From: a virus
Direction: 5' to 3' (one strand)
DNA length: 47,694 bases
Virus record (IMG/VR): IMGVR_UViG_3300022538_000189
This document shows positions 1 through 47,694 of the stretch, piece by piece. A program made the position numbers and the translations under genes. How positions within the stretch are numbered: position 1 is the first letter of the stretch; each line of letters begins with the position of its first letter. Below the pieces are notes generated by a model. It was not told the origin of the DNA, searched no databases, and saw nothing but the letters and a program-made list of their open reading frames with translations.

Positions 1-86
1 TATCCATTAGAAATTTGCCCCAAACATTATTGCATTTGCTTCTGATGGAAATTCACCTAACCCCGTTCCTATTTTTACATAATCAA
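1..86. repeat. Terminal direct repeat, copy 1. Identical to 47609-47694 and consistent with a circularly closed assembly; unique genome length is 47,608 bp.
   Basis: Base-by-base comparison of the first 86 nt with the last 86 nt found them identical. Confidence 0.9.
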
Positions 87-648
87 AGTGAGTTACCATA
101 TCATTAGTGGTAAAACCATACTGGATTAGAATACATCTTCCATCGGCGGGTGTACCACCCTCATAATCACAATCAACAACCCCTTGAGATACGTTATCCA
201 AAAATACTTCCACTGTGGCAGCAGCTTCACCACCAGATTTATCCACTTCAAATCTCCAAGTTTGCCAAGCGGCGGCACCACCATGCTTAACTATATCCGC
301 TCCAACTTCAGTTTTCCCCGCCCCAGTTTTAAGAACAAGAAGTCCATCAGAACCAAACTCGACATAGAAAAACCAAGTAGCTGTAGTATAATAGAACGCT
401 GCGTGGTCGGTATCAGTAGTGGCTCCTATGGTATCAAAGTAAGTCTTGATTTCAACGGTAAACTGATTGGGAGGAGAAGCTATATCTCTCCTCCTATATG
501 CATAAGCATTTCCCGCAGCTCCTGTATTAGTGTCAAATCTGAACTGCCCTGCTGGGTCAACTTCTGAAACTGCTGTGTCAACATCTGCGTCAGTCCAACC
601 CGAAATAGCAGCACAATCTTCGTTTAATAAATCAGCGTCAATAGCCAT
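7..648 (-). CDS. Last protein of the fibre module; candidate receptor-binding beta-sandwich (lectin-like) protein.
   Basis: 213-aa ORF rich in G/A/T/D/V with beta-strand composition. It looks GC-richer than its neighbours by eye. Its TAA stop overlaps the ATG of the 66-aa ORF across the circular junction (TAATG). The fold call rests on composition and position only. Confidence 0.4.
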   Translation of the reverse strand: MAIDADLLNEDCAAISGWTDADVDTAVSEVDPAGQFRFDTNTGAAGNAYAYRRRDIASPPNQFTVEIKTYFDTIGATTDTDHAAFYYTTATWFFYVEFGSDGLLVLKTGAGKTEVGADIVKHGGAAAWQTWRFEVDKSGGEAAATVEVFLDNVSQGVVDCDYEGGTPADGRCILIQYGFTTNDMVTHFDYVKIGTGLGEFPSEANAIMFGANF

Positions 649-682
649 AATTTATCTCCTTTCTTATGCTTCCCAATAGACA

Positions 683-1726
683 CTAACTAAAATTTTCTCC
701 TAATATAGCATACCATTGCTCATCTGCAGTCTTATAAGTTAAACTTATAATATCTTCTGCTCCTGCATCTGTTGTTAAGATTCCCAAGGTTCCATCTATC
801 CATTTCACTAACTGTTGAACAGTATGGGTTCCTGTACCAGTATCAGTTAAATTAATAGCAGTTCCAGCTATCGCATTTGCTCTCGTAGTCGCTACTTTTA
901 TATGATTTTCCGAGCTTCTGATAGCCCAATAAATAGTGTCTACTACTAAAGGGTCTGGTAAATCAGCTGCCGTTGTTTTAAATCTAATTCTTGCACCAGT
1001 AGGAATATCAATAGATAAATCTATAATCTCCGTATCAGAATGAACATCAGTTGTGGCAATTGCTGCGTCGCTTTGAGTTACAATCTCATCCATTACTCTT
1101 GAACCTGTTCCGTCTTGGGTAACTATTAGCTGTGCGTTCATTGCTCCAGAAGGAGCAGTTATAGTAATAGTAAAATTATGTGCAGCAGTTAGAATTGCTT
1201 TATTGCTATTACCTAAATCCCAAGCTATGGCAGTTCCAGAGGTCAATGCCTGTTCTGTAAATACGGCAGAAAAAGCACCAAAATCTACTTCGTGTGCCCC
1301 TATACTTGAAGCCATGATGACCCAATTAGACCCATCAAGTCTTATAATAACCCAATTCCATTGATGTTGTAGTCCTACATAAGTAAATGCTCCATTAATC
1401 GTTTCACTGGCATTTGCATCTATAGTAATAAGATTACTGTTTGCATCTGTTTTAACTATAAAATATGTTAATCCAGTTAAATCTCCGCTTGCTGGTGGCA
1501 ATCCTAATGTCCAAGCACTCGCAGCAGTTACTTTAACAAAACCACCTTCACTTGAGGTTAAAGTTGCAGTTGTAGTTTTTGCAGTAACTCTACGCATCTC
1601 TGCTTGCATTTCTGTAATGGCATCCTCAATAATATCGTAGCTTGTACTGGTAACATCTTGTCCTGCTACTCTATCTGTATCTAAAACATCTTTACTTGCT
1701 GGATAATTCGCTTGTTCTTTAGCCAT
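683..1726 (-). CDS. Tail fibre protein.
   Basis: 347 aa with a helical N-terminal anchor-like segment followed by a long T/S/A/G/I-rich beta region. It abuts the upstream ORF (TAAATG) and sits at the distal end of the structural block. Confidence 0.5.
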   Translation of the reverse strand: MAKEQANYPASKDVLDTDRVAGQDVTSTSYDIIEDAITEMQAEMRRVTAKTTTATLTSSEGGFVKVTAASAWTLGLPPASGDLTGLTYFIVKTDANSNLITIDANASETINGAFTYVGLQHQWNWVIIRLDGSNWVIMASSIGAHEVDFGAFSAVFTEQALTSGTAIAWDLGNSNKAILTAAHNFTITITAPSGAMNAQLIVTQDGTGSRVMDEIVTQSDAAIATTDVHSDTEIIDLSIDIPTGARIRFKTTAADLPDPLVVDTIYWAIRSSENHIKVATTRANAIAGTAINLTDTGTGTHTVQQLVKWIDGTLGILTTDAGAEDIISLTYKTADEQWYAILGENFS

Positions 1727-2239
1727 TTATATTTTCGTCTCCTCATCCCACATATCATCATCGGATTTTTCCTCTTCTCCCCATGTGACTGTGTTTTTAA
1801 TTTCTTCTGTCGCTGTTATAGTATTTTTTATTTCTTGTACCCAAGCAATACTCTTTTTATAAGCATCTGCTAATCCTGTAGCTTCTGCAAGTCTGCGTAT
1901 AGCAGTAGTTACTATTGTATCTACAACACCTATTGCTTCGGAAAAAATTAAGCGAAAAAGTAATGTATCTGTTATACCTATTGCTTCTGCGTGCTGTTCT
2001 ACTCCCGCTGTACCAATACCTTCTCCAGAACCTATAGCCTCTACCTGTGCTAATGTTCCTGTAGTAGCTTTGGCTTCTGCACTGCCCATAGCTTCCGCTT
2101 GTGCTAAAGTACCTATATTAGTAATAGCATCTGCACCACCTATAGCTTCGGTAGCTATTAAAGTGCCTATATCAAAAACAGACTCATCAAACCCTTGATC
2201 TGCTGTATCAAATTTACAGGATGGTTTATATGTTGGCAT
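1727..2239 (-). CDS. Repeat-containing fibre or collar-associated structural protein (EAIG repeats).
   Basis: 170 aa with about 7 degenerate copies of a (A/V)EA(I/M)G-containing unit. The DNA shows a recurring cctattgcttc / cctatagcttc motif. The C-terminus is acidic. Confidence 0.45.
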   Translation of the reverse strand: MPTYKPSCKFDTADQGFDESVFDIGTLIATEAIGGADAITNIGTLAQAEAMGSAEAKATTGTLAQVEAIGSGEGIGTAGVEQHAEAIGITDTLLFRLIFSEAIGVVDTIVTTAIRRLAEATGLADAYKKSIAWVQEIKNTITATEEIKNTVTWGEEEKSDDDMWDEETKI

Positions 2240-2248
2240 CTAACTACC

Positions 2249-2722
2249 TTATCCTACATCAGAGAATGTTATTGTTGCAACTATTTGTAGACTATCTACT
2301 GTAATGGCATTAAAATCAGCTACATTAAACATATCACCAGCAGATGCATCATTGAATAATCCGTATTCTGTAGCAGCCACAACTGTTGAAAACGTTTTTG
2401 TAAAAGTACAAGTTTTAGCACCGCCAGTATGTGCGTAAACTGCGGTTCCACGCTGGTCTTCACTCGATAGTGTAGTATCTCCTGTTCCTTGCCCTGTACC
2501 AGACCCGATAGCCATGTGTGTAATATCGCTTGGCTGTGCATTGAGTCCTAATACATCACATATAAGGTCAAATCCATCGTCTGTGATTAAGTTATTTACA
2601 GTTCTATCGAACACTTGTTCTAATATACCATTTTTATTATAGTTGCTGCCTATTAATCTTATTGTTCCACAAATTCTAAGTTTAGTTTCTCTAACTCCAA
2701 GTATTGCATCTTGTTTAAACAT
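2249..2722 (-). CDS. Hypothetical virion protein in the fibre/baseplate region.
   Basis: 157-aa ORF with SD aaaggag 8 nt upstream of the ATG. Located between the giant virion protein and the fibres. Confidence 0.4.
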   Translation of the reverse strand: MFKQDAILGVRETKLRICGTIRLIGSNYNKNGILEQVFDRTVNNLITDDGFDLICDVLGLNAQPSDITHMAIGSGTGQGTGDTTLSSEDQRGTAVYAHTGGAKTCTFTKTFSTVVAATEYGLFNDASAGDMFNVADFNAITVDSLQIVATITFSDVG

Positions 2723-2773
2723 TTATTAACTCCTTTAATTTTTTTCTATTTTTTGCTGTAAAGAGATTCATAT

Positions 2774-5700
2774 CTATCTTTTGTATCTTTGTTGTGGCGT
2801 TTTATAACCACTCCTCTTATATCTTTCCGTAGGGGACTTATAAGCCCCGCTTGTGATATAAGATTTCTTTTTCTTCTCAGTCTTACCATAGAAGAATAAT
2901 TCTTCCATAGATATATTTCCATTTAATACATCGTTCCATGTTTTTATCCCAAGATAGCCAGGAATCAATGCTTGATATACTCTTTTTAAACGTCCCATTG
3001 CTTTCTGTCTATCATAATCACTTTGTGCAAAGGCATATTGATATACTGCCATAGCTGCACCTGCTGCAGGAGACCAATACATTGGTAACACGCCAAATAA
3101 GAATGACTTCTTATATCCTAATCCATTAAGGACTATACCACCGATAAGCAAATATTTAAGATAGTTAAATCTCTCTGATGGTGGGAGTTTCATTCCATAA
3201 CCACTTTCTCCTTTAAATAATCTGGTTGTTGCTTCTCTTGTAAAGTTAAAGAAGTAATTCATCCACCAACTTTGAAGTCTTGTAAATGGAACAGTTGACT
3301 TATATCTAAAAATACCTGGCATTCCTATAGGAGTATATTGATATTGGCAAGCTCTTGCTCCCCATTCCATTTCTTTTAAAAGTTTTTCTTTTTCACTATC
3401 AAACAAGAATCCTTCTTGTGTATCAGCAGTCCTCTCCTTATCTGCCCAACTATACTTTGTATGCTGGTATTTACCGTTTATCTTACTCATATTAAAATGA
3501 AATGCAGCTTTCATAGAATTACCAGCATTCCATATAGCAGACATTTGATATCCTTTGAGCCATAAGTCACCAAGTCTGCTTAGTGTTCCTTCTGGTATTT
3601 CTTCTAATCCAGTATATGAACGATAGTAGATACTTTCATTCATTAGTTCCCTACATTGTTTTGTAGCTGGGAACAAACCTTTTATAGTAGCCCTTACTCC
3701 ATACAATGCAATATTCTGTACTGTCTGAAAACAATTCCTTAATATCTGTCGTGGAATTGGTCCCATTACAGCATAGATAATTAACCTACCAGTTCCAGCT
3801 AACACTCTTGTTAATGGTTTTGGTCCAAGTCGTCTACCATAAGGAAGTAATAATTTATCTAATAATCCTTTCAATCCACTCTGGTTAAGAATATCGTTTA
3901 TAGCTACATCTGTTTCATTTTCTTGTCCTTTGATAACTTGATTAACATAATCTACAAGCCATCTTTTAGTTGTAGAAGGGATAGTTCCAGGCACAGTATC
4001 AAGAGCATCTAAACTTTCCACAAGTCCTTTGAGTGGTTTAGCTAAATGTATCTCCTTTAATGCTGTCCATAACATAGCATTTGTTACAAGACGTAAGTCC
4101 TTACTCCATAATGCGGTAAGTTCATCTCCCAACTTTCTTCTAATAGAGGCAGGATTATAGATTCCACCTGCTATTTTCTTTTCTATAAATCTTATAATTT
4201 CCTCAGGAAAAGGGAAATCTCTAAAGTCTACTGGATTCGTAGTATCAGTTTCCAGTAAACCATATTTTAACATTGCGGCTTCTGCCATGACATCAATGAT
4301 ATGCTTGAAATAAGCTTTCTTTCCTTTAATAGGTCTTAATCCAAGTTCCATTCTTACTTCATTCTGCCGTCTCAATAATGTTTTTCTTAAATTATCAAGA
4401 TATTTGAATACTTTAGCTTCTTGTTCTGAAAGATCTTTCGGAGCTACTTCATAAGTATTCAATAACTCAGCCATCCTGGCTTCTATCGGTGTAGGTTTAT
4501 GTCTTACAAAAGCTGTCCACCTCTGTCCGATTGTAGTTACGCCTCTACCCAAACTACTAATAACCTTACCTGCAATATTTGATGCATTTCTATATTCTAT
4601 ATCTTGTTCTTGTTTACCTTTTTCAGCAGCTTCTACTATAGGTTTCACACCAAGAACTTCACTATAAACAATATGCGGAGTAAGTAATTTAGCTAAAAAT
4701 GTAGGTCTTTTAAATCCTTTGGTCTTTTCAAGAATCTTAGCAGCTTTATCCAACTGCGTAATAATAGTTTCCACTTCTGTTCGTGACAGTTGGTCAACTC
4801 TTTTATCATATAAATTTTCAGCTGCTTTTCTAAATCGTGGGTCTTTCTCTAATAGAGTTTCAAGTGTAGTCTGTTGTTCCTTTGTTGGCTCTATCTTCTT
4901 TTCACCTGCAAGTATTTCTTCTTCAAGGGTAGATATCATATCTTCCATAGTTTCAACTTTAATCTTTAAGTTGCTTATATCTGGGTCTGTGATTCTACTC
5001 TCTGCATCTTCAAATGTATATTTTTTAGGTCTATCTTTTAAAATATCAACTACTGCTGCTCTTAATTCATCCTCTGACATAGGTTTTTGTAGGTCGCTTG
5101 CGACTTCATCTGGTCTACTCAGATTAGGATTATCTCTAAATATATAAGCATATTGTCCACGTCCAAGAGCTTCTTTCCATTCGGTTTGAGTAGTCTCTGG
5201 AGTTCTCATCTTAACGTGTCCGAAAGCAATAGCTTCTACTTCTGTTTTAGGTGTGCTTCTTTCTTTATTTAACTTATCACGTTCAGCCCTAACATATTTT
5301 TTATAAAGACTGTCCATAGCATTTTTCTGTCTCTCAAATTCCTTTAATGATTTGGTTTCAGTCTTTAGAGTTTCTCTAAGTTTATCTTCTTCTGCCTTTA
5401 ATTGATCTAATGGTTTCTTCTCAGTATAGATTTTCTGTTCTTCTTCTGTAAATAATAATTCATCTAATTCGGGTTTGGTTGGCTCAATCTTCATTTGTTC
5501 GCCAGTATCACCAATCTCCTCACCAGTAAATGTAATCTCAGGTTGTTCTACCTGTTCAGTAGTTCCACTTGTATCTAATTCCTGTTCTTCTGCTTTCTTG
5601 ACTGCTTTTAATACATTGCTTACAGAAGCTTTAATATCAGGATTATCATTTTTAACCCTGTCTGCTTCTATAGCCATGTTAAGCATATTCTTCTTATACT

Positions 5701-6874
5701 GTTGTATTCCACCCTGATAACCTGCAAGAAAACCAAATCCCAAAGATGCTACAAAAGTTCTACCTGATATTTCTGCTAAGTCTGGTAAGATTTCATGTGT
5801 TTTGTCTACTAATCTTATTGTTACATCTTCTGTAAATGCCTGAGCAATTTCTTCACCAGTTTCCATGCTTACTGTTTTAAATCCTTCTGTTCCCGCTGCT
5901 TGAAACCATGAACGAACAGTAGGTTTGGCTAAGGTTTTAGTGATAGCTTTAGAAGCCGAAGCAACTATTGGCTTTCTCAAACCTGGCACTAATTTAGTTA
6001 AAAGGTATACATCCTCACTTGCCTCTATTGCAGTAATTAAAGCCGCACTCCATGTTGACGCTTTAAGTGCTTCTTCCTCTGTAAAGCCATGTTCTTTTAA
6101 GGTTTCGAATAATCCTTGTGCTTCTTGTGGATACATTGTCATAAACATTGCTAATCCACCAACAAACAAATTACCACCACTTGCTGCTGTTGCAGCCGCA
6201 GTTATAGTCATCGTTCCGAGTGAAAATGCTAATGATTCCGCTGCAATATTAGACATATAACCCAAGTCCAGTAACATCATTGGATTCTTTTTAATGTTTT
6301 CTATAAAACTGCCTTGATACTCTAATCTTGGTACATATTCAGGATGATCCAATAACCATTTCTCATATCCCTTTTTTGTTTTCTCGTAAGCTTCCTGTCC
6401 TGCCTGAATATTCTCAGCTCTTCTCTGATTAGCCACATCCATAGGAATAATCTTTTTGATACCATATCTACCACCAACTATAACATCGCTTGTTACAGGT
6501 TGATTAATTAGTTTAGTACCCATATCATGGAAGAACTGTTTGCTCATATAGCCAACGTGCAATAAGCTACTATTAAAGGTTTGGATAGTATCTATAAGTT
6601 TACTCTCTTCATACCATCCTTCTGGAATCGAAGGAATAAATTCTTCTTTCTCTTTTGGTTCTGGGACACCTTGAATATCCATAGCACTGATACCTCGTGT
6701 TCTACCACGAATAAGAGATATAGCGGGGGTTTCAATCGTAGGTGCTTCTACAGAAGGAGTATCAAATATTGGGTCAGGTCTTTTATATCTTTCACTGGGG
6801 GGAATATATCCCCACGGTTTAGTTTCTATTTCCTGTTTCTGAATTAATAATTCCCACCAACTTTTTCTGCTCAC
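2774..6874 (-). CDS. Giant internal virion/ejection protein (T7 gp16-position analogue) or tape-measure-like protein.
   Basis: 1366 aa with a GTG start directly after the upstream TAA. It has a hydrophobic multi-helix block (about aa 200-390), long charged coiled-coil stretches, and a C-terminal hydrophobic region. It is the largest ORF and lies just upstream of the fibre genes. Confidence 0.5.
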   Translation of the reverse strand: MSRKSWWELLIQKQEIETKPWGYIPPSERYKRPDPIFDTPSVEAPTIETPAISLIRGRTRGISAMDIQGVPEPKEKEEFIPSIPEGWYEESKLIDTIQTFNSSLLHVGYMSKQFFHDMGTKLINQPVTSDVIVGGRYGIKKIIPMDVANQRRAENIQAGQEAYEKTKKGYEKWLLDHPEYVPRLEYQGSFIENIKKNPMMLLDLGYMSNIAAESLAFSLGTMTITAAATAASGGNLFVGGLAMFMTMYPQEAQGLFETLKEHGFTEEEALKASTWSAALITAIEASEDVYLLTKLVPGLRKPIVASASKAITKTLAKPTVRSWFQAAGTEGFKTVSMETGEEIAQAFTEDVTIRLVDKTHEILPDLAEISGRTFVASLGFGFLAGYQGGIQQYKKNMLNMAIEADRVKNDNPDIKASVSNVLKAVKKAEEQELDTSGTTEQVEQPEITFTGEEIGDTGEQMKIEPTKPELDELLFTEEEQKIYTEKKPLDQLKAEEDKLRETLKTETKSLKEFERQKNAMDSLYKKYVRAERDKLNKERSTPKTEVEAIAFGHVKMRTPETTQTEWKEALGRGQYAYIFRDNPNLSRPDEVASDLQKPMSEDELRAAVVDILKDRPKKYTFEDAESRITDPDISNLKIKVETMEDMISTLEEEILAGEKKIEPTKEQQTTLETLLEKDPRFRKAAENLYDKRVDQLSRTEVETIITQLDKAAKILEKTKGFKRPTFLAKLLTPHIVYSEVLGVKPIVEAAEKGKQEQDIEYRNASNIAGKVISSLGRGVTTIGQRWTAFVRHKPTPIEARMAELLNTYEVAPKDLSEQEAKVFKYLDNLRKTLLRRQNEVRMELGLRPIKGKKAYFKHIIDVMAEAAMLKYGLLETDTTNPVDFRDFPFPEEIIRFIEKKIAGGIYNPASIRRKLGDELTALWSKDLRLVTNAMLWTALKEIHLAKPLKGLVESLDALDTVPGTIPSTTKRWLVDYVNQVIKGQENETDVAINDILNQSGLKGLLDKLLLPYGRRLGPKPLTRVLAGTGRLIIYAVMGPIPRQILRNCFQTVQNIALYGVRATIKGLFPATKQCRELMNESIYYRSYTGLEEIPEGTLSRLGDLWLKGYQMSAIWNAGNSMKAAFHFNMSKINGKYQHTKYSWADKERTADTQEGFLFDSEKEKLLKEMEWGARACQYQYTPIGMPGIFRYKSTVPFTRLQSWWMNYFFNFTREATTRLFKGESGYGMKLPPSERFNYLKYLLIGGIVLNGLGYKKSFLFGVLPMYWSPAAGAAMAVYQYAFAQSDYDRQKAMGRLKRVYQALIPGYLGIKTWNDVLNGNISMEELFFYGKTEKKKKSYITSGAYKSPTERYKRSGYKTPQQRYKR

Positions 6875-8113
6875 TTAAAACCACCATCCATCTGGTCTCC
6901 AATCACCCTTCTTTGTTCCGCCTATTAAGGTTAATTTTTCTATTTTAGATATATCTTTTAACTTCTTTATCTTAGGAATATTAGTCATATCCACGCCAAG
7001 TGCCTTTAACTTATCCCATAATGGTTCATATTCACCAGCAAGTATCTGGAACCATTCTTTATTAGACATAGTCTGTCTGACTCCAAATAAATTCCGTTCT
7101 GTCATTTCTTCTGGTCTTACAAAACCTTTTTCATTTACTAATGTAGCAAGGTCTCTGGCTATATTATCTAACAGATATCTCTGGTTCTCACCCCAATATT
7201 GTCCTACATCAGTACCTTCAATGCCTAAGCCTTTTAAACTACCATGTTCTTCTATATATGCATTGGCTAATGTTTGTGCTTCCTTAGAACTTGATGCATC
7301 TTTTATTCGCTGAACTGAAAAATCAACTTCTCTTAAATCGGCAGGTTTAGCTGGTTCCTTTGCAGTAAATTGTTCATAACTTATATTTTCAAAGTTAATA
7401 TTTATCTCTTTGTATTGAGGATCTAATTTCATATTATTCAAGACAGTATTGAATGCACTTTTACCGAGTGCTGCTGCATTAGCTAAAGTTACATTTGCTT
7501 TATTAAGTGTTTTTCCAATTTCTTCTGTAATATCTTCTGGTTTATAATTCGTACCAAGCAATTTGTTCATTTCTACATAGGCTGCTTCTGAACCTACACC
7601 TGCTCCTGTAACAGCTATCCCAAGTCTACCTCGTTGTTCTTGCTTTGTTTTATAAGACTCAGCCATATTTATTCGACTTTGCCATTGTATTTTAGCTTTT
7701 TCATTTGTTAAGTTACTACCGAATGCTTTCATCGCAGGTATATTTGAAAAATCTAAATCTTTGGAAAGATTCCAGAATGCGTCTATATTGTCTAATTCCA
7801 TATTTATTTGTTCTGATGTCATATTTCTGAAATTAGTATAAATTTTTTCAAGTCTATCTGTTATCTCATGTCCGAGAGGTATTGCCCAAGCTATTCCATC
7901 TGAGTATTCTTGTACTGATATGTCTCCATTTGCTCGTGCCAAATCAAACTTTCTCGCAAGTTCCATCGAATTTGTTTTAAATTCAGCAGCCGCATCATCA
8001 ATTTTCTTTTGTGCTGCCTTTCTTTCTTTCCACTCTAAAATTTGCTGTCCCATTCCAAAACCTTGTGGTAATCCACCAGCAAATCCCTTTGCCCAACTTC
8101 CAGGATATTTCAT
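6875..8113 (-). CDS. Internal virion/ejection protein candidate.
   Basis: 412 aa, TAATG-coupled to the upstream gene. Ends in GWWF. The call is based on position. Confidence 0.35.
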   Translation of the reverse strand: MKYPGSWAKGFAGGLPQGFGMGQQILEWKERKAAQKKIDDAAAEFKTNSMELARKFDLARANGDISVQEYSDGIAWAIPLGHEITDRLEKIYTNFRNMTSEQINMELDNIDAFWNLSKDLDFSNIPAMKAFGSNLTNEKAKIQWQSRINMAESYKTKQEQRGRLGIAVTGAGVGSEAAYVEMNKLLGTNYKPEDITEEIGKTLNKANVTLANAAALGKSAFNTVLNNMKLDPQYKEININFENISYEQFTAKEPAKPADLREVDFSVQRIKDASSSKEAQTLANAYIEEHGSLKGLGIEGTDVGQYWGENQRYLLDNIARDLATLVNEKGFVRPEEMTERNLFGVRQTMSNKEWFQILAGEYEPLWDKLKALGVDMTNIPKIKKLKDISKIEKLTLIGGTKKGDWRPDGWWF

Positions 8114-8529
8114 TATTTAATCTCCTTTTCAAAGATGGTATATCTTGCCTCATAACCGTATCTGTCTAATTTCCTTAAAACTGCATCAGCATTTCTCTGT
8201 GTACAGATTGTTATTCTATTAACACCTAAATCTATGGCTAATTTATTGACTAACTTAATTATTTTAACAAATAATTTAGGAGAATGCTTATCTATCCAAC
8301 ACCATACTCCAGTTAGTGTTAGACCAGGATTCAAATCACGAGTCAATTGGAGTATGACGCATCCCTTTAAGACTCCATCCCTATATTCTACATAAGGGAA
8401 TAAAGTCTTAGCCGATATCCCCTGTTTCATATAAATCAAAAACCGTTCTGGTTCTACTTTGCAATTCTTCATAAATTTTATGGTATCACAGATATCAAGT
8501 AGTTCATGAATATCTTCTGTTAATTTCAT
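8113..8529 (-). CDS. GNAT-fold-like small protein embedded in the virion module.
   Basis: 138 aa. The C-terminal half follows the GNAT beta4-alpha3-beta5-alpha4 pattern (…LAIDLGVNRITICTQRNADAVLRKLDRYGYE…). The canonical Q/RxxGxG/A acetyl-CoA loop is not visible. Confidence 0.35.
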   Translation of the reverse strand: MKLTEDIHELLDICDTIKFMKNCKVEPERFLIYMKQGISAKTLFPYVEYRDGVLKGCVILQLTRDLNPGLTLTGVWCWIDKHSPKLFVKIIKLVNKLAIDLGVNRITICTQRNADAVLRKLDRYGYEARYTIFEKEIK

Positions 8530-8537
8530 AATTTCCT

Positions 8538-9602
8538 CTATTTCGTAATAATTGAGACGAGCCCACCCACTACTGTTCCACTAATACTTCCTGCTGCCTC
8601 TGCTTGAGCTGCTTCTTGGGCATATTCTATTTCCATTTCAGCAAGTTCTATATTATCTAAATGTTGCTGTGCTGCTGCTTCCTCTGCTATTTCTGCTGCT
8701 AAGTACATATTATCTTGAGCATAAGCTTGAGTTAATTTTATTTTATACATATCTACATTAGCTTGAAATTGAGTTAATCGAGCATTTAATTTCATCTGAG
8801 CATTGGCTAACTTTATTTGTTGTTTTGTCTGCCATTCTGTTATACCAGCTTGTTGTCTCATTTCCCATGTTGCAAATTTAGGCATATATTCAAGTCGTGA
8901 TTGTTCTTGTAGATATCCAAGGAATTGTGCTGATAAACCCAATGCATTTTCAAAACTTGCCATTTTCATGAAAGCAGATTTAATTTTTATATCAGTAACA
9001 CTATCAGCTAAAGCTCTTGTAGCAGTAGATATAATCTTCTGTTCTTCACTAATCAATAATCCAGAATTAGTAATACCTCTACGTTCCATTCTATTTCTTA
9101 ATAAGCGAAGATCTTCTGTTTTTTTAGCTTCAAGGTCATCAAAAATCTGTTGTTTCATTAATTGTTGGGTTTCTTCTGGTATTCCTATTCCACCCTCTTT
9201 TAAAATATCCATGATTTGCCCAGAATGCATTCCTTTCCACGCTTCTTCTTCTGGAGATATTACATAAGGTGGTGCTTCCGTAACTTCCAATTTATCAATC
9301 TTTATTTCTTCTACTGGTATTCCTGGTATTGCATTGGGGTCATATTCGGGTAACTTGGTTGGTTTAAGTTCTTCTTCTGCTTCTACTCCTGGTTCAATTA
9401 ATCCTTCTGTAGGAAAACCACCAGCTTCAAGTAATGTCAAATGTTCTTCCCAAGTACCTGGAGCGTCTGGGTTATAACCAGGAACACTTCCTATATTAAC
9501 CTCAGGGTGATGTTCTTCGGCATAGGCAATTTGTTCTGGGGTAAGACCTATATATGTTGCTTTTGTAGTTTCCTCAAGGATCTGTTCATCTTTTTTAGGC
9601 AT
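8538..9602 (-). CDS. Internal virion protein candidate.
   Basis: 354 aa with an acidic N-terminus, a Q/A/E-rich coiled coil, and a hydrophobic C-terminal helix (SISGTVVGGLVSIITK). The call is based on position. Confidence 0.35.
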   Translation of the reverse strand: MPKKDEQILEETTKATYIGLTPEQIAYAEEHHPEVNIGSVPGYNPDAPGTWEEHLTLLEAGGFPTEGLIEPGVEAEEELKPTKLPEYDPNAIPGIPVEEIKIDKLEVTEAPPYVISPEEEAWKGMHSGQIMDILKEGGIGIPEETQQLMKQQIFDDLEAKKTEDLRLLRNRMERRGITNSGLLISEEQKIISTATRALADSVTDIKIKSAFMKMASFENALGLSAQFLGYLQEQSRLEYMPKFATWEMRQQAGITEWQTKQQIKLANAQMKLNARLTQFQANVDMYKIKLTQAYAQDNMYLAAEIAEEAAAQQHLDNIELAEMEIEYAQEAAQAEAAGSISGTVVGGLVSIITK

Positions 9603-9768
9603 ATCTATTGCTCCTTTATTTTATTCCCCTTATTTTTTAGTCTCTTCGTTCTTTATTTCAATTCTATTTACCATCATATAGCCTATATCTAATCTATCTA
9701 AATGGTAATGAATATTTTTGAGTTCTTTTAAAATTTCTTTTAATATTTTATTGTCCATTTTTTACCCC

Positions 9769-10674
9769 TTAACGAACTTTTATATCTAATTTGATCTCAA
9801 CTTGAACGGTTAATCTTGTTCTCGTTGTTGATTCGAATTTTATTATTTTACTTCCTTTCGTTGTGATACTCTCTGTAATGTCTATTAATAATCGGTCAAT
9901 AGCAACCTTTCCATATTCTTCCCCATATCCTACCCCACCATCTTGCGAAACACTAAACGTAATTATAGGTGTTGTATCTTCTTCAAAAATACCATAAACT
10001 GCAGTATGTGTATGATTAGATACTGTATGAGTGTGATTTGCAATAGTAACTGTATGAGTGTGATTAGCTACGGTGTGCGTGTGATTGCTGACGGTGTGCG
10101 TGTGATTGCCAATAGAAACTGTATGAGTATGCGATGTACCTGGTAAGTTTATAACGTTACCTGATATTCCAGCAATTAAACCCTGTCTATTTTGGTCTCC
10201 AACATTGTCAGCTTGTTGCCACACTGAAGTAGACAAAACTGGATAAATTGTGCCACCAGAAACGCTTGTTGTTGGAGTGATTGCTCCACCTGAACTTGTC
10301 GTCTGTCCACCACCTGAACTTGTCGTCTGTCCACCACCTGAACTTGTCGTTGGTGTAGAACTGCCACCTGATGAACTTGTTTGTCCGCCACCAGAAGCAC
10401 CAGCCTTAGAATAAGCTCTGTACTTATGTATCCAGTAGGATACTTTTACTGATACTATTTTAATAGTTTCATCTAATACATTAAAATATACATACATAGG
10501 ATACGTAGTATCTAAACTATCCTGTGCATTAATAACATAAGTATTACGAAATGAAGCCATATTTTTGCTTGTTATGTTTCCATCAAGCGTATCATTGGCT
10601 GCTTGTAATTGTAGATTAGCAATTTCTAAATCTTCTTTTAATTGGTCAATTTCCTCTTGTTTAATCTCAATCAT
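9769..10674 (-). CDS. Fibre/needle-like protein with an N-terminal coiled coil, SSGGGQTT repeats and six NHTHTV (HxH) repeats.
   Basis: I chose the ATG at 10674: SD GGAG lies 5 nt upstream and the upstream TAA is at 10676-10678. The protein contains …SHTHTVSIGNHTHTVSNHTHTVANHTHTVTIANHTHTVSNHTHTAV…. Confidence 0.55.
   Translation of the reverse strand: MIEIKQEEIDQLKEDLEIANLQLQAANDTLDGNITSKNMASFRNTYVINAQDSLDTTYPMYVYFNVLDETIKIVSVKVSYWIHKYRAYSKAGASGGGQTSSSGGSSTPTTSSGGGQTTSSGGGQTTSSGGAITPTTSVSGGTIYPVLSTSVWQQADNVGDQNRQGLIAGISGNVINLPGTSHTHTVSIGNHTHTVSNHTHTVANHTHTVTIANHTHTVSNHTHTAVYGIFEEDTTPIITFSVSQDGGVGYGEEYGKVAIDRLLIDITESITTKGSKIIKFESTTRTRLTVQVEIKLDIKVR
10001..10136 (-). repeat. In-frame tandem about-18-nt coding repeat encoding NHTHTV(S/A) units.
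   Basis: The motif gtatgagtgtgatt / gtgtgcgtgtgatt recurs six times on the plus strand. Confidence 0.85.
10286..10350 (-). repeat. In-frame tandem 24-nt repeat, about 2.7 copies, encoding GGGQTTSS.
   Basis: ccacctgaacttgtcgtctgtcca is repeated exactly at 10286-10309 and 10310-10333, with a partial third copy. Confidence 0.9.
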
Positions 10675-10675
10675 C

Positions 10676-12433
10676 TTAACTCCATTCAGCATCTTCCTCT
10701 TGATATACTATCATATATCCCATTGTAGTTCTTGCATATTTATCAGTAAAATACGGTCTTATAGCTATTGCTCTACCTCTATTGCCCCCACTACCCATAT
10801 CAAATTTATACCACAATGTTTTATTTGCTGTGAGTGTTTGTGAGGTACAGGAAGTTTCATTATCATCATCAATGGTATAGTACATTGTCAAAGCGGTTCC
10901 TGTCGTAGTTTTTACCTTGATGTATATATTGTAATAATTCTTCCAAATATCTGGTTTTCCAAAATCTAATGGAAGGGTTTTGTCTTGACAAGGGATATTT
11001 GCACCATCATCATCAAGCCCACTAAATACTTTATAAACTCTACCTTCGGTATTTGATCCACCTTTAAGTGAATATGTATCTCCACCTTTATCCCAGACAG
11101 AATAACAACTGAATCCAAAATCAAATATACCTGCAGTTTGTGTCTTAAAATCATAATATACGGTCTCATTTGGAACTGTACTTGCACCTTTAGGATAAGT
11201 TAATAAGTATTTATCCTCAAAATAAGTTCCGCATGATAAATCCATATAAGTAGGATTGATATTATCCATTATATATTCGGAGAGTTTATAATCTAACTTT
11301 TTACCAGTAACACCATTATAATAATATATTCCATCGAAGGCTAAGTATACCAAAAGATTCTTGCAATTTACAAGAGAACGTGGAGCCATACATCCTTCAT
11401 TTGAGAAAGCATTTTTCCACTCATAATTATCCGAATCCCAACCTGTAAGTCTTTCAAGAGAATCATTTGTATAAACAGACAAAGTGGTTAATTGTTCTTT
11501 TAATCCAGTAATCTTTTGTTTATTACCTGTGGGAAAGTAATTTTCAGCAGGGAAGTATTCATCTGTTATTTTAGATACAGAGACATTTTCAGCATCAGCC
11601 AATACAAGTCTTGACCTACGCTTAGTAACTAAATGTGGAGTAGAAGTCGGTACTGTATGATCTGCATGTAATTGTGTCAAAAGAATTAAAGTCGAATCTG
11701 CTTGTGTTAAATCCACACTTGTATCTACATTATTGGCTACTTCTTTATCATAATAGTATGTTGAACCACCAACAGAAGTACGATAAATCCTACGCTTAGT
11801 TACTTTATCATCACTTGAGACTACTATTGCCAGAGTAATCTTATCACTGGCAGTACATGCTATATTAGCACTTGCAGCTGATGCATTACTTTCAAATCCA
11901 TCTTCATCTACATAAGTATATTTTACCTTATAATTTCCAGTAGATAGACTTCCACCACCAGGACTTGTTCCAGTTGGTGCAGCAGCAGGGGGGGTAATAC
12001 CCAAGACACGAACATACGTTGCATTATATTTCCATACCCCTTTGCTATTTACACCATAGCATCTATTCTTAAAATCAGTCCAATATGTATCTTGGTCTGC
12101 TGTAGTTGTAAAATCACTACCAGACTCTTTTTCTAATGCAGTCGCTCCCCATGGGTCGGTTGCTGCTAATCCATACCACTTGGTGTTCCATGCCACTATA
12201 AATTCTTTGGTTAATGGGTTTTGTTGATAATAACGATGCATACCTGTTATTTTATGGCTGGCACCAATAGAGGTTGTATTATACTTCTCAAAACCCTTAC
12301 GTTTCTCTAATTGACCATCTACATTAAAAAAACAATTCTGCAGTCCATCTATATCTCTTGGTATTTGTGTTAATTTAACATCAGATGGTGAAAGATTATC
12401 TAATATATAATATATTTTTTTCTTCTGTTCCAT
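10676..12433 (-). CDS. Tail tubular/nozzle-like protein (T7 gp12-position analogue).
   Basis: 585-aa beta-rich protein directly downstream of a 227-aa protein and upstream of the ejection-protein block. The call is based on position and size. Confidence 0.35.
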   Translation of the reverse strand: MEQKKKIYYILDNLSPSDVKLTQIPRDIDGLQNCFFNVDGQLEKRKGFEKYNTTSIGASHKITGMHRYYQQNPLTKEFIVAWNTKWYGLAATDPWGATALEKESGSDFTTTADQDTYWTDFKNRCYGVNSKGVWKYNATYVRVLGITPPAAAPTGTSPGGGSLSTGNYKVKYTYVDEDGFESNASAASANIACTASDKITLAIVVSSDDKVTKRRIYRTSVGGSTYYYDKEVANNVDTSVDLTQADSTLILLTQLHADHTVPTSTPHLVTKRRSRLVLADAENVSVSKITDEYFPAENYFPTGNKQKITGLKEQLTTLSVYTNDSLERLTGWDSDNYEWKNAFSNEGCMAPRSLVNCKNLLVYLAFDGIYYYNGVTGKKLDYKLSEYIMDNINPTYMDLSCGTYFEDKYLLTYPKGASTVPNETVYYDFKTQTAGIFDFGFSCYSVWDKGGDTYSLKGGSNTEGRVYKVFSGLDDDGANIPCQDKTLPLDFGKPDIWKNYYNIYIKVKTTTGTALTMYYTIDDDNETSCTSQTLTANKTLWYKFDMGSGGNRGRAIAIRPYFTDKYARTTMGYMIVYQEEDAEWS

Positions 12434-12442
12434 GATTTTCCT

Positions 12443-13126
12443 TTACATATTTAATGGGTCTGTATTGATATATGTCCCTCTATTCTTTTCACCTGGTATC
12501 ATTCTTCTGGGTTGATTCTTTTCCCCATACACTACATTATTTATATAAATTATACCTCTATCAACCTCTTTCATCTTTAACAGATAATCACTTGTATTTC
12601 TTTTCTTATACCAGCATTGTGCAATAGCATAATCTCTTATATATCGTCTCATGGGTATAATTCTATAATCACCTGAAAATGGAATGACTGCATCTGCTAA
12701 TACAGGTGCTCTTTCAATCCCATAAAATCTTACAGTATCTCCTGCACTAAGTTTAGGAAAAAATCCTAAGTTATCAGCTCTTCGATAAAATCTTATCGGT
12801 TCTCCTGTCTGATCTCGCCAGTCATAACCATAATACCGATTCAATTCAGTAAAAGTTGTTTCAGTAATATTATTACCATTATAAAATACTCCACCTTCAT
12901 CAAGAGTAAGAAAGTCACTTGGAAATCTTATTTCCCTATCGTCAATAATATCCTCAGCTAATATAGTATAATCGTAATATTTGGACAATACTTTGGTTGC
13001 TGCACTTATATATTCTTGTCCTTCGTTGAGCCATCTTGTGATTTCAGTATCTAACCAAAATCCATCAGCTGACTCATTAATTAGGCTCCGAACATCCGTT
13101 ATCAGTTCTGCTACCGTTGCTAACAT
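12443..13126 (-). CDS. Head-to-tail adaptor / tail tubular A-like protein.
   Basis: 227 aa with SD aaggag. It is the first large gene after the HNH/Zn-ribbon insertion. The call is based on position. Confidence 0.3.
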   Translation of the reverse strand: MLATVAELITDVRSLINESADGFWLDTEITRWLNEGQEYISAATKVLSKYYDYTILAEDIIDDREIRFPSDFLTLDEGGVFYNGNNITETTFTELNRYYGYDWRDQTGEPIRFYRRADNLGFFPKLSAGDTVRFYGIERAPVLADAVIPFSGDYRIIPMRRYIRDYAIAQCWYKKRNTSDYLLKMKEVDRGIIYINNVVYGEKNQPRRMIPGEKNRGTYINTDPLNM

Positions 13127-13319
13127 CTATTTTTTTCTCCTTAACAAGTTTCAAATCACTTCTTAGTCTATCTAATCTGTAATTGACTTTCTTTAATTCC
13201 TTTGTTATGGTTACTACATTATCATGTGTTACCTGTGCTCCTACTATTGTAGCCTTTAACTGTGGAATGAAATCTTTTAATACTTTTCTTATTTTATCTA
13301 ATTCTACCTTATAATTCAT
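13077..13319 (-). CDS. Hypothetical small coiled-coil protein.
   Basis: 80-aa ORF whose 3' end overlaps the next gene by 50 nt. Confidence 0.4.
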   Translation of the reverse strand: MNYKVELDKIRKVLKDFIPQLKATIVGAQVTHDNVVTITKELKKVNYRLDRLRSDLKLVKEKKIDVSNGSRTDNGCSEPN

Positions 13320-13712
13320 TTACAATTTCCCCTTTAATATTTTTTCGTGTAATTCTGCATGGCAATTAGCACATAAGACTATACATTTACCCATTTCTTT
13401 TTTAATATCTTTTATAGGTTTGCCCATACTCGAACCTATCACAAATTCTTTATCATTATTTGGATGATGAAAAACTAAAGCACCAGCACAATTATTATAC
13501 CCACAGATAGCACAACCTTTTAATAGTTTATAGTCTCGAACAAATTGTCTTTTCTTTTTATATTTTATACTTCTGTATTCTTGCTGATTTATTGCCTGTC
13601 TTTTCACTTTTTCAGGATTATCTCTACGCCATTGTTTAAGTCTCTCCCGATAATTCTTTTTATGTACTTGATAATAATCCTTATAATATTCCTTCTTTTG
13701 TTTTTGGTTCAT
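13320..13712 (-). CDS. HNH endonuclease (free-standing, homing-type).
   Basis: 130 aa with CAICG…FHHPNND…VLCANCHAELH. The basic Y/K-rich N-terminal region resembles the second HNH at 43830-44267. Confidence 0.75.
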   Translation of the reverse strand: MNQKQKKEYYKDYYQVHKKNYRERLKQWRRDNPEKVKRQAINQQEYRSIKYKKKRQFVRDYKLLKGCAICGYNNCAGALVFHHPNNDKEFVIGSSMGKPIKDIKKEMGKCIVLCANCHAELHEKILKGKL

Positions 13713-13988
13713 TTATAATCCGTCTACTATACCTTTTTCAGGTACTATTTCTTTTGGAAGTTTACCCTTCTCTTCTAAGCTTTTATTTGCATAATATCTA
13801 TCTTGTTTTGCATCTATGCCTTTTTTACGCATAAATCTATTAACGCCAATTATCTGCACTCCAGAAAAATCAATTTGCATATTCATTTTTCCACCGCATC
13901 CACAAATCTGATTATCTCTTTCTTTCCATAAAACATTTCTTTCTTCTAACTTTTTACATTCTTTGCACTTAAAATCGTAATTAGGCAC
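13713..13988 (-). CDS. FmdB-type zinc-ribbon protein.
   Basis: I chose the GTG start at 13988 (SD AAGGGGGAG). This gives the N-terminus MPNYDFKCKECKK…CGCGG, typical of the MPxYxYxCxxC zinc-ribbon family. Confidence 0.6.
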   Translation of the reverse strand: MPNYDFKCKECKKLEERNVLWKERDNQICGCGGKMNMQIDFSGVQIIGVNRFMRKKGIDAKQDRYYANKSLEEKGKLPKEIVPEKGIVDGL

Positions 13989-13999
13989 AGTTCTCCCCC

Positions 14000-14140
14000 T
14001 TACTTCTTTTTTCTGATTTTGATATGTCCTTCGTATTTTCTTCCACCTATGTAACAAACATGACGATATTTATTACTACCTAATCTTTCAGTAGAAACTC
14101 TACCACCACGTTTTATACAGTCGTTAAATCCCTTTGGCAC
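14000..14140 (-). CDS. Small basic protein (46 aa); absent from the ORF track because of its size.
   Basis: GTG start at 14140 preceded by TAAGGGGGATACT. This initiation region is nearly identical to that of the next gene (TAAGGGGGAGAACT-GTGCC). Sequence: MPKGFNDCIKRGGRVSTERLGSNKYRHVCYIGGRKYEGHIKIRKKK. Confidence 0.45.
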   Translation of the reverse strand: MPKGFNDCIKRGGRVSTERLGSNKYRHVCYIGGRKYEGHIKIRKKK

Positions 14141-14150
14141 AGTATCCCCC

Positions 14151-14420
14151 TTAGCCCATTCCAACCCAGATTTCTCCAGCTTTCCAATCTATAAAACAAC
14201 CTTCTTGTAGTCTCAATCCTCTGCCAGGAAATACTACTATTTTGGTTAAGCATTGGGCGTTGCTTCTCAAATATAGTTTTCTTTTTGCAACTGTTTGAGC
14301 GTTGGTTGCCTCGTTATATACCTCACAATCAGTAGCAATGGTATGAGATAGAATTATCATTTTCATAAAACAAGCAACTGTACTTACTTGTGTATTAGCC
14401 ACTACTCTTATTAAATCCAT
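14151..14420 (-). CDS. Hypothetical protein, possibly a head-completion protein.
   Basis: 89-aa ORF in the head-to-tail region. Confidence 0.35.
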   Translation of the reverse strand: MDLIRVVANTQVSTVACFMKMIILSHTIATDCEVYNEATNAQTVAKRKLYLRSNAQCLTKIVVFPGRGLRLQEGCFIDWKAGEIWVGMG

Positions 14421-14438
14421 TTTTTTGCTCCTCGATAT

Positions 14439-14765
14439 TTATTTCTTTTCTTTAACTTTAACTTCTTGACATTCTGTTACACGCTTGACTAATTCAACTT
14501 CATTCTGAGTATATCCTTTAAAATTATCAACAACAGCAAATCTTACTTTATTGTATTCTTCTTCTTCAAGTAAAACATCTATACCAGCTTTAAGAATCTT
14601 TTCTGCAATTTCGTTCTGTTTTAGAAGGGCTACTCCACCAAGTCCTAAATCTGGATGGAACATTAGTTGAACTATTGATTCTTTTACATTATAAGGTATC
14701 TCTTTGTAAGTTCCATCTGCTTGTAATACCTTAACTTCGTATTGCGTAACGTTTAATTTTCTCAT
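14439..14765 (-). CDS. Hypothetical protein, possibly a head-completion protein.
   Basis: 108-aa ORF with SD aaaggggg upstream. Confidence 0.4.
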   Translation of the reverse strand: MRKLNVTQYEVKVLQADGTYKEIPYNVKESIVQLMFHPDLGLGGVALLKQNEIAEKILKAGIDVLLEEEEYNKVRFAVVDNFKGYTQNEVELVKRVTECQEVKVKEKK

Positions 14766-14830
14766 ATTCTTTTCCCCCTTTCATAAAGTGTGAGGGGTTT
14801 ATCTATACCACCCCTCGAAGATTTTTAGTT

Positions 14831-15676
14831 TTACGATGTCGCTGGTGCTGTACTTGCAAGTAAATAAAAGTCAACATCATCAATTTTTATTTTAAGTGAA
14901 CGACATATTGTTTTATGTATCGCAGTTGACCCTATATCAGCACTAACAAAACCACCTGTAATATTTTTAACAAAGTTAAATAAGTAAGCAAAGTGGGTGT
15001 CTGTTCCACCACCGCCTTGAACTTTGAATACATTATCCACAATTGCTGAACTACTTGAATTATTCTGAGTTATCAAAACCATACTAACTTCACCAGTAGT
15101 TGGATTTGTCGCCAACTGATTATCTACCCATAAAGAACAGGCGTTTTCTACCTCAGTCCATGTGCCACCCGCTAATATTTGTGACATTACTCCTGCAATA
15201 GTTACAGCAGTATTTTTTATTGTTCCTGACACTCTTGCTCTACCATGTACTCCAACAACGAATTGGTCGTTATCTTGAGTTGTTTGAACTCCTGTTAGTT
15301 TAACGTCTCCTCTTATACAATATATACTACCAAAACTTGCTCCTGCTCCTGTAACTGCACCTGTTATCCACACAGGTACATTATATCCATCACCACTAAG
15401 GTCAGAATAAACCTTTATGGCACTTTGTCCAGTTACCGCAGTTGTAAGAGCTGTAACAGTTCCTATTCCGATAGGAAGAGTTACTGTGCCTTCTATCTTT
15501 ATACCATTAGTACAACTACCGATTTGAATAGCATCTCCACTACCACTTGGTGGTGCAACATATATTCCTTTAATTCTCATTCCACCAAATCTATCAGTCG
15601 TGTCATAAGCTAAGGCTGCGTAAATTTCGCCTCTACTAAAGCCTTCGCCAAGACTTTTTTTAATTGTCTGAGTCAT
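14831..15676 (-). CDS. Hypothetical capsid-associated protein (G/T/V-rich beta structure); possibly a decoration protein or head fibre.
   Basis: 281-aa ORF immediately downstream of the major capsid gene, with SD aaaggag. There is no recognisable enzymatic motif. Confidence 0.35.
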   Translation of the reverse strand: MTQTIKKSLGEGFSRGEIYAALAYDTTDRFGGMRIKGIYVAPPSGSGDAIQIGSCTNGIKIEGTVTLPIGIGTVTALTTAVTGQSAIKVYSDLSGDGYNVPVWITGAVTGAGASFGSIYCIRGDVKLTGVQTTQDNDQFVVGVHGRARVSGTIKNTAVTIAGVMSQILAGGTWTEVENACSLWVDNQLATNPTTGEVSMVLITQNNSSSSAIVDNVFKVQGGGGTDTHFAYLFNFVKNITGGFVSADIGSTAIHKTICRSLKIKIDDVDFYLLASTAPATS

Positions 15677-15698
15677 TGAATTTTCTCCTTTTTTTACA

Positions 15699-15723
15699 GG
15701 GGTAGAAGTTATCGTTCTACCCC
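15699..15723 (-). promoter_or_regulatory. Strong intergenic hairpin just after the major capsid gene (attenuator or mRNA-stabiliser candidate).
   Basis: GGGGTAGAA-7 nt-TTCTACCCC, a 9-bp perfect stem. No U-tract follows it on the minus strand. Confidence 0.5.
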
Positions 15724-15752
15724 TTTCCTATTATGTTATAAGTTTGTTGTTT

Positions 15753-16961
15753 CTATATTATACTTGTAGCACCACTTAATATTTGTACTCCGAATACCGA
15801 ATGTAAAACCTTCGGCACTAAGTATGCTTTCCAACCCAAAGTAGAGTAAGTCTCTAATGGATCGCCAGTCTGTTCTTTAGATTTCTTAATAAGTTTATCT
15901 TGTACGCCATTAAATCTAACACCAGCATAGCACTCTTTTCCAAATATAGGTGTGTGGAAAATAGCTCCAGCAGCAGCGTATGTTCCCATAACTCCTGCAT
16001 CACTTCTCCACGGTAAAGAATCAAGAACGAATCTGATTCCGCCCCATTCTCCTACTTCTCCATTATACAGTTTCTTAGAACCTGCGTAATGGTCAGCATT
16101 AACCCATTCCGAGTCATTTCTGACATCGAACTGAGTAAATGGTGATAATATTCCTACAAAATAGCCATCTTCGTATGGTGTGGTTAAATTAGTTTGTAAT
16201 ATGACTACACTCTTAGCCACTCCAGCACATTCTAACGGATTATCAGAATCTAAACCAGTTGTAGTTGCAACCTTTCCTAAGTCTCCATCGCCAGGTGTTT
16301 CATTAAGTATGTAAGATGGAGCAGTAGAACTAAGAGTTATACTTGTATCACCCTGGTCAGAGTCAGAAATATATCCACCCATTCCAAAGTTATTACCAGA
16401 TGTTATAGCAACAACTCCACCAAGCCATTTATCGTCAGCACCACTTAAATTAGCACTAACTAAAACACTTGAACTTGTGCTTGTAGCAGATGTAAAGAGT
16501 TTTTCATAAGTAGAACTTCCGTCCATTCTCATTGGATATAAGTTCTGAACTAAACAACCCCAATACATTCTATTAATTGTCTTTTCTCTATGTATTCCTA
16601 AACTTCCAGCAGTACTTTGCATTTTAGGGTCAATAGATATGATTTGTAAGAATTCACTAAGCGAGATAACTAAACCATATCCCTTAACCAATGCTTTCAC
16701 TCTCTGCCAATTAAGTTTAGTAGCTGCAGGACTTTCACCCTCAGTTAATACACTATAATCAGATGCTACATCTATTGGGACAGTTTTCCACCAATCTATT
16801 TCGTCACCAGCACCCTGAGGGATGTTTCGTGACTTGACAGCGAATTGTTCTAATCTATTAAAAGGCTTACCTTCTTTTAAGGCAGTCTTGTCATAGAATA
16901 TATTAACTAATTCGGCTGCGTCGGCTTTTTTGTTTGTATTTGTATATACTGTAAACGCCAT
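15753..16961 (-). CDS. Major capsid protein (HK97-fold class inferred).
   Basis: 402 aa, located directly after the scaffold gene and followed by a strong hairpin. Size and composition are typical of major capsid proteins in the terL-portal-scaffold-capsid gene order. Confidence 0.75.
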   Translation of the reverse strand: MAFTVYTNTNKKADAAELVNIFYDKTALKEGKPFNRLEQFAVKSRNIPQGAGDEIDWWKTVPIDVASDYSVLTEGESPAATKLNWQRVKALVKGYGLVISLSEFLQIISIDPKMQSTAGSLGIHREKTINRMYWGCLVQNLYPMRMDGSSTYEKLFTSATSTSSSVLVSANLSGADDKWLGGVVAITSGNNFGMGGYISDSDQGDTSITLSSTAPSYILNETPGDGDLGKVATTTGLDSDNPLECAGVAKSVVILQTNLTTPYEDGYFVGILSPFTQFDVRNDSEWVNADHYAGSKKLYNGEVGEWGGIRFVLDSLPWRSDAGVMGTYAAAGAIFHTPIFGKECYAGVRFNGVQDKLIKKSKEQTGDPLETYSTLGWKAYLVPKVLHSVFGVQILSGATSII

Positions 16962-16986
16962 TGTTTTTCTCCTTTAATTTTTTGTT

Positions 16987-18033
16987 TTACCTCTTATCGC
17001 TATACGGAAGAACCTTGCTCAAGATTTTTAATGCTTTTTCTGGATCCATTTTATCAATCTTGTCAATGGCTTTTCTCATATTGGTTCCCACGGTTTTCTT
17101 TCCAGCAGGAGTAACTCCTATCGTATGGGTTGCCTGCTGTTTATCTTTATTTGATTGCTTCTCCTTCAACTTCTCGTCAAACTCTTTTTCTTTAGCTTCC
17201 ATTCGTTCATCAAATGCACTTTCCTTGTAGATATTGAAAGCCACCTGTATTGCCTTAGTTCCGTGTTCTTTCCATAATTCAGGATTTGCTTTTAATACCT
17301 TATCAACTTCTACTCTGTCATAAGGAACGATTTTATCTTTATTGTCAGTAGTTAATTTTTCTTCCATTCGTTCATTTCGTGTCTGTGCAGTTGAATTGAC
17401 CAAAGGTCTAATATAAGGATTAATAAGCGATGAAAACGCTTTTTGAGGATCTTCACCAAGTTGTTGTATGAATTCTGCGATTTCCTGTTTTGTCCATCTT
17501 TTAATTGCAGGAGTTGATTTATTTGCAGACATTTCAATTTCATATTTTTTTGCCAACTCCTTTGCCGTAGCTAATTCAGCTTTTTGTTTTCTCAATTCTC
17601 CTAATTCAGTAGTATGTGACGAACTCAATTTTTCAGCGTTAACATACATTTTAGCAATTTCTTCTAATGATTTTCCTTTAAGTTTGTCAGGAAGATTAAA
17701 CTCATCCTCTCCAGTTTCATTGTCCTCATCATCAGCATCAGAATCTTTTTCTTCTAATTCTTCACTTAATGTTTTTTCATCTATGACTTCTTCTTCTTTC
17801 TCTTCTTCTTTTTCTTCTTCCTTTGTTTCTTCTTCTTTTGTCTCTTTATCTTCTGCTTCCTCTGAGGATGTCTCTATTGGATTTTGTTTGCGAAGTATTT
17901 CCGCAATCTCTTCTGGTTCCAGCTTATCCAATTCATCAGTTCCAGCTTTCATTTCTTCTTTCTCGTCGAAGTTTGAATGTTCTTCGCCTTCAAAAGGGAT
18001 GTCTGTGGAATTATTGATTACTTGTTTAGGCAT
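16987..18033 (-). CDS. Scaffolding protein.
   Basis: 348 aa. It is extremely acidic with E/K-rich low complexity (EEETKEEEKEEEKEEE) and a helical C-terminal half. Lies between portal and capsid. Confidence 0.65.
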   Translation of the reverse strand: MPKQVINNSTDIPFEGEEHSNFDEKEEMKAGTDELDKLEPEEIAEILRKQNPIETSSEEAEDKETKEEETKEEEKEEEKEEEVIDEKTLSEELEEKDSDADDEDNETGEDEFNLPDKLKGKSLEEIAKMYVNAEKLSSSHTTELGELRKQKAELATAKELAKKYEIEMSANKSTPAIKRWTKQEIAEFIQQLGEDPQKAFSSLINPYIRPLVNSTAQTRNERMEEKLTTDNKDKIVPYDRVEVDKVLKANPELWKEHGTKAIQVAFNIYKESAFDERMEAKEKEFDEKLKEKQSNKDKQQATHTIGVTPAGKKTVGTNMRKAIDKIDKMDPEKALKILSKVLPYSDKR

Positions 18034-18049
18034 TTATTTTCTCCTTTTT

Positions 18050-18322
18050 TTATTTTAGTTGGCTTAATTGTTCTCTGGCTTGATTCCCAACCTGAATTGC
18101 CAAGCCCATTTCGTTTATTAAAGAGTCTATAATGTGGATTAGTGCCCTTGCGTTCACAGCGTCTTTATCTTTTTTAAGATTCTCTATTGCGATATTATAT
18201 TTGTTTTGTAGAAAATCTTCTATAAGTCTCCAACCTGGTGAACTAAACAAAGTTACTAACTTGTCACGATTATATCCTTCTTTTAATAAAGCATTCTCAA
18301 CTTTTGTTACCTCTTGTTCCAT
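18050..18322 (-). CDS. Hypothetical small protein between portal and scaffold.
   Basis: I chose the ATG at 18322, which is TAATG-coupled to the portal stop and has SD GAGGAAGTG. 90 aa. Confidence 0.45.
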   Translation of the reverse strand: MEQEVTKVENALLKEGYNRDKLVTLFSSPGWRLIEDFLQNKYNIAIENLKKDKDAVNARALIHIIDSLINEMGLAIQVGNQAREQLSQLK

Positions 18323-20229
18323 TATACACTTCCTCTCCATTGAGCTCCGCCCATACCACCAGTAAGAGGGGAACTGTCGGTATTAACAGGAGTGGGTTGT
18401 CCTGATTGGACGGAATTTATTCTCTGTTTTTTCTGATATTCATATATCTTTGGAATTAATTTTTCTATGTTCTTGAAGTTTAAAGCTACCCCACAACGCT
18501 TTATTACTTCGCCTACGTCGCCAATCGGTTCCATGACAGGTTGTCCGTCTCCACCGATTATAGGTTGTCCACTTGCTGGGTCAACCATTGGTTCTTTAGC
18601 TGCAATGATTAATTCAAAGAATTTTAATAAATTCTGCATTTCTGTTTGTTTCTCTTGAAAGACACTCACTCCTCTTGCAATAAAATCAGGGTCTCCATAT
18701 AGAGTTAAATCTTCTTTTGTAATATTCTTGCTCTTTGACATCTGCTCCCATTCTGCGGCTTTCTCTTTACCTAATATTCTATAAGCGGAAGTCTTTGAAA
18801 AGAATTTTGTATCTAATCTATAAAATATATTCAGCATCTTAGTATAAGCAGGTTCTAATATATGTCGTACAACGTCCTTTATTGGCTCTGCGGCATTTGC
18901 CTGCTGTATCTGCGTGCCACCAAGAGTTTCGTGCATTTCCTTTTTTGTTGGAGTCGGGGATATCGCAGGAACAGCTTGACTCAATTTTTGTATTCTCTGG
19001 TCTAAGAAATTAATATTAAGCATAATTGGTTGCAATGCAGAAGCCGCAGCAGTTGTATCTATAAACGATATAGCTTTTCTTACATCATCTACCATCGCAT
19101 TTGCTATAAATACTTTGCCTGGATATGAAACCAATGTGCCTGATAAAGATGATAAAAAGGTAGGATTAATTATCAGCATTGGGTTACAAATGATGCTTAC
19201 AGCATCATTGAATCTATTATGAAGATTAGTAAGTTCCCTTGCTAATGCTTCAATATCTTCACCAGTCCCGCATCCTACTTGTTCATTAACCATCTTATCT
19301 TTAGAACTACAGAAGAATATATTGCATTTGTATTCATCCTTAATAGCTCTTATAACAACTTCTCTATTAGCTATTGTTACAATTGCTTTAACATATTCAT
19401 CTTCATAGGGGTCTACGTCAGATGTATCAGTTAATTCGCCTTCTAATAATGAAGCAGGAACTTCTCCGTGATATTCTAATAACTCTATTCGTGGATCTAA
19501 CTGGTCAGGTGCTTCAAGAGATAAATCAATACCTGCAAATATATTTTCTTTCTCAGGTTGACTTGTTCCTCTTAATTTATAAATATCGTGAAAAAATCCA
19601 CCTTTCTCTTGTTTCTTTAAAAAGGATAATTCAATATCTCTATGCTCTATAAACTTCCAACTATTTAATCCTCTATGAGCAGGGTCAGGATAAAAAGCAG
19701 TTATATCCAATACTTCAAAATCTGGTCCATCGAAGATAAGTTTTCCATCTTCATCATATTCCATCTTCCAGGGGCAATAGCCAACCGTGAATCCATACAT
19801 TTCAAACTGTTTACAATAAGCATCCCATTGTCCATAGAAACCATCTAAGTCTCTTGCGACCTGCCTTTGTTGGTATGCAAGAACACTTTTAACTAATGGT
19901 GCACCTTGTTCATCTTCTTCTTCGCCAGGGAGTATATCAAATGATTCCAAGTTATTGCTAAATAAAATATTCATATATAAAGGAACTTTAACTCTTACAA
20001 CTTCTTTAAATACAGGTATAACAATATTAGATTGCCATGCTTCTTTAGTTGTAATTCTTGTTCCTCTATAATTTACATATTGCCTTTTCCAGTTCTCCAT
20101 ATTTTCTCTCATACCATCTTTAGCCCACCCAAGTCTTTGTTTTAACCATTCTAACAAAGCACGGTGTTTAGTTGGTACTAAATCTTCGAGACTGGATATG
20201 TCCTCTAAAAAACTTGCTTTTTCAACCAT
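18322..20229 (-). CDS. Portal protein.
   Basis: 635 aa from the ATG at 20229 (SD AGAAGGAGAA). It directly follows terL, and its size and position are typical of portal proteins. Confidence 0.75.
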   Translation of the reverse strand: MVEKASFLEDISSLEDLVPTKHRALLEWLKQRLGWAKDGMRENMENWKRQYVNYRGTRITTKEAWQSNIVIPVFKEVVRVKVPLYMNILFSNNLESFDILPGEEEDEQGAPLVKSVLAYQQRQVARDLDGFYGQWDAYCKQFEMYGFTVGYCPWKMEYDEDGKLIFDGPDFEVLDITAFYPDPAHRGLNSWKFIEHRDIELSFLKKQEKGGFFHDIYKLRGTSQPEKENIFAGIDLSLEAPDQLDPRIELLEYHGEVPASLLEGELTDTSDVDPYEDEYVKAIVTIANREVVIRAIKDEYKCNIFFCSSKDKMVNEQVGCGTGEDIEALARELTNLHNRFNDAVSIICNPMLIINPTFLSSLSGTLVSYPGKVFIANAMVDDVRKAISFIDTTAAASALQPIMLNINFLDQRIQKLSQAVPAISPTPTKKEMHETLGGTQIQQANAAEPIKDVVRHILEPAYTKMLNIFYRLDTKFFSKTSAYRILGKEKAAEWEQMSKSKNITKEDLTLYGDPDFIARGVSVFQEKQTEMQNLLKFFELIIAAKEPMVDPASGQPIIGGDGQPVMEPIGDVGEVIKRCGVALNFKNIEKLIPKIYEYQKKQRINSVQSGQPTPVNTDSSPLTGGMGGAQWRGSV

Positions 20230-20239
20230 ATTTCTCCTT

Positions 20240-21640
20240 CTAATAACCCACAAATGGGTCGCTATGTTCTATTACATATTTCAATAAATCTTTTTGTTGT
20301 TTGATATAATCGCTTGTTCTCATTACAATATCCGATTTTTCAGCTAATCCTAACATTCTCATAGCATCTGCTCCGTGAGTATGTTTATCTTTACGTGGTG
20401 TCTCTGACCATATATTGAAAGTTTTATTATAGGATTTTGAATAATTTTCAAGATGCTCAATTAATAATGCAGCTTTAACTCTATCAAAATAACATTTAGG
20501 TATGAAATTTCTTGTGGCTTCTATTCCATCTTGTAAATCAGTTCTCGGAACTAATTGGAAGATGATACCATGTTCCTTTGCTACTGCTATTTGAGGTTTG
20601 CCATCATTAGAAAAGACACGTGCTTTTAAGTCATGTGGTCCATAATGGTTTCCATAAACATAACTAAGTTCTGCTCGGTATTGTTGAAGTATTCCTGCGT
20701 AATGTCCGATACCTTCACCACTATTCTCATAGTAGTTTATAATATGATATTCGCCTGGAAGTTTTTGAAAAAAAATAATTGCGGTAGCATCATCAATTCC
20801 TACATCCCATGCAGTATGAACTGGTAATGCTGGGTCATGCGGTATATTCTTAATTCTTTGTGTTTGCCATGCCTGATTCATCAACCTTGCGTAATAGGCT
20901 CCAGCAGTTCCATAGTCGAAACTACAATAATATTCTTGCTGAATAAAAGCTTCATCTACATTTCTTCTACGCAATGATTCTATTTGAGCAAGTGTGATAA
21001 CAGGACTTCCATCTTCTCTAATGGTATGGTCAATAGTCCTTAGCATGGTAAACCAATCATCATCTTCTTGTGCAAATTTCCATAAATTCCAACCATGATT
21101 TCTACCATTAGGTGTATAAAGGAATTTAGCCCATCCGTCATTCTCTAATAAAATAGGTTCGATAACTTCCCATGCTCGTGGATCTTGATGAGCATACTCT
21201 GAAAATACAGCACCAACACAATTTGTACCACGTGCAGCATCAAAATCATCAGTTCCTATAAATTGGATAATTGAACCATTGATAAGTTCAATTGACATTT
21301 CTGTACTATTAATTTTTGGAAAACCTTTATTGCCAATAGCAATAAGTTCATCTGGGATATAACTAAGAAATCTTCTGCCTGGAATTGGTGGATGATGACG
21401 TGGATCTCCCCCTGTCATTCCTTTCCAGATAACTTTTCTTGCTTGTGTAGCAGTAGGAAAGAAGTAATTATAAGTTCCTATTCTTTCCGTAGCAGCTTTT
21501 GTAACATCATTAACAGCAGTTAAATCTTTTCCTGCCCTTCGATGCCATATATATATCTCACGTAAATACCCCATACCACGTGCTTGTAACATTGGAATTT
21601 GATAATTTCGTGGAGCAAATTCGTGTGGAAGATGTATCAT
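20240..21640 (-). CDS. terL: Terminase large subunit.
   Basis: I chose the ATG at 21640 (SD AAGAGGA). Walker-A-like WHRRAGKDLT sits in the N-terminal ATPase half. The C-terminal nuclease half contains acidic motifs (AWDVGIDDATAI…). The 31-codon upstream extension in the ORF track lacks an SD. Confidence 0.8.
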   Translation of the reverse strand: MIHLPHEFAPRNYQIPMLQARGMGYLREIYIWHRRAGKDLTAVNDVTKAATERIGTYNYFFPTATQARKVIWKGMTGGDPRHHPPIPGRRFLSYIPDELIAIGNKGFPKINSTEMSIELINGSIIQFIGTDDFDAARGTNCVGAVFSEYAHQDPRAWEVIEPILLENDGWAKFLYTPNGRNHGWNLWKFAQEDDDWFTMLRTIDHTIREDGSPVITLAQIESLRRRNVDEAFIQQEYYCSFDYGTAGAYYARLMNQAWQTQRIKNIPHDPALPVHTAWDVGIDDATAIIFFQKLPGEYHIINYYENSGEGIGHYAGILQQYRAELSYVYGNHYGPHDLKARVFSNDGKPQIAVAKEHGIIFQLVPRTDLQDGIEATRNFIPKCYFDRVKAALLIEHLENYSKSYNKTFNIWSETPRKDKHTHGADAMRMLGLAEKSDIVMRTSDYIKQQKDLLKYVIEHSDPFVGY

Positions 21641-21902
21641 GTAGCGTCCTCTTTTGCAGATTATGATATTGATAATGTAATCCGTGTCCTGTGAGGACAC
21701 ACTTTGCAGTTTAAATATAATTTGGCAAACCAAGTAGGAGTTTAACCCACGCCAAAACGTTTGGAGCGTCTTATGCTGTCGTTACACCATTGGCTCACGT
21801 GTTGGATGCACAGGATTTACTTGCAGACCTATTATCTGCTCACCTATACATCCATTAGTGCAGTTTTTTTGGTTATCAGTAGAGACTGCTAACTCTAACA
21901 TT

Positions 21903-21976
21903 TGGGGTGATATGGCAGACTCGAACCGCCTTCGCCTCGTTCACAGCGAGGGGCTTTACCCATAAGCTAATACCAC
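21903..21976 (-). tRNA. tRNA-His (GUG), CCA encoded.
   Basis: Hand-folded cloverleaf. Acceptor GTGGTAT/ATATCAC, D stem GCTT/AAGC, anticodon stem-loop CCTCG-CTGTGAA-CGAGG, T arm GGCGG-TTCGAGT-CTGCC, discriminator C. Confidence 0.75.
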
Positions 21977-21979
21977 AAT

Positions 21980-22055
21980 TGGTGGACCAGAAAGGGACTC
22001 GAACCCTTAATTCCTGCGTGCAAAACAGGTGTTTTCCCAGTTAAACTATCAGCCC
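21980..22055 (-). tRNA. tRNA-Ala (UGC), CCA encoded.
   Basis: Anticodon arm CCTGT-TTTGCAC-GCAGG, D stem GTTT/AAAC, T arm AAGGG-TTCGAGT-CCCTT. The acceptor starts GGG with a G3:U70 pair. There is one extra nucleotide between the T stem and the acceptor 3' strand. Confidence 0.65.
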
Positions 22056-22063
22056 ATAATGCC

Positions 22064-22111
22064 TGGTAGCGGAGCCAACAGACTCACCAGCTTTTGCTGT
22101 ATTTCACTACC
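22064..22111 (-). ncRNA. 48-nt tRNA-slot element: an acceptor-like 7-bp helix with no cloverleaf.
   Basis: GGTAGTG…CGCTACC plus an unpaired A. The interior holds only small hairpins (CAGC-AAAA-GCTG). It occupies a slot between tRNA-Ala and tRNA-Asp with the same 7-8 nt spacing as the real tRNAs. Confidence 0.35.
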
Positions 22112-22118
22112 ATTACAG

Positions 22119-22189
22119 CCGACGTAATCAGAAATGAACTGATATCTTCCTGCGTGACAGGCAGGTGCTTTGCATTAAGCTATACGCCG
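22119..22189 (-). tRNA. tRNA-Asp (GUC), CCA not encoded.
   Basis: Acceptor CGGCGTA/TACGTCG, D stem GCTT/AAGC, anticodon arm CCTGC-CTGTCAC-GCAGG, T arm ATCAG-TTCATTT-CTGAT, discriminator G. Confidence 0.7.
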
Positions 22190-22200
22190 ATATTGATTTA

Positions 22201-22274
22201 CGGAGAAAGTAGGATTCGAACCACCGACTCCTTGCTTCCAAAGCAAGTACGCTGACCAGACTGCGTTACTTCCC
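22201..22274 (-). tRNA. tRNA-Pro (UGG)-like, with a weakened T stem and acceptor stem.
   Basis: The anticodon arm CTTGC-TTTGGAA-GCAAG and D arm ACGC/GCGT are good and the T loop is TTCGAAT. The T stem (GGTGG/CCTAC) and the acceptor each carry 2 mismatches in my hand fold. Confidence 0.5.
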
Positions 22275-22280
22275 AATAAA

Positions 22281-22354
22281 TGGAGCAGATAAAGAGAGTC
22301 GAACTCTTATCTATCGGGTGGAAACCGCTAATACTACCGTTGTACTATACCCGC
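22281..22354 (-). tRNA. tRNA-Gly (UCC), CCA encoded.
   Basis: Acceptor GCGGGTA/TATCTGC (two G:U pairs), anticodon loop TTTCCAC, T arm AAGAG-TTCGACT-CTCTT. The 5' 21 nt overlap the 3' end of the CDS at 22334-22621. Confidence 0.65.
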
Positions 22355-22621
22355 TCTTGCTTTATCTTTTCTTTCTATAATTATATTATTCGCCTCTGCA
22401 TTTGCAATTACTAATGATTGCCAATGTGCCACAAAACTTACAGCATTCTGGACTACCTGTGGAGTTACTCGTTCCTGTAATAAAATGAACTCATCTTCTG
22501 TCATTCGTCTAACTGAGTTAATAAAATCATTTACTACCGATACTGCTGTAACTTCCCCTGCTGTTATAGGAATTGCTAAAAGACTCAAAATAACAACTGC
22601 TATTATTAATATTTTTTTCAT
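22334..22621 (-). CDS. Small secreted or membrane-anchored protein encoded inside the tRNA array.
   Basis: I chose the ATG at 22621 (SD GGAGA; ATGA overlap with the upstream stop). The N-terminus MKKILIIAVVILSLLAIPITAG is signal-peptide-like. 95 aa. Confidence 0.6.
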   Translation of the reverse strand: MKKILIIAVVILSLLAIPITAGEVTAVSVVNDFINSVRRMTEDEFILLQERVTPQVVQNAVSFVAHWQSLVIANAEANNIIIERKDKARAGIVQR

Positions 22622-22806
22622 TTTAAAATCTCCTCTAAACTTTTTGCAGCAATTACAACTTCTTCGGCTTTTTCCATACAAGCATCACATAATAACTCGT
22701 GATGAAATGCTCCTGGCACAATATGCCCATTATAATACTCAATTCTACTTAAATATTTAAGTGGTAAAAGCCTTTTACATTGCAAACAATGACCAAACCT
22801 TTTCAT
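22618..22806 (-). CDS. Small zinc-ribbon protein encoded inside the tRNA array.
   Basis: I chose the ATG at 22806 (SD AAGGAA). 62 aa with CLQC…CDAC. Confidence 0.5.
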   Translation of the reverse strand: MKRFGHCLQCKRLLPLKYLSRIEYYNGHIVPGAFHHELLCDACMEKAEEVVIAAKSLEEILK

Positions 22807-22822
22807 TCTTATTCCTTTTAAA

Positions 22823-22897
22823 TGGAGCCCATAGACCAGAATCGAACTGTCATCTAAGGTATACAACACCCTTATAATACCATTATACTATACAGGC
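22823..22897 (-). tRNA. tRNA-Thr (UGU), CCA encoded.
   Basis: Acceptor GCCTGTA/TATGGGC, anticodon arm AGGGT-GTTGTAT-ACCTT, T loop TTCGATT. The T stem has a 1-nt bulge in my hand fold. Confidence 0.6.
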
Positions 22898-22903
22898 TTA
22901 AAA

Positions 22904-22977
22904 TGGCTATAGAGCACAGAGTTGAACTGTGGTCTCAAGGGTCAAATCCTTGCATCCTACCGTTAAACGACTCTACA
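22904..22977 (-). tRNA. tRNA-Gln (UUG), CCA encoded.
   Basis: U1:A72 and G73 as in bacterial tRNA-Gln. Anticodon arm CAAGG-ATTTGAC-CCTTG, with a perfect T arm CACAG-TTCAACT-CTGTG. Confidence 0.7.
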
Positions 22978-22982
22978 ATAAC

Positions 22983-23048
22983 TTGGCGGAGTACGACTTA
23001 TAAGTATATACCGTCACGTACCACACTATCATGGGAATTTACCGCCAA
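22983..23048 (-). ncRNA. 66-nt tRNA-slot element: a perfect 7-bp terminal helix, no T loop, and no foldable cloverleaf.
   Basis: TTGGCGG…CCGCCAA. Internal palindromes ACTTATAAGT and GTACG…CGTAC. It sits 2-5 nt from the flanking tRNA-Asn and tRNA-Gln. Confidence 0.35.
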
Positions 23049-23050
23049 TA

Positions 23051-23126
23051 TGGCTGCGAAGGCAGGCATCGAACCTGCATATCCCTGATTAACAGTCAGG
23101 TTCATTACCAATTATAATACTTCGCA
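23051..23126 (-). tRNA. tRNA-Asn (GUU), CCA encoded.
   Basis: Acceptor TGCGAAG/CTTCGCA, anticodon arm CCTGA-CTGTTAA-TCAGG, T arm GCAGG-TTCGATG-CCTGC, discriminator G. Confidence 0.8.
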
Positions 23127-23133
23127 ATAAATT

Positions 23134-23222
23134 TAGGGGTGCCATCAGCAGAGGTTAACATGTATGGCGTTCCGCTTGGTGGGTACTTACGATTACCTCA
23201 AACGACTCGGACACTACCCCTA
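23134..23222 (-). ncRNA. 89-nt tRNA-slot element with a Ser/Leu-like D-loop sequence but no T arm; tRNA-like or degenerate class-II tRNA.
   Basis: Terminal helix TAGGGGT…ACCCCTA. CCGAGTCGTTTGAGG resembles a class-II D arm. The best anticodon-like hairpin is GGTA-ATCGTAAG-TACC with an 8-nt loop. No TTCGA-type T loop is present. Confidence 0.3.
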
Positions 23223-23225
23223 AAA

Positions 23226-23299
23226 TGGTACCGATACCTTGAGTTGAACAAAGATCTTCCGCTCATCAAGCAGACGTTCTACCATTGAACTACATCGGT
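23226..23299 (-). tRNA. tRNA-Ile (GAU), CCA encoded.
   Basis: Acceptor ACCGATG/TATCGGT, D stem GTTC/GAAC, anticodon arm TCTGC-TTGATGA-GCGGA, T arm CTTTG-TTCAACT-CAAGG. Confidence 0.75.
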
Positions 23300-23303
23300 G
23301 TAA

Positions 23304-23392
23304 TGGTGGAGACGGTGAGACTCGAACTCACGTGTAGCGTTCACAATCTTTATGATGGCATTGCTACTTAGCTAACGACTCCTGTCGTCCCC
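23304..23392 (-). tRNA. Class-II-sized (89 nt with CCA) tRNA-like gene with an aberrant anticodon arm; identity unresolved.
   Basis: Acceptor GGGGACG/CGTCTCC and T arm GTGAG-TTCGAGT-CTCAC are perfect, and there is a variable-arm-like hairpin GTG-AACGCTA-CAC. The anticodon region CAAT-GCCATCATAAAG-ATTG cannot form a 5-bp stem with a 7-nt loop. Confidence 0.4.
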
Positions 23393-23396
23393 AAAA

Positions 23397-23470
23397 TGGT
23401 AGCGGTGTGGAGAATTGAACTCCAACGGTACTGCTTATGAGACAGACCAGCTAAGCCACAGCTCACCGCA
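23397..23470 (-). tRNA. tRNA-Met or Ile2 (CAU), CCA encoded.
   Basis: Anticodon loop CTCATAA, T arm TGGAG-TTCAATT-CTCCA. The acceptor GCGGTG/CACCGC has a U1-U72 mismatch in my hand fold. Confidence 0.6.
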
Positions 23471-23737
23471 TTATTTCTTTTTCTTATTAGGTTTTGTCTT
23501 TTCAGGCTCAAAATCTACTGTTATTAAACAACCAGTAACAGCTTTATCACCTTTATTCTTAATCTTTTCATTCTTGACTTCTTTTCTAAACTCACCAAAT
23601 GCTTTGAGAGCATCTGGAAAAGCATCAGCTCTAAAATGCATTCTATTACACATTGATTTACAATAGAATGATAAATAAGCATCAGTCTTAATAAGTCCTA
23701 AAATAAAGTTCAGAATATCTAAATCTCGTTCTCTCAT
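23471..23737 (-). CDS. Hypothetical protein with a K-rich C-terminal tail.
   Basis: 88 aa with SD AAGGGGGGA. The stop abuts the tRNA array. Confidence 0.5.
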   Translation of the reverse strand: MRERDLDILNFILGLIKTDAYLSFYCKSMCNRMHFRADAFPDALKAFGEFRKEVKNEKIKNKGDKAVTGCLITVDFEPEKTKPNKKKK

Positions 23738-23746
23738 AATCCCCCC

Positions 23747-23938
23747 TTAATATCTTATAATGTTCTTTTTCCATTCATCTAAAATCTTTTTAGGAACTTT
23801 TGTCTGTTCGTTTAACCATTTATCAAATCGCCAAACAATCATCTGCCAATTTCTATTTTCATTAAGTAAATTTGACCCTACTACTTCGGCTCTTCCGCTT
23901 TTGGTCATACCTTCACTACTTTTAAATGCTTTACTCAC
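23747..23938 (-). CDS. Hypothetical small protein.
   Basis: 63 aa. The GTG start is in a GTGA overlap with the upstream stop; SD GAGGTG. Confidence 0.45.
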   Translation of the reverse strand: MSKAFKSSEGMTKSGRAEVVGSNLLNENRNWQMIVWRFDKWLNEQTKVPKKILDEWKKNIIRY

Positions 23939-24498
23939 GATATATACACCTCTTTTGGTATTTTATATTCATCTGCTGTCCCACCCATATCTATTGGGTC
24001 AAATTCAACAAACAATGAATCAATTTCGTCTCTACATTTTTCTTGTTCTAATTTCTTTTTGAGTTCTAATTCCATTGCCTCAAAAGCTTCCACATTTCCC
24101 ATCGCATCATTTACTGGATTATGGTCATGTTTAGTTTTTCTAAACTTCTTCCAGTCTGTACTTCTATGAAAATTACCTTTTAACCCTGCGTAATAATCAC
24201 CGATTCTTCGTGCACTCCATCCAAAAGGATTCATCCTAAAACAATGATGAAACCAGTAATTGATCCATTGCCAATCAAATGCAGGATTATCACTTACAAA
24301 AACAGGTCTTGTTGGGCAATTATCCCTTAAAAAGACTAAGAAATTCCACATTGTAAGCATTTTACCATAAGGAGTTTTCATCCTCATATCCCCATAAAAT
24401 GTCTTTTTTGTCTTATAAATAACTGCTCCAAATTCTGTCAGTTTTCCCTTACCTATGCAAGGTCCAGATGCCTCACAATCAACGAATACAAGAGTCAT
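23935..24498 (-). CDS. DEDDh-type 3'-5' exonuclease (DnaQ/RNase T-like).
   Basis: 187 aa with ExoI FVDCEASG, ExoII DNPAFDWQW, and ExoIII HDHNPVNDAMGN (H-x4-D). Confidence 0.7.
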   Translation of the reverse strand: MTLVFVDCEASGPCIGKGKLTEFGAVIYKTKKTFYGDMRMKTPYGKMLTMWNFLVFLRDNCPTRPVFVSDNPAFDWQWINYWFHHCFRMNPFGWSARRIGDYYAGLKGNFHRSTDWKKFRKTKHDHNPVNDAMGNVEAFEAMELELKKKLEQEKCRDEIDSLFVEFDPIDMGGTADEYKIPKEVYIS

Positions 24499-24694
24499 AA
24501 TTTCCCCCCTTTACTTCTTTCCATACTTCTCTAATTACATCAACAACACTATATTGAGTACATTTCATACTGATTAATTCTCGATATACTCTTTTGCTAT
24601 TAATATATTTATCAAACATTTCAATAATTAATTCTGATTCTACGATAGTCTCTCCGTTATCCCTGCCTCTTTCATTATTTTTGAGAAACGACAT
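24479..24694 (-). CDS. Hypothetical small protein.
   Basis: 71 aa with SD GAGGTAG. It overlaps both neighbours by 20 nt. Confidence 0.4.
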   Translation of the reverse strand: MSFLKNNERGRDNGETIVESELIIEMFDKYINSKRVYRELISMKCTQYSVVDVIREVWKEVKGGNYDSCIR

Positions 24695-25070
24695 TGCCTA
24701 CTACCTCTATTAACTTTTTCTTACCACCGAGTGAAAGAAACATACTTTCAGGTATTGAACTTTGTGCATTCCGAATAATGACATACTGTATCTCGTGATT
24801 AGGAATAATAACTGTATCACCTTCAATAATGAATGCTTCCTTGCCTACGTGTTTTAGTGTGTAACCCTTCTCATAATATTGAAAGTATTTATCTGTATGA
24901 ACCCAAAATTTGCACTCAATAGTCTTACCGTGTTTGGTCTTTATCATACAGGTTTGTACAGTAGGAACAATACTACCAGTCTTTTCTTCTGCCTCTTTTA
25001 TTGCTCCCTCTTTTTCCAATGATTCTCTTAAATCTTTACGAAGATCTCTTTCTATTTCCTTCTTTTTCAT
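24675..25070 (-). CDS. Hypothetical protein.
   Basis: 131 aa with SD AAGGGGGA and a TAAATG junction with the upstream gene. Confidence 0.5.
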   Translation of the reverse strand: MKKKEIERDLRKDLRESLEKEGAIKEAEEKTGSIVPTVQTCMIKTKHGKTIECKFWVHTDKYFQYYEKGYTLKHVGKEAFIIEGDTVIIPNHEIQYVIIRNAQSSIPESMFLSLGGKKKLIEVVGNVVSQK

Positions 25071-25478
25071 TTAATCCCCCTTCTGTTTTATATCCAAAAC
25101 TTCTTCTTTTATAATCTTTGCCTCGATGATGGTACCATTGTGTTCTTCTCCAAACTTCTTTTGTTTTTCTTTTCTCGGTAACATATCAGGACTTGCATAA
25201 TAATTCTTTATTGCTATCTGTATAGGTTTTATGTCCCTCTCAGCGATAGTTAAATTAGGCACAAATTTATCAACTAACTTCATAAGTACTTTGTCATCTT
25301 TGAATGCACGTTCTATAATATATTCTATAAGGCGTGTATCATGCCTCTTTTCTACCTTTTCAATTGCTCTTTCTAAAAGTTCACGAGTTATAGGTTTTCT
25401 GCTTACCTGTAACTTATTACCTTTGATAAATTGTCCTGCTATATCTCTTCCCTCTTTAACTACCTGTACTTTTCTCAT
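25071..25478 (-). CDS. Hypothetical basic helical protein; weak candidate for the DNA-binding small terminase.
   Basis: 135 aa with SD GGCGGGGA. No diagnostic motif; listed as a candidate only because no small terminase gene (terS) is recognisable next to terL. Confidence 0.25.
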   Translation of the reverse strand: MRKVQVVKEGRDIAGQFIKGNKLQVSRKPITRELLERAIEKVEKRHDTRLIEYIIERAFKDDKVLMKLVDKFVPNLTIAERDIKPIQIAIKNYYASPDMLPRKEKQKKFGEEHNGTIIEAKIIKEEVLDIKQKGD

Positions 25479-25553
25479 CTAATCCCCGCCTAAAAGAATT
25501 TGCCCAGAGACGCAATAAGGCTGCTGTCTCTCCACACTATCTCTATCTTTACT

Positions 25554-25826
25554 TCAATCTTTATATTTTTTTCTATTCAAAAATTCATCTTTTACAATCT
25601 TTAACCCAGCTGTACCCTCTAATTTCAGCTTTAAATGGGTTAATAATGCCCCTAATATAATCTTTATATCAAAATTCCCAATTGAGCTCCCTACAAATAA
25701 TCTCTGAGCTAAATCTTCTTTAAGCTTTCTATGTTCTTCTTTAACATCATTAAGATTTGTATATATATAAACACAAATGACTACTTGCGAACAGATAAAA
25801 GCCATTACATACCAAAATAGATTCAT
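25554..25826 (-). CDS. Small membrane protein with one N-terminal transmembrane helix.
   Basis: 90 aa with hydrophobic N-terminus LFWYVMAFICSQVVICVYIY. SD AGGGGGAA. Confidence 0.5.
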   Translation of the reverse strand: MNLFWYVMAFICSQVVICVYIYTNLNDVKEEHRKLKEDLAQRLFVGSSIGNFDIKIILGALLTHLKLKLEGTAGLKIVKDEFLNRKKYKD

Positions 25827-25834
25827 ATTTCCCC

Positions 25835-26128
25835 CTATAAAAATTTATTATCCTTTAATACTTGATATAATCCAACACTAAGTCTGGACACATCATCCTC
25901 TCTCAATCCGCCCCCATTATAATTTGCATCTACTGCATGGAGTATTTCATGGAGAAGTGTTTCTTCTATATTTGTTTTATTTATTTTTTTACCTTTATAT
26001 TTTGTTGCCAGAAATATTATATTTTTACTGTGATCTGCTTCTCCAACTAAATTTTTATTGGATAATCCTTCATTGTCCCATATAATATCGTAATAATGTC
26101 CAGCTACTTTAATCTTTTTTGGTATCAT
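25835..26128 (-). CDS. Small HExxH zinc metallopeptidase-like protein.
   Basis: I chose the ATG at 26128 (SD AAGAGGAAAG). 97 aa with LLHEILHAVD. Confidence 0.5.
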   Translation of the reverse strand: MIPKKIKVAGHYYDIIWDNEGLSNKNLVGEADHSKNIIFLATKYKGKKINKTNIEETLLHEILHAVDANYNGGGLREDDVSRLSVGLYQVLKDNKFL

Positions 26129-26286
26129 CTTTCCTCTTTTCTTGATAACGTATAAACCCCCAATACGCAACCCACTAACCCTATCTGAGTACTCAAATCA
26201 GTCCGCAATGAAATTACGTAATGACATGTTATAATGTCATTGCACAGGTGATTCCCAGTCAACGAAAATTCATATTACTTCCTATC

Positions 26287-26466
26287 TTAAATTTTACCAA
26301 GACCATCTAAAGCATCTTGCAATCTGTTAATTTTATACAATCTTTTTATGCCATTCATACATTCTTTTATGTCCTTATATTCGCCTTCTGGATAAGCTGA
26401 ATAAGGTTTTAATATTCTATGTCCATCAATTTTTTCAAGTGCTTCCCATAACATTTTATAATCCAT
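26287..26466 (-). CDS. Hypothetical small protein; first gene of the leftward operon.
   Basis: I chose the ATG at 26466 (SD AAAGAGGAAA). 59 aa. Confidence 0.45.
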   Translation of the reverse strand: MDYKMLWEALEKIDGHRILKPYSAYPEGEYKDIKECMNGIKRLYKINRLQDALDGLGKI

Positions 26467-26640
26467 TATTTCCTCTTTATTATTCTTAATGTTTCCCACA
26501 TTGCCTCAAACTTTTCGCCACGCTGGAGTAGGGCGATAATATTATCTATCCTTTTACTATTTTTATTTTAATTCCTTCACTCGGAGTGCCACTTAATCAT
26601 CAAATATTCTATCCGATTTCCTCATTCTCGTTTCATATAT

Positions 26641-26669
26641 AGTATAGCACATTTCGTTCCATTTGTCAA
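26641..26669 (-). promoter_or_regulatory. Sigma-70/SigA-type promoter (family member P1) driving the leftward block.
   Basis: Minus-strand sequence TTGACAAATGGAACGAAATGTGCTATACT: -35 TTGACA, a 17-nt spacer with TGTGn extended -10, and -10 TATACT. Confidence 0.7.
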
Positions 26670-26853
26670 GTCTTTTTTATAATTATCTTCATTTTTTTTT
26701 AATTATTTTCACAAAAACTTTTAATGCAGGAGAATAAATCTATCCACCCCATGGACGAGGGACATTTCGCCCTTATTTTACAACGGTTTCAAAAATCGTA
26801 AATTCTTATATTTTTATATATATTTGCCAAATTTTTTTATTCTTTTACATTAG

Positions 26854-27088
26854 GAGTGAATGCGACCAGTCAAGGGATTCCTTAAAAAAAAAGTAAAGGA
26901 GAGGTACCCATACCCTTCTCGTGATAGATAAGAGTATAATGTGTTTGATATTAAATTAAAATTAGGAGACACTCCGTGCTCCTTCTTTTAATTTAAATTA
27001 AGATACTGTATATTAAAAGGATAACAAAAGCTTTAAGGTGTCCACTTCGTGGACAAAGATTCCGTTCGCTCCCTCTGGTCGCTCACTC
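26854..27088. repeat. Long-range interrupted inverted repeat (19 paired positions) enclosing 192 nt.
   Basis: Left arm GAGTGA-at-GCGACCAG-tca-AGGGA (26854-26877). Right arm TCCCT-CTGGTCGC-TCACTC (27070-27088). The arms are GC-rich islands in an AT-rich spacer. Confidence 0.7.
26951..26996. repeat. 46-nt near-perfect palindromic hairpin (bidirectional terminator or cruciform candidate).
   Basis: TTAAATTAAAA-tt-AGGAG-a-CAC-tcc-GTG-CTCCT-tc-TTTTAATTTAA. Confidence 0.7.
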
Positions 27089-27512
27089 AAACCCCCGCCC
27101 ACAAATGAAGGATTGTTCATATATGCAAATATAAGGATATATAGGGATAATGCTCACTTAATGTAATTAGAACTATTTAAAATGGATCTTAAATTACTAT
27201 CCTAATACTAATCTTAATGCAGGGAAATTTAATATTAAATTAAGGCAGGAATAAGATAATAAGATAGTGCTACCCCTTATTTAGTGATATTTTGAATAAA
27301 TCCCGAATAGCGGAATAGAGGAATAAAGGATATATAAGACCCTGCTAACGCAGGGAATAATAAAAGAAAATTAGTTAAATCAATTAGTATTACTTATGTA
27401 ATGTATCTATCCTATACTAAGATGATACGGATATAATAACTAATATCAAATAGCAACCGCCCTCGACCCTTTTAAATAAGTGAAAATAAATGAAAATAAA
27501 TCGCTAAAACCC

Positions 27513-27542
27513 TTGACAAGTATATTAAATCTATGATAAAAT
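27513..27542 (+). promoter_or_regulatory. Rightward promoter of the plus-strand block.
   Basis: TTGACA at 27513-27518, an 18-nt spacer ending in TGa, and -10 TAAAAT at 27537-27542. Confidence 0.55.
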
Positions 27543-27713
27543 AAGAGAAAAAAGAGCAACCAACGAAACCATAAAAACGCCAAAGCCCACTGGAACTTGA
27601 AAAGTGAAAAATTAAAGGAGATAGTAAGGCACAGCGACCTATTATCTCTGACCGACCCAATGAAAAGCAAAGGAGATATAAAGCGAATAAGAATAATACT
27701 TATAGCTTTATAG

Positions 27714-27803
27714 ACCCATCTATTAAAGGGATAGAATGGAAATTCCCTTACTTGAACTGATAACGCCATAGATGGGTTTATTAAGGTTATACTTATACCT
27801 TAA
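27714..27803 (+). promoter_or_regulatory. Structured 5' leader upstream of the lipoprotein gene.
   Basis: Nested stems ACCCATCTA/TAGATGGGT (27714-22 / 27769-77) and AAGGGA/TCCCTT. A second hairpin TTAAGGT-9 nt-ACCTTAA (27781-27803) lies 8 nt before the SD. Confidence 0.5.
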
Positions 27804-27827
27804 ATAAAAAGAAAGGAGAATAAAACA

Positions 27828-28337
27828 ATGAAGAAGATACTGTTTTTTTTGATTCTGTCTATATTCTTTCTAAGTGGATGTATTCATATTTTCGTTCTGC
27901 CTGATGATGCCGAATTTCTTGCCTTAATTGAAGAATTAAATACTCCGAGAAAAGCTTGTCAATATATGTTAGATAATTTTGTTTATAGACCTAATATTTT
28001 AAAACCTATAAATCCATATCAGTTATATTTATGCAAAATGGGAGATTGCGACGACTTCTCTAATTGGGGAGTATTTTTTGCCAATTATCATAATTACGAA
28101 ACTTATCAGATAAAAATATATTACAAAAATACCCCTTATTCCCATTCTCTTGCAGTTTACAAAGAAAATGGAAGATATAACTTTTCAAATAACCAATATT
28201 ATCTTTTCATACAGGCAGAAAATTTTGAGTATATTGTTATATATGATAGTTATTTCTTAATGGAAAGAGAATGGATAAAGTATATCGTTTATGATTACGG
28301 AATGAATGTTATTGAAATAGGATATAATAAAATCTAA
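27828..28337 (+). CDS. Lipoprotein with a transglutaminase-like cysteine protease motif.
   Basis: 169 aa with a signal peptide and lipobox FFLSGC. Contains KMGDCDDFSNWG (Cys), YSHSLAVY (His) and downstream N/D candidates. Paralogous motif to the 46923-47414 protein. Confidence 0.55.
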   Translation: MKKILFFLILSIFFLSGCIHIFVLPDDAEFLALIEELNTPRKACQYMLDNFVYRPNILKPINPYQLYLCKMGDCDDFSNWGVFFANYHNYETYQIKIYYKNTPYSHSLAVYKENGRYNFSNNQYYLFIQAENFEYIVIYDSYFLMEREWIKYIVYDYGMNVIEIGYNKI

Positions 28338-28360
28338 TAAAAAGAAAGGAGATTTTATAA

Positions 28361-28663
28361 ATGGAAATTAAATGCAAAAACTGCGGAAAGAAACAGGAAC
28401 TCACTAACGAATATATCTTAGGCAATAGGGGAGGGAAACCGCCGAAATTCATAACCTTTCAGGAGAGCAAGAACAAGTTTTATTATTATTGTAAAAAATG
28501 TTATATGGTAAAATGTAAGGAAGTAGAAAGAATACAGTTTTTACCTATAACGAGAATAATCCGTAATATCTTCAAGCACACCGAAAATAGTAATAAAACA
28601 AACTCTGAAAAAGCAACGCAAAGAATTATTAAATGGTTAGATGAAAAAGGATATTTTGATTGA
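28361..28663 (+). CDS. Zinc-ribbon protein.
   Basis: 100 aa with CKNCG…CKKC and SD aaaggag. Confidence 0.5.
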   Translation: MEIKCKNCGKKQELTNEYILGNRGGKPPKFITFQESKNKFYYYCKKCYMVKCKEVERIQFLPITRIIRNIFKHTENSNKTNSEKATQRIIKWLDEKGYFD

Positions 28664-28690
28664 AACTAACAATGAAAGGAGACCAACTAA

Positions 28691-28903
28691 ATGCCAATAA
28701 AAATTTATTTATTTAAGTTTTTAACTGCAAAAATTAGAGCAATTAAGAAAGTAGAAAAAGCGAGAAGGGAATATCATTCCTTTATATCAGTCAGAAGCCT
28801 AAAGGATATCTTTAGTAATTACAATTTAATGACAACCTATCTAAGACTTGAAAACAACTTGATAGAAACAAAGAACAAACTTAATTTATTAAATAAATCC
28901 TAA
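28691..28903 (+). CDS. Hypothetical small helical protein.
   Basis: 70 aa with SD aaaggag. Confidence 0.45.
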   Translation: MPIKIYLFKFLTAKIRAIKKVEKARREYHSFISVRSLKDIFSNYNLMTTYLRLENNLIETKNKLNLLNKS

Positions 28904-28997
28904 TAGGTTTATAGACCTTTTTAATTTTAGCAACATTAAAGAGGTTTATTAAGCCCATTAAATTGATACGAAATAAATTGAAAGGAGTATAAAAGTA

Positions 28998-29072
28998 ATG
29001 GAAAAATGTATTGTGTTTATAGTATGCCTAACAATTATAACTTACTCAATATACTATATTAAAAAAAATTAA
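28998..29072 (+). CDS. 24-aa hydrophobic micropeptide candidate.
   Basis: Sequence MEKCIVFIVCLTIITYSIYYIKKN. SD aaaggag lies 9 nt upstream. It is below the ORF-track size cutoff. Confidence 0.35.
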   Translation: MEKCIVFIVCLTIITYSIYYIKKN

Positions 29073-29091
29073 AAAGGAGTGATTGAAATAA

Positions 29092-29373
29092 ATGTCAGTA
29101 GTATTATTTCAGAATATCGAAGTAACTAAGACCCTGACAAATAGCCCACAGAGAACCAAAAAGACTACAACCTTTAAATGGAAATTCACTTTCAGAAATT
29201 TATCTTTTTCTGGAACACTAAGCAACGAAAATATTAATTTCACTCGAAAAGAACAAATAGACTTATTTCAGGAAATGATTAATACAATGAAATGTATCGA
29301 AGAAGGGAGAATAAAAGGATTAAAATCCTTAGAAAAAGAGGAAGGAAGGAGATTTTTAGAATATAATGGATAA
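29092..29373 (+). CDS. Hypothetical protein.
   Basis: 93 aa with SD aaaggagtga. Confidence 0.45.
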   Translation: MSVVLFQNIEVTKTLTNSPQRTKKTTTFKWKFTFRNLSFSGTLSNENINFTRKEQIDLFQEMINTMKCIEEGRIKGLKSLEKEEGRRFLEYNG

Positions 29374-29821
29374 TAAGATAGTATTGATAAAATCAAAAAA
29401 ACAAAAGCAAATTGATTTTTTGAAGAAACTTGTAAAAGAACCAAGAGACCGAGCAAAAGACAGCTTAATGAAACAAACTGACCGAGCCATTGAAGCAATA
29501 GTAGAATTTAAAGCCGACCTTGTAACAAACGGAATAAATACCCATATATACGATTTTGATTATAACGACACAGCGGATATATTCAAGCCTCTGAAAGAGA
29601 TTATTGGATATATGGATTTTATAATTGAAACCGAAGTAAATCGCATTGTTGAAATATCCCTTGAAAGTACACTTGACGAAATCAACTATATGGAAGAAAA
29701 AGCCTTACACGAAAGAGCAAAGAAGTTATTACAAAAAAGGAAAGAAAAAGCCGACAAAGAACACGACAAGACAGTAACAAAACTTAGGAATAAAAACGGA
29801 ACTATCTTTTTCAATTATTAA
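29366..29821 (+). CDS. Hypothetical helical protein.
   Basis: 151 aa; overlaps the upstream gene by 8 nt. Confidence 0.45.
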   Translation: MDNKIVLIKSKKQKQIDFLKKLVKEPRDRAKDSLMKQTDRAIEAIVEFKADLVTNGINTHIYDFDYNDTADIFKPLKEIIGYMDFIIETEVNRIVEISLESTLDEINYMEEKALHERAKKLLQKRKEKADKEHDKTVTKLRNKNGTIFFNY

Positions 29822-29840
29822 AAAGGAAGGAGTAAAAAAA

Positions 29841-30017
29841 ATGAAATATTTTTTTAATAGTTTGAGGAAAATGGATTTTGAGAAAATCAAAATATCTCAA
29901 GCCCTAAGACTTTTCAAATTTAACTATCTTAGGGGAAGAATAGAAAGAAAGGAGTATAAATATTTAGTGAAACTAATCTATAAAAATAAAAAAATGAAAA
30001 GGAGATTCGCACATTGA
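29841..30017 (+). CDS. 58-aa basic protein, translationally coupled to the amidoligase gene.
   Basis: ATG at 29841 with SD aaggaaggag. Its TGA (30015-30017) overlaps the TTG start of the next gene (TTGA). It is below the ORF-track size cutoff. Confidence 0.45.
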   Translation: MKYFFNSLRKMDFEKIKISQALRLFKFNYLRGRIERKEYKYLVKLIYKNKKMKRRFAH

Positions 30018-31606
30018 ACACAGAAAAAAAAGTTAATAAATTAACCTGTGAAGGTTGCAAGAAGAAAATTGATGAAAGATACGCCCTTGAAAGCGGAGAT
30101 TGTTATTATTGCCTGGATTGTTGGCTGGGTAAGTACGAAAACCACCTACTATTTCACTATGATTATAAACCGAAGCCAATATTTTGTAAAATGTCATTCG
30201 AGAAGAACCCTCTTTTCTTAGGAATTGAGCTTGAAGTAGAAGCAAACGACGACACCGATGAATATTATGATGATGAAGACGACGACAGCAACAGCGACGG
30301 TTATTTACAGGATTATGCTTATGGTATTATGAAATCGTACCCCTGTTATATCAAATACGATGGAAGCCTCAATAATCATGGAATGGAGATTGTAACCCAC
30401 CCGCAATCGGTTAAATATCATAAGAGGATTTTTAAGTGGAAGCAACTGCTTGAAACATTAAAAGCTGACGGATTCACCTCGTACAAAAATAATAGATGCG
30501 GACTACATATCCACATATCAAAAAAATGGTTTAAGCCAGAAGATTTTTTGAAATTTAACATATTTTTTGATAAAAATTTCTCTGTAATGAAACGCTTTTC
30601 AAAAAGGACAAAGACAAACTATTGTAATAAAGTAAATGCAGAAGAAACAAGAAGAATATCCAAAGATAAAAAGAAAGCACAACTTGAGGAGTGGTACGAT
30701 CATTATAGATGTGTATATTTCGGAAATCCTACCACGATAGAACTCCGTATATTCAGAGGAACTCTTGATATAGACCGCTTTAATGCCACCCTTGATATAA
30801 CGGAAGCCCTTGCCTATTTTGTTAAAAGTTATTCACTTGTATTTTTTATCAAGGCAACTAAAAAACAATTATGGTTTTCATTCTTAGCTTTTATGAAACA
30901 ATCAAAGAAATACCATAAGTTATTAAAATACTTAGAAAAAAAGACCCTTCTATATTGCCCTCTTAACAATATACCAAGACAAGGAACAATACTTGAAAGT
31001 AATGTAGAGAGAAAAGACCTTCTAACTTTAATGGGAAATTCCAATATTAAAGAATTTTTGAAAGGGAAAGAATTAAATAAATTGGAGTATTATTTTGATG
31101 ATTTTGAAGATTATATAATTAACTATCAAAATGATGTCTATTTCCTAAGAGATAATTGCTATCTACCGATTAATTTTGAGAAAATAGTAATGTATAACAA
31201 ACATTACAACGCACAAAAGCGAAAAATGATTTTAGATTTTTTTATTGAGTACGGTTTTACTTTTGAGATTCAAAGGGAAAATATAAATCTAAATATCAGA
31301 AATAGAAAAGAATTCGCCACAGCTTTAGGAGTAGATATAGACAAGATTAGGAAAGAAAGGGAAAAGAAAAACCAACTTGACGAAAAGCTAATGAAAAAAG
31401 CCAACAAGAGAGCAGGGAGAACCAGGAATAATAATATTTACGGTACACTAGAATTTACAAGAACAGGTAGGACTAATAGTGTGATAAGCATAGACACCAA
31501 GAATCGAGATTGGGAAACAGAGAAAATTCACCGCCTGATAACAAAAGCCCTTGCAAAAAGAGAGAATAAACATTATATCTTTATAATCAAAAATAAAAAT
31601 AATTAA
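30014..31606 (+). CDS. Amidoligase (Amidoligase_2 family, glutamine-synthetase-like fold) with an N-terminal zinc ribbon.
   Basis: 530 aa with a TTG start (SD GGAGA 8 nt upstream). CEGC…CYYCLDC at the N-terminus, then LGIELEVEA, an acidic insert, YIKYDGSLNNHGMEIVTHP, CGLHIHISK and TIELRIFRGT. Confidence 0.65.
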   Translation: MNTEKKVNKLTCEGCKKKIDERYALESGDCYYCLDCWLGKYENHLLFHYDYKPKPIFCKMSFEKNPLFLGIELEVEANDDTDEYYDDEDDDSNSDGYLQDYAYGIMKSYPCYIKYDGSLNNHGMEIVTHPQSVKYHKRIFKWKQLLETLKADGFTSYKNNRCGLHIHISKKWFKPEDFLKFNIFFDKNFSVMKRFSKRTKTNYCNKVNAEETRRISKDKKKAQLEEWYDHYRCVYFGNPTTIELRIFRGTLDIDRFNATLDITEALAYFVKSYSLVFFIKATKKQLWFSFLAFMKQSKKYHKLLKYLEKKTLLYCPLNNIPRQGTILESNVERKDLLTLMGNSNIKEFLKGKELNKLEYYFDDFEDYIINYQNDVYFLRDNCYLPINFEKIVMYNKHYNAQKRKMILDFFIEYGFTFEIQRENINLNIRNRKEFATALGVDIDKIRKEREKKNQLDEKLMKKANKRAGRTRNNNIYGTLEFTRTGRTNSVISIDTKNRDWETEKIHRLITKALAKRENKHYIFIIKNKNN

Positions 31607-31622
31607 AAGGAGAAAAAAATAT

Positions 31623-32435
31623 ATGTGTATAATTGTTTTTAAACCCAAAGGAGTAAAACCACCAAAGGAAAAAATTTTAAGGAACTGCTTTTCAAACAAT
31701 GCTGACGGTATGGGAATAGCAATTCAAAGGGATAATAAAATAATAATTAATAAATTTATGAAAATAGAGCCTTTTATAAATCATATCAGACATAGCGTAA
31801 GAAAAGAAGATAATGTTATTTATCACTTTAGGATTGCTACGCATGGAAGGGTTAGCATTGAAAACGCCCACCCTTTTATTATCACAAAAGACTGTAAAGA
31901 AATGAACGAAAGCGAGAGTATAACAGAAAAGAATATCTTAGCCCATAACGGAATAATAATTTCTTTAGTTGACGATCAAAAAACAAACGATAGTAAGGTT
32001 TTAGCCCACATTTTAGCCGACAGGGAGATTAACAGAAACCTTTTTAAATCGAAAGGAATAAGAAAGTTAATTAAAACTATCTTAGCAACCGACAAGCTAA
32101 TAATAATGAATAAATCAGGTAACTTTTTTATGATAGGAGATTTTGAAAGGGAAAAAGGAATATACTATTCAAACCTAACCTATAAATATAATACTGAATA
32201 CTTACAAAGATACTATGATGATTATTATTATATCCCCTGGAATAGCAAAGACAAAAAATCTAACCTGACAATCGAAGAAGCAAAAAGGCAGAAATTATTA
32301 TCCGAAACCGATAAAATTAGGGTTAGTGGTGCTTGTTGTGCATATTGTAACACCAGGAAAGAAGTATATTATTTCTGGGATATCGAAGAAAATCTTTGTG
32401 AAAACTGTTTCCATTCAATCTATGAAATAGAATAA
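31623..32435 (+). CDS. Class-II (Ntn, Cys2) glutamine amidotransferase with a C-terminal zinc ribbon.
   Basis: 270 aa. N-terminal MCIIVF with Cys directly after the Met. Also ADGMGIA, HFRIATHG, ENAHPF, LAHNGII and NDS. C-terminal CCAYC…CENC. Confidence 0.65.
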   Translation: MCIIVFKPKGVKPPKEKILRNCFSNNADGMGIAIQRDNKIIINKFMKIEPFINHIRHSVRKEDNVIYHFRIATHGRVSIENAHPFIITKDCKEMNESESITEKNILAHNGIIISLVDDQKTNDSKVLAHILADREINRNLFKSKGIRKLIKTILATDKLIIMNKSGNFFMIGDFEREKGIYYSNLTYKYNTEYLQRYYDDYYYIPWNSKDKKSNLTIEEAKRQKLLSETDKIRVSGACCAYCNTRKEVYYFWDIEENLCENCFHSIYEIE

Positions 32436-32450
32436 GGAATAGGAAGAAAA

Positions 32451-32487
32451 ATACCCTGCAATTTTGATATTGCAGGGTATTTTTTTT
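32451..32487 (+). terminator. Rho-independent terminator ending the amidoligase operon.
   Basis: ATACCCTGCAAT-6 nt-ATTGCAGGGTAT (12-bp stem) followed by TTTTTTT. Confidence 0.85.
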
Positions 32488-32620
32488 GTGTCAGGAAAAA
32501 AGACCTCGAAAAACCCCCTAAATTCTGCTTTTAAACCCTCTTTACATACAAACACAAGCAAAAATAACAAAACCCCACCAGCAACGCATACGACCCCTTA
32601 AATCCGATTTGTTAATAAAA

Positions 32621-32731
32621 TGTGTATAACTTTTGGAAAATGTGTATAACTGAAAAAAAATGTTGAAAAAGTGTTAATAAATCGAAAAAAATGTGGAAAA
32701 CCTGTGGAAAACTCTTGACTTTTGTGGATAA
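32621..32731. promoter_or_regulatory. Cluster of five same-orientation DnaA-box-like 9-mers.
   Basis: TGTGTATAA at 32621 and 32641; TGTGGAAAA at 32692 and 32703; TGTGGATAA at 32723. Their complements are TTATACACA, TTTTCCACA and TTATCCACA. Weaker TGTTGAAAA and TGTTAATAA lie between them. Confidence 0.6.
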
Positions 32732-32743
32732 CTATGTTATAAT
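32715..32743 (+). promoter_or_regulatory. Consensus promoter whose spacer contains a perfect DnaA box.
   Basis: TTGACT (32715-20), 17-nt spacer tttGTGGATAActatgt, TATAAT (32738-43). Confidence 0.65.
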
Positions 32744-32864
32744 ATTTATAGAATTTTGAACAGAAGAAAAATGTAAGAAAATCGAACATAAAAACCAGAC
32801 AGGAAAAAAGACCTAAGATGAAAATAAAATAAAAACTTAAATGAAGGCGAAAGTCAAAAAAAGA

Positions 32865-32893
32865 CTTGACAAATAAGAAAAAGTGTGATACAA
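32865..32893 (+). promoter_or_regulatory. Promoter of the conserved family (P6), rightward.
   Basis: TTGACAAATAAGAAAAAGTGTGATACAAT with a 17-nt spacer and TGTGn extended -10. Confidence 0.65.
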
Positions 32894-32921
32894 TAAAAAC
32901 AAAAAGGGGGTGATAAATAAT

Positions 32922-33095
32922 ATGAAAGTAACAAAGATGGTTCAAATCCGTTTTATTGGTTACGAAAAAATTGTAGATTTTGCAATTGATTGTTTAAGAG
33001 CTCAATTAGAGGATAATATAAAGTGCAGAAGGCAGGAAGAGAAGGACATCAATACTATTGAAGCTCAAATAATAAGAGTAAGTGGGGGGTGGTAA
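32922..33095 (+). CDS. Hypothetical small protein.
   Basis: I chose the ATG at 32922 (SD AAGGGGGTGA). 57 aa. Confidence 0.45.
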   Translation: MKVTKMVQIRFIGYEKIVDFAIDCLRAQLEDNIKCRRQEEKDINTIEAQIIRVSGGW

Positions 33096-33096
33096 G

Positions 33097-33249
33097 ATGC
33101 CAAAATACATAGTTTACTTTAGTAGAGAGCAATATGGATATAAAGAATTTGAAGCAAAAAACAATGAACACACAGAAGAAATTATAGAAGATATGGAACT
33201 CAATGGAAAATTCCCAGATATTTTCGATAGTGTAAAAGATGAAGGATGA
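33097..33249 (+). CDS. 50-aa acidic small protein; absent from the ORF track.
   Basis: ATG at 33097 preceded by GGGGGGTGGTAAG. Sequence MPKYIVYFSREQYGYKEFEAKNNEHTEEIIEDMELNGKFPDIFDSVKDEG. Confidence 0.45.
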   Translation: MPKYIVYFSREQYGYKEFEAKNNEHTEEIIEDMELNGKFPDIFDSVKDEG

Positions 33250-33287
33250 ATCTTCGTAGATTATGACAGAAATGAGGAATTGCTTAA

Positions 33288-33569
33288 ATGAAAGAACTAA
33301 ATGATTTTATAAGAGACCGTAGAAATGGAAGAATATATTGGGTTGTAGACATTGACCATGAAAATAAAATATATACTCTGGAATATATAGTAAAAGTAGG
33401 ATTCGGACTCGAAGAAGATGAAAAAGCAACGATGGGATTTAGTTTTGATGAAGTAAAAGATAATTTTGACGAGGAAGCAAGTCACTACAATAAGAGGGGT
33501 GGTATAAATGACAGAAAGAAAAAGACTCAAAGCTGTTCGCAGAAGAAAAGCAATGGTAAAGAGTTTTAA
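33288..33569 (+). CDS. Hypothetical small protein.
   Basis: 93 aa with SD gaggaa. The 3' 62 nt overlap the next ORF. Confidence 0.45.
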   Translation: MKELNDFIRDRRNGRIYWVVDIDHENKIYTLEYIVKVGFGLEEDEKATMGFSFDEVKDNFDEEASHYNKRGGINDRKKKTQSCSQKKSNGKEF

Positions 33570-33690
33570 TTTTGAAACAAAAACCTTAGCGAGAGCTATA
33601 CCTATTTATCAAGAGGACACTCAGACAGTAAAAAATGCTAAGGTAAGACATGATTACCATAATAAAGCTATGAGAAAGAAAAGAGGGTGA
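33508..33690 (+). CDS. Hypothetical small basic protein.
   Basis: 60 aa with SD AGAGGGGTGGTATAA directly upstream. The protein is R/K-rich. Confidence 0.4.
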   Translation: MTERKRLKAVRRRKAMVKSFNFETKTLARAIPIYQEDTQTVKNAKVRHDYHNKAMRKKRG

Positions 33691-33697
33691 TAGAAAC

Positions 33698-33895
33698 ATG
33701 GTAATATATTTAATATGCAATAAGAATAGACCAATCTCAATGATAAAATCAGGTGAGGAGCCTGAGGATTTTATTAAAAGAAAAAATAGAGGGAAAAAGC
33801 CTAAGGAATTTCTCAAAATGGGCAACGAAAAAACGGTTGTAATTTTAACTCGAAAAGACATTGAAGATATTATTAGATTAGGTGAAAGGGGGTGA
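33698..33895 (+). CDS. Hypothetical small protein.
   Basis: 65 aa with SD AGAGGGTGATAGAAAC. Confidence 0.45.
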   Translation: MVIYLICNKNRPISMIKSGEEPEDFIKRKNRGKKPKEFLKMGNEKTVVILTRKDIEDIIRLGERG

Positions 33896-33899
33896 TATA

Positions 33900-34079
33900 A
33901 TGTATGATTATATGTATCAATACAAAGGAAATATAGAACGGATAATAACCAATATTGGACAATACAAAGCTAAGACATATTGCCGTAAGTTATTCGACAA
34001 TGGACACATCAACTCTAAGGAGTGGAATGTGTTAGCGTCGTATATTAATAAATTAGAAGAATTGAAAAAAAGGGGGTGA
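33900..34079 (+). CDS. Hypothetical small protein.
   Basis: I chose the ATG at 33900 (SD AAAGGGGGTGATATA). 59 aa. Confidence 0.45.
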   Translation: MYDYMYQYKGNIERIITNIGQYKAKTYCRKLFDNGHINSKEWNVLASYINKLEELKKRG

Positions 34080-34085
34080 TAAAAA

Positions 34086-35030
34086 TTGAAATTATCAAAT
34101 GTACATAATATACCACAAGCTATGGTGAATGCTCTGAGCGATTTCCAGGAACCAAAAAAAGATATCCTGAGGGTATCTGAGTTAATAGGAGCTCCAAAGC
34201 AGAAAAAATTACGAATAAAATATTGGGCTTTCATAGAAGAAGATGTCAGCGAAAGATTATGGAGTTTATTAGGACAATCAGTTCATTATATCTTAGAAAA
34301 AGGAGCTCCTGAGAACGCATTTAAAGAAGAACGATTGATGTACAAAATTGATGGAGTAGTTATTTCAGGACAATCCGATTTATGGTGTAATGAAGAAATA
34401 GGAGACTATAAGACTACAAGTGTTTTTTCATTCCTGTTGGGTATAAAACCTGATTGGGTTGCTCAACTTAATGTATATAAATGGCTATGGGAAAAGAACG
34501 GATTTAAGACTAAGTCTTTGAAAATACACGCTATATTAAGAGATTGGATTCGTTCCAAAGCGATGTTAGAACCTAAATATCCTCAAATACCTTTCATTAC
34601 CGTTGATATACCAATGTGGACAATGGAAGAAACAGAGAAATATATCAGAAGAAGAATTGCACTTCATAAATTACCGATAGCTCCACTTTGTACAGAAGAA
34701 GAAAAATGGACACGACCAACTACTTACGCAATTACAGAAAAGGGAGCAAAAAGAGCAAGAAGGGTATGCACTACTTTAGCAGAAGCAAAAATGTGGATGA
34801 AAGATAATAGCAAATGGTATATCGTAGCCGATAAGGAAAGAAAGACAAACAGAGAACCCTTTGCAATTATGAAACACGGATTAGTGAAGCCTAAAGCATC
34901 CTTCAAAACATTAGAAGAAGCAGAACTATATATAAGAGATAATGAAACCTTAGAAATAGATATACGAAAAGGTAAAAATGTTAGATGTGAGGGATATTGT
35001 AATGTAGCCAAATGGTGTAATAAGAAATGA
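34086..35030 (+). CDS. PD-(D/E)XK nuclease of the Cas4/RecB-like type with a C-terminal Cys cluster.
   Basis: 314 aa with a TTG start after AAAGGGGGTGATAAAAA. Motifs GQSVHYILE, GQSDLW, IGDYKTTS (D-x-K) and QLNVYKW (QxxxY). Cysteines at PLC… and CEGYCNVAKWC. Confidence 0.6.
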   Translation: MKLSNVHNIPQAMVNALSDFQEPKKDILRVSELIGAPKQKKLRIKYWAFIEEDVSERLWSLLGQSVHYILEKGAPENAFKEERLMYKIDGVVISGQSDLWCNEEIGDYKTTSVFSFLLGIKPDWVAQLNVYKWLWEKNGFKTKSLKIHAILRDWIRSKAMLEPKYPQIPFITVDIPMWTMEETEKYIRRRIALHKLPIAPLCTEEEKWTRPTTYAITEKGAKRARRVCTTLAEAKMWMKDNSKWYIVADKERKTNREPFAIMKHGLVKPKASFKTLEEAELYIRDNETLEIDIRKGKNVRCEGYCNVAKWCNKK

Positions 35031-35034
35031 AGGA

Positions 35035-35068
35035 AAAAAGAAAGGGTGGCTCAAATGCCACCCTCTTC
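35035..35068. terminator. Bidirectional terminator at the convergence of the plus and minus blocks.
   Basis: AGGGTGGC-6 nt-GCCACCCT. It is flanked by an A-run on the left (a U-tract for the minus strand) and CTTCTTAT on the right. Confidence 0.75.
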
Positions 35069-35239
35069 TTATATGTGCTCCACGTTTTCCCTAATCTTGT
35101 CTGCGAATTCCCTGCATCTATCCGAAGTTCCCTGCGTAACTCTGATCCCTTCATCTTTAAAAATAGAGGTAATCATTTCACAAAACTCCAGCTGTTCTAT
35201 GATATACTTATAATATTCTTCAATCTGTTCTTTATCCAT
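35069..35239 (-). CDS. 56-aa acidic protein; last gene of the minus replication/repair operon.
   Basis: ATG at 35239 overlaps the upstream stop (AATGGATAA). The stop at 35069 is followed immediately by the terminator. It is below the ORF-track size cutoff. Confidence 0.45.
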   Translation of the reverse strand: MDKEQIEEYYKYIIEQLEFCEMITSIFKDEGIRVTQGTSDRCREFADKIRENVEHI

Positions 35240-35543
35240 TTAATAGCTCCTTTACCTTCAAACACAAATCTTTGTAACACATACCAAGCTCTATGCCTTC
35301 TTTGAAACCGTCTACAAATGATCTGTGTTCAAATCGTAGAGCAGGAAAATACTTTTTCTTGATTATTTCAGCGATATGAAAATTACCGCAAATACTATTA
35401 AGATATTTGACAATCTCTAACCACATCATTTCATACTTATCACCACGTATTAATTGCTCCTTGACATCCTGAAGTTTTTCTCTATTAATCTGTGGTATCA
35501 TTCCGAGTATCTCTATAAATCTTAGTTCACCTTTTATTAACAT
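35232..35543 (-). CDS. Hypothetical protein.
   Basis: I chose the ATG at 35543 (TAATG coupling; SD GAAGGGGATGG). 103 aa. Confidence 0.45.
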   Translation of the reverse strand: MLIKGELRFIEILGMIPQINREKLQDVKEQLIRGDKYEMMWLEIVKYLNSICGNFHIAEIIKKKYFPALRFEHRSFVDGFKEGIELGMCYKDLCLKVKELLNG

Positions 35544-35773
35544 TATACCATCCCCTTCTCTACAAATTTTGCACATTCCCAAACAGGAGTAGTTACGTTA
35601 TATGTCACACAAATAGCAAATAATTCATTGGATATCTTACAATTCAACTCTCTGTCATTGGGAATAAATAACTTACAAATCCAACATAAACAATTTTTTC
35701 TATGCTTACCCTTATTTTTTTCCAATACACTGACTTCTGTTCCGTGATGATTGTATTTGATTATTTTACTCAT
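35543..35773 (-). CDS. Cys-rich small protein (putative metal-binding).
   Basis: 76 aa with HHG…CLCWIC…C…C…EC. Confidence 0.45.
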   Translation of the reverse strand: MSKIIKYNHHGTEVSVLEKNKGKHRKNCLCWICKLFIPNDRELNCKISNELFAICVTYNVTTPVWECAKFVEKGMV

Positions 35774-36249
35774 TTTCTACCACCCCCTTTGAATATATTT
35801 CTACTAACATCAAAAATATGTTCACAATAAGGACAAATCACCATTGGAGCTCTATGCTGTGAGCCAGGCGTTAATGCTCTCAAGTCTGCACGAGACAATA
35901 GTTTTGCCCTCTCTAACCATTCCTCTTTGTTCTCCTCACTCGCCTGCGACTGTGCAATATCTAAACATTCCGTATCTGTTCCTGCGATTTCTTCTACTGT
36001 ATATCCAAAATCCTCGATCCACCTATCATATATCCTAATGAGTTTATTACATCTATTGACTGTCAAATCAACATCAGGTTGAGCACAGTATTCCTCAAAT
36101 GACGAAAAATCTAACTCTAAATAGTATGCATTCGTTTTTACTGCCTTCAAGCAAACAGCAAGAGACATAAAATCTTTGTGTATATTGCTTTTTATTGCAA
36201 CAATAATATTATGTGTTTTCTGTGCTTCGCTAATTACTATTTCACCCAT
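35770..36249 (-). CDS. Hypothetical protein with a C-terminal CxxC.
   Basis: 159 aa with SD AAGGGGGTGATAGG. ICPYCEHIF lies near the C-terminus. Confidence 0.45.
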   Translation of the reverse strand: MGEIVISEAQKTHNIIVAIKSNIHKDFMSLAVCLKAVKTNAYYLELDFSSFEEYCAQPDVDLTVNRCNKLIRIYDRWIEDFGYTVEEIAGTDTECLDIAQSQASEENKEEWLERAKLLSRADLRALTPGSQHRAPMVICPYCEHIFDVSRNIFKGGGRK

Positions 36250-36392
36250 CCTATCACCCCCTTATAAGCTATGTATATTAATTTATACAAATCAATGAAG
36301 CTATCTATTACTAATCCGACCATAACAACCTTAAATGTAAACCAGAACAGACCTGTACATTGAACCCACGTTAAATCATATAAAAATGTCAT
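36237..36392 (-). CDS. 51-aa membrane micropeptide candidate.
   Basis: ATG at 36392 in an ATGA overlap with the rtcB stop. Sequence MTFLYDLTWVQCTGLFWFTFKVVMVGLVIDSFIDLYKLIYIAYKGVIGWVK. Confidence 0.4.
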   Translation of the reverse strand: MTFLYDLTWVQCTGLFWFTFKVVMVGLVIDSFIDLYKLIYIAYKGVIGWVK

Positions 36393-37564
36393 CCTTTTAT
36401 CACCCCTATTGGTATTAATCGTTCTTTTATTTCACAAAGATCTTTCTGTAATTCCATTACTTTATCTATGTTCTTGTAAGCAGAAGGAGCTTCATCTAAC
36501 TGACTGACTGTTCTCACGCTATGGATTACTCCCTTTAATTCGAGCTTATGCTGTTCTTCTGCTAAGTCTAATTCTGCTTTAGCTTTAGACCTTGACATTT
36601 TTCTCCCTGCACCATGAGAACAGGAAGTAAAACTTTCAGGATTACCAAGCCCTTTAGTTATGTAACTAAAACTCCCCTGACTGCCAGGAATTATCCCTAT
36701 CTCTCCAAGTCTCGCACTTATAGCACCCTTTCTATGCACCCATACATTCTTACCAAAATGGTTTTCCTGTCTTACGTAGTTATGTATGACATCTATATCT
36801 TCCTCTATAAATGCACTAAGCAAGTGCTTATCCAAGATATTTTTAATCTTATCCATCATAACCCTTCTATTGGCTTCTGCAAACTCCACACAATAATTCA
36901 TTTCTTTTAAGTAATCTTGCCCCTCTTTACTATCAACTGGTAAGAAAGCTAAGTCATAACTCGGAGCCACCTGCGTATGCCATTTAGCATTTAAGTCTTT
37001 GGCTAATTGATTATAATGTGACGCAACTTTATACCCCAAGTTCCTGCTTCCAGAGTGTAGCATTATCCACAAGCTATTATCCTCACCCACCTGAAACTCA
37101 ATGAAATGATTGCCACCACCAAGAGTTCCTAATTGTTGTGCGGCACTTTGCAATTCATCAGGTATGACATCCTTTGTCAGTAAGTTCCAATGCAATGGCG
37201 GTAATGCGTCAGAATTTGCTTCTTCATTATGTTTGAAACCGACAGGAATTACCTCTCTGATTTCACTCATTAACTCCTTAACTTTTTCTTTCTTTAATTG
37301 CACTACATTTAATTTGATTGCCCTCATTCCGCAACCTATGTCAACGCCTACTGCATTAGGTATGATATAAGCATGAGTAGCTAACACCGTACCAATAGGC
37401 ATACCATAGCCCTGATGACAGTCAGGAAGTAGCACTATTTGTCTATAAGAAAAAAACAACTTAGATAAGTTCTCTGCTTGTAACATTGCTCCGTTCTCTA
37501 TATAATCTAACCACATCTTAATTGGTATTCTATTATTTCTCTTATCAAATTTTACTCTTTCCAT
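36389..37564 (-). CDS. rtcB: RtcB RNA 3'-phosphate/2',3'-cyclic-phosphate ligase.
   Basis: 391 aa from the ATG at 37564 (TAATG coupling). Motifs VDIGCGM, GGGNHFIE, HSGSRNLG, PGSQGSFSY and SCSHGAGR. Confidence 0.85.
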   Translation of the reverse strand: MERVKFDKRNNRIPIKMWLDYIENGAMLQAENLSKLFFSYRQIVLLPDCHQGYGMPIGTVLATHAYIIPNAVGVDIGCGMRAIKLNVVQLKKEKVKELMSEIREVIPVGFKHNEEANSDALPPLHWNLLTKDVIPDELQSAAQQLGTLGGGNHFIEFQVGEDNSLWIMLHSGSRNLGYKVASHYNQLAKDLNAKWHTQVAPSYDLAFLPVDSKEGQDYLKEMNYCVEFAEANRRVMMDKIKNILDKHLLSAFIEEDIDVIHNYVRQENHFGKNVWVHRKGAISARLGEIGIIPGSQGSFSYITKGLGNPESFTSCSHGAGRKMSRSKAKAELDLAEEQHKLELKGVIHSVRTVSQLDEAPSAYKNIDKVMELQKDLCEIKERLIPIGVIKG

Positions 37565-38172
37565 TAGCAACCACCCTCTTTCTTTATTATTTTAATTAAT
37601 TGCATTTCTATTCTTTCAAGTTCTTCCATTGAATGCTTTGCAATTCCACCATTCTTTAGTGCTCTATCCTGTATCATAGTATACCATGCTTTGCCTCTAA
37701 TGTCAATCATCTTTTGTAAAAACCAAAAAGGATTTTTATGAGCACTCCATATTGAAAAGACGTGATGTTTAACACACAACGCTACGCCATTATCAACGTC
37801 CCACCTGACATTGAAATTCGATCTTCCAATAAGATGATGAGCATTTAGTCCGTGCCCTTTTCCTAATCCATTTACATTCTGACATCTTTTATCTGTCACA
37901 ATCTCACATCTATTTTGAGCAATTACCTTTACTGCTTGAGCCCACAAAACATCTAATCGTTTCTTTAATATCCATCTTGCAGTATGCTTCTTCTTAGGAC
38001 GACCACCTATTCGTCTAACTTTTGGACACCACGAAGGAGCAGTATCCTCAATCATATTAGAAAGAGGAATTTCGTTTTGTTTCCTCTGAGTAAGAGAGCA
38101 TTGAACACCCAGCCCTTTTACTCCAAGTATATAGTGTGAACACTTCTTACATTTAACGTCCTTTTTCTTCAT
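37564..38172 (-). CDS. NinG/Rap-like HNH-type endonuclease with an N-terminal zinc ribbon.
   Basis: 202 aa from the ATG at 38172 (SD AAGGAAGTGAT). CKKC…, then LNAHHLIGRSNFNVRWDVDNGVALCVKHH. Confidence 0.5.
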   Translation of the reverse strand: MKKKDVKCKKCSHYILGVKGLGVQCSLTQRKQNEIPLSNMIEDTAPSWCPKVRRIGGRPKKKHTARWILKKRLDVLWAQAVKVIAQNRCEIVTDKRCQNVNGLGKGHGLNAHHLIGRSNFNVRWDVDNGVALCVKHHVFSIWSAHKNPFWFLQKMIDIRGKAWYTMIQDRALKNGGIAKHSMEELERIEMQLIKIIKKEGGC

Positions 38173-38509
38173 TCTTATCACTTCCTTTCAATAGCTCGTG
38201 AGCGTAACCCATTGTATTAAACATAACACCCATCAATGCTTTCATTATTCCATCTTCTGTTTTAATACCCCTGTGTTCTTTCCATACTGCCATAAAATGA
38301 CGGAATAAAGATTTCATATAAGTTTCATAAGGTATTCCTTTTTGCCAGTTATCTGATTTTCTCACACCAAGTGCTGTATGTCTATTTTTTTCCATATATT
38401 TAGCAAACTCTTCAAGCACTAAAGGAGAAAAAAATCCTTCATAATCCAATTTACCTTCTACTATGTCTCTCGTTGCTCCTGTTTCAAATTCACGCATTTT
38501 TTTAACCAT
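38153..38509 (-). CDS. DUF5664-like protein (dATP/dGTP diphosphohydrolase N-terminal-like domain).
   Basis: 118 aa. REFETGATRD…GKLDYEGFFSP…NWQKGIPYETYMKSLFRHF matches my recollection of that family's pattern: F.tGA.Rd, then NW.kG, then s..RH. Confidence 0.45.
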   Translation of the reverse strand: MVKKMREFETGATRDIVEGKLDYEGFFSPLVLEEFAKYMEKNRHTALGVRKSDNWQKGIPYETYMKSLFRHFMAVWKEHRGIKTEDGIMKALMGVMFNTMGYAHELLKGSDKNEEKGR

Positions 38510-38876
38510 TCTTGAACCTCTTTTTCAAAATTTTATAAGTCTTTAACCAACCAGGAAACCCCTGCAAATTCAAATCATCTATATAGGCATCTGCATAGAT
38601 CTTTTTTGTATTCCACCAATAAACTTGCTTTACATTCTCATTTATGCATTCAAAATATTTTAGAATATCCCATTTTTCCATGAGTTTTATAGGTTCTTCT
38701 AACCACGCTTTACTTCTACAAGTCCAGAGTATCATTCTATACCCTTCATTATATAACTTTTTCAATACCTTTTTGCAATTTGGCATTAATTTATTCTCTG
38801 TATCAATAGCTCTTTTGCTCTCTCTTATTGTCCCATCAAAATCTATCGCCAATATTGGCTTTCCTAAATAAGCCAT
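38502..38876 (-). CDS. Small HAD-superfamily (DxDxT) phosphatase.
   Basis: 124 aa. LAIDFDGTI at the N-terminus and YIDD near the C-terminus. SD AAGGGGGTGATATAA. Confidence 0.55.
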   Translation of the reverse strand: MAYLGKPILAIDFDGTIRESKRAIDTENKLMPNCKKVLKKLYNEGYRMILWTCRSKAWLEEPIKLMEKWDILKYFECINENVKQVYWWNTKKIYADAYIDDLNLQGFPGWLKTYKILKKRFKNG

Positions 38877-39377
38877 TTATATCACCCCCTTATCAAAATG
38901 TTCTCTTGCTTTTCTATTTAATATTTCTATTATCTGTTCATCTGTGAAGTAACATTGGCTACGTGGATTACGTCCTTTGGCATCCCAACGTGCCAACTGT
39001 ATTAAATCAGGGAGCCAACAGTGGTTTGCTAACTCCAAACATTTCTTTAATCCCTGCATTTCTCCTTTTAAATATGTCCAGATTCTCATGTGATGTTTTA
39101 CTAACCATACAGTTTTACAACTCGAAAATCCTTCTATGAGCTTGACACTATCCTTTGTGTGGTGATTACTGTAAGTCACTTTCCCCACATCATGCAAGAG
39201 TACCGCCAAAATCAAATCCAAGTCCATTGTTTCTCTTATCGCCCACTTGAATACTTGATAAGTATGTTTCAATGCGTCTCCTTCAGGGTGATATTCTACT
39301 TGCTGTTCAATACCTTTCAAAGCATGTAATACATCAAGAATTGGTTTCATATTCTTTTTTGTAAAATAATCTTCCAT
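38877..39377 (-). CDS. HD-domain phosphohydrolase (resembles the HD domain of CCA-adding enzymes).
   Basis: 166 aa from the ATG at 39377 (SD ATGGGGGTG). Motifs YHPEGDALKHT and LLHDVGK. Confidence 0.6.
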   Translation of the reverse strand: MEDYFTKKNMKPILDVLHALKGIEQQVEYHPEGDALKHTYQVFKWAIRETMDLDLILAVLLHDVGKVTYSNHHTKDSVKLIEGFSSCKTVWLVKHHMRIWTYLKGEMQGLKKCLELANHCWLPDLIQLARWDAKGRNPRSQCYFTDEQIIEILNRKAREHFDKGVI

Positions 39378-39378
39378 A

Positions 39379-40341
39379 TTAACACCCCCATAACATCTTT
39401 TCAACCTCAAACATTATAAATTTTTCCCAATACTTTCTATCTACTTTATCAGGATAGTCGCTTGCGACTGCTAAGTCTTTTACTTCTCCGATAAGAGTTT
39501 CCAGTAAAGGAGCAACTTCGCTCTTGTAATCTATTTTTCCTGCTTTGATATCTTTCAAGTATTCTGCTTGTGCCAATGGAAATTTTATTTCTCCATCTTT
39601 ATAGAGTTCTATCAACTGCATTGAGGCTCTTATAGCATGAGATACTGCCTTCCAATCTATTCCTTCATTCTTTTCTGCTAATCTTGCTCTTGCACCATAA
39701 GCATTATAAAACGTTACCATTATATCAAAAAGATATCGCAAGGTAGCAGTCTCCTGTATTTTTTTACCACATACTTGATAAATCCTAAGTCTGTCCTTTC
39801 CTATCTCGTATTTATGGATATGTTCTCTTTGTGGTAGTTTATCCCAAACCTGCTTTAATCTTGTCTTGTTCATATCATTACCCTTCTGTGTATCAAAATC
39901 ATTAATGAAATCCATAACTTTTCCAGCAGAGGCTAACCTACTCCCCTTAATTCCATATTTAGAAGCTTGTCTCATTGCATATCCTACAAAAGCATGCATG
40001 TCTTTTGTTATGAAAAGATGTTTATTGAGACATATTGCTTTCCAAGTATCTGATGTTTCTAAAATCATATCATCAGGAGCGTGAAGCATATCAATAGCAA
40101 CGGTTTGCCCCTGACAAGCCAATTCCAAAAAGTAATGTAACGAATAGACTTCTGTATCTGTATCTCCCGAAGTATTTTTGCCTACTCCAACCTTTGTTTT
40201 TTCTGAATAACATTTTGGTATTCTCCCTAAAAATATTTGTTCTTTAGTGGGCATAAATATACCCTTATAATCAGTATCAGAATCTTTCGTATCTGTTCCG
40301 TATAAATGACTTCCGAATTTCATTTTTACTATTGTATTCAT
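39379..40341 (-). CDS. Pol-beta-superfamily nucleotidyltransferase of the RlaP (RNA-repair-associated) type.
   Basis: 320 aa. N-terminal KFGSHLYGTDTKDSDTDYKGIFMP. TAATG-coupled to dnaB. Confidence 0.55.
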   Translation of the reverse strand: MNTIVKMKFGSHLYGTDTKDSDTDYKGIFMPTKEQIFLGRIPKCYSEKTKVGVGKNTSGDTDTEVYSLHYFLELACQGQTVAIDMLHAPDDMILETSDTWKAICLNKHLFITKDMHAFVGYAMRQASKYGIKGSRLASAGKVMDFINDFDTQKGNDMNKTRLKQVWDKLPQREHIHKYEIGKDRLRIYQVCGKKIQETATLRYLFDIMVTFYNAYGARARLAEKNEGIDWKAVSHAIRASMQLIELYKDGEIKFPLAQAEYLKDIKAGKIDYKSEVAPLLETLIGEVKDLAVASDYPDKVDRKYWEKFIMFEVEKMLWGC

Positions 40342-41627
40342 TACTTACCACCGCCTTGATATAAGTCAGGTTGATATTGAGTAAAAGAAATGTGTTCCAT
40401 TCGTGCATATTCAGGAAATATATTAACCCCTATCCTTCCTATCGTACCGTCTCTATTCTTACTGATCAATATCTTCATTTCTTCAGGTTCTTCTCCGCCA
40501 AACCTTTCAGGATTAATCATTTGTAGTCTCTCTTTCCAATACAATAACAACACAATATTGCTAACTTCCTCTATCCTGCCTGATTGTCTTAAATCACTCA
40601 ATCTCGGTTCTCTAATCTCTTCGTTGTTACGATTGAACTGTGATAAACAGACAGTTCCAAGTCCATTTCGTAATGTCATTCGTTGTAATTCGATAATATT
40701 ATTTGACGTAGAGGTATAATCCTGTTCACCTAAATTCTGCAAGTAATCGAATACTAAGAAGTCGGGTTTATACTTTCTAACATATTTATTTGCGTCAGTC
40801 ATGCTAAAGACTTTCTTGATGTTCAAATTCCATTCCCCTGAAATTTGTTTTGCTCGTCTTTGTAATCTATTCTGTTCTTCATCGGTAAGATTATTTTTTC
40901 TAATCCTCATAATAGGAATTAACTCAAGATTACCCAATAATCTCCTACTTACTTCTTGCGGTGTCATTTCGGTAGATAAAAATAAAACCCCCTTACCACA
41001 CTTACATTGATTAATAGCCATTTGCATACCTGCAACTGACTTACATTGTGAAGTCCAACCGCCTATAGTTAAGAGTTCTCCTCTATCTAATCCGCCTATA
41101 TATTTATTTAAACTTCTTATCCCGAAAGTAAACTCTGTTCCTTTGGTAACTTCCATTAAAGTTTTTTCAAGCAACATTTGTAATGTTTCTTCTTTAATCT
41201 CTATATTATTGAGAGTTTCTAATTCTGTCAAAGCATCATCAATAGTCATTTGTCCGTCATTTACTGCTGTCAAAAGTCCATGCTGTGCTCTTTTGATAGA
41301 TGCTTTTTGAATTAAAGCGACATAATGCTCTATATTTTTAGGTGTAGGAACTGAATTCACTAAATTGGTAAGATACGTAACACCACCTATTTTTTCTAAC
41401 TTGCCTACCTCATTCAATCCTGATGTAATAGTTACTAAATCTACATTGACACCTGTTTGTAGCATATCTACCATCAATTTATATATTGTCTTATGCTCAC
41501 CTTTGTAAAAGTCATTTGGTGACAATGTCTCAACTGTAATGAAGAAAGCGTCCTCGTCTAATAAACAACTTCCAAGACAAGCCTGTTCTGCATTTATTTC
41601 TTGTGGTAAATTCTTTGTTAAGTTCAA
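40341..41627 (-). CDS. dnaB: DnaB-family replicative helicase.
   Basis: 428 aa with a TTG start (SD AGGGGGTG). Motifs NAEQACLGSCLLD, FDYLQNL and LRQSGRIEEVSNIVLLLY. The P-loop reads GGWTSQCKS, not GxxxxGK[ST]. Confidence 0.75.
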   Translation of the reverse strand: MNLTKNLPQEINAEQACLGSCLLDEDAFFITVETLSPNDFYKGEHKTIYKLMVDMLQTGVNVDLVTITSGLNEVGKLEKIGGVTYLTNLVNSVPTPKNIEHYVALIQKASIKRAQHGLLTAVNDGQMTIDDALTELETLNNIEIKEETLQMLLEKTLMEVTKGTEFTFGIRSLNKYIGGLDRGELLTIGGWTSQCKSVAGMQMAINQCKCGKGVLFLSTEMTPQEVSRRLLGNLELIPIMRIRKNNLTDEEQNRLQRRAKQISGEWNLNIKKVFSMTDANKYVRKYKPDFLVFDYLQNLGEQDYTSTSNNIIELQRMTLRNGLGTVCLSQFNRNNEEIREPRLSDLRQSGRIEEVSNIVLLLYWKERLQMINPERFGGEEPEEMKILISKNRDGTIGRIGVNIFPEYARMEHISFTQYQPDLYQGGGK

Positions 41628-41646
41628 GGCAACACCCCCTTTCTAT

Positions 41647-41727
41647 CCTATCTCGGCAGACTTCCCCAACCTGCTCCCTCTACTATGCGACACTACTAAT
41701 CCTAACGCCGTCACGTTACGAGATAGG
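41647..41727 (-). promoter_or_regulatory. GC-rich structured leader between the initiator gene and dnaB.
   Basis: 9-bp inverted repeat CCTATCTCG / CGAGATAGG enclosing 63 nt. It lies downstream of promoter P5. Confidence 0.45.
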
Positions 41728-41729
41728 AG

Positions 41730-42431
41730 TTAATTCAAATCTTTCAATACTCCACTTGTTACTGTACCACACTTTTGCCTATTTGTCAAGTATTTATATT
41801 CTTCTAAATAGTTTCCATATTTAGTCTTGTTAAAAACAGTAGATGGTCGGAGATACATTTCAAATTCTGTTCCCATTCTCTTTTTACAAATGAACTTAAT
41901 TACTTCGCAAATCTCCTCGATAGGAGAGCCATCTTTAACTCTTGCTTTTATGTTAGACAAAACAGTTCTGTTATCGAACTTGAAATTCCGCCCTGTCAAG
42001 TTATTCAAAACTTCAATAGGGGATCTGTATTTAGCTATCAAGTCAACAAGAGTATTAATGTTATTATCAGTATTTGGTATATTAGTATTTAATAGTACTT
42101 CATTTTCAACGTGCCTGTTTTGTACATCTTGCTTCTGATTCTGTGGGTCTTGTATCAAGAAATATTCATTACCTGAAATTTTATTGTCTTTTCTCAATAC
42201 AACACAATGGATATAACCCTTTTTTGTAAGTTCTCTTATTCCATTTCTTATTGACTTCTCTCCATTTGTAAAATGTGTAAGCAGTTCGGTTATATGTAAA
42301 TCCCAATTATCGGGCAAGGTCAAAAGGTATGCAAAGATACCCTTTGCCTTAGCCGATAGTGATGTGTCTCTTATCCATCTATTACTCATTACTGTAAAGT
42401 CTCTTGCGACTTTACTTCGTATTATCCTCAC
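41730..42431 (-). CDS. Replication initiator/organiser (DnaD-like N-terminal wHTH plus a conserved phage C-terminal domain).
   Basis: 233 aa with a GTG start (SD GAGGGGGAA). FTVMSNRWIRDTSLSAKAKGIFAYLLTLPDNW… and a C-terminal part …NLTGRNFKFDN…IKARVKDG…YLRPSTVF. Confidence 0.65.
   Translation of the reverse strand: MRIIRSKVARDFTVMSNRWIRDTSLSAKAKGIFAYLLTLPDNWDLHITELLTHFTNGEKSIRNGIRELTKKGYIHCVVLRKDNKISGNEYFLIQDPQNQKQDVQNRHVENEVLLNTNIPNTDNNINTLVDLIAKYRSPIEVLNNLTGRNFKFDNRTVLSNIKARVKDGSPIEEICEVIKFICKKRMGTEFEMYLRPSTVFNKTKYGNYLEEYKYLTNRQKCGTVTSGVLKDLN
41761..41789 (-). promoter_or_regulatory. Promoter family member P5, inside the 3' end of the initiator gene and upstream of dnaB.
   Basis: Minus-strand sequence TTGACAAATAGGCAAAAGTGTGGTACAGT. 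Confidence 0.5.
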
Positions 42432-42432
42432 G

Positions 42433-43278
42433 TTATTCCCCCTCAGTAAAGTATTTCATCATTTTATCAACCGTTTCTCTTAGTTCTTTTACAGTCTGTG
42501 CTGACAAGATTTGAACATCCAATTTAATTAAGAATTGAGATTCTTCCTCTAAGTCTGTTCCCATTCTTGCTTCATTGATCCAATCAATTATTTCTGCTTT
42601 CTTCAAAGGAGACAACCCTGATATAATTAAATTAGCTTCTGTTTTCAACTTGAAGTCAGCGTCATTCTTAATCCAGTTGACTATCTCCTCAGCAAATTCA
42701 AAATATCTTTTTTTGAAATTTATACCTTCTGGAAAAAACTTTATCCCTGCTAATTCTGTAACTGCTTTGATAGCACACTCACGAATTATTGTCTCATTGT
42801 TAGCGTTATAAACTTCCTGTCTCTCGACATCTAATAAGAATTTATCTTTCCAATAATCTTCCTGCCGATACTTAGGTACACTAACAGTTTTTGAGGTATC
42901 ATCTGAAGGTTGATCTGTTTCTTCCTCTTTTAAATCCTCATCTGCATCTATAAAACTCGATTCTACATATCCATTAATGTTCTTCACAACCCCACCAGTC
43001 AATTGTCCTGTTCTTCTATCCTTTTCAGGATATTCCCCTCTCTCACCAACTATAACAAGGTTTTCATCTAATTCATATCCGTTATCTATATTCTCACACG
43101 AAACATTACACCCTATGCTCCCTGTAGCATCACCCAAAACTATGAACTGAGAAATCCCCTTCCAAAGTTTTCTCGGTTTCAGGGAGTGAGTTACACGCCC
43201 TCTAATTTTAACTGGAGTGCCCTTAGGCAACTCCAATACTTCTTGTATTTTCACTAATTCTAAATCGCTTAGTGTCAT
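42433..43278 (-). CDS. Hypothetical replication-module protein; the N-terminus may be an OB fold (possible ssDNA binding).
   Basis: 281 aa from the ATG at 43278 (SD AAGGGGGTGATG). A beta-rich N-terminal about 110 aa, an acidic linker, and a helical C-terminus. No diagnostic motif. Confidence 0.3.
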   Translation of the reverse strand: MTLSDLELVKIQEVLELPKGTPVKIRGRVTHSLKPRKLWKGISQFIVLGDATGSIGCNVSCENIDNGYELDENLVIVGERGEYPEKDRRTGQLTGGVVKNINGYVESSFIDADEDLKEEETDQPSDDTSKTVSVPKYRQEDYWKDKFLLDVERQEVYNANNETIIRECAIKAVTELAGIKFFPEGINFKKRYFEFAEEIVNWIKNDADFKLKTEANLIISGLSPLKKAEIIDWINEARMGTDLEEESQFLIKLDVQILSAQTVKELRETVDKMMKYFTEGE

Positions 43279-43293
43279 TTGCATCACCCCCTT

Positions 43294-43611
43294 TTATTCA
43301 TAAACTATCACTTTTACTTTAACTGTATTAATATTGAAAGCCGTGATTAAATCTTTCAATTTTAATCTTCCGCCGACCGCACCCTTAGGCTCAAAAGGCT
43401 CTCCTACATACTGTTTCGTGTGTCTCAATAGAATGTAGCCAACCTTAGAATTAACCCAATCTACTATTCCAAGATACTTAGTAGCTCCACCATCTTGTGA
43501 ATAGTGACAATAAAAAGGTAGCTTAGTTCTATCTAAATTTTCCGAGTGTTCTACTCTTTTATTGCCTTTCAATACTACTGTTTGCACTTCAAAATATGGT
43601 TTATTATTCAC
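43294..43611 (-). CDS. Hypothetical protein.
   Basis: 105 aa with a GTG start (SD AGAGGGGGTGATAGA). It lies about 20 nt downstream of the predicted start of P3. Confidence 0.45.
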   Translation of the reverse strand: MNNKPYFEVQTVVLKGNKRVEHSENLDRTKLPFYCHYSQDGGATKYLGIVDWVNSKVGYILLRHTKQYVGEPFEPKGAVGGRLKLKDLITAFNINTVKVKVIVYE

Positions 43612-43638
43612 TCTATCACCCCCTCTCTATCCCTAAAT

Positions 43639-43667
43639 AGTATAACACATCAACCCTGAAATGTCAA
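43639..43667 (-). promoter_or_regulatory. Promoter family member P3.
   Basis: Minus-strand sequence TTGACATTTCAGGGTTGATGTGTTATACT. Confidence 0.65.
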
Positions 43668-43775
43668 AATTATTTTTCAGGGTTGTAATATATATAATGT
43701 TATCCCAATGATGTAACATGATACCCAGACCCAACAGAATATCTCTTTTAATCTATCGTATTTGTCCATACATAT

Positions 43776-43804
43776 AGTATAGCACACTTTGCTCCAAATG
43801 TCAA
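43776..43804 (-). promoter_or_regulatory. Promoter family member P2.
   Basis: Minus-strand sequence TTGACATTTGGAGCAAAGTGTGCTATACT. Confidence 0.65.
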
Positions 43805-43829
43805 GCCCTAAAACAAAAAAAGAGCAGTT

Positions 43830-44267
43830 TTATTTATTACTAAATATAATAGTATATGGCAATTTTCCATATTTTGATTCCAAATAATGTCGAGCATTAC
43901 AAACCCTACATAGTATTTCGAGGTCATCCACTTCTCTCTTACCATCTATAATATCATTCAAAAAATACGAATATCCTTTTCTCTTAGTTTCCCTGCCTCC
44001 CCCACCGTCAATATGATTAATTTCCAATAATCTGATATTTTGGCATCCACATTGATTACAGGCAATATTATTATCCGAAATCATATTAAATATCTTTATC
44101 TTCTTTATTGTGGCACGTTTTCTTTGTTGGGAATTCCTCCATTCCCTATGAATAGCTTGATACTTAGCTTTTTCTTCTTTGTGGTCTGTATAATATTGTT
44201 TTGCGTATGCTAATCTTGCTTCTTTATTTTGTTCGTAATATGTCATTTTATTCTCCTTTTTTCTCAA
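43830..44267 (-). CDS. HNH endonuclease (second copy, homing-type).
   Basis: 145 aa with CNQCG…INHIDGGG…ILCRVCNARH. The N-terminal Y/K-rich region resembles that of the 13320-13712 protein. Confidence 0.7.
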   Translation of the reverse strand: MRKKENKMTYYEQNKEARLAYAKQYYTDHKEEKAKYQAIHREWRNSQQRKRATIKKIKIFNMISDNNIACNQCGCQNIRLLEINHIDGGGGRETKRKGYSYFLNDIIDGKREVDDLEILCRVCNARHYLESKYGKLPYTIIFSNK

Positions 44268-44311
44268 TTTATTAGAGAGTATATTGCCATGCTACTCTTT
44301 TTTGTGACAGA

Positions 44312-44338
44312 AAAAAGTAGGTTTTCACCTACTTTTTA
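44312..44338 (-). terminator. Rho-independent (bidirectional) terminator after the lysis cassette.
   Basis: AAAAA-AGTAGGT-tttc-ACCTACT-TTTT. Confidence 0.7.
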
Positions 44339-44366
44339 CTGCTCTTTCTTTGTTATACATATTTGT

Positions 44367-44939
44367 TTAAAATTCAAATGTAAGTCCTGCTATAAGTCCA
44401 GAATAACTCGGATTTAGAGGAACATAATTAACTCCAGCAAATAAGCCAAATCTATTCTTTTTAAGCAATTCATTTATTATGTCCTGTTGCACTTTCATTA
44501 AAGATTGTAAATTTTCTATCACTTCTAACAAAGCTTGGTTGTCTTGTTCTGCTTCGTTATAAAGCTTTTGATATCCTATTGCAATATCCGCCATATCCTT
44601 ATAAGCAACAAGCAAATCAGAATAGTTGTCTGGAATTTTAAGGTTTTCTACAGTTGGGGATGTAACACCAATCACTCCAACAGAAAAAACAATGCAGAGA
44701 ACTATAAAGATGTTAAAATGTTTCTTTAATCTATCGGCTAATTTACCTGCCTTTTTCTTCCTATTCTCTATTCTCTTTTTCACTTCCTTAACCACAGCTT
44801 CTTGTTTCTTGGCTTCTGTCTTTACTTCATCAATCTTCTTTTTTAATTCGAAATTATTTCTACGAGTGAAGAAAACATAGGCAAATACAGAAAAAACAAT
44901 AGCTAAGGCTACCTTAATCCAATTCCACATTTTTTTCAT
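44367..44939 (-). CDS. Two-TM coiled-coil envelope protein in the lysis cassette (spanin or lysis-accessory candidate).
   Basis: 190 aa from the ATG at 44939 (SD GGGAAGTGAT). Two hydrophobic helices flank a K/E-rich segment. The C-terminus …GLIAGLTFEF ends in an aromatic residue. Confidence 0.4.
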   Translation of the reverse strand: MKKMWNWIKVALAIVFSVFAYVFFTRRNNFELKKKIDEVKTEAKKQEAVVKEVKKRIENRKKKAGKLADRLKKHFNIFIVLCIVFSVGVIGVTSPTVENLKIPDNYSDLLVAYKDMADIAIGYQKLYNEAEQDNQALLEVIENLQSLMKVQQDIINELLKKNRFGLFAGVNYVPLNPSYSGLIAGLTFEF

Positions 44940-44943
44940 ATTA

Positions 44944-45090
44944 TCACTTCCCAAATAGACTTTTAATGAGTTTCCATATTGCGTTCGGAACAATCCACAT
45001 TATATCAATCCACCAACTAAAAAAGTCGCTAAGATGAAATATAACATAAATTGCAGACATTATTATTAAAACATAAAATACAATATTCAT
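44944..45090 (-). CDS. 48-aa hydrophobic protein; holin candidate.
   Basis: ATG at 45090 (SD aaaggag). Sequence MNIVFYVLIIMSAIYVIFHLSDFFSWWIDIMWIVPNAIWKLIKSLFGK. Lies between the endolysin and the two-TM protein. Confidence 0.45.
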   Translation of the reverse strand: MNIVFYVLIIMSAIYVIFHLSDFFSWWIDIMWIVPNAIWKLIKSLFGK

Positions 45091-45127
45091 TTATTCAATC
45101 TCCTTTCCTATTTATTTAGGTCTACCA

Positions 45128-45571
45128 TTATCTATCGTTTAAAAATCTATATAGTCTTGCTACCCTCTTAGTCCATCCTCTCAAATGCCATTTCTCCGTT
45201 CTGCATTGTGTCATAAAAGATATTCTTGCCATTAGATAATACTTCCAATTGCCAAGACTCTCTTTCAATATCTTTTTAGCTCTACTTACACCTGAATTGA
45301 TTGCACAATCAAACACTACCATTGCCATTTTAAACTCCATCTTCTCACACCCTGCTTTATCCCAATAGTTTTGTTTGTAAATTCTTTTAGCTTCTGCAAA
45401 TGCAAGTTCAGATTTACCTTCTTCTATCCACTTCTTCATCTTTGCTACATTATGGGGATAGCTCTTTGAGCTTATCCCATAAATAGTATACTTTCCTGTA
45501 TCGTTAGGGTCATTAGAAACCTTACCCTCTGCATTGAAAGTAAATCTTGCCACCTCATCAAAATTACTCAT
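45128..45571 (-). CDS. Endolysin, glycoside hydrolase family 108-like N-acetylmuramidase.
   Basis: 147 aa. FTFNAEGKVSNDPNDTGKYTIYGIS matches the GH108 pattern EGG.vndp.D.GG.T.yGI. Confidence 0.6.
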   Translation of the reverse strand: MSNFDEVARFTFNAEGKVSNDPNDTGKYTIYGISSKSYPHNVAKMKKWIEEGKSELAFAEAKRIYKQNYWDKAGCEKMEFKMAMVVFDCAINSGVSRAKKILKESLGNWKYYLMARISFMTQCRTEKWHLRGWTKRVARLYRFLNDR

Positions 45572-45595
45572 AAACTACTCTCCTCAATGATGTTT

Positions 45596-46414
45596 TTATA
45601 AACTAACATGGACATCTTTGCCTTTATCTGGACTACCATTAAGTCTTATCCGAACTGCTCCTGTCTCTGGTTTCTGATACATCCCCTTAATTGAGTAATC
45701 TGCATATCCCATGAACGAACCTGTGCTACAATATGTTTCCTTCGTTGGTATAAGTTTCTTGTGCTGATAATCAGGCACCATATACCTTTGCACGAAAGCA
45801 CCTTTCATGTGGACATGTGCCCCACAATATATCTCTGCTTGTGTCATCAATTTCATAGTTGCTACCTTATTTAACTTACCGCCTGCTGTATGTCCGCCAC
45901 CTATCATGTGATGAGCAAAAAGCGTGTAAGTAAAAGGTCTACGTTTGTCTTTTCCGTTCCTACTTTCCCCTATTTGTAGAAAGAAGTAAGCACACCAATC
46001 TGGAAAGTAATCTACTCCTAATCTTTCGCATAGATGGGCAATAGGAGACTCATTTGTAGCTCTCACAGCTCTTTCTTCGTGGTTACCATCAAATGCACCA
46101 AGTATCTTATGATTAATCAATCCAAGCCTCTCGGTTAACAAATCTTTTGCCTGTGGTATGTTATAACAAGCCGAGTATACATTACCCACCGAATCTTTTA
46201 GTGCAGTCTCGAATAAATCACCCATTATTATAGTATAGGCATTAGGTGTATTATTTAGCCAATTTAACCACCCATCAAATTGTTTGGTAGCATACTTTCC
46301 TTCTTCATTTGTTCCACTATACCCTGCTGGATTGCCTACATGTAGGTCTCCGAAAGGCACAATGTAAATATGATTGTATTCCTTCGGAAATATTACTGTT
46401 TTCATTTTAATCAT
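45596..46414 (-). CDS. Calcineurin-like metallophosphoesterase.
   Basis: 272 aa from the ATG at 46414. Motifs GDLHVG, MGDLFE, DGNHE, HHMIGGGH and GAHVH. Confidence 0.7.
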   Translation of the reverse strand: MIKMKTVIFPKEYNHIYIVPFGDLHVGNPAGYSGTNEEGKYATKQFDGWLNWLNNTPNAYTIIMGDLFETALKDSVGNVYSACYNIPQAKDLLTERLGLINHKILGAFDGNHEERAVRATNESPIAHLCERLGVDYFPDWCAYFFLQIGESRNGKDKRRPFTYTLFAHHMIGGGHTAGGKLNKVATMKLMTQAEIYCGAHVHMKGAFVQRYMVPDYQHKKLIPTKETYCSTGSFMGYADYSIKGMYQKPETGAVRIRLNGSPDKGKDVHVSL

Positions 46415-46447
46415 TAGCACCACCCCTTTTTGAATATTGATACTAAT

Positions 46448-46476
46448 ATTATAGCACACTTTGCCCTATTTGTCAA
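46448..46476 (-). promoter_or_regulatory. Promoter family member P4; head of the minus early/middle block.
   Basis: Minus-strand sequence TTGACAAATAGGGCAAAGTGTGCTATAAT. Confidence 0.7.
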
Positions 46477-46489
46477 GTATTATTTGCAA

Positions 46490-46705
46490 TTAATCAGCTT
46501 CTATATGTTCTTTTTTTCCTGTATAGTAAAAAACAATCATAATAGTTATAGCACCAGAGAATATCTTGTAGAATTCTACAAAATCATTTGGCATTTCAAA
46601 GCCAGTTAAATACCGTATACCTGCAAAGATAGTCAATGATAACCATACTGTATACATTGTAAATGTAATTATTCTTCTGATAAATATTTTGGGTATTTTC
46701 TTCAT
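46490..46705 (-). CDS. Small two-TM membrane protein.
   Basis: 71 aa with two hydrophobic helices. Confidence 0.5.
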   Translation of the reverse strand: MKKIPKIFIRRIITFTMYTVWLSLTIFAGIRYLTGFEMPNDFVEFYKIFSGAITIMIVFYYTGKKEHIEAD

Positions 46706-46941
46706 TGGTGTTTCACTCCAAAAGCAACTAATAATGTAGTTGCAATACTTATAATGAAGGCAATAACTCCGCTAATAGCTTTTCCTACTGAAATATTTAT
46801 AGTATTCTTATTTATTTGTTTCCATTGTTTATCATCATCTTTCCTAAGTAAATCTATATTGCCGTCTATATGTTCAATACTTGTTTCTATTGAAGCTAAT
46901 CGTTCTTTGTTAGTTTTCTCCATTAAAAAACTCCAATCCAC
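46702..46941 (-). CDS. Small C-terminally anchored membrane protein.
   Basis: 79 aa with a helical N-terminus and a C-terminal TM helix AISGVIAFIISIATTLLVAFGV. Confidence 0.5.
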   Translation of the reverse strand: MDWSFLMEKTNKERLASIETSIEHIDGNIDLLRKDDDKQWKQINKNTINISVGKAISGVIAFIISIATTLLVAFGVKHQ

Positions 46942-47414
46942 TTACGTTTTTTCTCTAATATATTACCTCGCCAATCACGCACTACCATACGAGTTATCCC
47001 ATCTGGGAATGTCCTGCGACCTGTTGCTAAATGACTTTCGTATCCAGAGGCAAACTGTGTCACATCTAAAGCTGCATATTTGCCCTGATAGGGAAAGACA
47101 CAGATGGCGTGGTGCATTTTTTTGTCTCCCCATCTTTTTTTATTATAGCCACTATAGACTATAAATCTTGCATTGTTTTTCTTTTGTATCCTGACCAAAA
47201 TGTCTACATACCACCTTGCCCAATCTTCGCAATCACCGCCACCATTTTCCATAAATTCTATTGGGGTATGCCAATAATCCCCTTTTTCGGCAATGTATTT
47301 AAAGTGAGTTTTTGAATAATTGTAAAGTTTTATTACAGAAGTCAATCCACTAACTACTGATAAATACTGTGTAGTCGGCTCAAAATCTCTCCATTTATTT
47401 CTTACAAAGCACAT
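46923..47414 (-). CDS. Transglutaminase-like cysteine protease-fold protein.
   Basis: 163 aa with NGGGDCEDWARWYV (Cys), KMHHAICVF (His) and AALD (Asp). Confidence 0.5.
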   Translation of the reverse strand: MCFVRNKWRDFEPTTQYLSVVSGLTSVIKLYNYSKTHFKYIAEKGDYWHTPIEFMENGGGDCEDWARWYVDILVRIQKKNNARFIVYSGYNKKRWGDKKMHHAICVFPYQGKYAALDVTQFASGYESHLATGRRTFPDGITRMVVRDWRGNILEKKRKWIGVF

Positions 47415-47615
47415 TTACATCACCACCCATACTAAAACTCCACCAGCTATGGTAGCCATAATGTCCCAGATATCCATATAACTATGCTTAACTTTCAAGT
47501 CGTATACTTCCTTTAATACTGCAATTATAATTACAGGAATAATCGGGTAAGTTATAAAGTAATTCGCCATTAAGAATATAACCATACCCGCAATAAAATG
47601 TAATAATTTATCCAT
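47415..47615 (-). CDS. Small two-TM membrane protein.
   Basis: 66 aa. Its ATG lies inside the terminal repeat and overlaps the stop of the 7-648 gene in the circular form. Confidence 0.5.
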   Translation of the reverse strand: MDKLLHFIAGMVIFLMANYFITYPIIPVIIIAVLKEVYDLKVKHSYMDIWDIMATIAGGVLVWVVM

Positions 47616-47694
47616 TAGAAATTTGCCCCAAACATTATTGCATTTGCTTCTGATGGAAATTCACCTAACCCCGTTCCTATTTTTACATAATCAA
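47609..47694. repeat. Terminal direct repeat, copy 2 (identical to 1-86).
   Basis: Identical 86 nt. Confidence 0.9.

Follow-up and report, generated by a model that had tools for sequence, protein, structure and literature searches.

Three non-tRNA elements closed by acceptor-like helices in the tRNA array of a phage

Results

Organization of the tRNA array

The window analysed here is a phage contig of 47,694 nucleotides (IMG/VR record IMGVR_UViG_3300022538_000189), in which 11 tRNA genes and one mini-tmRNA were found. Its host probably belongs to the uncultured bacteria of sediment. These lie in an array that is followed by the terminase gene (Table 1). Read 5' to 3', the order is Met-like (CAT), mini-tmRNA, Ile, E3, Asn, E2, Gln, Thr, two small ORFs, Gly, Pro, Asp, E1, Ala, His, a 106-nt spacer and Trp, where E1, E2 and E3 are the three elements studied here.

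An earlier note on this DNA had placed the three elements in tRNA slots with tRNA-like spacing, and both coordinates and gaps agree when they are read on the minus strand: the gaps between elements and their neighbours are 2–9 nt, and the six tight tRNA-tRNA gaps of the same array are 4–10 nt. E1–E3 are real elements on the tRNA strand. The identical array is present in an independent Logan assembly (run SRR7716471), so it is not an artefact of one assembler. One more non-tRNA occupant of the array, the mini-tmRNA, was absent from the earlier note; the array also has an unclosed spacer of 106 nt.

An encoded CCA is found in most tRNA-like genes of the array (10 of 12), including tRNA-Ile and tRNA-Asn, the immediate upstream neighbours of E3 and E2, respectively; it is missing from Asp, Pro and E1–E3, whose closing helices are followed by A-GGC (E1), G-UUA (E2) and A-AUU (E3). 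No excess of promoters or terminators was detected inside the array or the elements (one weak promoter-like match lies in E2), in agreement with a single precursor.

Table 1. Coordinates of the array, the three elements and related features in the window
Feature	Position	Strand	Description
tRNA array	21723–23470	−	contains E1–E3; followed by the terminase gene
106-nt spacer	21797–21902		in the array; unclosed
E1 module	22064–22111	−	between tRNA-Asp (60.8 bits) and tRNA-Ala (51.1 bits); 47 nt plus discriminator-like A; 7-bp closing helix, 5-nt linker, CAGC-AAAA-GCUG hairpin, 2-nt linker, GAGUC-UGUU-GGCUC hairpin; no CCA
E1 closing helix, 3' strand	22065–22071	−	CGCUACC; 7 bp including one U-G pair
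E1 T-stem-like hairpin	22072–22085	−	GAGUC UGUU GGCUC; abuts closing helix, 12 bp in all
E1 closing helix, 5' strand	22105–22111	−	GGUAGUG; pairs with 22065–22071
E2 module	22983–23048	−	between tRNA-Asn (58.5 bits) and tRNA-Gln (48 bits); 66 nt; 7-bp closing helix UUGGCGG/CCGCCAA; about 19 nt unstructured on the 5' side, then a long imperfect hairpin with outer stem GGUAC/GUACU; no CCA
E2 T-stem-like helix, 3' strand	22990–22994	−	GUACU; immediately precedes the 3' strand of the closing helix
E2 T-stem-like helix, 5' strand	23018–23022	−	GGUAC; 5 bp with 22990–22994, one G-U pair
E3 module	23134–23222	−	between tRNA-Ile (60.7 bits) and tRNA-Asn; 89 nt; 7-bp closing helix UAGGGGU/ACCCCUA, 9 bp with flanks; 10-nt linker, 11-bp interrupted arm with 8-nt loop, 3-nt linker, GCCAU/AUGGC stem; no CCA
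E3 T-stem-like hairpin	23141–23168	−	GCCAU, 18-nt loop, AUGGC; stacked on closing helix
E3 long arm	23172–23205	−	7 bp + 4 bp, loop AUCGUAAG
mini-tmRNA	23304–23392		array slot
RNA-repair gene cluster	36389–40341		RtcB ligase (E = 6e-109), RlaP nucleotidyltransferase, HD protein resembling the HD part of tRNA nucleotidyltransferase, HAD-like phosphatase

Closing helices and abutting helices

The 7-bp terminal helix described earlier for each element is present in all three as given, and it extends to 8 bp in E1 (by the pair U(-1)/A48) and to 9 bp in E3. In dinucleotide shuffles of the spacers, an equal or better terminal helix was obtained in 94 of 5000 for E1 (p = 0.019), 304 of 5000 for E2 (p = 0.061) and 12 of 5000 for E3 (p = 0.0024). 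The Fisher combined p of the three closing helices is 2.6e-4, and 7e-4 when the fourth long spacer of the array, which is unclosed, is added; of the four long spacers, all but that one are paired at their extreme ends.

In each element (3 of 3), the 3' strand of the closing helix has a second helix of 5 bp or more immediately next to it; nothing comparable adjoins the 5' side. In the shuffle test the abutting helices have individual p values of 0.06–0.16 (0.10 for E1, 0.06 for E2, 0.16 for E3) and a modest Fisher p of 0.03; the E2 value belongs to an 8-bp G-U-rich pairing at this place (AGUGUGGU/GUCGUACU), not to the 5-bp GGUAC/GUACU stem. All three elements carry a 7-bp acceptor-type stem with a T-stem-like helix stacked on its 3' strand, and in the predicted folds this arrangement resembles the acceptor/T-stem stack of tRNA.

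Folding of the individual elements

E1 is predicted to be a very stable, strand-specific three-way junction. Its RNAfold MFE is -20.3 kcal/mol (86% of ensemble; z = -4.0), which was matched by none of 200 shuffles, and the strand asymmetry is 9.5 kcal/mol (-20.3 on the minus strand vs -10.8 on the plus strand). The hairpin loops are AAAA and UGUU. When E1 alone was compared with Rfam (E≤10), only four chance-level non-tRNA partial matches were obtained, all of them below 13 bits. A hammerhead or other ribozyme and the three-way junctions of Rfam were also considered for E1 and rejected: the junction strands misfit by inspection, and no Rfam family was assigned.

E2 is the weakest of the three elements. 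Its overall fold is no better than that of shuffles (z = -1.0), a tRNA-like constrained fold reaches -15.8 compared with an MFE of -17.1 (-12.6 on the plus strand), and its loops are UACU or ill-defined. Because of G-U pairs, the tRNA strand gives a much better fold than its complement for both E1 and E2.

For E3, the MFE is -26.6 with z = -1.3, again no better than shuffles, and strand bias is absent. The 8-nt loop AUCGUAAG that had been noticed in its best hairpin is confirmed by folding. The same cannot be said of the "class-II-like D-loop string" once ascribed to E3: its 18-mer, searched in 185,579 representative genomes, gave only 11 chance matches, none of which overlaps a predicted tRNA. 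No match whatever was obtained with E3 alone against Rfam (E≤10). As a side observation, the sequences around the 11 matches of the 18-mer have the appearance of ordinary coding-type DNA.

Miniature inverted-repeat transposable elements were rejected as an identity for E1–E3, whose inverted repeats have nothing in common and around which inspection revealed no target-site duplication.

Comparison with tRNAs

The proposal that the elements are not tRNAs holds for every predictor used. E1–E3 were not called by ARAGORN with default parameters, with -ps80, with -ps60 -i (introns) or in mitochondrial mode (-mt). With the Rfam models at E≤10, that of tRNA (RF00005; gathering threshold 29 bits) included, they remained unmatched when the whole array was scanned, and E1 and E3 alone gave no tRNA match either. 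A lineage tRNA covariance model, which was built from 29 tRNAs of the lineage and used with filters off, matched all 12 tRNA-like genes of the array with 26.7–74.8 bits; E1 and E2 were unmatched, and E3 gave a 2.1-bit fragment. From these three lines, an ordinary or unusual tRNA identity was rejected.

The folded loops of E1–E3 fit neither a 5-bp/7-nt anticodon arm nor a T loop of the TTCRA type nor a D arm, in line with the earlier hand folds. Without an anticodon arm of this kind, a T loop and an encoded CCA, E1–E3 are unable to decode. Global alignment of the elements to 115 lineage tRNAs was no better than that of shuffles; with the result of the lineage model, this leaves the suggestion of degenerate tRNAs with no sequence trace of tRNA ancestry.

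Comparison with the mini-tmRNA and with T4 small RNAs

The mini-tmRNA scores 44.7 bits on the Rfam tmRNA model, is conserved with covariation in eight relatives, and encodes its CCA; its T arm is canonical, and the G3:U70 pair is present. Such CDS-less mini-tmRNAs (mycobacteriophage DS6A, jakobid mitochondria and the one described here) are anticodon-less tRNA-like RNAs, as E1–E3 are, and the present one likewise fills a tRNA slot of the same array. However, none of its T arm, G3:U70 pair, CCA, Rfam score and conservation in relatives is found in E1–E3, the G3:U70 pair being absent from E3 as well; the GGxUUCGA motif of the tmRNA tRNA-like domain is likewise missing.

At 89 nt, E3 has the length of the mini-tmRNA, and the two have GAGTCGTT, TAAGTA and GAACGC in common in the same order, with a p of about 0.02 for the global alignment, which speaks for a duplicate. 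However, an nhmmer profile was negative, and the mini-tmRNA covariance model gave E3 only a 4.7-bit fragment, below the scores of ordinary tRNAs, so that E3 as a decayed mini-tmRNA copy is not established. With the same model nothing was obtained for E1 and E2, and by these comparisons E1–E3 are not copies of the mini-tmRNA.

The analogy with phage T4 drawn in the earlier note is borne out insofar as rnaC and rnaD (species 1 and 2) are annotated inside the T4 tRNA operon. Like E1–E3, they are non-tRNA genes on the tRNA strand, a few nucleotides from their neighbours, and rnaC ends in an acceptor-like helix. The differences are that rnaC and rnaD are 139 and 119 nt long and located at the operon end, whereas E1–E3 lie between tRNAs, and that the T arm of rnaC is still canonical (CCGGG UUCGAAU CCCGG), while E1–E3 have none. 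Moreover, rnaC has a weak match to the Rfam tRNA-Sec model (17.5 bits, E = 0.76), while E1 and E3 have no tRNA match. Homology with rnaC and rnaD was rejected, local alignments being no better than those of shuffles (p = 0.16–0.82). To our knowledge, the function of the T4 species 1 and 2 RNAs has remained unknown for decades.

Relatives and conservation

Relatives were fetched via the terminase gene from IMG/VR, JGI metagenomes and ENA/Logan/NCBI, and their terminases are 55–85% identical. Local BLAST of E1–E3 against 15 relative loci gave only 10–11-nt chance words. In a spacer survey of nine relative arrays (the later ones also by eye), no helix-closed slot was found, with the exception of positions 57–124 of relative L017, which had been masked in the survey by a spurious ARAGORN call.

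Exact-word searches were extended to larger collections: 18-mers of E1 and E3 had no match in IMG/VR, a 20-mer of E1 had none in the contigs of 185,579 representative genomes, and the sole match of a 20-mer from the tRNA-Asn anticodon arm was an unrelated jumbo phage. The array-embedded 95-aa ORF, used as bait, had one homologue, in a non-tRNA context. In GenBank, no near relative was found by megablast over 25 kb, and the distant blastn matches are to individual tRNAs only.

Among the relatives and collections searched, E1–E3 are thus far, by sequence comparison, known from one phage only. The earlier note had counted a lack of conservation in related genomes against stable RNAs in these slots, and this objection applies weakly: no fetched relative or collection scan has E1–E3, yet the relatives are without the slots altogether, and what is seen is therefore slot absence, not conservation lost within a slot.

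Discussion

Processing punctuation as a possible role

Our tentative preference is for E1–E3 as non-decoding, tRNA-shaped modules that are excised by RNase P and RNase Z and are probably vestigial slots kept as processing punctuation. The elements would be co-transcribed with the tRNAs in one minus-strand precursor, and each would fold as a tRNA-sized module whose paired ends form a 7-bp acceptor-like helix. Stacked on a 5-bp helix, this would give a 12-bp mimic of the acceptor/T-stem "minihelix". A 7-bp helix with a 5-bp stack is the part of tRNA that the CCA-adding enzyme reads, as do RNase P and RNase Z. Since this part guides RNase P to its 5' cut and is also what RNase Z or 3' exonucleases act upon, the modules should be excised as the tRNAs are. 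The role would then be passive, with former tRNA slots retained as punctuation. In favour of this reading are the closing helices in excess of chance, the tRNA-like gaps, the abutting helix of every element, the strand preference of E1 and E2, the lack of surplus promoters or terminators in the array, the encoded CCA of tRNA-Ile and tRNA-Asn, and the slot turnover and tRNA-like debris of the lineage (see below).

The position of the elements suggests what such punctuation might do. An encoded CCA blocks RNase Z, so tRNAs that carry one need an endonucleolytic cut close downstream, which leaves exonucleases little to trim. If RNase P cleaved E3 or E2 at its 5' end, the trailer of tRNA-Ile or tRNA-Asn would be 2–3 nt instead of 73–99 nt. 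The argument is weaker for E1 because the upstream tRNA-Asp is without an encoded CCA. Given this shortening of the trailer, selection would keep the closing helix and the stack and leave the interior free to drift, shrink or be exchanged; shuffle-like folding of the E2 and E3 interiors is expected if selection acts on the outer helices only. Relatives with compact arrays lack such slots, which suggests that punctuation is dispensable once a slot has been cleanly deleted.

Besides these compact arrays and the modest statistics of the abutting helices, two observations stand against this proposal. The well-determined E1 fold (z = -4.0, 86% of ensemble) hints at selection on the entire structure, and the undetected tRNA ancestry (at most 2.1 bits with the lineage model) argues, as far as sequence comparison can, against an origin from vestigial slots. 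Nevertheless, as the elements occur in one phage only, their likeliest role is processing punctuation, and a new RNA class is not proven.

The closest counterparts of the proposed punctuation modules are the "t-elements" of plant mitochondria and mitochondrial tRNA punctuation, which are likewise non-decoding and consist of an acceptor stem and a stacked arm. Their only known task is to position the cleavages by RNase P and RNase Z through which adjacent RNAs mature. These systems are organellar and flank mRNAs, while E1–E3 lie in a phage tRNA array and their cleavage is a prediction. We know of no dedicated punctuation module inside a bacterial or phage tRNA array. If E1–E3 are excised and serve as punctuation only, they would be a bacterial/phage counterpart of organellar tRNA-like processing signals and would show selection on RNA processing preserving the shell of a dead tRNA slot; this would also help the annotation of phage tRNA arrays, in which slots of this kind at present go unlabelled. 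With one genome and no comparative support, their present value is that of a well-defined experimental target, not a discovery.

Other explanations

It is unlikely, in our view, that E1–E3 are active tRNA mimics, which after excision would serve as trans-acting decoys or sponges of host factors that read the acceptor/T-stem (candidates being tRNA-targeting defence nucleases, processing or modification enzymes and the CCA-adding enzyme) or as RNA partners of the phage's repair enzymes. The exceptionally well determined fold of E1 (z = -4.0) speaks for such a role, and so does the heavy investment of this phage in tRNA conflict, to which it is already unusually committed with its 11 tRNAs, mini-tmRNA, RtcB, RlaP and HD repair genes. 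RlaP and RtcB have been linked to the repair of nuclease-damaged tRNAs (PMC12776372; PMC7824862), and a CDS-less phage tmRNA was reported to inhibit host tmRNA (PMC11915505), so that competitive tRNA-like RNAs have a phage precedent. However, E1–E3 are unconserved in relatives and collections, whereas the adjacent mini-tmRNA is conserved across the lineage; the hairpin loops are unlike anticodon loops, shuffles fold as well as the interiors of E2 and E3, and no target can be named.

Nor did a TROVE/Ro60 partner gene turn up among the 40 window proteins scanned against Pfam, none of which has a TROVE domain; the YrlA model of Rfam gave nothing on E1–E3 and a weak match (22.7 bits; threshold 69) on tRNA-Ile and the mini-tmRNA. 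If the elements are active mimics, they would be a new tool in the phage-host conflict over tRNAs. In its most specific form, that E1–E3 are an unrecognised type of anticodon-less phage tRNA mimic, excised by RNase P and RNase Z and serving as decoy, sponge or RNA partner of RtcB-RlaP, the proposal is quite unlikely; it would add a third layer of tRNA-centred counter-defence beside replacement tRNAs and the mini-tmRNA.

Another account, which we consider rather improbable, is neutral filler, i.e. spacer derived from insertions or decayed genes, with functionless closing helices and degradation after tRNA excision. It agrees with the occurrence of E1–E3 in a single genome, with the E2 helix taken alone (p = 0.06), with the shuffle-like folding of E2 and E3, and with the long spacer of the same array that has no closing helix. 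It has to face the paired ends of all long spacers but one (combined p = 7e-4 over all four), the z-score of E1 together with its 9.5 kcal/mol strand asymmetry, and the recurrence of 3'-abutting helices in every element.

Very improbable is a function as RNase P-processed antisense or cis-regulatory RNAs with loops pairing to phage mRNAs, of the type of C4 of P1/P7 and CI of P4. Like E1–E3, C4 and CI are small phage RNAs with an acceptor-mimicking closing helix, a feature that reportedly allows their maturation by RNase P. However, C4 and CI have defined antisense targets and conservation. The longest perfect complements of E1, E2 and E3 elsewhere in the contig are 11, 12 and 9 nt, lengths that shuffled elements reach as well, and neither a target above chance level nor homologues were found for E1–E3.

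Unconventional decoding tRNAs (armless, or with an 8-nt anticodon loop), or in a variant E3 as a diverged mini-tmRNA duplicate, are extremely unlikely, for although the order of parts in E1 and E3 (closing helix, linker, arm, short linker, stacked arm) equals the D-armless mitochondrial topology, and armless and D-armless mitochondrial tRNAs are alike in size (42–66 nt) and have a closing helix with one or two arms, the anticodon loop of those tRNAs still has 7 nt and ARAGORN -mt detects them, whereas E1–E3 were negative in that mode and have neither a 7-nt anticodon loop nor a CCA.

Slot turnover in the lineage

Array content differs in every relative, indicating turnover of tRNA slots in the lineage, and tRNA-like debris is found elsewhere in it. 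For example, positions 3350–3424 of relative L018 contain a Gln-like gene with a broken acceptor, and the slot at positions 57–124 of L017 is closed by GCAGAC/GUCUGC and has a displaced TTCGAGT T arm inside.

Three non-tRNA elements in the tRNA array

The window is a complete contig of 47,694 bp. Deposited as 'MAG: Candidatus Atribacteria bacterium', it has phage-like gene content, with an SU10-type adaptor, DnaB helicase, exonuclease and lysozyme besides the genes in the table. Nine tRNAs of the array are called by ARAGORN with default settings, while Thr(UGU), a Met(CAU)-like gene and a tmRNA-like element (mini-tmRNA) were added by relaxed ARAGORN, Rfam and a lineage-specific model. The identical array is present in an independent Logan assembly (run SRR7716471). 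CCA is encoded in 10 of the 12 tRNA-like genes and after none of E1, E2 and E3, the three elements studied here. No promoter or terminator excess was found inside the array.

Positions of the main features in the window
Feature	Position	Strand	Remarks
Portal gene	18322-20253	-	
Large-terminase gene	20240-21640	-	
tRNA array	21723-23470	-	directly upstream of terminase gene
E1	22064-22111	-	slot between tRNA-Asp and tRNA-Ala
E2	22983-23048	-	slot between tRNA-Asn and tRNA-Gln
E3	23134-23222	-	slot between tRNA-Ile and tRNA-Asn
mini-tmRNA	23304-23392	-	89 nt; tRNA-like domain only
RtcB ligase	36389-37564	-	E = 6e-109
dATP/dGTP diphosphohydrolase-like ORF	38153-38509	-	within RNA-repair cassette 36389-40341
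HAD-like phosphatase	38502-38876	-	
HD-domain protein	38877-39377	-	matches HD part of tRNA nucleotidyltransferases
RlaP-family nucleotidyltransferase	39379-40341	-	Pfam 2.8e-15; phrog_388 3.8e-93

The tRNAs flanking E1-E3 all score 48-61 bits on the Rfam tRNA model. Each element is closed by a 7-bp helix (E1 allows extension to 8 bp, E3 to 9 bp) whose ends lie 2-9 nt from the adjoining genes; the six tight tRNA-tRNA gaps measure 4-10 nt. Read on the tRNA strand, placement, spacing and helices are thus as the earlier note gave them. When whole spacers were shuffled with dinucleotides preserved and an equally good helix was sought at most 10-12 nt from both ends, p was 0.019 (E1), 0.061 (E2) and 0.0024 (E3). 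Together these give p = 2.6e-4, rising to 7e-4 if the long spacer 21797-21902, which has no such helix, is counted in.

The same note held that these elements are not tRNAs, and ARAGORN, Rfam and lineage covariance-model scans all agree. Neither the default settings of ARAGORN, nor thresholds of 80% and 60%, nor a run permitting introns gave a call on E1-E3, and its metazoan-mitochondrial mode, able to detect armless tRNAs, gave none either. Rfam (E<=10) gave no tRNA-clan match to them in the 2.4-kb region, nor with E1 or E3 alone; searched singly, E3 matched no family at all, and E1 had just four partial, chance-level matches to unrelated families. A covariance model of 29 class-I tRNAs from this phage and four relatives, run with all filters off, finds 12 of 12 tRNA-like array genes (26.7-74.8 bits); E1 and E2 draw no hit, and E3 a fragment of 2.1 bits. 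Because of this clean gap below the worst tRNA-like gene, E1-E3 are not merely low-scoring tRNAs.

Two array genes missed by default ARAGORN are atypical, namely Met(CAU)-like (23397-23470, minus strand; 27.5 bits on Rfam tRNA) and Thr(UGU) (22824-22897, minus strand; 32.3 bits). By inspection, the former has a reduced D arm and a U-U mismatch at 1:72, and its counterpart in the relative L003 (3750-3821) is more degenerate still. Three genes upstream of the array, ORF 23935-24498 (minus strand), conserved in relatives L002 and L014, has a weak Rv2179c-like 3'-5' exoribonuclease domain match (E = 7e-4, below the Pfam cut-off). At 30191-32435 (plus strand), amidoligase_2 (E = 8.5e-10) lies beside a class-II glutamine amidotransferase-like gene (E = 2.4e-5), a pairing typical of phage peptide- or nucleotide-modification cassettes.

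Folds of the elements

E1 is a compact three-way junction. Its closing helix GGUAGUG/CGCUACC holds a 5-nt linker, hairpin CAGC-AAAA-GCUG, a 2-nt linker and hairpin GAGUC-UGUU-GGCUC, which abuts the closing helix's 3' strand directly. This fold makes up 86% of the ensemble (z = -4.0; none of 200 shuffles as stable), and because of two G-U pairs it is better on the tRNA strand (-20.3 kcal/mol) than on the complement (-10.8). The topology of E3 is that of E1 enlarged: a 10-nt linker, an interrupted 11-bp arm with the 8-nt loop AUCGUAAG, a 3-nt linker and a GCCAU/AUGGC stem (18-nt loop) abutting the closing helix. Its stability is ordinary (z = -1.3) and strand bias is absent. In E2 (overall z = -1.0), about 19 unstructured nt precede a long imperfect hairpin, whose outer stem GGUAC/GUACU can abut the closing helix in a fold only 1.3 kcal/mol above the MFE.

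In each of the three elements, the closing helix carries a second helix of at least 5 bp, stacked on its 3' strand, and nothing comparable on the 5' side, which is the geometry of a tRNA acceptor/T-stem minihelix. Since p is 0.10 (E1), 0.06 (E2) and 0.16 (E3) individually and 0.03 combined (Fisher), this likeness is suggestive, not strong.

Comparison with related phages

Relatives were gathered by terminase protein from IMG/VR, JGI metagenomes and the ENA/Logan/NCBI gene index. Eight distinct arrays could be read, from phages with 55-85% terminase identity, and gene content differs in each; turnover and decay of tRNA slots are a feature of this lineage. None of the eight carries anything that corresponds to E1, E2 or E3. 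BLAST with 7-nt words against 15 loci returned chance 10-11-mers only, the long spacers surveyed in nine arrays included no helix-closed slots, and exact-word scans of IMG/VR and 185,579 representative genomes gave nothing meaningful. Conservation in related genomes, on which the earlier note had staked its proposal of processed stable RNAs, was therefore not found; the relatives are without the slots altogether and so offer nothing for a covariation comparison. The 95-aa ORF lying within the array has a homologue in a non-tRNA context.

Degenerate tRNA-like slots occur in distant relatives. For example, L018 has a recognisable tRNA-Gln relative with anticodon and T arms intact and the acceptor stem broken (3350-3424), and a tRNA-like gene that scores low and has a normal T arm (3988-4060); several 'Thr' and 'Met' genes of the lineage also score low. 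In L017, a 68-nt slot between two tRNAs (57-124), closed by GCAGAC/GUCUGC, contains a displaced T arm, GCAGG-UUCGAGU-CCUG, and is a second, unrelated case of tRNA-like debris held within a closing helix.

A conserved mini-tmRNA

The mini-tmRNA, arguably more interesting than E1-E3, reads GGGGACG.../...CGUCUCCACCA; it has a canonical T arm and the G3:U70 pair, and its CCA is encoded. Homologues of 75-96 nt occur in relatives (L002 2710-2798, L003 3826-3908, L013 6561-6647, L014 3677-3765, L016 3160-3234, L018 2454-2546, L020 692-787), in every one after the Met(CAU)-like gene, directly except in L014 (one ORF between). A conserved tag reading frame is absent, and the P2-like helix covaries (TAGC/GCTA, CAGC/GCTG, CAGAT/ATCTG, CCAG/CTGG, TAACC/GGTTA). 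On the Rfam tmRNA model it scores 44.7 bits (gathering threshold 47) and three relatives 46.9-52.4 bits; relaxed-threshold ARAGORN miscalls it as tRNA-Leu(UAA). The known precedent is a CDS-less tmRNA of mycobacteriophage DS6A, which is reported to inhibit host tmRNA (PMC11915505); the present family looks like a further phage lineage of this kind, new and conserved.

E3 aligns with this family somewhat above chance (p about 0.02), sharing GAGTCGTT, TAAGTA and GAACGC in the same order. However, an nhmmer profile of the family does not find E3, and its covariance model gives E3 only 4.7 bits, less than ordinary tRNAs, so the relationship is unproven.

Origin and possible roles of E1-E3

Global alignment of E1-E3 to 115 lineage tRNAs was no better than that of shuffled elements. 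The T4 parallel drawn earlier is sound in that rnaC and rnaD are annotated inside the T4 tRNA operon; E1-E3 show no similarity to either, and rnaC keeps a canonical T arm whereas they are T-loop-less. Ever since T4, phage tRNA operons have been known to include non-tRNA RNAs; tRNA-like signals for processing and phage RNAs matured by RNase P are likewise familiar. What sets the present case apart is three unrelated modules, with no anticodon or T loop, interleaved between tRNAs.

Closing helix, tRNA-spaced placement, stacked second helix and strand bias are non-random features of E1-E3, and are what tRNA end-processing enzymes use; those that decoding or aminoacylation requires are missing. 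On these grounds, the simplest mechanism would be co-transcription with the neighbours and similar excision by RNase P and 3' processing enzymes. Encoded CCA is an anti-determinant for RNase Z, and Ile (upstream of E3) and Asn (upstream of E2) encode it. Maturation of such tRNAs depends on an endonuclease cutting a short way downstream, after which exonucleases trim the end. If RNase P cut where E3 or E2 begins, the upstream tRNA would be left with a 2-3-nt trailer, against 73-99 nt with an uncleavable spacer, so selection on the closing helix for upstream tRNA maturation is plausible. The argument is weaker for E1, because the upstream Asp lacks an encoded CCA. Processing modules should keep their outer helices while interiors drift, which fits E2 and E3. 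The very stable interior of E1 agrees less well with this, and E1 is the strongest candidate for an RNA that has a function of its own. That the elements are processing modules or vestigial slots is the reading we tentatively prefer.

Active mimicry or decoying is unlikely, yet conceivable given the tRNA-supply pressure on this phage. RlaP extends the 3' ends of damaged RNA by one or two nucleotides, and heavily damaged tRNA needs it to regain aminoacylation (PMC12776372); RtcB and RlaP are viewed as phage counter-measures against tRNA-cleaving host effectors (PMC7824862). The RNA-repair cassette suggests host attack on tRNAs and, together with 11 tRNA genes and the mini-tmRNA, shows strong pressure on tRNA supply. 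Functionless filler is somewhat less probable than decoys. Antisense RNAs, for which no target better than chance was found within the contig, and unconventional tRNAs share what probability remains. Since they come from a single genome and no homologues were found, E1-E3 are best seen as a well-documented curiosity that makes a clean target for experiments, and not as an established new class.

Leader elements before tRNA-Trp and the terminase gene

The 106-nt spacer 21797-21902 (z = -3.1), whose ends are not closed by a helix, includes a strong hairpin specific to this contig and absent from relatives (21797-21853, minus strand; GGAUGUAUAGGUG...CCUGUGCAUCC), with a 12-bp outer stem and inner stem GCAGAU/GUCUGC. 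The hairpin lies between tRNA-Trp and a conserved motif at 21855-21901 (minus strand), in the leader ahead of tRNA-Trp and the terminase gene. The motif recurs in relatives (L002 2994-3040; L003 5294-5340, identical in sequence to L012 579-625; L013 6885-6933; L020 1213-1261) with the layout GUUAGAG-UU-[S2 5']-CUCUAC-(A-rich, about 12 nt)-[S2 3']. Stem 1 (UAGAG/CUCUA) is invariant. Its loop pairs with a segment past the A-rich tract, and this second stem changes in a fully compensatory manner (GCAG/CUGC, GUGGC/GCCAC, CCGC/GCGG, GCGG/CCGU, CAGG/CCUG), so the motif would form an H-type pseudoknot with an A-rich third strand. It has no Rfam match and could be a riboswitch-like or transcription-control element.

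Finally, all close relatives (L002, L003, L012, L013, L020) share with the window a conserved box AAACUGCAAA and, after it, a perfect hairpin GUGUCC-NNNN-GGACAC (about 21685-21720 in the window, minus strand). Box and hairpin lie 20-40 nt upstream of the start codon of terminase and may serve in the control of late genes or in processing.

What the first reader, a model, noticed from the sequence alone, without database searches (positions are those of the whole stretch)
26467..27827. 1.36-kb gene-free divergent control region in an otherwise densely packed genome
Seen: there is no credible ORF between the first leftward gene (ATG 26466) and the first rightward gene (ATG 27828). The only ORFs over 60 aa are F/L-rich antisense artefacts without an SD.

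The region contains:
- A leftward consensus promoter (26641-26669) and a rightward promoter (27513-27542).
- About 840 bp between the promoters with GC-rich islands in AT-rich DNA.
- Recurring short motifs: TCTATCC at about 26545, 26617, 26738 and 27406, plus a shorter CTATCC at about 27199.
- AAGGATATATA at 27132 and 27325.
- (A/C)GCAGG(G)AATAA-like strings at 26727, 27219, 27245 and 27348.
- Tandem TGAAAATAAA x2 at 27481-27500.
- A hairpin CCCTGC-taac-GCAGGG at 27339-27354.

Inference: about 3 percent of the genome kept non-coding suggests function. It could be a replication origin with iterons, a packaging site, or one or more structured non-coding RNAs.
Basis: partly seen in the sequence, partly recalled or inferred. 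Interest (0 to 1): 0.62.

Follow-up and report, generated by a model that had tools for sequence, protein, structure and literature searches.

The report
Conserved gene-free phage control region
A 1.36-kb stretch without genes between the two outward-facing gene blocks of an uncultured 47.6-kb phage is real and is kept at the same place in at least six related phages; it holds two strong promoters, a conserved RNA leader and a core of small, very stable DNA hairpins whose job, perhaps starting DNA replication, is unproven.

Summary
Window 26467-27827 has no credible ORF under three genetic codes. It is the only divergent switch of a circularly closed, about 99% complete phage genome. It carries two 11/12 sigma-70 promoters at the stated coordinates.

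New here: the gene-free region recurs at the same place in six other uncultured phage lineages (0.97 to at least 1.45 kb). Its immediate flanking genes turn over between lineages. It aligns at 49-62% identity (71% for the closest pair), about as well as a neighbouring gene. No reading frame is conserved.

Conserved parts:
- both promoters, including the tandem TGAAAATAAAT upstream of P_R;
- about 100 nt of the P_R leader;
- about eight short blocks;
- a single-copy hairpin (27039-27055) with a C-GAA-G triloop on the minus strand.

In that hairpin, five of six stem pairs covary with no wobble pairs.

Not supported:
- a known RNA family (Rfam found nothing);
- a large conserved RNA fold;
- iterons;
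- DnaA boxes, which cluster at 32.6 kb in this genome but inside the homologous region of one relative;
- a fixed genome end.

TCTATCC and the other short motifs are marginal after correction for multiple testing and are mostly not conserved.

Best reading (about 35%): an early-promoter hub plus a DNA-level hairpin element for replication priming.

The parts
26641..26669 (-). P_L: leftward sigma-70-type promoter with extended -10 (TTGACA-17-TGTGCTATACT). It belongs to a family with a conserved spacer that recurs at least five more times in the genome.
   Evidence: 11 matches to TTGACA-N16-18-TANNNT against 3.1 expected. Conserved in L087 (two copies), L089, L091, L093, L100, L112 and L123.
26467..26634 (-). 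Leader of the leftward operon, about 168 nt. It is not structured and is not conserved in length among relatives.
   Evidence: Fold z-score +1.05. In L112 the promoter lies about 30 nt from the first gene.
26860..26877 (.). Conserved block A: GCGACCAGTCAAG (GAC[CT]A[GA]TCAAG in all lineages). The AT and GC skews change sign just to its left.
26888..26923 (.). Conserved block AAAGG(G)GAG..CC(A/G)TACCCTT. It forms an invariant AAGGG/CCCTT stem with a loop of about 12 nt.
   Evidence: pairs invariant, so no covariation can be scored.
26935..27012 (.). Long AT-rich imperfect palindrome specific to this lineage. Its tip (26962-26982) reads GGAGCAC-GGA-GTGTCTCC on the minus strand, a second C-GNA-G hairpin. 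Followed by TTCTTTT on the plus strand.
   Evidence: I2: 34-nt arms, 74% complementary; z -4.0
27039..27055 (-). Single-copy perfect hairpin TGTCCAC-GAA-GTGGACA (minus strand), with a C-GAA-G triloop. It is kept in all lineages with different stems.
   Evidence: the only hairpin of this type in the genome; 88.9% of cells paired against 67.5% in shuffles; 5 of 6 pairs changed on both sides; none changed on one side only; 0 of 500 shuffles reach the score..
27059..27067 (.). Conserved ATTCCGTTC, between the two hairpin positions.
27070..27088 (.). Inverted, shortened copy of block A (TCCCTCTGGTCGCTCACTC). It pairs with 26854-26877. It is shared only with L123. Other lineages carry a hairpin with an AGTA loop at this position, or a deletion.
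   Evidence: window core z -4.9
27094..27113 (.). Conserved GC-rich block D: CCCGCCCAC..ATGAAGG.
   Evidence: An exact 19-mer search found it in only one other IMG/VR contig.
27250..27269 (.). Conserved AAGATAATAAGA block.
27384..27438 (.). Conserved blocks AGTATTA(C)TTAT, CTAT(C/A)CTATA and TACGGA. They include the one conserved TCTATCC copy.
27473..27545 (+). P_R: rightward promoter (TTGACA-18-TG-n-TAAAAT) with a conserved A-rich upstream element that includes the tandem TGAAAATAAAT. It is the best conserved part of the region.
   Evidence: on average 3.14 of 4 relatives identical per column.
27549..27827 (+). Leader of the rightward operon, about 280 nt. Positions 27574-27672 are conserved in L114 and L112 (the first part, to 27637, also in L087). 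It has hairpin 27617-27649, then lineage-specific hairpins (27706-27785, 27782-27806).
   Evidence: z -3.51. Reading, pair 7 of the 27617-27649 stem is G-U in the window and G-C in L114.
27339..27354 (.). Hairpin CCCTGC-TAAC-GCAGGG. It is real but not conserved in any relative.

Best explanation
Shown:
- The stretch is a conserved, truly non-coding control region at the single point where the two transcription blocks of this phage diverge.
- Its edges are two strong host-type promoters. P_L belongs to the phage's early promoter family. P_R has a conserved A-rich upstream element and about 100 nt of conserved leader.
- Between them lies about 800 bp with no conserved promoter, no conserved reading frame and no conserved global RNA fold. 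It does have about eight conserved sequence blocks and one to three perfect mini-hairpins.
- The loops of those hairpins are conserved (C-GNA-G, read on the minus strand; a second hairpin has an AGTA loop). Their stems change by full Watson-Crick compensation.

Inferred:
- The core acts as DNA, not as RNA or protein.
- The hairpins would extrude from DNA that is negatively supercoiled by the two outward-firing promoters, or fold when the minus strand is single-stranded. They would then be read by a structure-specific protein.
- The most likely such process is initiation or priming of phage DNA replication. Known examples are the single-strand initiation signals of RSF1010 and the primase site of phage G4. 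The known layout is the origin of lactococcal c2-type phages, which lies between the divergent early and late blocks.
For: Conservation:
- A gene-free divergent region sits at the same place in the window (1361 nt), L100 (1380), L112 (1299), L114 (1152), L122 (972), L087 (at least 1453) and L123 (at least 864).
- Pairwise identity is 49-62%, and 71% for the closest pair, against 42-48% for shuffled controls. This is like the neighbouring 90-aa gene.
- The first genes on both sides are not shared between lineages.

Non-coding status:
- Peptide matches occur in all frames and follow no single open frame.
- No alternative-code ORF opens.
- Rfam finds nothing in the window or in six relatives.
- The consensus RNA fold is only -9.7 (plus strand) and -12.4 (minus strand) kcal/mol over about 370 columns.

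Hairpins:
- Hairpin covariation without any wobble pair.
- The hairpin is single-copy in the genome.
- C-GNA-G hairpins run at 0-2.3 per kb in these regions (5 of 7 lineages have at least one with a 3-bp stem). Flanking coding DNA has 0-0.4 per kb. All with stems of 5 bp or more lie on the minus strand.
- The core folds better on the minus strand in 6 of 7 lineages.

Origin-related hints:
- AT and GC skews switch sign beside block A in all five full-length lineages.
- L112 carries 3 perfect and 2 near-perfect DnaA boxes inside its copy of the region.

Literature:
- GNA/GNNA mini-hairpins occur at the G4 origin, at RSF1010 ssiA and at N4 promoters (PMC13037366).
- The c2-type origin lies in the non-coding region between divergent early and late genes (PMC7150918).
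Against:
- In this genome the only DnaA-box and iteron-like cluster lies 5 kb away at 32617-32731, in front of a promoter. That is a more conventional origin candidate.
- The replication genes (initiator 41730-42431, DnaB-like helicase 40341-41627) are 14 kb away.
- The region holds no iterons and no DnaA boxes beyond chance: 0 with up to 1 mismatch, and 6 with up to 2 mismatches against 7 expected.
- The region contains easily melted stretches, but not the genome's easiest.
- Watson-Crick covariation cannot by itself tell DNA from RNA, or one strand from the other. The purine-rich plus strand right of block A would also fit a rightward transcript.
- Only seven lineages are available, and two pairs of them are close.
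Confidence: 0.35

Rival explanations
1. Purely transcriptional control region. The conserved blocks and palindromes would be binding sites for host or phage regulators that set the timing and strength of P_L and P_R. Upstream activator or repressor sites, UP elements and DNA looping between distant sites would be involved. No role in replication.
For: - The best conserved part is P_R with 110 nt upstream of it (27402-27545).
- Both promoters share an inverted A-rich upstream module (I1, 46 nt, 76% complementary).
- P_L belongs to a promoter family with a conserved spacer, which suggests a common regulator.
- ACGGA-containing blocks occur in opposite orientation at 27061 and 27427.
Against: - In the hairpins the loops are conserved and the stems vary. 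This is the opposite of what a sequence-specific dimeric DNA-binding protein would preserve.
- 800 bp is far more than known divergent promoter pairs need.
- Blocks A to D lie 190-450 bp from either promoter.
Confidence: 0.25
2. A rightward non-coding transcript. A promoter just left of block A (window: TTGCCA-16-TACATT, 26824-26851) would make a long non-coding RNA or leader across 26855-27510. It would act either as an independent regulatory RNA or, like PE1-T of phage c2, as a replication-priming transcript.
For: - The plus strand turns purine-rich (A>T, G>C) from block A rightwards in all five full-length lineages, like the rightward mRNAs.
- A 9/12 promoter-like site lies at 26824-26851.
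- The window core folds strongly (z -5.1).
- The P_R leader hairpin shows a G-U to G-C change that fits plus-strand RNA.
- The c2 precedent (PMC7150918).
Against: - The putative promoter is not conserved, and 9/12 matches occur at chance frequency.
- There is no conserved terminator.
- The strong fold of the window comes from a lineage-specific inverted copy of block A. Relatives fold no better than shuffles on the plus strand (L087 z -0.3, L100 z -0.1).
- The consensus structure is negligible.
- There are no wobble pairs in the covarying stems.
- No Rfam family matches.
Confidence: 0.2
3. Packaging signal or physical genome end (cos, pac or direct terminal repeat) upstream of the head and packaging genes.
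For: - The region heads the leftward operon that runs into terL (20240-21733) and the portal.
- GC-rich block D lies in AT-rich DNA.
- Several short metagenome contigs break inside the region.
Against: - The contig breaks fall at different positions.
- The region is internal in the window's circularly closed assembly and in L112 (46.7-kb scaffold), L114 (22.6 kb), L100 and L122.
- terL is 5 kb away, beyond a tRNA array.
- The GC run of block D is not conserved in sequence.
Confidence: 0.05
4. Spacer made of decayed early genes and duplicated promoter modules, with no function of its own beyond the promoters.
For: - Small genes come and go here. L087 has an 81-aa ORF after P_R and a second P_L copy with a small ORF. 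L091 also has two P_L copies.
- About half of the columns are poorly conserved.
- Mismatches between L087 and L100 show a weak excess in one codon phase: 52/86/64.
Against: - Seven lineages keep about 1-1.4 kb gene-free while the neighbouring genes are replaced.
- Conserved blocks persist at 60% overall identity.
- The left 240 nt of the core is about 91-94% identical between L087 and L100, against 86% for coding DNA.
- The hairpin stems covary.
- No frame is preserved.
Confidence: 0.1

Closest known systems
Replication origin region of Lactococcus Ceduovirus phages (c2, bIL67 and 923 types)
   Same: A non-coding stretch lies between the divergently transcribed early and late gene blocks. It is bounded by strong early promoters, has no ORF and no ribosome-binding site, and is variable between lineages but functionally kept (PMC7150918).
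   Different: - There is no sequence similarity (no phage-database match).
- In c2 the origin lies between two tandem early promoters and needs the non-coding transcript PE1-T. Here no conserved promoter reads into the core.
- This region is about twice as long.
- Origin activity is untested.
Single-strand initiation signals and primase sites built on DNA mini-hairpins (phage G4 complementary-strand origin, RSF1010 ssiA/ssiB)
   Same: Very stable hairpins capped by GNA/GNNA loops closed by C-G. L087 and L100 carry exactly GCGAAGC, L122 carries GCGTAGC, and the window carries CAC-GAA-GTG. The loop is conserved and the stem is free to vary (PMC13037366).
   Different: - Those signals act on single-stranded templates of ssDNA phages or strand-displacement plasmids. 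This is a 47.6-kb dsDNA phage with a DnaB-type helicase and an HTH initiator.
- No primase gene was recognised, and no priming was shown.
Early promoter hairpins of phage N4, read by the virion RNA polymerase
   Same: A 5-7-bp stem with a 3-nt purine-rich loop (GGA or GAA), formed from supercoiled DNA (PMC13037366).
   Different: - N4 has several such promoters, each in front of early genes, and a giant virion RNA polymerase.
- Here the strong hairpin is single-copy with no gene downstream.
- Early transcription has consensus sigma-70 promoters.
- No RNA polymerase was recognised among the virion proteins.
DnaA-box or iteron origins (P1 oriR, lambda ori, bacterial oriC)
   Same: Relative L112 carries a phased cluster of 3 perfect and 2 near-perfect DnaA boxes inside the homologous region.
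   Different: The window's region has neither DnaA boxes nor iterons. Its DnaA-box cluster is at 32621-32731.

Membership tests
Ceduovirus (c2-type) intergenic origin | Non-coding region between the divergently transcribed early and late gene blocks | tested here: met
   The same layout occurs in L100, L112, L114 and L122.
Ceduovirus (c2-type) intergenic origin | Flanked by two tandem early promoters, the first of which makes a non-coding transcript (PE1-T) | tested here: inconclusive
   Only a 9/12 promoter-like site at 26824-26851 reads into the core. It is not conserved. No RNA data were available.
Ceduovirus (c2-type) intergenic origin | Sequence similarity to one of the three known origin types | tested here: not met
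   No blastn match in 50,697 phage records.
Ceduovirus (c2-type) intergenic origin | Supports plasmid replication in the host | not testable with these tools
   The host is unknown; this needs a bench experiment.
Mini-hairpin single-strand initiation or primase signals (G4 origin, RSF1010 ssi) | Stable hairpin with a GNA or GNNA loop closed by C-G, with the loop conserved | tested here: met
Mini-hairpin single-strand initiation or primase signals (G4 origin, RSF1010 ssi) | Recognised by a primase or primosome on single-stranded DNA, with primer synthesis nearby | not testable with these tools
   No primase gene was identified. The 284-aa neighbour of the initiator has no family match.
N4-type hairpin promoters | 5-7-bp stem and 3-nt purine-rich loop | tested here: met
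N4-type hairpin promoters | Several copies, each upstream of early genes, plus a virion-packaged RNA polymerase | tested here: not met
   Single strong copy with no downstream gene. No polymerase match for the 1366-aa virion protein or its neighbours.
Iteron origin (lambda ori type) | Three or more direct repeats of about 10-22 bp next to AT-rich DNA | tested here: not met
   The only repeats are the 10-nt tandem in the P_R upstream element and some two-copy matches.
DnaA-dependent origin | Cluster of DnaA boxes (TTATCCACA) | tested here: not met
   0 boxes with up to 1 mismatch in 26467-27827, and 5 within 110 bp at 32621-32731. The feature is met in relative L112.
Known structured RNA families (Rfam 15, including ROOL, GOLLD, riboswitches and leaders) | Match to a covariance model | tested here: not met
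   No match at gathering score. The best E-value is about 1-2.5, with bit scores far below the thresholds. Nothing in the regions of six relatives.
Genome terminus (cos or direct terminal repeat) | Assemblies end or close at this place; read starts pile up | tested here: inconclusive
   The region is internal in five assemblies and the contig breaks do not coincide. Read-level analysis was not possible.

The most novel reading that the evidence does not exclude
The core (about 26855-27115) is a new kind of origin or priming site for a double-stranded DNA phage. It would have no iterons and no DnaA boxes. It would instead be a single-copy set of minus-strand C-GNA-G DNA mini-hairpins, extruded by the negative supercoiling between two strong outward-firing promoters and read by a primase or primosome. 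This would link the mini-hairpin signals known from ssDNA phages and RSF1010 to tailed phages.
Probability: 0.2. Interest if true: 0.65.

Novelty: new variant of a known kind. Interest (0 to 1): 0.4.

Why it matters
Large gene-free regions between divergent phage operons are usually left unannotated. Here comparison shows that one such region is a core, selected feature of a small group of uncultured podovirus-like phages. It is more stable in position than the genes beside it. The comparison narrows its working parts to two promoters, a leader, and a hairpin element of about 260 bp whose loops are conserved while its stems covary.

If the hairpin element is a replication or priming signal, it would extend DNA mini-hairpin initiation signals to tailed dsDNA phages. 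It would also give a sequence signature for finding origins in metagenomic phage genomes. If it is only regulatory, the finding is an ordinary, though well-defined, early control region.

Tried and rejected
- Known RNA families: Rfam at gathering and at permissive thresholds, on the window and on six relatives. Nothing found.
- tRNA or tmRNA in the region: none.
- Hidden coding. No ORFs open under table 4 or TAG=Q. Six-frame peptide comparison among three lineages gave matches in all frames. The 81-aa ORF of L087 has no remnant in the window.
- Large conserved RNA fold. RNAalifold on both strands with 3 and 6 sequences found only local hairpins. The long-range helix GCGACYAGTCA/TGAAGG.. from the 3-sequence fold is not kept in L112 or L114 (reading).
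- The window's 19-bp long-range pairing (26854-77 with 27070-88) is shared only with L123. It is better read as an inverted copy of block A.
- Iterons, by repeat and tandem-repeat scans: none.
- DnaA boxes: none here.
- Short motifs from the finding. TCTATCC and CTATCC are marginal after correction. GGATA/TATCC is the most consistently enriched 5-mer in all five lineages, but only about 1.8-fold (34 observed against 18.5 expected), which is not significant after correction.
- Easiest-melting DNA: the region is not the genome minimum.
- Wider distribution. Exact or degenerate motif scans of IMG/VR found only L087. The GTDB scan gave 4 hits in high-GC bacteria, as many as my rough estimate for chance, so I took them as chance. 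There was no phage-database match.
- N4-like virion RNA polymerase: no evidence.
Rakonjac et al. 2003 was not held.
- MAFFT misaligned the four AGTA-loop hairpins, so those were read directly.
Full report
**What the window is.** Window positions 156-47551 equal an IMG/VR virus record of 47,396 bases, estimated 99% complete. The first 85 bases of the window repeat at 47610-47694, so the assembly closes into a circle of about 47.6 kb. The genome has about 30% G+C.

Recognised genes:
- podovirus-like structural genes and terL (20240-21733; best annotated relatives are at 36-42% identity);
- a tRNA array;
- an RtcB and nucleotidyltransferase block;
- a DnaB-like helicase (40341-41627) and an HTH/Phg_2220_C replication initiator (41730-42431).

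Genes run leftwards from 26466 through the closure point down to 35770. They run rightwards from 27828 to about 35305. So 26467-27827 is the only divergent switch of the genome.

**Check of the observation.** The region has no credible ORF.
- The only frames of 60 aa or more (27446-27769 and 27472-27660, minus strand) lie over the rightward promoter and are not kept in relatives.
- Table 4 and TAG=Q open nothing.
- Both promoters are at the stated coordinates with 11 of 12 consensus positions and an extended -10.
- P_L belongs to a family of TTGACA-N17-TGTGnTAnnnT promoters found at five other places in the genome. The looser pattern gives 11 matches against 3.1 expected.
- The tandem TGAAAATAAAT, the AAGGATATATA pair and the 27339 hairpin are real.
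- TCTATCC occurs five times here out of 14 in the genome. One coordinate should read 26608, not 26617.
- After correction over all 7-mers this enrichment is not significant (0.2).
- Rfam has no family here, even at E up to 5.

**Relatives.** Protein-guided searches found a small lineage of uncultured phages with the same gene order. A gene-free divergent region sits at the same place in six other lineages:

| Lineage | Coordinates | Length | Note |
|---|---|---|---|
| L100 | 931-2310 | 1380 nt | |
| L112 | 3035-4333 | 1299 nt | 46.7-kb scaffold |
| L114 | 3383-4534 | 1152 nt | |
| L122 | 2170-3141 | 972 nt | contains an N run |
| L087 | | at least 1453 nt | contig ends inside the region |
| L123 | | at least 864 nt | |

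- The regions align along their length at 49-62% identity, and 71% for L087/L100. Shuffled controls give 42-48%. The neighbouring 90-aa gene gives 48-60% (78%), and the well-conserved 135-aa gene gives 67-81% (88%).
- The left 240 nt of the core is about 91-94% identical between L087 and L100, more than their coding DNA at 86%.
- The genes directly beside the region are not shared. The window's 169-aa lipoprotein, 59-aa protein and HExxH protein are absent or replaced in L112 and L114. The shared genes begin further out.
- The non-coding stretch is therefore more stable in position than its neighbours.

**It is not coding.**
- Six-frame peptide comparison among three lineages gives short matches in every frame, following nucleotide conservation and not any one open frame.
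- The indels between lineages shift the frame in the conserved blocks (reading).
- One caveat: mismatches between L087 and L100 show a weak excess in one phase (52/86/64). I cannot tie this to any frame.

**Conserved parts.**
- (i) P_L.
- (ii) P_R with about 110 nt upstream, including the tandem TGAAAATAAAT. This is the best conserved part.
- (iii) The first 100 nt or so of the P_R leader (27574-27672), conserved in L114 and L112; its first part (to 27637) also in L087. It includes a hairpin (27617-27649) in which one pair is G-U in the window and G-C in L114. The whole leader folds with z -3.5.
- (iv) Blocks at 26860-26877, 26888-26923, 27094-27113, 27250-27269, 27384-27399 and 27402-27438.
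- (v) A hairpin at 27039-27055.

**The hairpins.** On the minus strand the 27039-27055 hairpin reads TGTCCAC-GAA-GTGGACA. The same position in relatives reads as follows:

| Lineage | Minus-strand sequence |
|---|---|
| L112, L123 | GTCCAC-GAA-GTGGAC |
| L114 | ATAGGCAC-GAA-GTGCCTAT |
| L100 | GTGAGC-GAA-GCTCAC |
| L087 | GC-GAA-GC within CGAGCGAAGCGAG |
| L122 | GC-GTA-GC |

- Counted on an ungapped alignment, 88.9% of cells pair, against 67.5% in shuffles.
- Five of six pairs changed on both sides, and none changed on one side only.
- No shuffle and no slid register comes close.
- It is the only hairpin of this type in the 47.6-kb genome.
- C-GNA-G hairpins with 3 or more stem pairs are rare in the genome: 9 on both strands together, 2 of them here against 0.26 expected.
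- They run at 0-2.3 per kb in the relatives' regions, against 0-0.4 per kb in their coding DNA. All with stems of 5 bp or more are on the minus strand.
- A second hairpin with a conserved AGTA loop and unrelated perfect stems follows in L114, L122, L087 and L100.
- At that position the window and L123 instead carry an inverted, shortened copy of block A, and L112 has a deletion.
- That inverted copy explains the strong fold of the window's core (z -5.1 and -4.9). The strong fold is not general: z on the plus strand runs from -0.1 to -3.8 in relatives, and on the minus strand from -0.6 to -4.9.
- RNAalifold finds only the local hairpins.

**RNA or DNA.** Several things point to a DNA-level element and not a structured RNA:
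- loops are conserved while stems are free and perfectly Watson-Crick;
- there are no wobble pairs;
- there is no conserved global fold;
- there is no conserved promoter reading into the core;
- there is no terminator.

GNA triloops closed by C-G are the extraordinarily stable DNA mini-hairpins. L087 and L100 carry exactly GCGAAGC. These are described at the primase site of phage G4, in ssiA of RSF1010 and in the N4 virion-polymerase promoters (PMC13037366).

Against a pure DNA reading, the plus strand becomes purine-rich from block A rightwards in all five full-length lineages, as the rightward mRNAs are. A rightward transcript therefore stays possible.

**Which function.**
- Iteron origin: not supported.
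- DnaA-box origin: not supported in this genome. There are 0 boxes here, and the only cluster (five boxes with iteron-like spacing, one inside a promoter spacer) is at 32621-32731 in a second gene-free stretch. Yet relative L112 carries 3 perfect and 2 near-perfect DnaA boxes inside its copy of the region. So the DnaA-box module and this region can be joined.
- Genome end or packaging: the region is internal in five assemblies, and the contig breaks of the shorter assemblies do not coincide. I rate this low.
- N4-type promoter: the copy number, the missing downstream gene and the missing polymerase speak against it.

The closest known layout is the origin of lactococcal c2-type phages: a non-coding stretch between divergent early and late blocks, bounded by early promoters (PMC7150918). 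However, there is no sequence similarity, and the priming transcript that defines that origin is not shown here.

I commit, at about 35%, to an early-promoter hub whose core is a hairpin-based DNA element for replication initiation or priming. The rivals are a purely regulatory region (25%), a rightward non-coding transcript (20%), decayed spacer (10%) and a packaging site (5%).

Earlier notes of this scan describe similar gene-free divergent regions and C-GAA-G hairpin clusters in other phage genomes. The kind of thing has therefore been seen before on other DNA; this lineage and its anatomy have not.

Noticed in passing
window 32436-32922: A second gene-free stretch of about 490 bp. It holds a strong terminator (32453-32480), then five co-oriented DnaA boxes (32621-32731) with iteron-like 20/11-bp spacing, one of them inside the spacer of TTGACT-17-TATAAT, then a promoter of the P_L family at 32866-32894. 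It is the most conventional origin candidate in this genome.
   Followed up: partly
L112 3386-3768 (reverse strand), homologous to window about 27125-27250: Relative L112 carries TTATCCACA three times, two of them 11 bp apart, plus two inverted TTATCAACA, inside its copy of the gene-free region. The window has unconserved AT-rich DNA at that place. The DnaA-box module seems to move between non-coding sites in this phage group.
   Followed up: partly
window 25835-26128 (-): A 97-aa protein with an HEILH (HExxH) motif (phrog_1233). It is widespread in phage contigs and usually sits just upstream of terminase, HNH or portal genes (for example L094, L012, L019). It is absent from L112 and L114. 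The annotated TTG start at 26170 is probably too far upstream; relatives start at the MKIP.. position.
   Followed up: partly
L087 51-296 (-) and about 1185-1325 (+): L087 has an 81-aa ORF with an HEYLH motif directly after P_R. It also has a small ORF of about 46 aa behind a second copy of P_L. Neither is present in the window. The edges of the region are a hotspot for gain and loss of small genes with their own promoter copies.
   Followed up: partly
window 25071-25478 (-): A 135-aa protein, 67-85% identical across all relatives and the most conserved gene near the region. It has no family assignment (only a weak phrog_25956 hit). Given its position ahead of the tRNA array and terL, it could be the missing small terminase subunit.
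   Followed up: no
window 22827-22897 (-): Rfam calls a tenth tRNA (32.3 bits, just above threshold) that ARAGORN does not report.
   Followed up: no
L123 3413-3492 and L114 7084-7192: Weak tmRNA-model matches below the gathering score lie inside the tRNA arrays of two relatives. They are probably odd tRNA-like units and not tmRNA.
   Followed up: no
window 27608-27628 and 27663-27683: Two copies of AAAGGAGATA (Shine-Dalgarno-like), 55 nt apart in the P_R leader, with no start codon behind either. The second is preceded by a conserved ATGAAAAGCAAAGGAGA that opens mini-ORFs of 9-17 codons with different sequences in three lineages.
   Followed up: partly

Follow-up and report, generated by a model that had tools for sequence, protein, structure and literature searches.

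A zinc-ribbon amidoligase and class-II glutamine amidotransferase pair in an uncultured phage: a putative two-enzyme amidation module

Organization of the locus

The window, that is, the whole 47,694-nt stretch of viral DNA analyzed here, is a complete phage genome of 47.6 kb as judged by an 86-bp terminal overlap. The genome is of the lytic type, with an SU10/phiEco32-like adaptor and portal in its structural module, and no integrase or repressor was identified in it. Nine tRNA genes (Gln, Asn and Asp among them), RtcB, RlaP and an HD-domain protein are also encoded. Genes for an amidoligase and a class-II glutamine amidotransferase (GATase) are the last of an operon of small genes, bordered by the structural module on one side and the replication module on the other (Table 1). 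The initial annotation had placed a 530-aa amidoligase ORF at this locus with a GATase gene after it, TTGA coupling of a basic 58-aa ORF to the amidoligase and a strong terminator closing the unit; this organization was recovered exactly as described, with ORFs of 58, 530 and 270 aa, all on the + strand.

Table 1 Features of the amidoligase-GATase locus, in window coordinates.
Feature	Position	Strand	Description
Sigma-70-like promoter candidate	27513..27542	+	TTGACA, 18-nt spacer, TAAAAT, with TG; 11/12 matches; consensus match only
151-aa ORF	29366..29821	+	Directly upstream of the 58-aa ORF in 4/4 related loci
58-aa ORF	29841..30017	+	Very basic, pI 10.6
530-aa amidoligase gene	30014..31606 (stop included)	+	TTG start; zinc ribbon, Amidoligase_2 domain, orphan C-terminal domain
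N-terminal Cys4 zinc ribbon of ligase	30047..30121	+	C12-x2-C15 ... C33-x2-C36
Predicted carboxylate-amine ligase catalytic domain	30191..30913	+	About aa 60-300; GS/GCS fold
Poly-acidic loop, ANDDTDEYYDDEDDDSNSDGYL	30245..30304 (aa 78-97)	+	pLDDT 53-72; directly after E-x-E metal-binding strand
Orphan C-terminal region of ligase	30926..31603 (aa 305-530)	+	226 aa
Predicted class-II (Ntn) glutamine amidotransferase/amidohydrolase gene	31623..32435 (stop included)	+	270 aa; Ntn domain about aa 1-190
C-terminal zinc ribbon of GATase	32337..32408	+	C239, C242, C259, C262, CxxC...CxxC; low-confidence linker to Ntn domain
Intrinsic terminator	32447..32484	.	16-bp stem; A-run on one flank, T-run on the other

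The coupling takes the form of a CAT-TGA/TTG overlap with AGGAG 8 nt upstream of the TTG; as the stop codon of the 58-aa ORF overlaps the amidoligase start, the two genes appear to be translationally coupled. Judged by its sequence, the 58-aa ORF is a real gene, with pN/pS values of 0.16–0.21 against three homologs. Its 11 homologs all fall within the lineage of the window phage (64–67% identity), and the C-terminus of the protein varies (..RRFAH, ..IKHIG, ..AYATN, ..RRKN). A role as a Pup-like tag was rejected, as the C-terminus is variable and without a terminal Gln or Glu and the protein is confined to one lineage. The 151-aa protein, which shows 40–48% identity in L001, L003 and L004 and has no family match in Pfam, PHROG or NCBIfam, may be associated with the cassette because each of the four related loci has its gene next to the 58-aa ORF.

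The terminator hairpin folds at −25.6 kcal/mol (z = −6.5), and none of 200 shuffled sequences folded equally well; because an A-run and a T-run flank the stem, it could work in both directions. The promoter candidate, which lies in an AT-rich region whose promoter-like sites are not enriched relative to shuffles, likely heads the + strand block and marks the start of a ~4.9-kb operon that ends with the cassette. An early host-takeover function is compatible with this placement in the genome, and the amidoligase and GATase of LUZ24-like phages sit in an early module (PMC3890496).

The predicted enzymes

The TTG start of the amidoligase matches the N-termini of 11 homologs. The 530-aa protein had been described as an Amidoligase_2 member with a characteristic motif series, a poly-acidic insert and an N-terminal CxxC...CxxC, and each element was found: GIELEVE, YDGSL..GMEIVTHP, GLHIHIS and ELRIFRGT are all present, Pfam Amidoligase_2 (PF12224) matches aa 96–264 with 38.9 bits against a cut-off of 22, and PHROG 16683 matches aa 7–310 (E 1.7e-36). 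Six residues (E72, E74, D116, H167, R198 and R245) are invariant in 99 amidoligase homologs. The AF2 model has a pLDDT of 89.7, and Foldseek matched it at probability 0.8–1.0 to YbdK (1r8g, E 1.8e-4) and to GS, GmaS and Dop/PafA (E 1e-3 to 4e-2), with low TM-scores of 0.2–0.4 to these folds (0.2–0.3 for GS) and identities of 7–15%; sequence-profile matches to the PDB were confined to the zinc-finger part. The protein is predicted to be an intact carboxylate-amine ligase of the GS/gamma-glutamylcysteine-ligase fold, in which the full acidic, His and Arg set that this fold uses for ATP and Mg2+ binding and acyl-phosphate formation is kept. The solved folds nearest to it, YbdK/GCS2, glutamine synthetase, GmaS and PafA/Dop, share these acidic, His and Arg residues, whereas the window ligase has extra N- and C-terminal modules.

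Of these modules, the zinc ribbon is modeled with a pLDDT of 94–98, and its family profile matches LIM-type zinc fingers. All 12 close homologs keep C12, C15, C33 and C36; across the 99 homologs C36 is invariant and the other three are at least 90% conserved. The C-terminal region is modeled as a beta/alpha module, a long basic helical hairpin and a terminal strand, confidently except for a loop at ~aa 471–490, and its single match among 1.84 billion representative proteins was a member of the same close family. An acidic insert comparable to that of the window ligase occurs in only one other cassette lineage. The insert, the orphan 226-aa C-terminal domain and the coupled 58-aa basic protein are lineage-specific features.

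The GS-like ligase fold accords with the view of the pair as an auxiliary metabolic gene that boosts host nitrogen, glutamine or glutamate metabolism, and such pairs have been annotated in this way (PMC10580990, PMC11706807, PMC10945688). This is extremely unlikely for the window locus: the ligase belongs to Amidoligase_2 and is not a bona fide GS, its TM-scores to GS are 0.2–0.3, and it has no NCBIfam GS, GCS or AsnB equivalog match. In addition, zinc-finger arrays that vary, domains without relatives and expanded paralogs are seen more typically in conflict or host-takeover genes than in housekeeping metabolism.

The initial annotation had further proposed that the 270-aa protein is a class-II GATase with a Cys2 nucleophile and a C-terminal zinc ribbon. 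The ATG at 31623, with AAAGGAG upstream, is the earliest possible start downstream of an in-frame stop, and the Cys2 codon (TGT, 31626–31628) directly follows it. Because an upstream in-frame start is impossible, Cys2 must directly follow the initiator Met, and the proposed start position holds. M1-C2 is invariant in 23 GATase homologs and reaches at least 90% conservation in a set of 48, an MC start is found in 48 of the 52 non-redundant viral homologs, and R70, N109, G110 and D123 show no variation in 48 sequences. The class assignment, too, was upheld, by a marginal match to Pfam GATase_4 (23.9 bits, cut-off 23), a profile match to PurF (E 5.6e-8) that pairs HFRIATHG, HNG and SDT with the known Arg, Asn-Gly and Asp positions, and Foldseek matches of the model at probability 1.0 to the Ntn folds of the GlmS glutaminase domain, PurF and EgtC, with the GlmS and PurF glutaminase domains outscoring EgtC. 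R70, N109, G110 and D123 align to these PurF motifs as counterparts of PurF R73, N101, G102 and D127, which supply the glutamine-binding Arg and Asp and the Asn-Gly oxyanion hole.

From sequence and model together, the 270-aa protein is predicted to be an intact Ntn class-II glutamine amidohydrolase. The Cys2 nucleophile would become the N-terminus upon removal of Met1, the Arg and Asp would hold the alpha-carboxylate and alpha-amino groups of glutamine or of a gamma-glutamyl substrate, and Asn-Gly would form the oxyanion hole. In the zinc ribbon, an alignment of 23 homologs shows at least 90% conservation of C239 and C259, and the close family as a whole retains the complete CxxC...CxxC pattern, which also includes C242 and C262.

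Distribution of the cassette among phages

In IMG/VR, 248 viral contigs carry the GATase clade, and the cassette statistics refer to the 52 non-redundant viral lineages that carry it. An amidoligase lies within 10 kb of the GATase in 51 of the 52, and directly upstream on the same strand in 38, with a gap of −9 to 367 nt (median near 25 nt; 16 nt in the window). No third partner gene is conserved, as clustering of neighbours found no other family in more than ~5 lineages except replication proteins, and the minimal unit is two genes. Phages with the cassette infect mycobacteria, clostridia, bifidobacteria, and Pseudomonas-type and OM43 proteobacteria; one carrier is an archaeal virus. Annotations of the two-gene cassette already exist for many other phages. 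PADLOC defence models gave no match for the amidoligase, the GATase or the 58-aa ORF.

At least two CxxC motifs within the last 80 aa were found in 23 of the 52 GATase homologs, and both zinc ribbons in 11 of the 38 adjacent pairs. A ribbon on either partner is seen in about half of the lineages, and its presence on the two partners is independent (Fisher p = 0.75). The zinc ribbons are optional accessory modules. The double ribbons from which nucleic-acid or protein targeting had been suggested are indeed present, but they are not special to the window locus: between roughly a fifth and a half of cassette lineages have them, as does Marvin.

Marvin, a cluster S mycobacteriophage, carries the pair as gp105 and gp106 in the same order, amidoligase then GATase, on one strand, annotated as 'glutamine amidotransferase domain protein'. 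As in the window, gp105 opens with a Cys-rich zinc ribbon, after which comes the amidoligase domain, and gp106 starts with MC (in its case MCIL...) and has a Cys-rich zinc-binding end. In contrast, identity to the window proteins is only about 22–26%, gp105 (453 aa) has neither the acidic insert nor the 226-aa C-terminal domain, a coupled 58-aa ORF is lacking, and the host and remaining genome are unrelated to those of the window phage. The best viral structural match was the Tesla homolog (E 1.7e-15).

The phiEco32/LUZ24-type set of Iyer et al. 2009 reportedly combines COOH-NH2_lig (PF14395), Amidoligase_2 (PF12224), GATase_6 and an ATP-grasp enzyme. Among window phage ORFs of at least 90 aa neither COOH-NH2_lig nor ATP-grasp was matched, and assignment of the window to this multi-ligase type was rejected on that ground. 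The GATase of the phiEco32/LUZ24-type set is a 486-aa GATase_6 protein, whereas that of the window is a 270-aa protein with a GATase_4 match and a zinc ribbon. Both systems place Amidoligase_2 and a class-II GATase in an early/non-structural region (PMC3890496). A distant relative, L006, combines the window GATase clade with both Amidoligase_2 and COOH-NH2_lig; its cassette is flanked by RlaP and RtcB, beside two radical-SAM genes. An RlaP-like gene also lies directly 3' of an amidoligase in a C. difficile phage. RtcB and RlaP are near the cassette in the window lineage and L006 only, among more than 50 lineages.

These neighbours bear on the very improbable reading that the two enzymes hypermodify nucleic acid by adding an amide-linked side chain to a DNA or RNA base. 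In some viral contigs, clusters with 5-HMUDK and aGPT-Pplase do contain Pfam domains of amidoligases and amidotransferases (Lee et al. 2021, PMC8989533), both window proteins bear zinc ribbons, the C-terminal region of the ligase is basic, and the phage invests heavily in tRNA biology through its tRNA genes, RtcB, RlaP and HD-domain protein; the positions of RlaP and RtcB around L006 and of the RlaP-like gene in the C. difficile phage point the same way. However, Pfam and PHROGs gave no match to a hydroxymethylase, 5-HMUDK, aGPT-Pplase, TET/JBP, DpdA/TGT or a glycosyltransferase in any ORF of at least 90 aa of the complete genome, in agreement with the earlier remark that no DNA-hypermodification genes are visible. 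Nor do hypermodification families recur near the cassette in the 52 lineages; the proximity of RtcB and RlaP is limited to the window lineage and L006, and the ribbons are optional across the family. With a 5-hmdU source (dUMP hydroxymethylase or TET/JBP), 5-HMUDK and aGPT-Pplase all undetected in the whole genome by Pfam or PHROGs, the window was not assigned to the thymidine/DNA hypermodification clusters of the Lee et al. type. Genomes can carry the pair without recognizable DNA-hypermodification machinery.

A possible two-enzyme amidation module

The best explanation, which we hold tentatively and at slightly less than even confidence, is that the locus encodes an early-operon, self-contained two-enzyme amidation module. 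The ligase and GATase would form a complex in which the GATase hydrolyses glutamine and ammonia passes to the ligase, which would phosphorylate a substrate carboxylate and convert R-COOH to R-CONH2. It is the conserved gene adjacency that suggests such ammonia transfer. The acceptor would be a conserved macromolecule, an envelope precursor or a central metabolite; as no third gene is conserved across dozens of lineages with unrelated hosts, it should be present in every infected cell. The zinc ribbons would serve as optional docking modules, and in the window lineage the acidic loop, the orphan basic C-terminal domain and the 58-aa protein probably tune or direct substrate choice.

The proposed logic would be that of MurT/GatD or GatCAB, assembled from non-homologous parts. 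MurT/GatD provides a precedent for a two-gene glutamine-dependent amidation module: a separate glutaminase feeds NH3 to an ATP-dependent ligase/kinase, with adjacent co-transcribed genes (PMC3267633). The resemblance is one of mechanism only, not of family. MurT has a Mur-ligase fold and GatD is a class-I (triad) GATase, whereas the window pair combines a GS/GCS fold with a class-II Ntn enzyme.

The amidation of lipid II by MurT/GatD (PMC3267633) also favours envelope modification for superinfection exclusion. The pair would amidate or aminoacylate a cytoplasmic peptidoglycan, teichoic-acid or polysaccharide precursor, so that later phages cannot adsorb or host lysis is altered, an effect combinable with either amidation or conjugation chemistry. 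For phiEco32 this reading is repeatedly credited to Iyer et al. 2009 in citing papers (PMC10580990, PMC11318856, PMC11706807), and the structural module of the window phage is SU10/phiEco32-like. It is nevertheless improbable. The cassette hosts, with an archaeal virus in addition, have envelopes so different that a single envelope target is disfavoured; both protein sequences lack a membrane or secretion signal, and the genome is lytic-type, with no integrase or repressor identified in it.

The main rival to amidation, unlikely on balance yet to be taken seriously, is gamma-glutamyl or aminoacyl conjugation and deconjugation by the logic of EgtA/EgtC, PuuA/PuuD or PafA/Dop. The ligase would couple the gamma-carboxylate of Glu, or a protein or peptide carboxylate, to a target amine, and the Ntn enzyme would remove or process the tag. 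EgtA/EgtC is the same fold pairing, a GCS-type ligase with a stand-alone class-II Ntn amidohydrolase, and EgtC (4zfl, 4zfk, 4zfj) matches the GATase model at probability 1.0 with a TM of about 0.5 on the target, with Cys2, Arg, Asn-Gly and Asp in common at ~16% sequence identity. The presence of EgtC among the structural matches stands against the ammonia-donor reading. The characterized class-II GATases of GATase_4 type that stand alone, EgtC among them, hydrolyse gamma-glutamyl amides and do not donate ammonia. Conjugation is further favoured by the GATase_4 match itself and by the best structural relatives of the ligase (YbdK, GS, GmaS, PafA and Dop), which all perform gamma-glutamyl chemistry. 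Amidoligases are paired with gamma-glutamyl cyclotransferases in some other phages, including Clostridium prophages (PMC11318856), which points to gamma-glutamyl conjugates rather than simple amidation; a homolog of the window GATase in phage C75C1 carries a gamma-glutamyl cyclotransferase annotation. Peptide tagging is also among the proposals of Iyer et al. 2009, according to citing papers (PMC10580990, PMC11706807).

Several observations argue against conjugation. A ligase and a hydrolase acting on one bond with no enzyme between them would presumably run a futile cycle, which favours the ammonia-donor reading. In the ergothioneine pathway EgtB and EgtD act between ligation and cleavage; no such intervening partner, and no third gene of any kind, is conserved with the window-type cassette. 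A Pup-like tag is lacking as well, its sole candidate being the single-lineage 58-aa ORF with no C-terminal Gln or Glu, and the GlmS and PurF glutaminase domains score above EgtC.

A three-protein macromolecule modifier in the window lineage is highly unlikely. The 58-aa protein, acidic loop and C-terminal domain, with the two ribbons, would direct amidation or glutamylation to a nucleic-acid-bound substrate, for example tRNA-linked Glu/Asp (GatCAB-like) or an anticodon-loop base. The context cited for this tRNA-directed reading is the nine tRNAs (with Gln, Asn and Asp), RtcB, RlaP and the HD-domain protein. If true, phages would have a new enzymatic means of controlling or protecting the translation apparatus.

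Few phage enzyme modules without a known substrate are as widespread as the cassettes of amidoligase and class-II GATase. The cassette was predicted in 2009, and papers from 2023 to 2025 still only speculate on its role; the literature searched held no experiments on any cassette member and no demonstrated substrate for an Amidoligase_2 family member, as the initial annotation had stated for most of them. The window locus is a lineage-specific variant in an uncultured phage, and cultured carriers, Marvin for example, are better models. The two-gene minimum, the optional and independent ribbons and the absence of matches to hypermodification genes together narrow the hypotheses to glutamine-dependent modification of a ubiquitous cellular target. 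The substrate, once found, would reveal a new host-takeover or counter-defence chemistry across bacterial, and possibly archaeal, phages.

Gene structure and identity of the two enzymes

The three co-oriented ORFs described in the initial annotation, encoding a 58-aa basic protein, a 530-aa amidoligase (ligase) and a 270-aa class-II (Ntn) glutamine amidotransferase (GATase), were recovered at exactly the positions reported there. The proposed TTGA coupling is also present: translation of the ligase begins at a TTG that shares bases with the stop codon of the 58-aa ORF (cacaTTGAac), 8 nt downstream of an AGGAG, and the N-termini of homologs (M..TNTEKK) back this start. For the GATase, no start codon lies between the preceding in-frame stop and its ATG, which has an AAAGGAG ribosome binding site upstream and TGT as the next codon. 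Thus, Cys2, the presumed nucleophile, necessarily becomes the mature N-terminus once Met is removed. The strong terminator said to close the unit comprises a 16-bp hairpin and a T-run (-25.6 kcal/mol, z = -6.5), and none of 200 shuffled sequences folded equally well. The amidoligase motifs quoted in the initial annotation, the acidic insert (residues 78-97) and both CxxC...CxxC pairs were all found in the sequence. The ligase-GATase cassette forms the end of an operon of small + strand genes, located between the structural and replication modules.

The ligase scored 38.9 bits against the Amidoligase_2 HMM (Pfam threshold 22), in agreement with its original assignment, and matched PHROG 16683 over residues 7-310 (1.7e-36). 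In an alignment of 99 homologs, E72, E74, D116, H167, R198 and R245 are invariant, as is C36 of the zinc ribbon, and conservation reaches 90% or more at the ribbon residues C12, C15 and C33. AlphaFold2 modeled the protein with confidence (pLDDT 89.7, pTM 0.79). Among solved structures the model comes closest to YbdK (1r8g, 1tt4), glutamine synthetases, GmaS and the Pup enzymes Dop and PafA, all members of the acyl-phosphate-forming carboxylate-amine ligase superfamily. Comparison with viral models brought up phage proteins labeled "amidoligase enzyme" by the dozen, headed by one from the cluster S mycobacteriophage Tesla.

The GATase passed the class-II family GATase_4 marginally (23.9 bits against a threshold of 23). 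A 48-sequence GATase profile matched PurF at 5.6e-8, as well as the GlmS/GFAT glutaminase domains and the YafJ-like 1te5, and the GATase model (pLDDT 86.6) matched the GlmS glutaminase domain, PurF and EgtC with probability 1.0. Residues H68, R70, T73, H108, N109, G110 and D123 are invariant among the 48 sequences and M1-C2 nearly so; in the profile alignment the conserved residues line up with the Arg, Asn-Gly and Asp of PurF. With their conserved residues and their family and fold matches, both proteins look catalytically competent. The ligase is identified as a putative intact ATP-dependent carboxylate-amine ligase and the GATase as a putative intact Cys-Ntn glutamine or gamma-glutamyl amidohydrolase, enzyme identities that we regard as highly probable.

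A block consisting of a 151-aa ORF, the 58-aa ORF, the ligase and the GATase is kept in about 12 metagenomic relatives (47-64% identity), and the 58-aa ORF stop and ligase start overlap in all of them. With a pI of 10.6 the 58-aa protein is very basic; its pN/pS of 0.16-0.21 reflects purifying selection, and it occurs in the window lineage only. Its variable C-terminus and restriction to one lineage led to rejection of a Pup-like tag or RiPP precursor role. The 226-aa C-terminal region of the ligase (residues 305-530) has no credible match in Pfam or PDB sequences, with scattered sub-threshold Pfam matches in individual members only, and a search of 1.84 billion representative proteins returned a single match, itself a protein of the close family. 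The Foldseek search, run with the whole ligase model, was dominated by the ligase domain. An insert comparable to the acidic loop was seen in only one other cassette lineage. By these sequence comparisons, the acidic loop, the C-terminal region and the 58-aa partner protein are lineage-specific.

Genome context of the cassette

The identical 86-bp direct repeat at both ends of the window indicates a circularly closed, complete phage genome of ~47.6 kb. The contig was binned and deposited within a Candidatus Atribacteria MAG, and neither the cassette region nor the window has DNA similarity to deposited phages. The adaptor and portal genes indicate a probable SU10/phiEco32-like podovirus structural module.

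Features of the phage genome around the amidoligase-GATase cassette
Feature	Coordinates	Strand	Basis or remark
Direct repeat, 86 bp	1-86 and 47609-47694		identical copies
SU10/phiEco32-like adaptor	12443-13126	-	SU10_adaptor, 50 bits
SU10/phiEco32-like portal	18322-20253	-	weak SU10_portal match
Nine tRNA genes	21723-23299	-	Trp, His, Ala, Asp, Pro, Gly, Gln, Asn, Ile
Lipoprotein, 169 aa	27828-28337	+	signal peptide and lipobox
58-aa ORF	29841-30017	+	ORF call
Ligase, 530 aa	30014-31606	+	ORF call, TTG start
GATase, 270 aa	31623-32435	+	ORF call
Terminator	32447-32484		hairpin and T-run
DnaA-box-like cluster	32621-32731		within intergenic 32490-32910
Sigma-70-like promoter	TTGACT(32715)..TATAAT(32743)		strong
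Second promoter	32866-32894
Cas4-like exonuclease, 314 aa	34086-35030	+	PD-(D/E)XK; phrog_2139, E 5e-42
RtcB ligase	36389-37570	-
HD-domain protein	38877-39410	-
RlaP nucleotidyltransferase	39379-40341	-
DnaB helicase	40341-41627	-
Replication initiator	41730-42431	-	HTH_36 / Phg_2220_C
GH108 lysin	45128-45571	-

Just 3' of the operon terminator, a 111-bp stretch holds five same-strand DnaA-box-like 9-mers (TGTGGATAA with no more than 1 mismatch); the perfect one among them occupies the spacer of the sigma-70-like promoter, and the second promoter follows the cluster. The phage may have its origin here, or an early promoter under DnaA control. The Cas4-like exonuclease, which carries a C-terminal Cys cluster, is also found 3' of the cassette in related and unrelated cassette contigs (L001, L003, L063, L067, L073).

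The 169-aa lipoprotein, encoded by the first gene of the + strand block, contains a GDCDDFS...H motif that recalls transglutaminase-like cysteine peptidases. Searches of Pfam and PHROG gave no family except a sub-threshold lipoprotein signal-peptide match (LPAM_1), and the protein is not conserved in the related phage L001; it was rejected as a transglutaminase-like partner.

The RNA-repair set (RtcB, HD-domain protein and RlaP; 36389-40341, - strand) lies ~4-8 kb from the cassette and is conserved in L001, a related contig of 46.7 kb. The set and the tRNA genes jointly suggest pressure from host anticodon nucleases. As a general link to the cassette, RNA repair was rejected, since phmmer searches with the window RtcB and RlaP, run across more than 50 lineages, found neither close to the cassette except in the window lineage and in the distant phage locus L006. 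The link is retained solely, and as a low-probability option, within a reading of the window cassette as retooled in its own lineage.

Distribution of the cassette among phages

The GATase clade is present on 248 IMG/VR contigs, from which 76 loci were fetched and reduced to 52 non-redundant lineages. An amidoligase homolog lies within 10 kb of the GATase in 51 of these 52, and directly upstream on the same strand, with a gap of -9 to 367 nt, in 38. The GATase starts with MC in 48/52 lineages and has at least two C-terminal CxxC motifs in 23/52. Among the 38 adjacent pairs, 20 ligases contain at least two N-terminal CxxC motifs and 11 pairs carry zinc ribbons on both partners. The ribbons of the two partners show no association (Fisher p = 0.75), and their reading as a co-evolving interaction pair was rejected. 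Clustering of neighboring ORFs found no third conserved family beside the cassette.

Cultured carriers include cluster S mycobacteriophages, OM43 phages MEP401/402, Bifidobacterium phages and Xanthomonas phage DES1. In mycobacteriophage Marvin, gp105 has a zinc ribbon followed by the amidoligase, as in the window ligase, and gp106 starts MCIL... and has a Cys-rich C-terminus. These annotated carriers and the zinc-ribbon counts indicate that the "double zinc ribbon" architecture is recurrent and already annotated. Ligase lengths range from 224 to 730 aa, and lineage-specific extensions are the norm in the family. Fusions in the longer homologs were rejected as substrate clues: they are mostly extra zinc-finger arrays, and the sub-threshold Tudor-like repeats in one homolog are too weak for this purpose.

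A 440-kb jumbo viral contig (IMGVR_UViG_3300001528_000580) exhibits a striking cassette expansion, with tandem paralog arrays in two separate regions: L015 (5966-15628) contains five GATase paralogs, most with C-terminal CxxC, and one zinc-ribbon amidoligase, and L075 (10001-15916) contains one GATase and five amidoligase paralogs, three with N-terminal CxxC. At locus L009 (3677-5866) of the Clostridioides phage AR1086-1 (C. difficile), an amidoligase lacking a zinc ribbon is directly followed by an unannotated protein gene with the RlaP-type nucleotidyltransferase motif GGSFAYG...SDLD, with no GATase adjacent.

Mechanistic interpretation

The ligase and GATase genes are tightly and very widely co-encoded, and the module may be self-contained. 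If a ligase and a hydrolase acted on one and the same bond, their work would be futile unless another enzyme stepped in between, so a two-component glutamine-dependent amidotransferase is the most economical reading, and one that we favor only tentatively. The GATase would supply NH3 from glutamine, and the ligase would turn an ATP-activated carboxylate into a carboxamide; the target would be a molecule shared by very different hosts. MurT/GatD and GatCAB follow the same proposed logic, but their parts are non-homologous to those of the cassette. The main rival, in which a gamma-glutamyl conjugate is formed and then cleaved on the model of EgtA/EgtC, draws on the resemblance of the GATase to GATase_4 and EgtC and on other phages that pair an amidoligase with a gamma-glutamyl cyclotransferase; we consider it unlikely.

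The literature searched reported no substrate for such cassettes, consistent with the initial annotation. Papers describe the cassette variously as an AMG, as a modifier acting in superinfection exclusion or on the cell wall, or as an enzyme of secondary metabolism, and for each label they cite Iyer et al. 2009 or Mageeney et al. 2012 (PMC10580990, PMC11318856, PMC11706807). In LUZ24-like phages the early region encodes a larger version with four enzymes (PMC3890496). Modification of the envelope and plain nitrogen metabolism would be less likely roles, and so would nucleic-acid modification, for which amidoligase and amidotransferase domains do occur within some thymidine-hypermodification clusters (Lee et al. 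2021, PMC8989533). The enabling genes (dUMP hydroxymethylase, 5-HMUDK, aGPT-Pplase, TET/JBP, DpdA) are absent from every window ORF of at least 90 aa, as the initial annotation had noted for such pathways, and a DNA-hypermodification role was rejected. The same ORFs include nothing similar to an ATP-grasp enzyme or to COOH-NH2_lig, the ligase family named for phiEco32.

At L006 (1258-13558; JGI 3300037067 Ga0378408_0005830), the GATase clade member lies between Amidoligase_2 and phiEco32-type COOH-NH2_lig proteins, two radical-SAM genes precede the ligases and GATase, and the whole is framed by RlaP and RtcB. The system is richer here and may tell more about the substrate. The window cassette is a new, divergent member of a known phage cassette with lineage-specific elaborations, a result that would not surprise a specialist, and the cultured carriers are better experimental systems than the window phage.

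Follow-up and report, generated by a model that had tools for sequence, protein, structure and literature searches.

A phased array of DnaA-type boxes around a predicted promoter in a lytic-type phage genome and its metagenomic relatives

Results

Genomic setting of the control region

The window, meaning the whole stretch of 47,694 nt analysed here (IMG/VR record IMGVR_UViG_3300022538_000189), is a complete phage genome of ~47.6 kb that was assembled as a circle, with its first 86 nt recurring at the end; the stored record of this genome gives it as 99% complete. It has a GC content of 34% and carries nine tRNA genes. The minus strand carries most of the genes, and one plus-strand block extends from 27.8 to 35.3 kb (Table 1). 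This block is made up of two operons, and the 435-bp intergenic gap between them contains an array of DnaA-type boxes together with a predicted promoter, P1. The upstream operon is closed by an intrinsic terminator that is found at the matching position in all relatives and bounds the control region on the left. No recognisable function was found for the seven genes downstream of P1 and of a second predicted promoter, P2.

The replication genes, which encode a DnaB helicase and a DnaD-like initiation protein, are located 8–9 kb from the array, on the opposite strand. The preliminary description of this DNA had stated that the phage encodes no DNA polymerase or primase; in a domain search of the window phage this held for a family-A DNA polymerase and a Toprim_2 primase domain, neither of which was found, and the statement stands for these two only. 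The endolysin belongs to GH108 and the match to a spanin is weak, which together suggest a host with a Gram-negative-type envelope. The initiator is closest to those of Firmicutes phages, and the terminase to those of freshwater uncultured phages.

Table 1 Coordinates of the predicted features in and around the control region (positions in the window)
Feature	Position	Strand	Description
Amidoligase	30014–31606	+	3' part of upstream operon
Class-II glutamine amidotransferase (GATase)	31623–32435	+	3' part of upstream operon
Intrinsic terminator	32444–32487	+	19-nt inverted repeat, then T run; closes the amidoligase/GATase operon
Box 1	32610–32618	-	TGTTAATAA = TTATTAACA; class B
Box 2	32621–32629	-	TGTGTATAA = TTATACACA; class A, 1 mismatch
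Box 3	32641–32649	-	TGTGTATAA = TTATACACA
Box 4	32661–32669	-	TGTTGAAAA = TTTTCAACA; class B
Box 5	32672–32680	-	TGTTAATAA = TTATTAACA; class B
Box 6	32692–32700	-	TGTGGAAAA = TTTTCCACA
Box 7	32703–32711	-	TGTGGAAAA = TTTTCCACA; adjoins the -35 upstream
Box 8	32723–32731	-	TGTGGATAA = perfect TTATCCACA; within the P1 spacer
Promoter P1 (predicted)	32715–32743	+	-35 TTGACT 32715–32720, 17-bp spacer, -10 TATAAT 32738–32743
A/T-rich 30-mer	32818–32847	+	ATGAAAATAAAATAAAAACTTAAATGAAGG; near-invariant in the lineage alignment, between P1 and P2
Promoter P2 (predicted)	32866–32894	+	TTGACA-17-TACAAT with TG; no boxes
Operon of P1/P2	32922–35305	+	Six or seven tiny ORFan genes, PD-(D/E)XK exonuclease, 92-aa gene
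PD-(D/E)XK (Cas4-like) exonuclease	34086–35030	+	Member of the P1/P2 operon
Bidirectional terminator	35043–35064		Closes the P1/P2 operon
DnaB helicase	40341–41627	-	Replication gene
DnaD-like replication initiation protein	41730–42431	-	HTH_36 + Phg_2220_C

Eight phased decamers at the predicted promoter P1

Five 9-mers had been picked out in the preliminary description as co-oriented DnaA boxes with 20/11/20-bp phasing, the last and perfect one lying in the spacer of a consensus promoter. All of these coordinates, the shared orientation and the phasing were borne out by the sequence, as were the -35 and -10 elements of P1 and the perfect box between them. The five sites (boxes 2, 3, 6, 7 and 8) comprise TGTGTATAA twice, TGTGGAAAA twice and TGTGGATAA once, are read as TTATNCACA on the minus strand, and are spaced by 20, 11 and 20 bp within pairs. 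Compared with TTATCCACA, or TT(A/T)TNCACA, one of them is perfect and four have a single mismatch, all five fitting TGTGNAWAA. The array is larger than first described, with three more co-oriented decamers (boxes 1, 4 and 5) filling the gaps, to give eight decamers of the form TGTKNAWAAM at 32610–32732 with a spacing of 11/20/20/11/20/11/20 bp, equal to one or two whole helical turns. The three extra sites (TGTTAATAA twice and TGTTGAAAA once) depart from the classical consensus solely at position 6 (C6 to A). Two classes of boxes are therefore distinguished in the array: consensus-type DnaA boxes (class A) and TTATYAACA (class B).

The density of boxes was compared with two null models. For the first, 600 whole genomes were simulated with order-1 and order-3 Markov models, and boxes differing from the consensus at no more than one position were counted per strand in 120-bp stretches; no simulated stretch contained four or more on one strand, and five were observed in the window. 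In 5000 dinucleotide-preserving shuffles of the A-rich 435-bp intergenic region, scored for relaxed boxes (TTWTNMACA), the maximum was four boxes on the same strand, and eight were observed. The enrichment above base-composition expectation, which the preliminary description had named as a check, is thus real (0/600 simulated genomes, 0/5000 local shuffles), and a chance origin of the array is excluded by both comparisons. Elsewhere in the genome, the 14 remaining relaxed boxes represent no excess (~20 expected genome-wide), and no second box cluster was found in the 47.6 kb of the window.

P1 agrees with the consensus at 11 of 12 positions and has an extended -10 TG at 32735–32736 (TGtTATAAT), from which a sigma-70-type promoter is predicted. 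P2 lies 150 bp further downstream, serves the same genes, and is missing only in one related lineage (L007). Between P1 and P2 the leader contains the near-invariant A/T-rich 30-mer listed in Table 1, to which a TGAAAATAAA motif belongs. When this leader was considered as a possible RNA element, it gave no Rfam match above noise and a fold z-score of -0.26.

The architecture around P1 is shared by six lineages

GenBank phages hold no close relative of this phage, and a Megablast search of the region against them returned no match. Scans of IMG/VR for related loci found nothing with the GATase and DnaB, and with the nuclease only one distant genome (L001), in which the array is absent. Relatives were instead located on metagenome contigs through homologues of the nuclease (68–77% identity), which yielded five further syntenic lineages (L002, L004, L006, L007/L008 and L130) with 70–77% identity in the nuclease. 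The sample accession numbers of several of them occur in a South China Sea cold-seep data paper (PMC9357000). The shared gene order is amidoligase, GATase, terminator, ~500 bp of non-coding DNA, tiny genes and nuclease.

P1 was kept in all six lineages as TTGACT-17-TGnTATA(A/C)T, and candidate boxes overlap its core in each of them: one box ends 2–4 bp before the -35 and another occupies the spacer, so that the -35 stands between boxes in 6/6 lineages. Upstream, the five further lineages carry a run of two to five boxes oriented as in the window, where the run is longest, and the first decamer pair (boxes 1 and 2) is invariant across five lineages. The spacer box is read forward in four lineages, as TTATTAACA in L002 and L004 and as TTATACACA in L007 and L130, and in reverse in the other two, as TGTGGATAA in the window and as TGTTAATGA in L006. 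Because both its sequence and its orientation differ between lineages, a box has been maintained in the P1 spacer through turnover.

Downstream of P1, four lineages have a group of two to four TTATYAACA boxes in forward orientation and, beyond it, two or three boxes in reverse, at a spacing of 11–12 bp; the reverse boxes are perfect TTATCCACA in L002, L004 and L007 and TTTTCCACA in L130. The overall pattern in these four lineages is <<<< [-35 > -10] >>>> <<<, and the downstream convergent array is missing from the window. Perfect TTATCCACA boxes occur in tandem in L002 and L007 (three each) and in L004 (two); none of the boxes of L006 is perfect. Each lineage has 7–11 boxes; the tally over all six (53 boxes) is led by TTATTAACA (21), followed by TTATCCACA (10), TTTTCCACA (8), TTATCAACA (7) and TTATACACA (4). 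Neighbours of the same orientation are spaced by 11 bp (18 cases), 12 bp (2), 20 bp (6) or 22 bp (4).

In L004 a second array of seven boxes (L004 positions 2143–2296) lies in a 1.3-kb gene-free region beside a conserved hairpin. Since it is 300–500 bp from the nearest promoters, arrays in this clade are not promoter operators only. No array was found in relatives at ~47–49% nuclease identity (L001, L133 and L134), including the whole 48-kb genome of L001, which makes the array a feature of one clade. A metagenome scan for the box/-35 junction TGTGGAAAANNCTTGACTT returned mostly chance matches, and among the matches listed the sole family member was L189, of the L007 lineage.

The boxes resemble clusters adjacent to bacterial dnaA genes

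To relate the class-B sites to a binding protein, we scanned one genome per prokaryotic species for their tandem doublet, GTTATYAACANGTTATYAACA, which occurred at no fewer than 120 loci from very diverse phyla. An ORF with a DnaA signature, defined as at least two of three motifs (G.GKTHL, NIRELEG and DHTTV) within an 8-kb block containing the doublet, was present at no fewer than 27 of the 120 loci listed, compared with ~0.3% expected for a single-copy gene, and in these loci it was mostly less than 1 kb from the doublet. The figure of 27 is a lower bound, because the 8-kb blocks were not centred on the doublet match. The dnaA-linked loci contain clusters of 7–14 boxes that mix TTATCCACA, TTATCAACA and TTATTAACA at spacings of 11–12 or 21–23 bp, and the repertoire of variants and the spacing of the phage array match those of these dnaA-adjacent clusters. 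The classical variants TTATCCACA, TTTTCCACA and TTATACACA fit TT(A/T)TNCACA; as class-B doublets adjoin dnaA in bacteria, both classes can be regarded as DnaA boxes of the chromosomal-origin type. The premise that the phage sites are DnaA boxes thereby gains strong support, as the same two classes occur at 11–12-bp spacing beside dnaA in many bacteria. When the phage control regions were aligned by BLAST to the 120 bacterial loci listed, only the box runs matched, and the comparison therefore gave no clue to the host.

Published findings are in line with this. In Thermoanaerobacter tengcongensis the consensus is TTATCNACA, the promoter of dnaA is overlapped by boxes 9–12, and binding is cooperative between neighbours separated by 3 bp (PMC1888806). 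T5-like phages carry 'DnaA*' variants, TTATCAACA and TTATTAACA, beside consensus boxes (bioRxiv 10.1101/866236). As these sites are common to bacteria of many phyla, T5-like phages and the present clade, host DnaA is the simplest ligand, and we consider it the probable one. The class-B sites are probably weak and filled cooperatively, since position 6 is reported to be conserved in high-affinity DnaA boxes (PMC5124646). The 11-bp period had also raised the idea of direct repeats of the PhoB/OmpR type, which was dropped once these doublets proved to be linked to dnaA in bacteria; the domain search of the phage found neither an OmpR/PhoB winged helix-turn-helix (PF00486) nor DnaA domain IV (PF08299).

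Discussion

Proposed control of P1 by host DnaA

The preliminary description had proposed three roles for the array, namely promoter control, a phage origin or a DnaA sink. The comparative anatomy is fitted best by promoter control, because the -35 is sandwiched between boxes in 6/6 lineages and a spacer box was kept through turnover. We therefore tentatively read the eight phased decamers as an operator array for host DnaA that is built around P1 and controls it, an interpretation that strikes us as plausible while falling somewhat short of probable. Under such control, DnaA would bind the high-affinity spacer box (TTATCCACA) and the boxes flanking the -35, and DnaA-ATP would oligomerise cooperatively along the weaker 11/20-bp-phased sites, as it does on chromosomal arrays. 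As long as free DnaA-ATP is abundant, the resulting complex would occlude the -35 and the spacer and so close P1. The promoter would open once DnaA is depleted, inactivated or titrated, for instance by a growing number of phage genomes with 8–11 boxes apiece, and its opening could time an extra expression of the tiny-gene/exonuclease operon, which is also served by the unregulated P2. It is possible that DnaA activates P1 instead of repressing it.

Several observations speak against the operator reading. The operon can also be expressed from P2, independently of DnaA, which makes the benefit of regulating P1 less obvious. Position 6 of the class-B sites deviates from the consensus, and L006 is without a perfect box. 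In L004 there is an array distant from promoters, and the relatives at ~47–49% nuclease identity are without one. Moreover, the six lineages are relatives of each other, so their shared architecture is in part inheritance and does not count as independent evidence.

Other explanations of the array

That the array is the phage origin, or part of it, at which DnaA recruits the DnaD-like protein and the DnaB helicase and P1 provides transcriptional activation like pR at ori-lambda, seems unlikely to us. Elsewhere, arrays as dense as this one that combine two box classes in opposed orientations typify chromosomal origins; the phage has a helicase and a DnaD-like initiator without a detected family-A polymerase or Toprim_2 domain, there is no iteron array in or beside the initiator gene, and the second array of L004 lies away from promoters. 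The basal unwinding system of bacteria, however, consists of tandem boxes, a spacer of at most 16 bp and at least three DnaA-trios (NAN, preferably 3'-GAT-5') located 3' of the TTATCCACA strand (PMC8287927), and in neither the window nor L007 are the outer boxes followed, over the 16 bp 3' of their TTATCCACA strand, by three or more consecutive NAN trios. The minus-strand sequence on the left of box 1, AATCGGATTTAAGGGG, has no run of three NAN in any register. The boxes also point away from the A/T-rich side and towards a C-rich segment. Nearest-neighbour calculations of duplex stability gave no outstanding minimum: the sole low point is the -10 region, which ranks in the top 0.1% when 30-bp stretches are compared and in the top 2% for 100-bp stretches, and numerous sites elsewhere are as low or lower. 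By the lack of trios at the outer boxes, a bacterial-type (oriC-type) unwinding module is not present. Nor does the array have the layout of an iteron-type origin, as in lambda, theta plasmids and SPP1-like phages, where direct repeats bound by the element's own initiator are situated in or beside its gene; here 9 kb separate the two, and the initiator gene has no repeats inside or alongside it. Within one co-oriented gene block, plus-strand GC skew increases from ~0.10 to ~0.26 at 32–33 kb, in favour of an origin, yet an operon boundary falls at this very step and no replicative asymmetry is seen across the genome; we set GC skew aside as an origin marker, dominated as it is by transcription direction. 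The paired arrays of the relatives are convergent (>>>> <<<), whereas the sampled bacterial dnaA-linked arrays are divergent. The origin alternative is thus weakened by the lack of DnaA-trios, the lack of an outstanding unwinding element and the 9 kb that separate the array from the initiator gene; an origin role would need another opening mechanism, which is possible.

A role without any function in cis, in which phage genomes soak up DnaA, stop host initiation or tie their DNA to membrane-bound DnaA, as has been put forward as a proposal for the injection-stop region of T5, appears improbable. It would be in keeping with the eight boxes of the same two classes that T5-like phages hold in a non-coding region distinct from the origin, with the additional L004 array, which is not at a promoter, and with the variable content of the arrays among lineages (7–11 boxes, with the downstream array missing in the window). 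A sink, though, needs no fixed position, and yet the array is centred on P1 in 6/6 lineages despite the turnover of the spacer box; in addition, the box pairs that characterise T5, set into the long inverted repeats of its terminal repeat, were not seen. Equally doubtful is the proposal that a phage protein with DnaA-like specificity uses the decamers as operators or iterons, either through the clade-specific N-terminal helix-turn-helix of the initiator or in the form of a tiny ORFan protein. The commonest phage site is of class B (TTATTAACA, 21/53 boxes) and not the consensus, L006 lacks a perfect box, and seven genes downstream of P1 and P2 are without recognisable function. The N-terminal domain of the initiator is 72% identical between the window and L004, of the array-bearing clade, and 28% identical in the array-less L133, but this co-occurrence of array and initiator type is confounded by phylogeny. 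Against a phage-encoded ligand, the identical mix of variants occurs at identical spacing beside dnaA in bacteria of many phyla, and the same mix is present in T5-like phages with unrelated replication proteins, for which a common host ligand is simpler. Tandem perfect TTATCCACA boxes in L002 and L007 (three) and L004 (two) point the same way, as does the absence from the phage of DnaA domain IV and of an OmpR-type domain.

A composite scheme, which we regard as rather remote, would make the array both a copy-number timer and an origin auxiliary. DnaA-ATP would shut P1 on the incoming genome, titration by accumulating genome copies, with 8–11 boxes on each, would then de-repress P1 and also halt host initiation, and P1 would drive the nuclease operon for recombination-driven replication; in the relatives, the DnaA complex would aid loading of the DnaD-like protein and the helicase. 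Were this scheme true, titration of the host initiator would amount to a general developmental clock of lytic phages.

Comparison with known systems

Almost all bacteria have DnaA, which signals whether the cell is ready to replicate. If control of P1 by host DnaA is true, a lytic phage promoter under an oriC-like array would read, or drain, this signal. In the published record that we searched, the phage precedents were lambda pR and the proposal made for T5. The present case adds a comparison across six lineages, in which the spacer box has turned over and whole sub-arrays have been gained and lost, and a bacterial control that links the 'odd' TTATYAACA boxes to dnaA. The case does not on its own establish a new mechanism.

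In the virulent Bacillus phage phi29, boxes for Spo0A, a master regulator of the host, lie on early promoters and near the origins, which makes development conditional on the state of the host. These sites offer a conceptual parallel, although the regulator, the site architecture and the phage family differ.

At lambda pR, according to the passages in PMC8203912 and PMC3017604 that cite Szalewska-Palasz 1998 and Glinkowska 2003, host DnaA binds a few weak boxes downstream of the promoter and stimulates transcription. The present array resembles lambda pR and ori-lambda, as far as these passages describe them, in placing boxes for the host initiator near a phage promoter, where expression and replication would be coupled to host DnaA. 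Unlike the few boxes described there, the 8–11 boxes here are phased and extend over both the -35 and the spacer, which suggests occlusion.

The injection-stop (iss) region of T5-like phages (Davison, bioRxiv 10.1101/866236), which are likewise lytic, is non-coding and has about eight boxes. Roughly half of them are consensus and the others 'DnaA*', the commonest of these being TTATCAACA and TTATTAACA, and the arrangement is conserved although the coding regions diverge. The role put forward for it is arrest of DNA injection. The T5 boxes form pairs 3 bp apart, set into long inverted repeats that belong to the terminal repeat, and no promoter lies under them; the present array, in contrast, is centred on a predicted promoter and consists of phased direct boxes 2 or 11 bp apart without long inverted repeats, in a genome that was assembled as a circle.

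The array also resembles the dnaA promoter and oriC clusters of bacteria such as T. tengcongensis (PMC1888806), in which 9-mers of the TTATCCACA and TTATCAACA types abound, with gaps of 2–3 bp (11–12 bp from start to start) and co-oriented runs on a sigma-70-type promoter. The phage array differs from bacterial dnaA clusters in preceding ORFan genes and a nuclease gene, in a lytic-type genome, instead of dnaA; the paired arrays of its relatives are convergent, no DnaA-trios follow its outer boxes, and no distinctive unwinding element was seen. A DnaA oligomer covering P1 would follow the logic of autoregulated dnaA promoters.

Sequence features around the array and its promoters

The eight co-oriented predicted DnaA boxes of the array, together with promoter P1, are flanked by the two copies of an exact 15-nt direct repeat, which may be a recombination scar tied to the rearranged array of the window; AGG-A(n)-CCT motifs resembling this repeat are also present upstream in the related lineages L006 and L007. 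Downstream, between P1 and the box-free promoter P2, lies an A/T-rich block that is near-invariant across five lineages sharing only 70–77% protein identity, with a degraded copy in L130. This block does not form a conserved ORF and lacks RNA structure. Its core, TGAAAATAAA, occurs in two more copies immediately upstream of a rightward promoter at 27513, and in two minus-strand copies in L004 (1265/1295). Over 27000–35000, inside the co-oriented plus-strand block, GC skew steps up at 32–33 kb, where the array and the operon boundary lie, with values of about 0.10 before the step and about 0.26 after it.

Sequence features and genes by window coordinates
Feature	Position	Remark
Perfect 9-mers TTATCCACA in coding genes	15033, 15364, 37063 (with 37077)	three besides the array's one
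Exact 15-nt direct repeat CAGGAAAAAAGACCT	32492–32506 and 32800–32814	copies 308 bp apart
A/T-rich 30-nt block ATGAAAATAAAATAAAAACTTAAATGAAGG	32818–32847	between P1 and P2
GH108 lysozyme and weak Rz-like spanin hit	45128–45571 and 44367–44993	

DnaA-type boxes outside the array

Four perfect boxes were observed in the whole window genome, against about 0.6 expected by our own calculation from base composition; two of them are intragenic in a 281-aa gene (14831–15676) and one is in RtcB. The relative L004 carries a second cluster of seven further DnaA-type boxes (L004:2143–2296; pattern >>> ... >> <<), away from any promoter, in a 1.3-kb divergent region without genes. This cluster begins directly after a segment conserved in the window (GGTGTCCACTTCGTGGAC ... 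TTCCGTTCGCT ... CTCACTC, about 27037–27110), and no DnaA-type boxes were found in the equivalent window region (26467–27827).

Among bacterial genomes, the tandem class-B doublet GTTATYAACANGTTATYAACA was located at at least six separate places in Kiritimatiellae MAG RGIG7486 (L034, L037, L041, L045, L060, L061) and at least four in a Ca. Spyradenecus genome (L035, L048, L083, L111). Such multiplicity looks like a dispersed repeat or several DnaA-box clusters, not one origin.

Host signals and RNA-repair cargo

Taken together, the host signals of the window are mixed. The lysozyme and the weak spanin hit suggest a Gram-negative-type host envelope, the closest relatives of the initiator (41730–42431) are those of Firmicutes phages, and the window has strong promoters of the TTGACA/TATAAT type and strong Shine–Dalgarno sites of the GGGGGTG type.

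RNA-repair cargo is probably exchangeable in this phage clade: in the relative L131/L132, whose nuclease shares 68% identity, a T4-type RNA ligase (PF09414; 1364–2296) lies downstream of the nuclease, whereas the window carries an RtcB module, further on.

Follow-up and report, generated by a model that had tools for sequence, protein, structure and literature searches.

RlaP, HD and RtcB genes as a candidate RNA-repair set in the replication operon of an uncultivated tailed phage

The window analyzed here is the whole 47,694-nucleotide stretch of IMG/VR virus record IMGVR_UViG_3300022538_000189, the complete genome (47.6 kb, with an 86-nt terminal repeat) of an uncultivated tailed phage. A first-pass annotation had described six consecutive minus-strand genes downstream of dnaB, and all six open reading frames were confirmed. 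The features of the region, together with a distant tRNA cluster, are as follows.

40341..41627, minus strand: DnaB-type replicative helicase (PF00772 and PF03796)
39379..40341, minus strand: RlaP-family Pol-beta nucleotidyltransferase, 320 aa (PF10127, phrog_388)
38877..39377, minus strand: stand-alone HD phosphohydrolase of the kind found as a fused domain in CCA-adding/repair enzymes, 166 aa (PF01966)
38502..38876, minus strand: capless (C0) HAD-fold phosphatase of the BT0820/phrog_1238 type, 124 aa
38153..38509, minus strand: DUF5664 / dGTP_diPhyd_N protein, 118 aa (PF18909)
37564..38172, minus strand: protein of 202 aa in which a 4-Cys zinc ribbon at the N terminus is followed by an HNH-superfamily domain at the C terminus
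36389..37564, minus strand: RtcB RNA ligase, 391 aa (PF01139, phrog_1075)
36237..36392, minus strand: small hydrophobic ORF, 51 aa, in ATGA overlap with the stop codon of RtcB
35041..35066, no strand assigned: strong, bidirectional, intrinsic-terminator-like hairpin (10-bp stem, 6 GC pairs, T-tract on both strands)
21723..23299, minus strand: cluster of nine phage tRNA genes (ARAGORN)

The dnaB gene, the first of a chain of tight junctions, is a context gene and not a repair gene. All junctions that follow it are tight, as annotated, but not all are of the claimed TAATG or overlap type. TAATG is found at dnaB/RlaP and at HNH/RtcB, and the HAD/DUF5664 and DUF5664/HNH pairs overlap by 8 nt and by ~20 nt, respectively; RlaP and HD are separated by a 1-nt gap, and the HD and HAD ORFs abut. 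Close packing is not special to the six genes, since 34 of the 69 same-strand junctions genome-wide have gaps of 1 nt or less. Because the 51-aa ORF, which is kept in the related locus L041, overlaps the RtcB stop codon, the coupled chain extends beyond the proposed island. Unbroken, it comprises 12 genes, from dnaB past RtcB through five further ORFs to the terminator, and translational coupling hence does not delimit a six-gene unit. The hairpin is the predicted end of the leftward transcription unit; the region is the distal half of an early/replication operon of ~12 genes that begins with dnaB and ends at the terminator (35041). Close relatives carry additional genes within the cassette (MT-A70, orf65, MazG, orf139 and a homing endonuclease), which means that the individual junctions are not preserved. 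Genes are frequently inserted or deleted, homing endonucleases are frequent as well, and MazG adjoins cassette genes in L038 and L051.

The RlaP protein contains the annotated motif (GSHLYGTDTKDSDTDYKG), scores 57.1 bits against PF10127 (cut-off 23) and matches phrog_388 over its full length (E = 3.8e-93). It is closest to a clade of T4 nrdC.11-like and metagenomic phage proteins (41–56% identity; 43% for the nrdC.11 proteins of T4-like phages), and the catalytic columns GS...DxD...D are invariant or nearly so among its relatives. No sequence match was found in the PDB. Members of the family add one or two NMPs, with weak NTP specificity, to RNA 3′-OH ends only and leave a 3′-OH product; they act on RNA rather than on DNA or nucleotides (PMC12776372). 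By homology, the phage enzyme would likewise add 1–2 NMP to 3′-OH ends of RNA. The distribution of RlaP among phages parallels that of RNA ligases (PMC7824862).

The HD call was equally sound: HPEGDALKHT and LLHDVGK are present, the PF01966 score is 34.6 (cut-off 22), and residues H...HD...H...H...D are invariant. The top NCBIfam and PHROG matches are to CCA-adding enzymes, in their HD region, and the GenBank phage relatives are CCA enzymes only. In tRNAs, that domain is described as clearing the 3′ terminus of 2′,3′-cyclic phosphate (PMC6961547, citing Yakunin 2004), and the kinship would fit a role in RNA 3′-end healing. RlaP and HD are a tight phage gene pair. Among 25 IMG/VR viral loci with a full-length HD homologue (38–51% identity), RlaP is adjacent in 23, and in 22 of these it precedes HD on the same strand. 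A census anchored on RlaP (n = 80 loci) gave these neighbor counts: HD 23 (≤100 nt away in 18), RtcB 13, Rnl-type ligase 6, DUF5664 2 and HAD 1. Partners were sought with tblastn at E ≤ 1e-3, a threshold that divergent ones can escape. RNA ligases are enriched near RlaP (18/80 loci).

The RtcB protein has all four annotated motifs (DIGCGM, GGGNHF, HSGSRNLG and SCSHGAGR) and complete catalytic residues, and matches PF01139 (E = 6.1e-109) and phrog_1075 (E = 7.6e-122). Its alignment with P. horikoshii RtcB shows conservation of the metal ligands and the His nucleophile motif (DIGCG, GNHF, HSGSR, IHN and SHGAGR). RtcB requires a 3′-P or 2′,3′>P end (PMC12776372); the phage enzyme is predicted to join such ends to 5′-OH ends.

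Profile HMM searches thus supported RlaP, HD and RtcB, and also DUF5664 (PF18909, 29.6 against a cut-off of 27), a very widespread and strongly conserved small phage protein with >1600 homologous clusters at ~60% identity. Its AF2 model (pLDDT 81.5) retrieved same-family matches from BFVD with Foldseek (E down to 2.6e-4) and weak, non-significant MazG/HisE-like matches from the PDB. RtcB lies within 10 kb of DUF5664 homologues in only 3 of 80 loci, and directly adjoins DUF5664 in L111 and L120. The HAD assignment stood at the superfamily level only: DFDGT and all four HAD motifs (DxDxT, T, K, DD) are conserved and PDB entry 2OBB is matched (6.9e-11), but Pfam and NCBIfam scores fall under curated cut-offs (NF046079, 2.7e-19). 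In GenBank, HAD relatives sit mostly among dNTP-metabolism genes and once in an RNA-repair neighbourhood, that of Listeria phage AG20 (HD-RtcB-Rnl-HAD-phosphoesterase). Within 8 kb of HAD homologues, RtcB, RlaP, HD or Rnl was found in 0 of 80 viral loci.

The protein annotated as NinG-like had no match in Pfam, PHROG or NCBIfam, and the NinG identity was rejected (hhalign against lambda NinG, probability 0.5%). It is lineage-restricted, with only 12 close homologues, in which the N-terminal cysteines C8/C11/C25/C49 and residues C89/C97/H112-H113/N119/N128/C133/H136-H137 are invariant. A profile search retrieved 1464 remote relatives, some above the Pfam HNH or HNH_2 cut-offs.

The first-pass annotation joins all six proteins in one dedicated heal-and-seal pathway; on this reading HD and HAD would trim or heal the ends, RlaP would restore them and RtcB would close the break, with helper roles for DUF5664 and HNH. 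Indeed, five related phages carry all six genes in the same order, and such a pathway could also draw on the AG20 neighbourhood, where a HAD family member has RtcB and Rnl nearby, and on the two loci in which DUF5664 adjoins RtcB. The five phages are, however, close kin (DnaB 70–83% identical), so that shared gene order is expected by descent, and foreign genes have entered between the members. In other relatives the cassette splits: HAD, DUF5664 and HNH are kept in L406 (DnaB-HAD-DUF5664-HNH-orf159), DUF5664 and HNH in L039/L407, and HNH in L408, all of which lack RlaP, HD and RtcB. RtcB is near RlaP in 13/80 loci, compared with 0/80 for HAD (Fisher p = 1.4e-4) and 3/80 for DUF5664 (p = 0.015). 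RtcB moreover works without prior healing, and its substrate is lost to phosphatases (PMC12776372). A pathway of all six proteins is thus highly improbable, the least probable of the readings weighed here; the HAD phosphatase, and DUF5664 with it, is probably to be excluded from the repair set.

We favor as reasonably probable the reading in which RlaP, HD and RtcB form an RNA-repair set, and HAD, DUF5664 and the zinc-ribbon/HNH protein are their neighbors in the replication operon, backbone or accessory genes of a replication and nucleotide-metabolism module. Among related phages, RlaP-HD and RtcB are jointly present in five and jointly absent in three, a co-variation that may stem from just one or two insertion/deletion events among related genomes. 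The trio also occurs outside the lineage (L155/L332 and L342), and L138 carries an RlaP-HD-Rnl-kinase version. A ligase, a nucleotidyltransferase and a phosphoesterase together are an already known RNA-repair syntax.

Beyond the observed gene identities, catalytic residues, gene-pair conservation and co-variation, the enzymatic steps of the trio would be those of characterized family members. Metal-independent ribonucleases would cut RNA to leave 2′,3′-cyclic-P or 3′-P and 5′-OH ends. RtcB could reseal such RNAs, most likely tRNAs, directly, and the RlaP-HD pair would handle ends that had lost nucleotides: the CCA-enzyme-type HD phosphoesterase would remove the 2′,3′-cyclic or 3′-phosphate, and the 3′-OH extended by RlaP could then be re-phosphorylated, trimmed to a 3′-P, passed to a ligase of the host or left unsealed. 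An anti-defence role may reasonably be inferred. A point against the trio is that HD, by removing 3′-phosphate, would draw on the very ends that RtcB uses. The complete genome yielded no match for a polynucleotide kinase, an ATP-dependent RNA ligase or RtcA, nor any further repair family among the other 63 ORFs. Given this and the ends that RtcB needs, end-healing phosphatases would destroy its substrate; as RlaP products end in 3′-OH, the earlier description of a complete heal-and-seal pathway was overstated.

The same chemistry bears on a different division of labor, conceivable though unlikely, in which RlaP-HD is a split analogue of the CCA enzyme that repairs RNA or tRNA 3′ ends with no ligase, and RtcB works in parallel and merely shares the operon. 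Phosphoesterase action followed by NMP addition would be complete chemistry without a ligase, the HD protein is of the CCA-enzyme type, and the genome has yielded no enzyme to seal a 3′-OH end. A ligase is absent within 8 kb at ~20 of the 25 RlaP-HD loci, so the pair may function without RtcB, and its link to RtcB in this phage could be simple co-inheritance. Yet neighbor counts cover ±8–10 kb, and ligases could therefore sit elsewhere in those genomes. The co-variation of RlaP-HD with RtcB and the enrichment of RlaP near ligases also speak for a connection, and, given a nicked tRNA, Pseudomonas RlaP acts on the 3′ end at the break in preference to that of the acceptor (PMC12776372).

Quite improbable is a mosaic of accessory and nucleotide-metabolism genes with no repair system at all, in which HD, HAD and DUF5664/MazG-type proteins act on nucleotide pools and RtcB serves another role, such as phage RNA processing. 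The position directly downstream of dnaB, the dNTP-metabolism genes around HAD relatives, the adjoining MazG genes and the frequent insertions, deletions and homing endonucleases would suit it. Chance, however, poorly explains the pairing of RlaP with HD in 23 of 25 loci; RlaP substrates are RNAs, RlaP is enriched near RNA ligases, and ARAGORN reported no tRNA introns needing RtcB in the phage genome.

The association of RlaP and RtcB in one operon was, as annotated, already known from comparative genomics: Burroughs and Aravind reportedly described bacterial RtcB-RlaP(-RtcA) RNA repair operons in 2016. Such operons are present in Pseudomonas (Carruthers et al. 2025 preprint, PMC12776372), in an account that makes no mention of an HD partner of RlaP. 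The phage operon shares with them RtcB, RlaP and the predicted logic by which lost nucleotides are restored and cleaved RNA is religated. In contrast, it lacks RtcA and RtcR, pairs RlaP with a stand-alone CCA-type HD phosphoesterase and has three unrelated genes between RlaP and RtcB; its RlaP is not close to the Pseudomonas protein and is nearer the T4 nrdC.11-like clade.

T4 heals ends to 3′-OH/5′-P and seals them with an ATP-dependent ligase. Its Pnkp and Rnl1 (with the RlaP nrdC.11), directed against PrrC, are likewise a phage-encoded answer to tRNA anticodon nucleases, and T4-like phages have the ~43% identical RlaP homologue. The ligase chemistry is nevertheless opposite, as our phage has RtcB only, with no kinase or Rnl detected, and its phosphoesterase is HD-type, whereas that of T4 is the HAD domain of Pnkp. 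The class II CCA-adding/repair enzyme (E. coli Cca) also combines a Pol-beta nucleotidyltransferase with an HD 2′,3′-cyclic phosphodiesterase/phosphatase; the phage splits the two functions into separate genes, with RlaP (PF10127) as the nucleotidyltransferase instead of a PolyA_pol-type CCA enzyme. Runella HD-Pnk, as cited from a secondary source, provides a precedent by role, its HD domain being the 2′,3′-phosphoesterase of a ligase-containing end-repair cluster (Munir and Shuman 2017, via PMC6097658); there it is described with a fused 5′-kinase and an ATP-dependent ligase partner, and the phage has no kinase. A511-like Listeria phages (AG20, a 130-kb myovirus) carry RtcB, an HD protein and a HAD homologue within ~6 kb, but that HD protein belongs to a different subfamily (BLASTP E = 0.034), no RlaP is annotated in the neighbourhood, and an ATP-dependent ligase is present. 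The nine tRNA genes of our phage are related to the trio by theme (tRNA supply and repair) and lie outside the operon.

An exact 86-nt direct repeat is present at both ends of the window (1-86 and 47609-47694), which makes the assembly circular; the window is therefore the whole of a closed circular genome, about 47,608 bp (~47.6 kb) in length. Its gene content is phage-like: the portal and adaptor proteins are of the SU10 type, an endolysin (GH108) and a spanin are encoded, and there are nine tRNA genes. A look-up with the exact RlaP protein revealed a near-identical contig in run SRR7716471; the exact RtcB protein returned no record. When GenBank phages were searched at the DNA level, the sole match was 160 bp (69%) within nrdC.11 of Acinetobacter phage Acj9, so close cultured relatives are absent. 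The contig was deposited in a MAG binned as "Candidatus Atribacteria", and the close relative L038 (L numbers denote viral loci or contigs compared with the window) in a MAG binned as "candidate division WOR-3". Since the two bins differ, host assignment from them is unreliable.

The genes under study and the features around them are as follows.

Features of the window
21723-23299, minus strand: nine tRNA genes (Trp, His, Ala, Asp, Pro, Gly, Gln, Asn, Ile)
30014-32435, plus strand: Amidoligase_2 (530 aa) and class-II glutamine amidotransferase GATase_4 (270 aa) pair, kept in related phages L036 and L039
34086-35030, plus strand: exonuclease gene (phrog_2139), convergent with the dnaB-RtcB operon
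35041-35066: strong terminator-like hairpin, bidirectional (10-bp stem, 6 GC pairs), separating the leftward dnaB-RtcB operon from the convergent exonuclease gene
36389-37564, minus strand: RtcB
37564-38172, minus strand: HNH gene
38153-38509, minus strand: DUF5664
38502-38876, minus strand: HAD
38877-39377, minus strand: HD
39379-40341, minus strand: RlaP
43830-44267, minus strand: weak HNH-endonuclease-like ORF, the second in the window (phrog_1985, E = 9e-4)
45596-46459, minus strand: DEDD-type "DNA repair exonuclease" (phrog_7339, E = 2e-25), located upstream within the leftward region

The window's Pfam match to Rv2179c-like 3'-5' exoribonucleases probably comes from the DEDD-type ORF, and the amidoligase/amidotransferase pair possibly serves peptide or base modification. 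Colicin-E5-type nucleases target tRNAs with GUN anticodons, and the tRNA cluster includes three such species, His, Asp, and Asn.

All six minus-strand ORFs of the first-pass annotation, with every motif quoted for them, are present. That annotation described them as one translationally coupled unit joined by TAATG or overlap junctions. Measured from ATG starts preceded by ribosome-binding sites, the junctions bear this out in part: dnaB/RlaP and HNH/RtcB share TAATG, and HAD/DUF5664 and DUF5664/HNH overlap by 8 and about 20 nt, but RlaP and HD are separated by 1 nt, and HD and HAD abut with a gap of 0 nt. Tight packing around the six genes is not distinctive. Across the whole genome the gap is at most 1 nt at 34 of 69 same-strand junctions, and an unbroken tight chain runs from dnaB through RtcB and five more ORFs to the bidirectional terminator. 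Because the chain extends both beyond RtcB and up to dnaB, coupling does not set the boundary of a six-gene unit; tight phage gene packing is, as this case cautions, poor evidence for multi-gene systems. A promoter scan was uninformative (31 sites against 36 expected).

Judged from its sequence, the identity of RtcB is unambiguous. PF01139 matches over the full length with 365.5 bits (cut-off 27; E = 6.1e-109), and phrog_1075 matches at E = 7.6e-122. In an alignment to P. horikoshii RtcB (1UC2/4DWQ), DIGCG pairs with DINCG, GNHF with GNHF, HSGSR with HTGSR, IHN with AHN, and SHGAGR with CHGAGR; all metal ligands (Asp/Cys/His) and the motif of the guanylylated-His nucleophile are kept, with residue roles as in the PhoRtcB literature. 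The protein is thus predicted to carry out GTP/Mn-dependent joining of 3'-phosphate or 2',3'-cyclic phosphate (>P) to 5'-OH ends. RtcB occurs in 707 GenBank phage records; split tblastn matches were seen in several phage rtcB genes, which suggests introns or inteins.

RlaP lies in the same operon, with RtcB 1.8 kb downstream. It scores 57.1 bits against PF10127 (cut-off 23), has a full-length phrog_388 match (E = 4e-93), and is ~43% identical to nrdC.11 proteins of T4-like phages; a PDB search with it gave no match. Among 13 relatives, G10, S11, and D22 of the Pol-beta GS...DxD...D catalytic columns are invariant, and D24 and D84 are conserved in 90% or more. RlaP enzymes, in work confined to those of Pseudomonas, add one or two NMPs at an RNA 3'-OH and reject 3'-phosphorylated ends (PMC12776372); by analogy, addition of one to two NMPs to RNA 3'-OH is predicted for the window protein. 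GenBank holds 1681 phage records with RlaP, so that, both families being common, their joint carriage by a phage is not surprising.

The HD protein likewise belongs to its proposed family (PF01966, 34.6 against a cut-off of 22), and the metal-ligand pattern H...HD...H...H...D is kept, with E49, H62, D63, H73, H96, and D132 invariant among seven relatives. Its best specific matches are to the HD part of CCA-adding/repair enzymes (NF008137, 203-282; phrog_2244, 207-344). These scores fall far below the equivalog cut-offs, so the CCA likeness is read as one of domain type and not of an orthologue. Nearly all of the 68 relatives listed from GenBank phages (50,697 records) are annotated as CCA tRNA nucleotidyltransferases, full-length CCA enzymes account for the weak matches in bacterial genomes, and PDB matches are weak and of the PhnZ type only. 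E. coli Cca uses its HD domain to take 2',3'-cyclic phosphate off tRNA ends (PMC6961547), and HD-Pnk provides a second precedent for HD-type end healing (PMC6097658). The window HD may, by analogy with E. coli Cca, act as a 2',3'-cyclic phosphodiesterase/phosphatase on RNA ends.

To learn which of the six genes travel together, we took neighborhood censuses covering 8-10 kb on either side of each anchor.

Neighborhood censuses of viral loci
RtcB anchors (26 loci, 40-54% identity): other five genes within 10 kb, 0 of 26
HD anchors (25 loci, full length, 38-51% identity): RlaP adjoining, 23
RlaP anchors (80 loci): HD 23 (18 within 100 nt), RtcB 13, Rnl-type (ATP-dependent RNA) ligase 6, kinase 3, DUF5664 2, HAD 1
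HAD anchors (80 loci): RtcB, RlaP, window-type HD, DUF5664, or Rnl within 8 kb, 0
DUF5664 anchors (80 loci): RtcB within 10 kb 3 (adjacent 2), HAD adjacent 2, DnaB 7

RlaP directly adjoins HD at 23 of the 25 HD loci. No such pair turned up in cultured-phage records, HD does not stand beside RlaP in GTDB representative bacterial genomes, and the RlaP preprint (PMC12776372) makes no mention of HD as a partner. The stand-alone CCA-type HD is a new, tightly linked, and apparently phage-restricted partner of RlaP. A ligase, either RtcB or Rnl, lies within 10 kb of RlaP at 18 of the 80 related loci, and RtcB accompanies RlaP significantly more often than it accompanies HAD (p = 1.4e-4) or DUF5664 (p = 0.015).

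Phage relatives were collected by means of the lineage-specific HNH-gene protein.

Gene order in relatives of the window
Window/L027, L036, L038, L040, L041: complete six-gene set in the same order, with varying inserts between members (MT-A70, orf65, MazG, orf139, HNH/NUMOD3 homing endonuclease)
L406: DnaB-HAD-DUF5664-HNH-orf159
L039/L407: MT-A70-MTase-DUF5664-HNH-orf159
L408: MT-A70-HNH-orf159
L409: HNH-orf159-Rnl

The full set is confined to phages whose DnaB is 70-83% identical. RlaP/HD and RtcB are jointly present in five relatives and jointly absent in three, and relatives that lack RlaP, HD, and RtcB still keep HAD, DUF5664, or HNH, each in some variant. As these genomes share kinship, the pattern may count few evolutionary events. 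Relatives and censuses agree, and together they point to a core of RlaP-HD plus a ligase, with the other three genes as backbone or accessory. The RlaP-HD-RtcB trio also occurs in unrelated contigs (L155/L332, which carry an Rnl in addition, and L342). With none of the RtcB loci carrying the other five genes, the full set limited to close kin, and HAD, DUF5664, and HNH kept where the trio is missing, we conclude that the six genes probably do not form one system, as had been proposed.

The three remaining proteins were examined individually. HAD had been called a phosphatase with a role in end trimming and healing. It is a capless HAD protein with all four motifs (DxDxT, T/S, K, DD; D12, D14, T16, T52, K92, D100, and D101 invariant in 10 sequences) and superfamily/subfamily likeness, but none of the curated family cut-offs is reached (NF046079, 69.9 against 165; Pfam Hydrolase_3, 19.7 against 20.9). 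Its nearest structure is the uncharacterised BT0820 (PDB 2OBB, E = 6.9e-11). Of four GenBank phages inspected, one, Listeria phage AG20, has HAD in an RNA-repair neighborhood; in the other three the context is dNTP metabolism/replication. The proposed role as a 3'-phosphatase of the T4 Pnkp type is not supported: no Pnkp is found among PDB matches at E <= 1, and RtcB, RlaP, HD, and Rnl are absent within 8 kb at all 80 HAD loci, although one weak crAss-like phage match (2e-4) is annotated as polynucleotide kinase/phosphatase.

DUF5664 is a member of PF18909 (dGTP_diPhyd_N; 29.6 bits, cut-off 27). Its AF2 model is confident (pLDDT 81.5) and finds PF18909 phage proteins as the best Foldseek matches in BFVD (E to 2.6e-4); against the PDB nothing is significant, with recurrent MazG/HisE/DCTPP1-like matches (E >= 0.4) that are suggestive only. 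Sequence/profile search of the PDB gave one non-significant match (E = 0.79). The protein (38153-38509, and P0013-P0132) is ~60% identical over >1600 clusters whose viral and MAG contigs are unrelated (Bacteroidota, Thorarchaeota, among others), a degree of conservation that is unusual in so small a phage protein. A Z-genome-type nucleotide exclusion (DatZ/MazZ-like) by HD and DUF5664 was considered and dropped, since the complete genome yielded neither a PurZ-like nor any other nucleotide-biosynthesis family and HD is CCA-type and linked to RlaP.

The NinG-like label of the HNH gene was not upheld: PF05766 has no match in 11 homologues even at E <= 5, and hhalign of the family profile with lambda NinG gives a probability of 0.5%. 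The window protein itself has no family match, its PDB search was empty, and its AF2 model (pLDDT 54) is too poor for a fold search. It has only 12 close homologues. Among 11 close homologues, six match HNH_2 weakly, below the cut-off (best 0.0043); more distant relatives, retrieved by means of the family profile, exceed the Pfam HNH or HNH_2 cut-offs. These relatives and the conserved Cys/His/Asn pattern speak for a putative zinc ribbon plus HNH superfamily assignment.

The trio fits the RNA-repair "syntax" of ligase, nucleotidyltransferase, and end-modifying enzyme, as it is relayed by papers citing Burroughs and Aravind 2016 (PMC7824862, PMC12776372). Such systems are an established comparative-genomic category, in which a phage with RtcB and RlaP is unsurprising. 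Compared with the Pseudomonas RtcB-RlaP-RtcA operons, the trio is viral, has an HD partner, and lacks RtcA and RtcR; from T4 Pnkp/Rnl1 it differs in ligase chemistry. Also new is a small complete genome with RlaP-HD and RtcB in which kinase, cyclase, and ATP-dependent ligase were not detected. The RNA-repair interpretation stands for a core of three genes but not for six, and not for a demonstrably complete pathway. The RlaP study (December 2025) states that the 3'-OH product is incompatible with RtcB and leaves the in vivo solution open (PMC12776372). As RtcB cannot use this product, and no kinase, RtcA, or ATP-dependent ligase was detected among the genome's other 63 ORFs, the "complete" alternative pathway of the first-pass annotation is not established. 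Far from supplying RtcB with substrate, phosphatases would be its competitors.

The most economical reading, by analogy with the characterized enzymes, is that RtcB would seal simple cuts, joining 2',3'>P or 3'-P to 5'-OH without prior healing, and that HD followed by RlaP would act on nucleotide-depleted ends, such as those left by RloC-type "smart" ribotoxins. Alternatively, RlaP and HD may repair 3' ends without any ligase, as a split analogue of Cca. We regard as unlikely a scheme in which HD is an adaptor, RlaP extending the depleted end and HD, as a phosphodiesterase, then leaving a 3'-P or >P for RtcB to seal. If true, it would add a net one nucleotide to an RtcB-sealable end, and a minimal three-protein system in a genome without kinase or cyclase would have solved the RlaP/RtcB incompatibility. 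Whichever of these applies, the phage offers a compact three-protein system for that open question. The counter-defence purpose that we infer agrees with the cluster of nine tRNA genes and with the way in which the literature views RNA repair by phages (PMC7824862).

The ligase of the cassette varies. In L138 (8474-11334), the genes after RlaP-HD encode a ligase of the Rnl type (PHA02142 OB fold plus RNA_ligase), Prim-Pol, an HAD nucleotidase of the NT5C type, and an AAA_33 kinase, so that the cassette exists there in a 5'-P-ligase form. Some relatives (L406, L408, L409) lack RtcB, and in L409 an Rnl-type ATP-dependent ligase (1060-2004) lies two genes 3' of HNH, at nearly the position of RtcB: one ligase type has been displaced by the other. 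Homing endonucleases (HNH/NUMOD3, LAGLIDADG, DUF559/Vsr-like) recur in or beside RlaP-HD-RtcB cassettes (L036:11857-12420, L152:1751-2596, L155:8822-9502, L195, L200, and L342).
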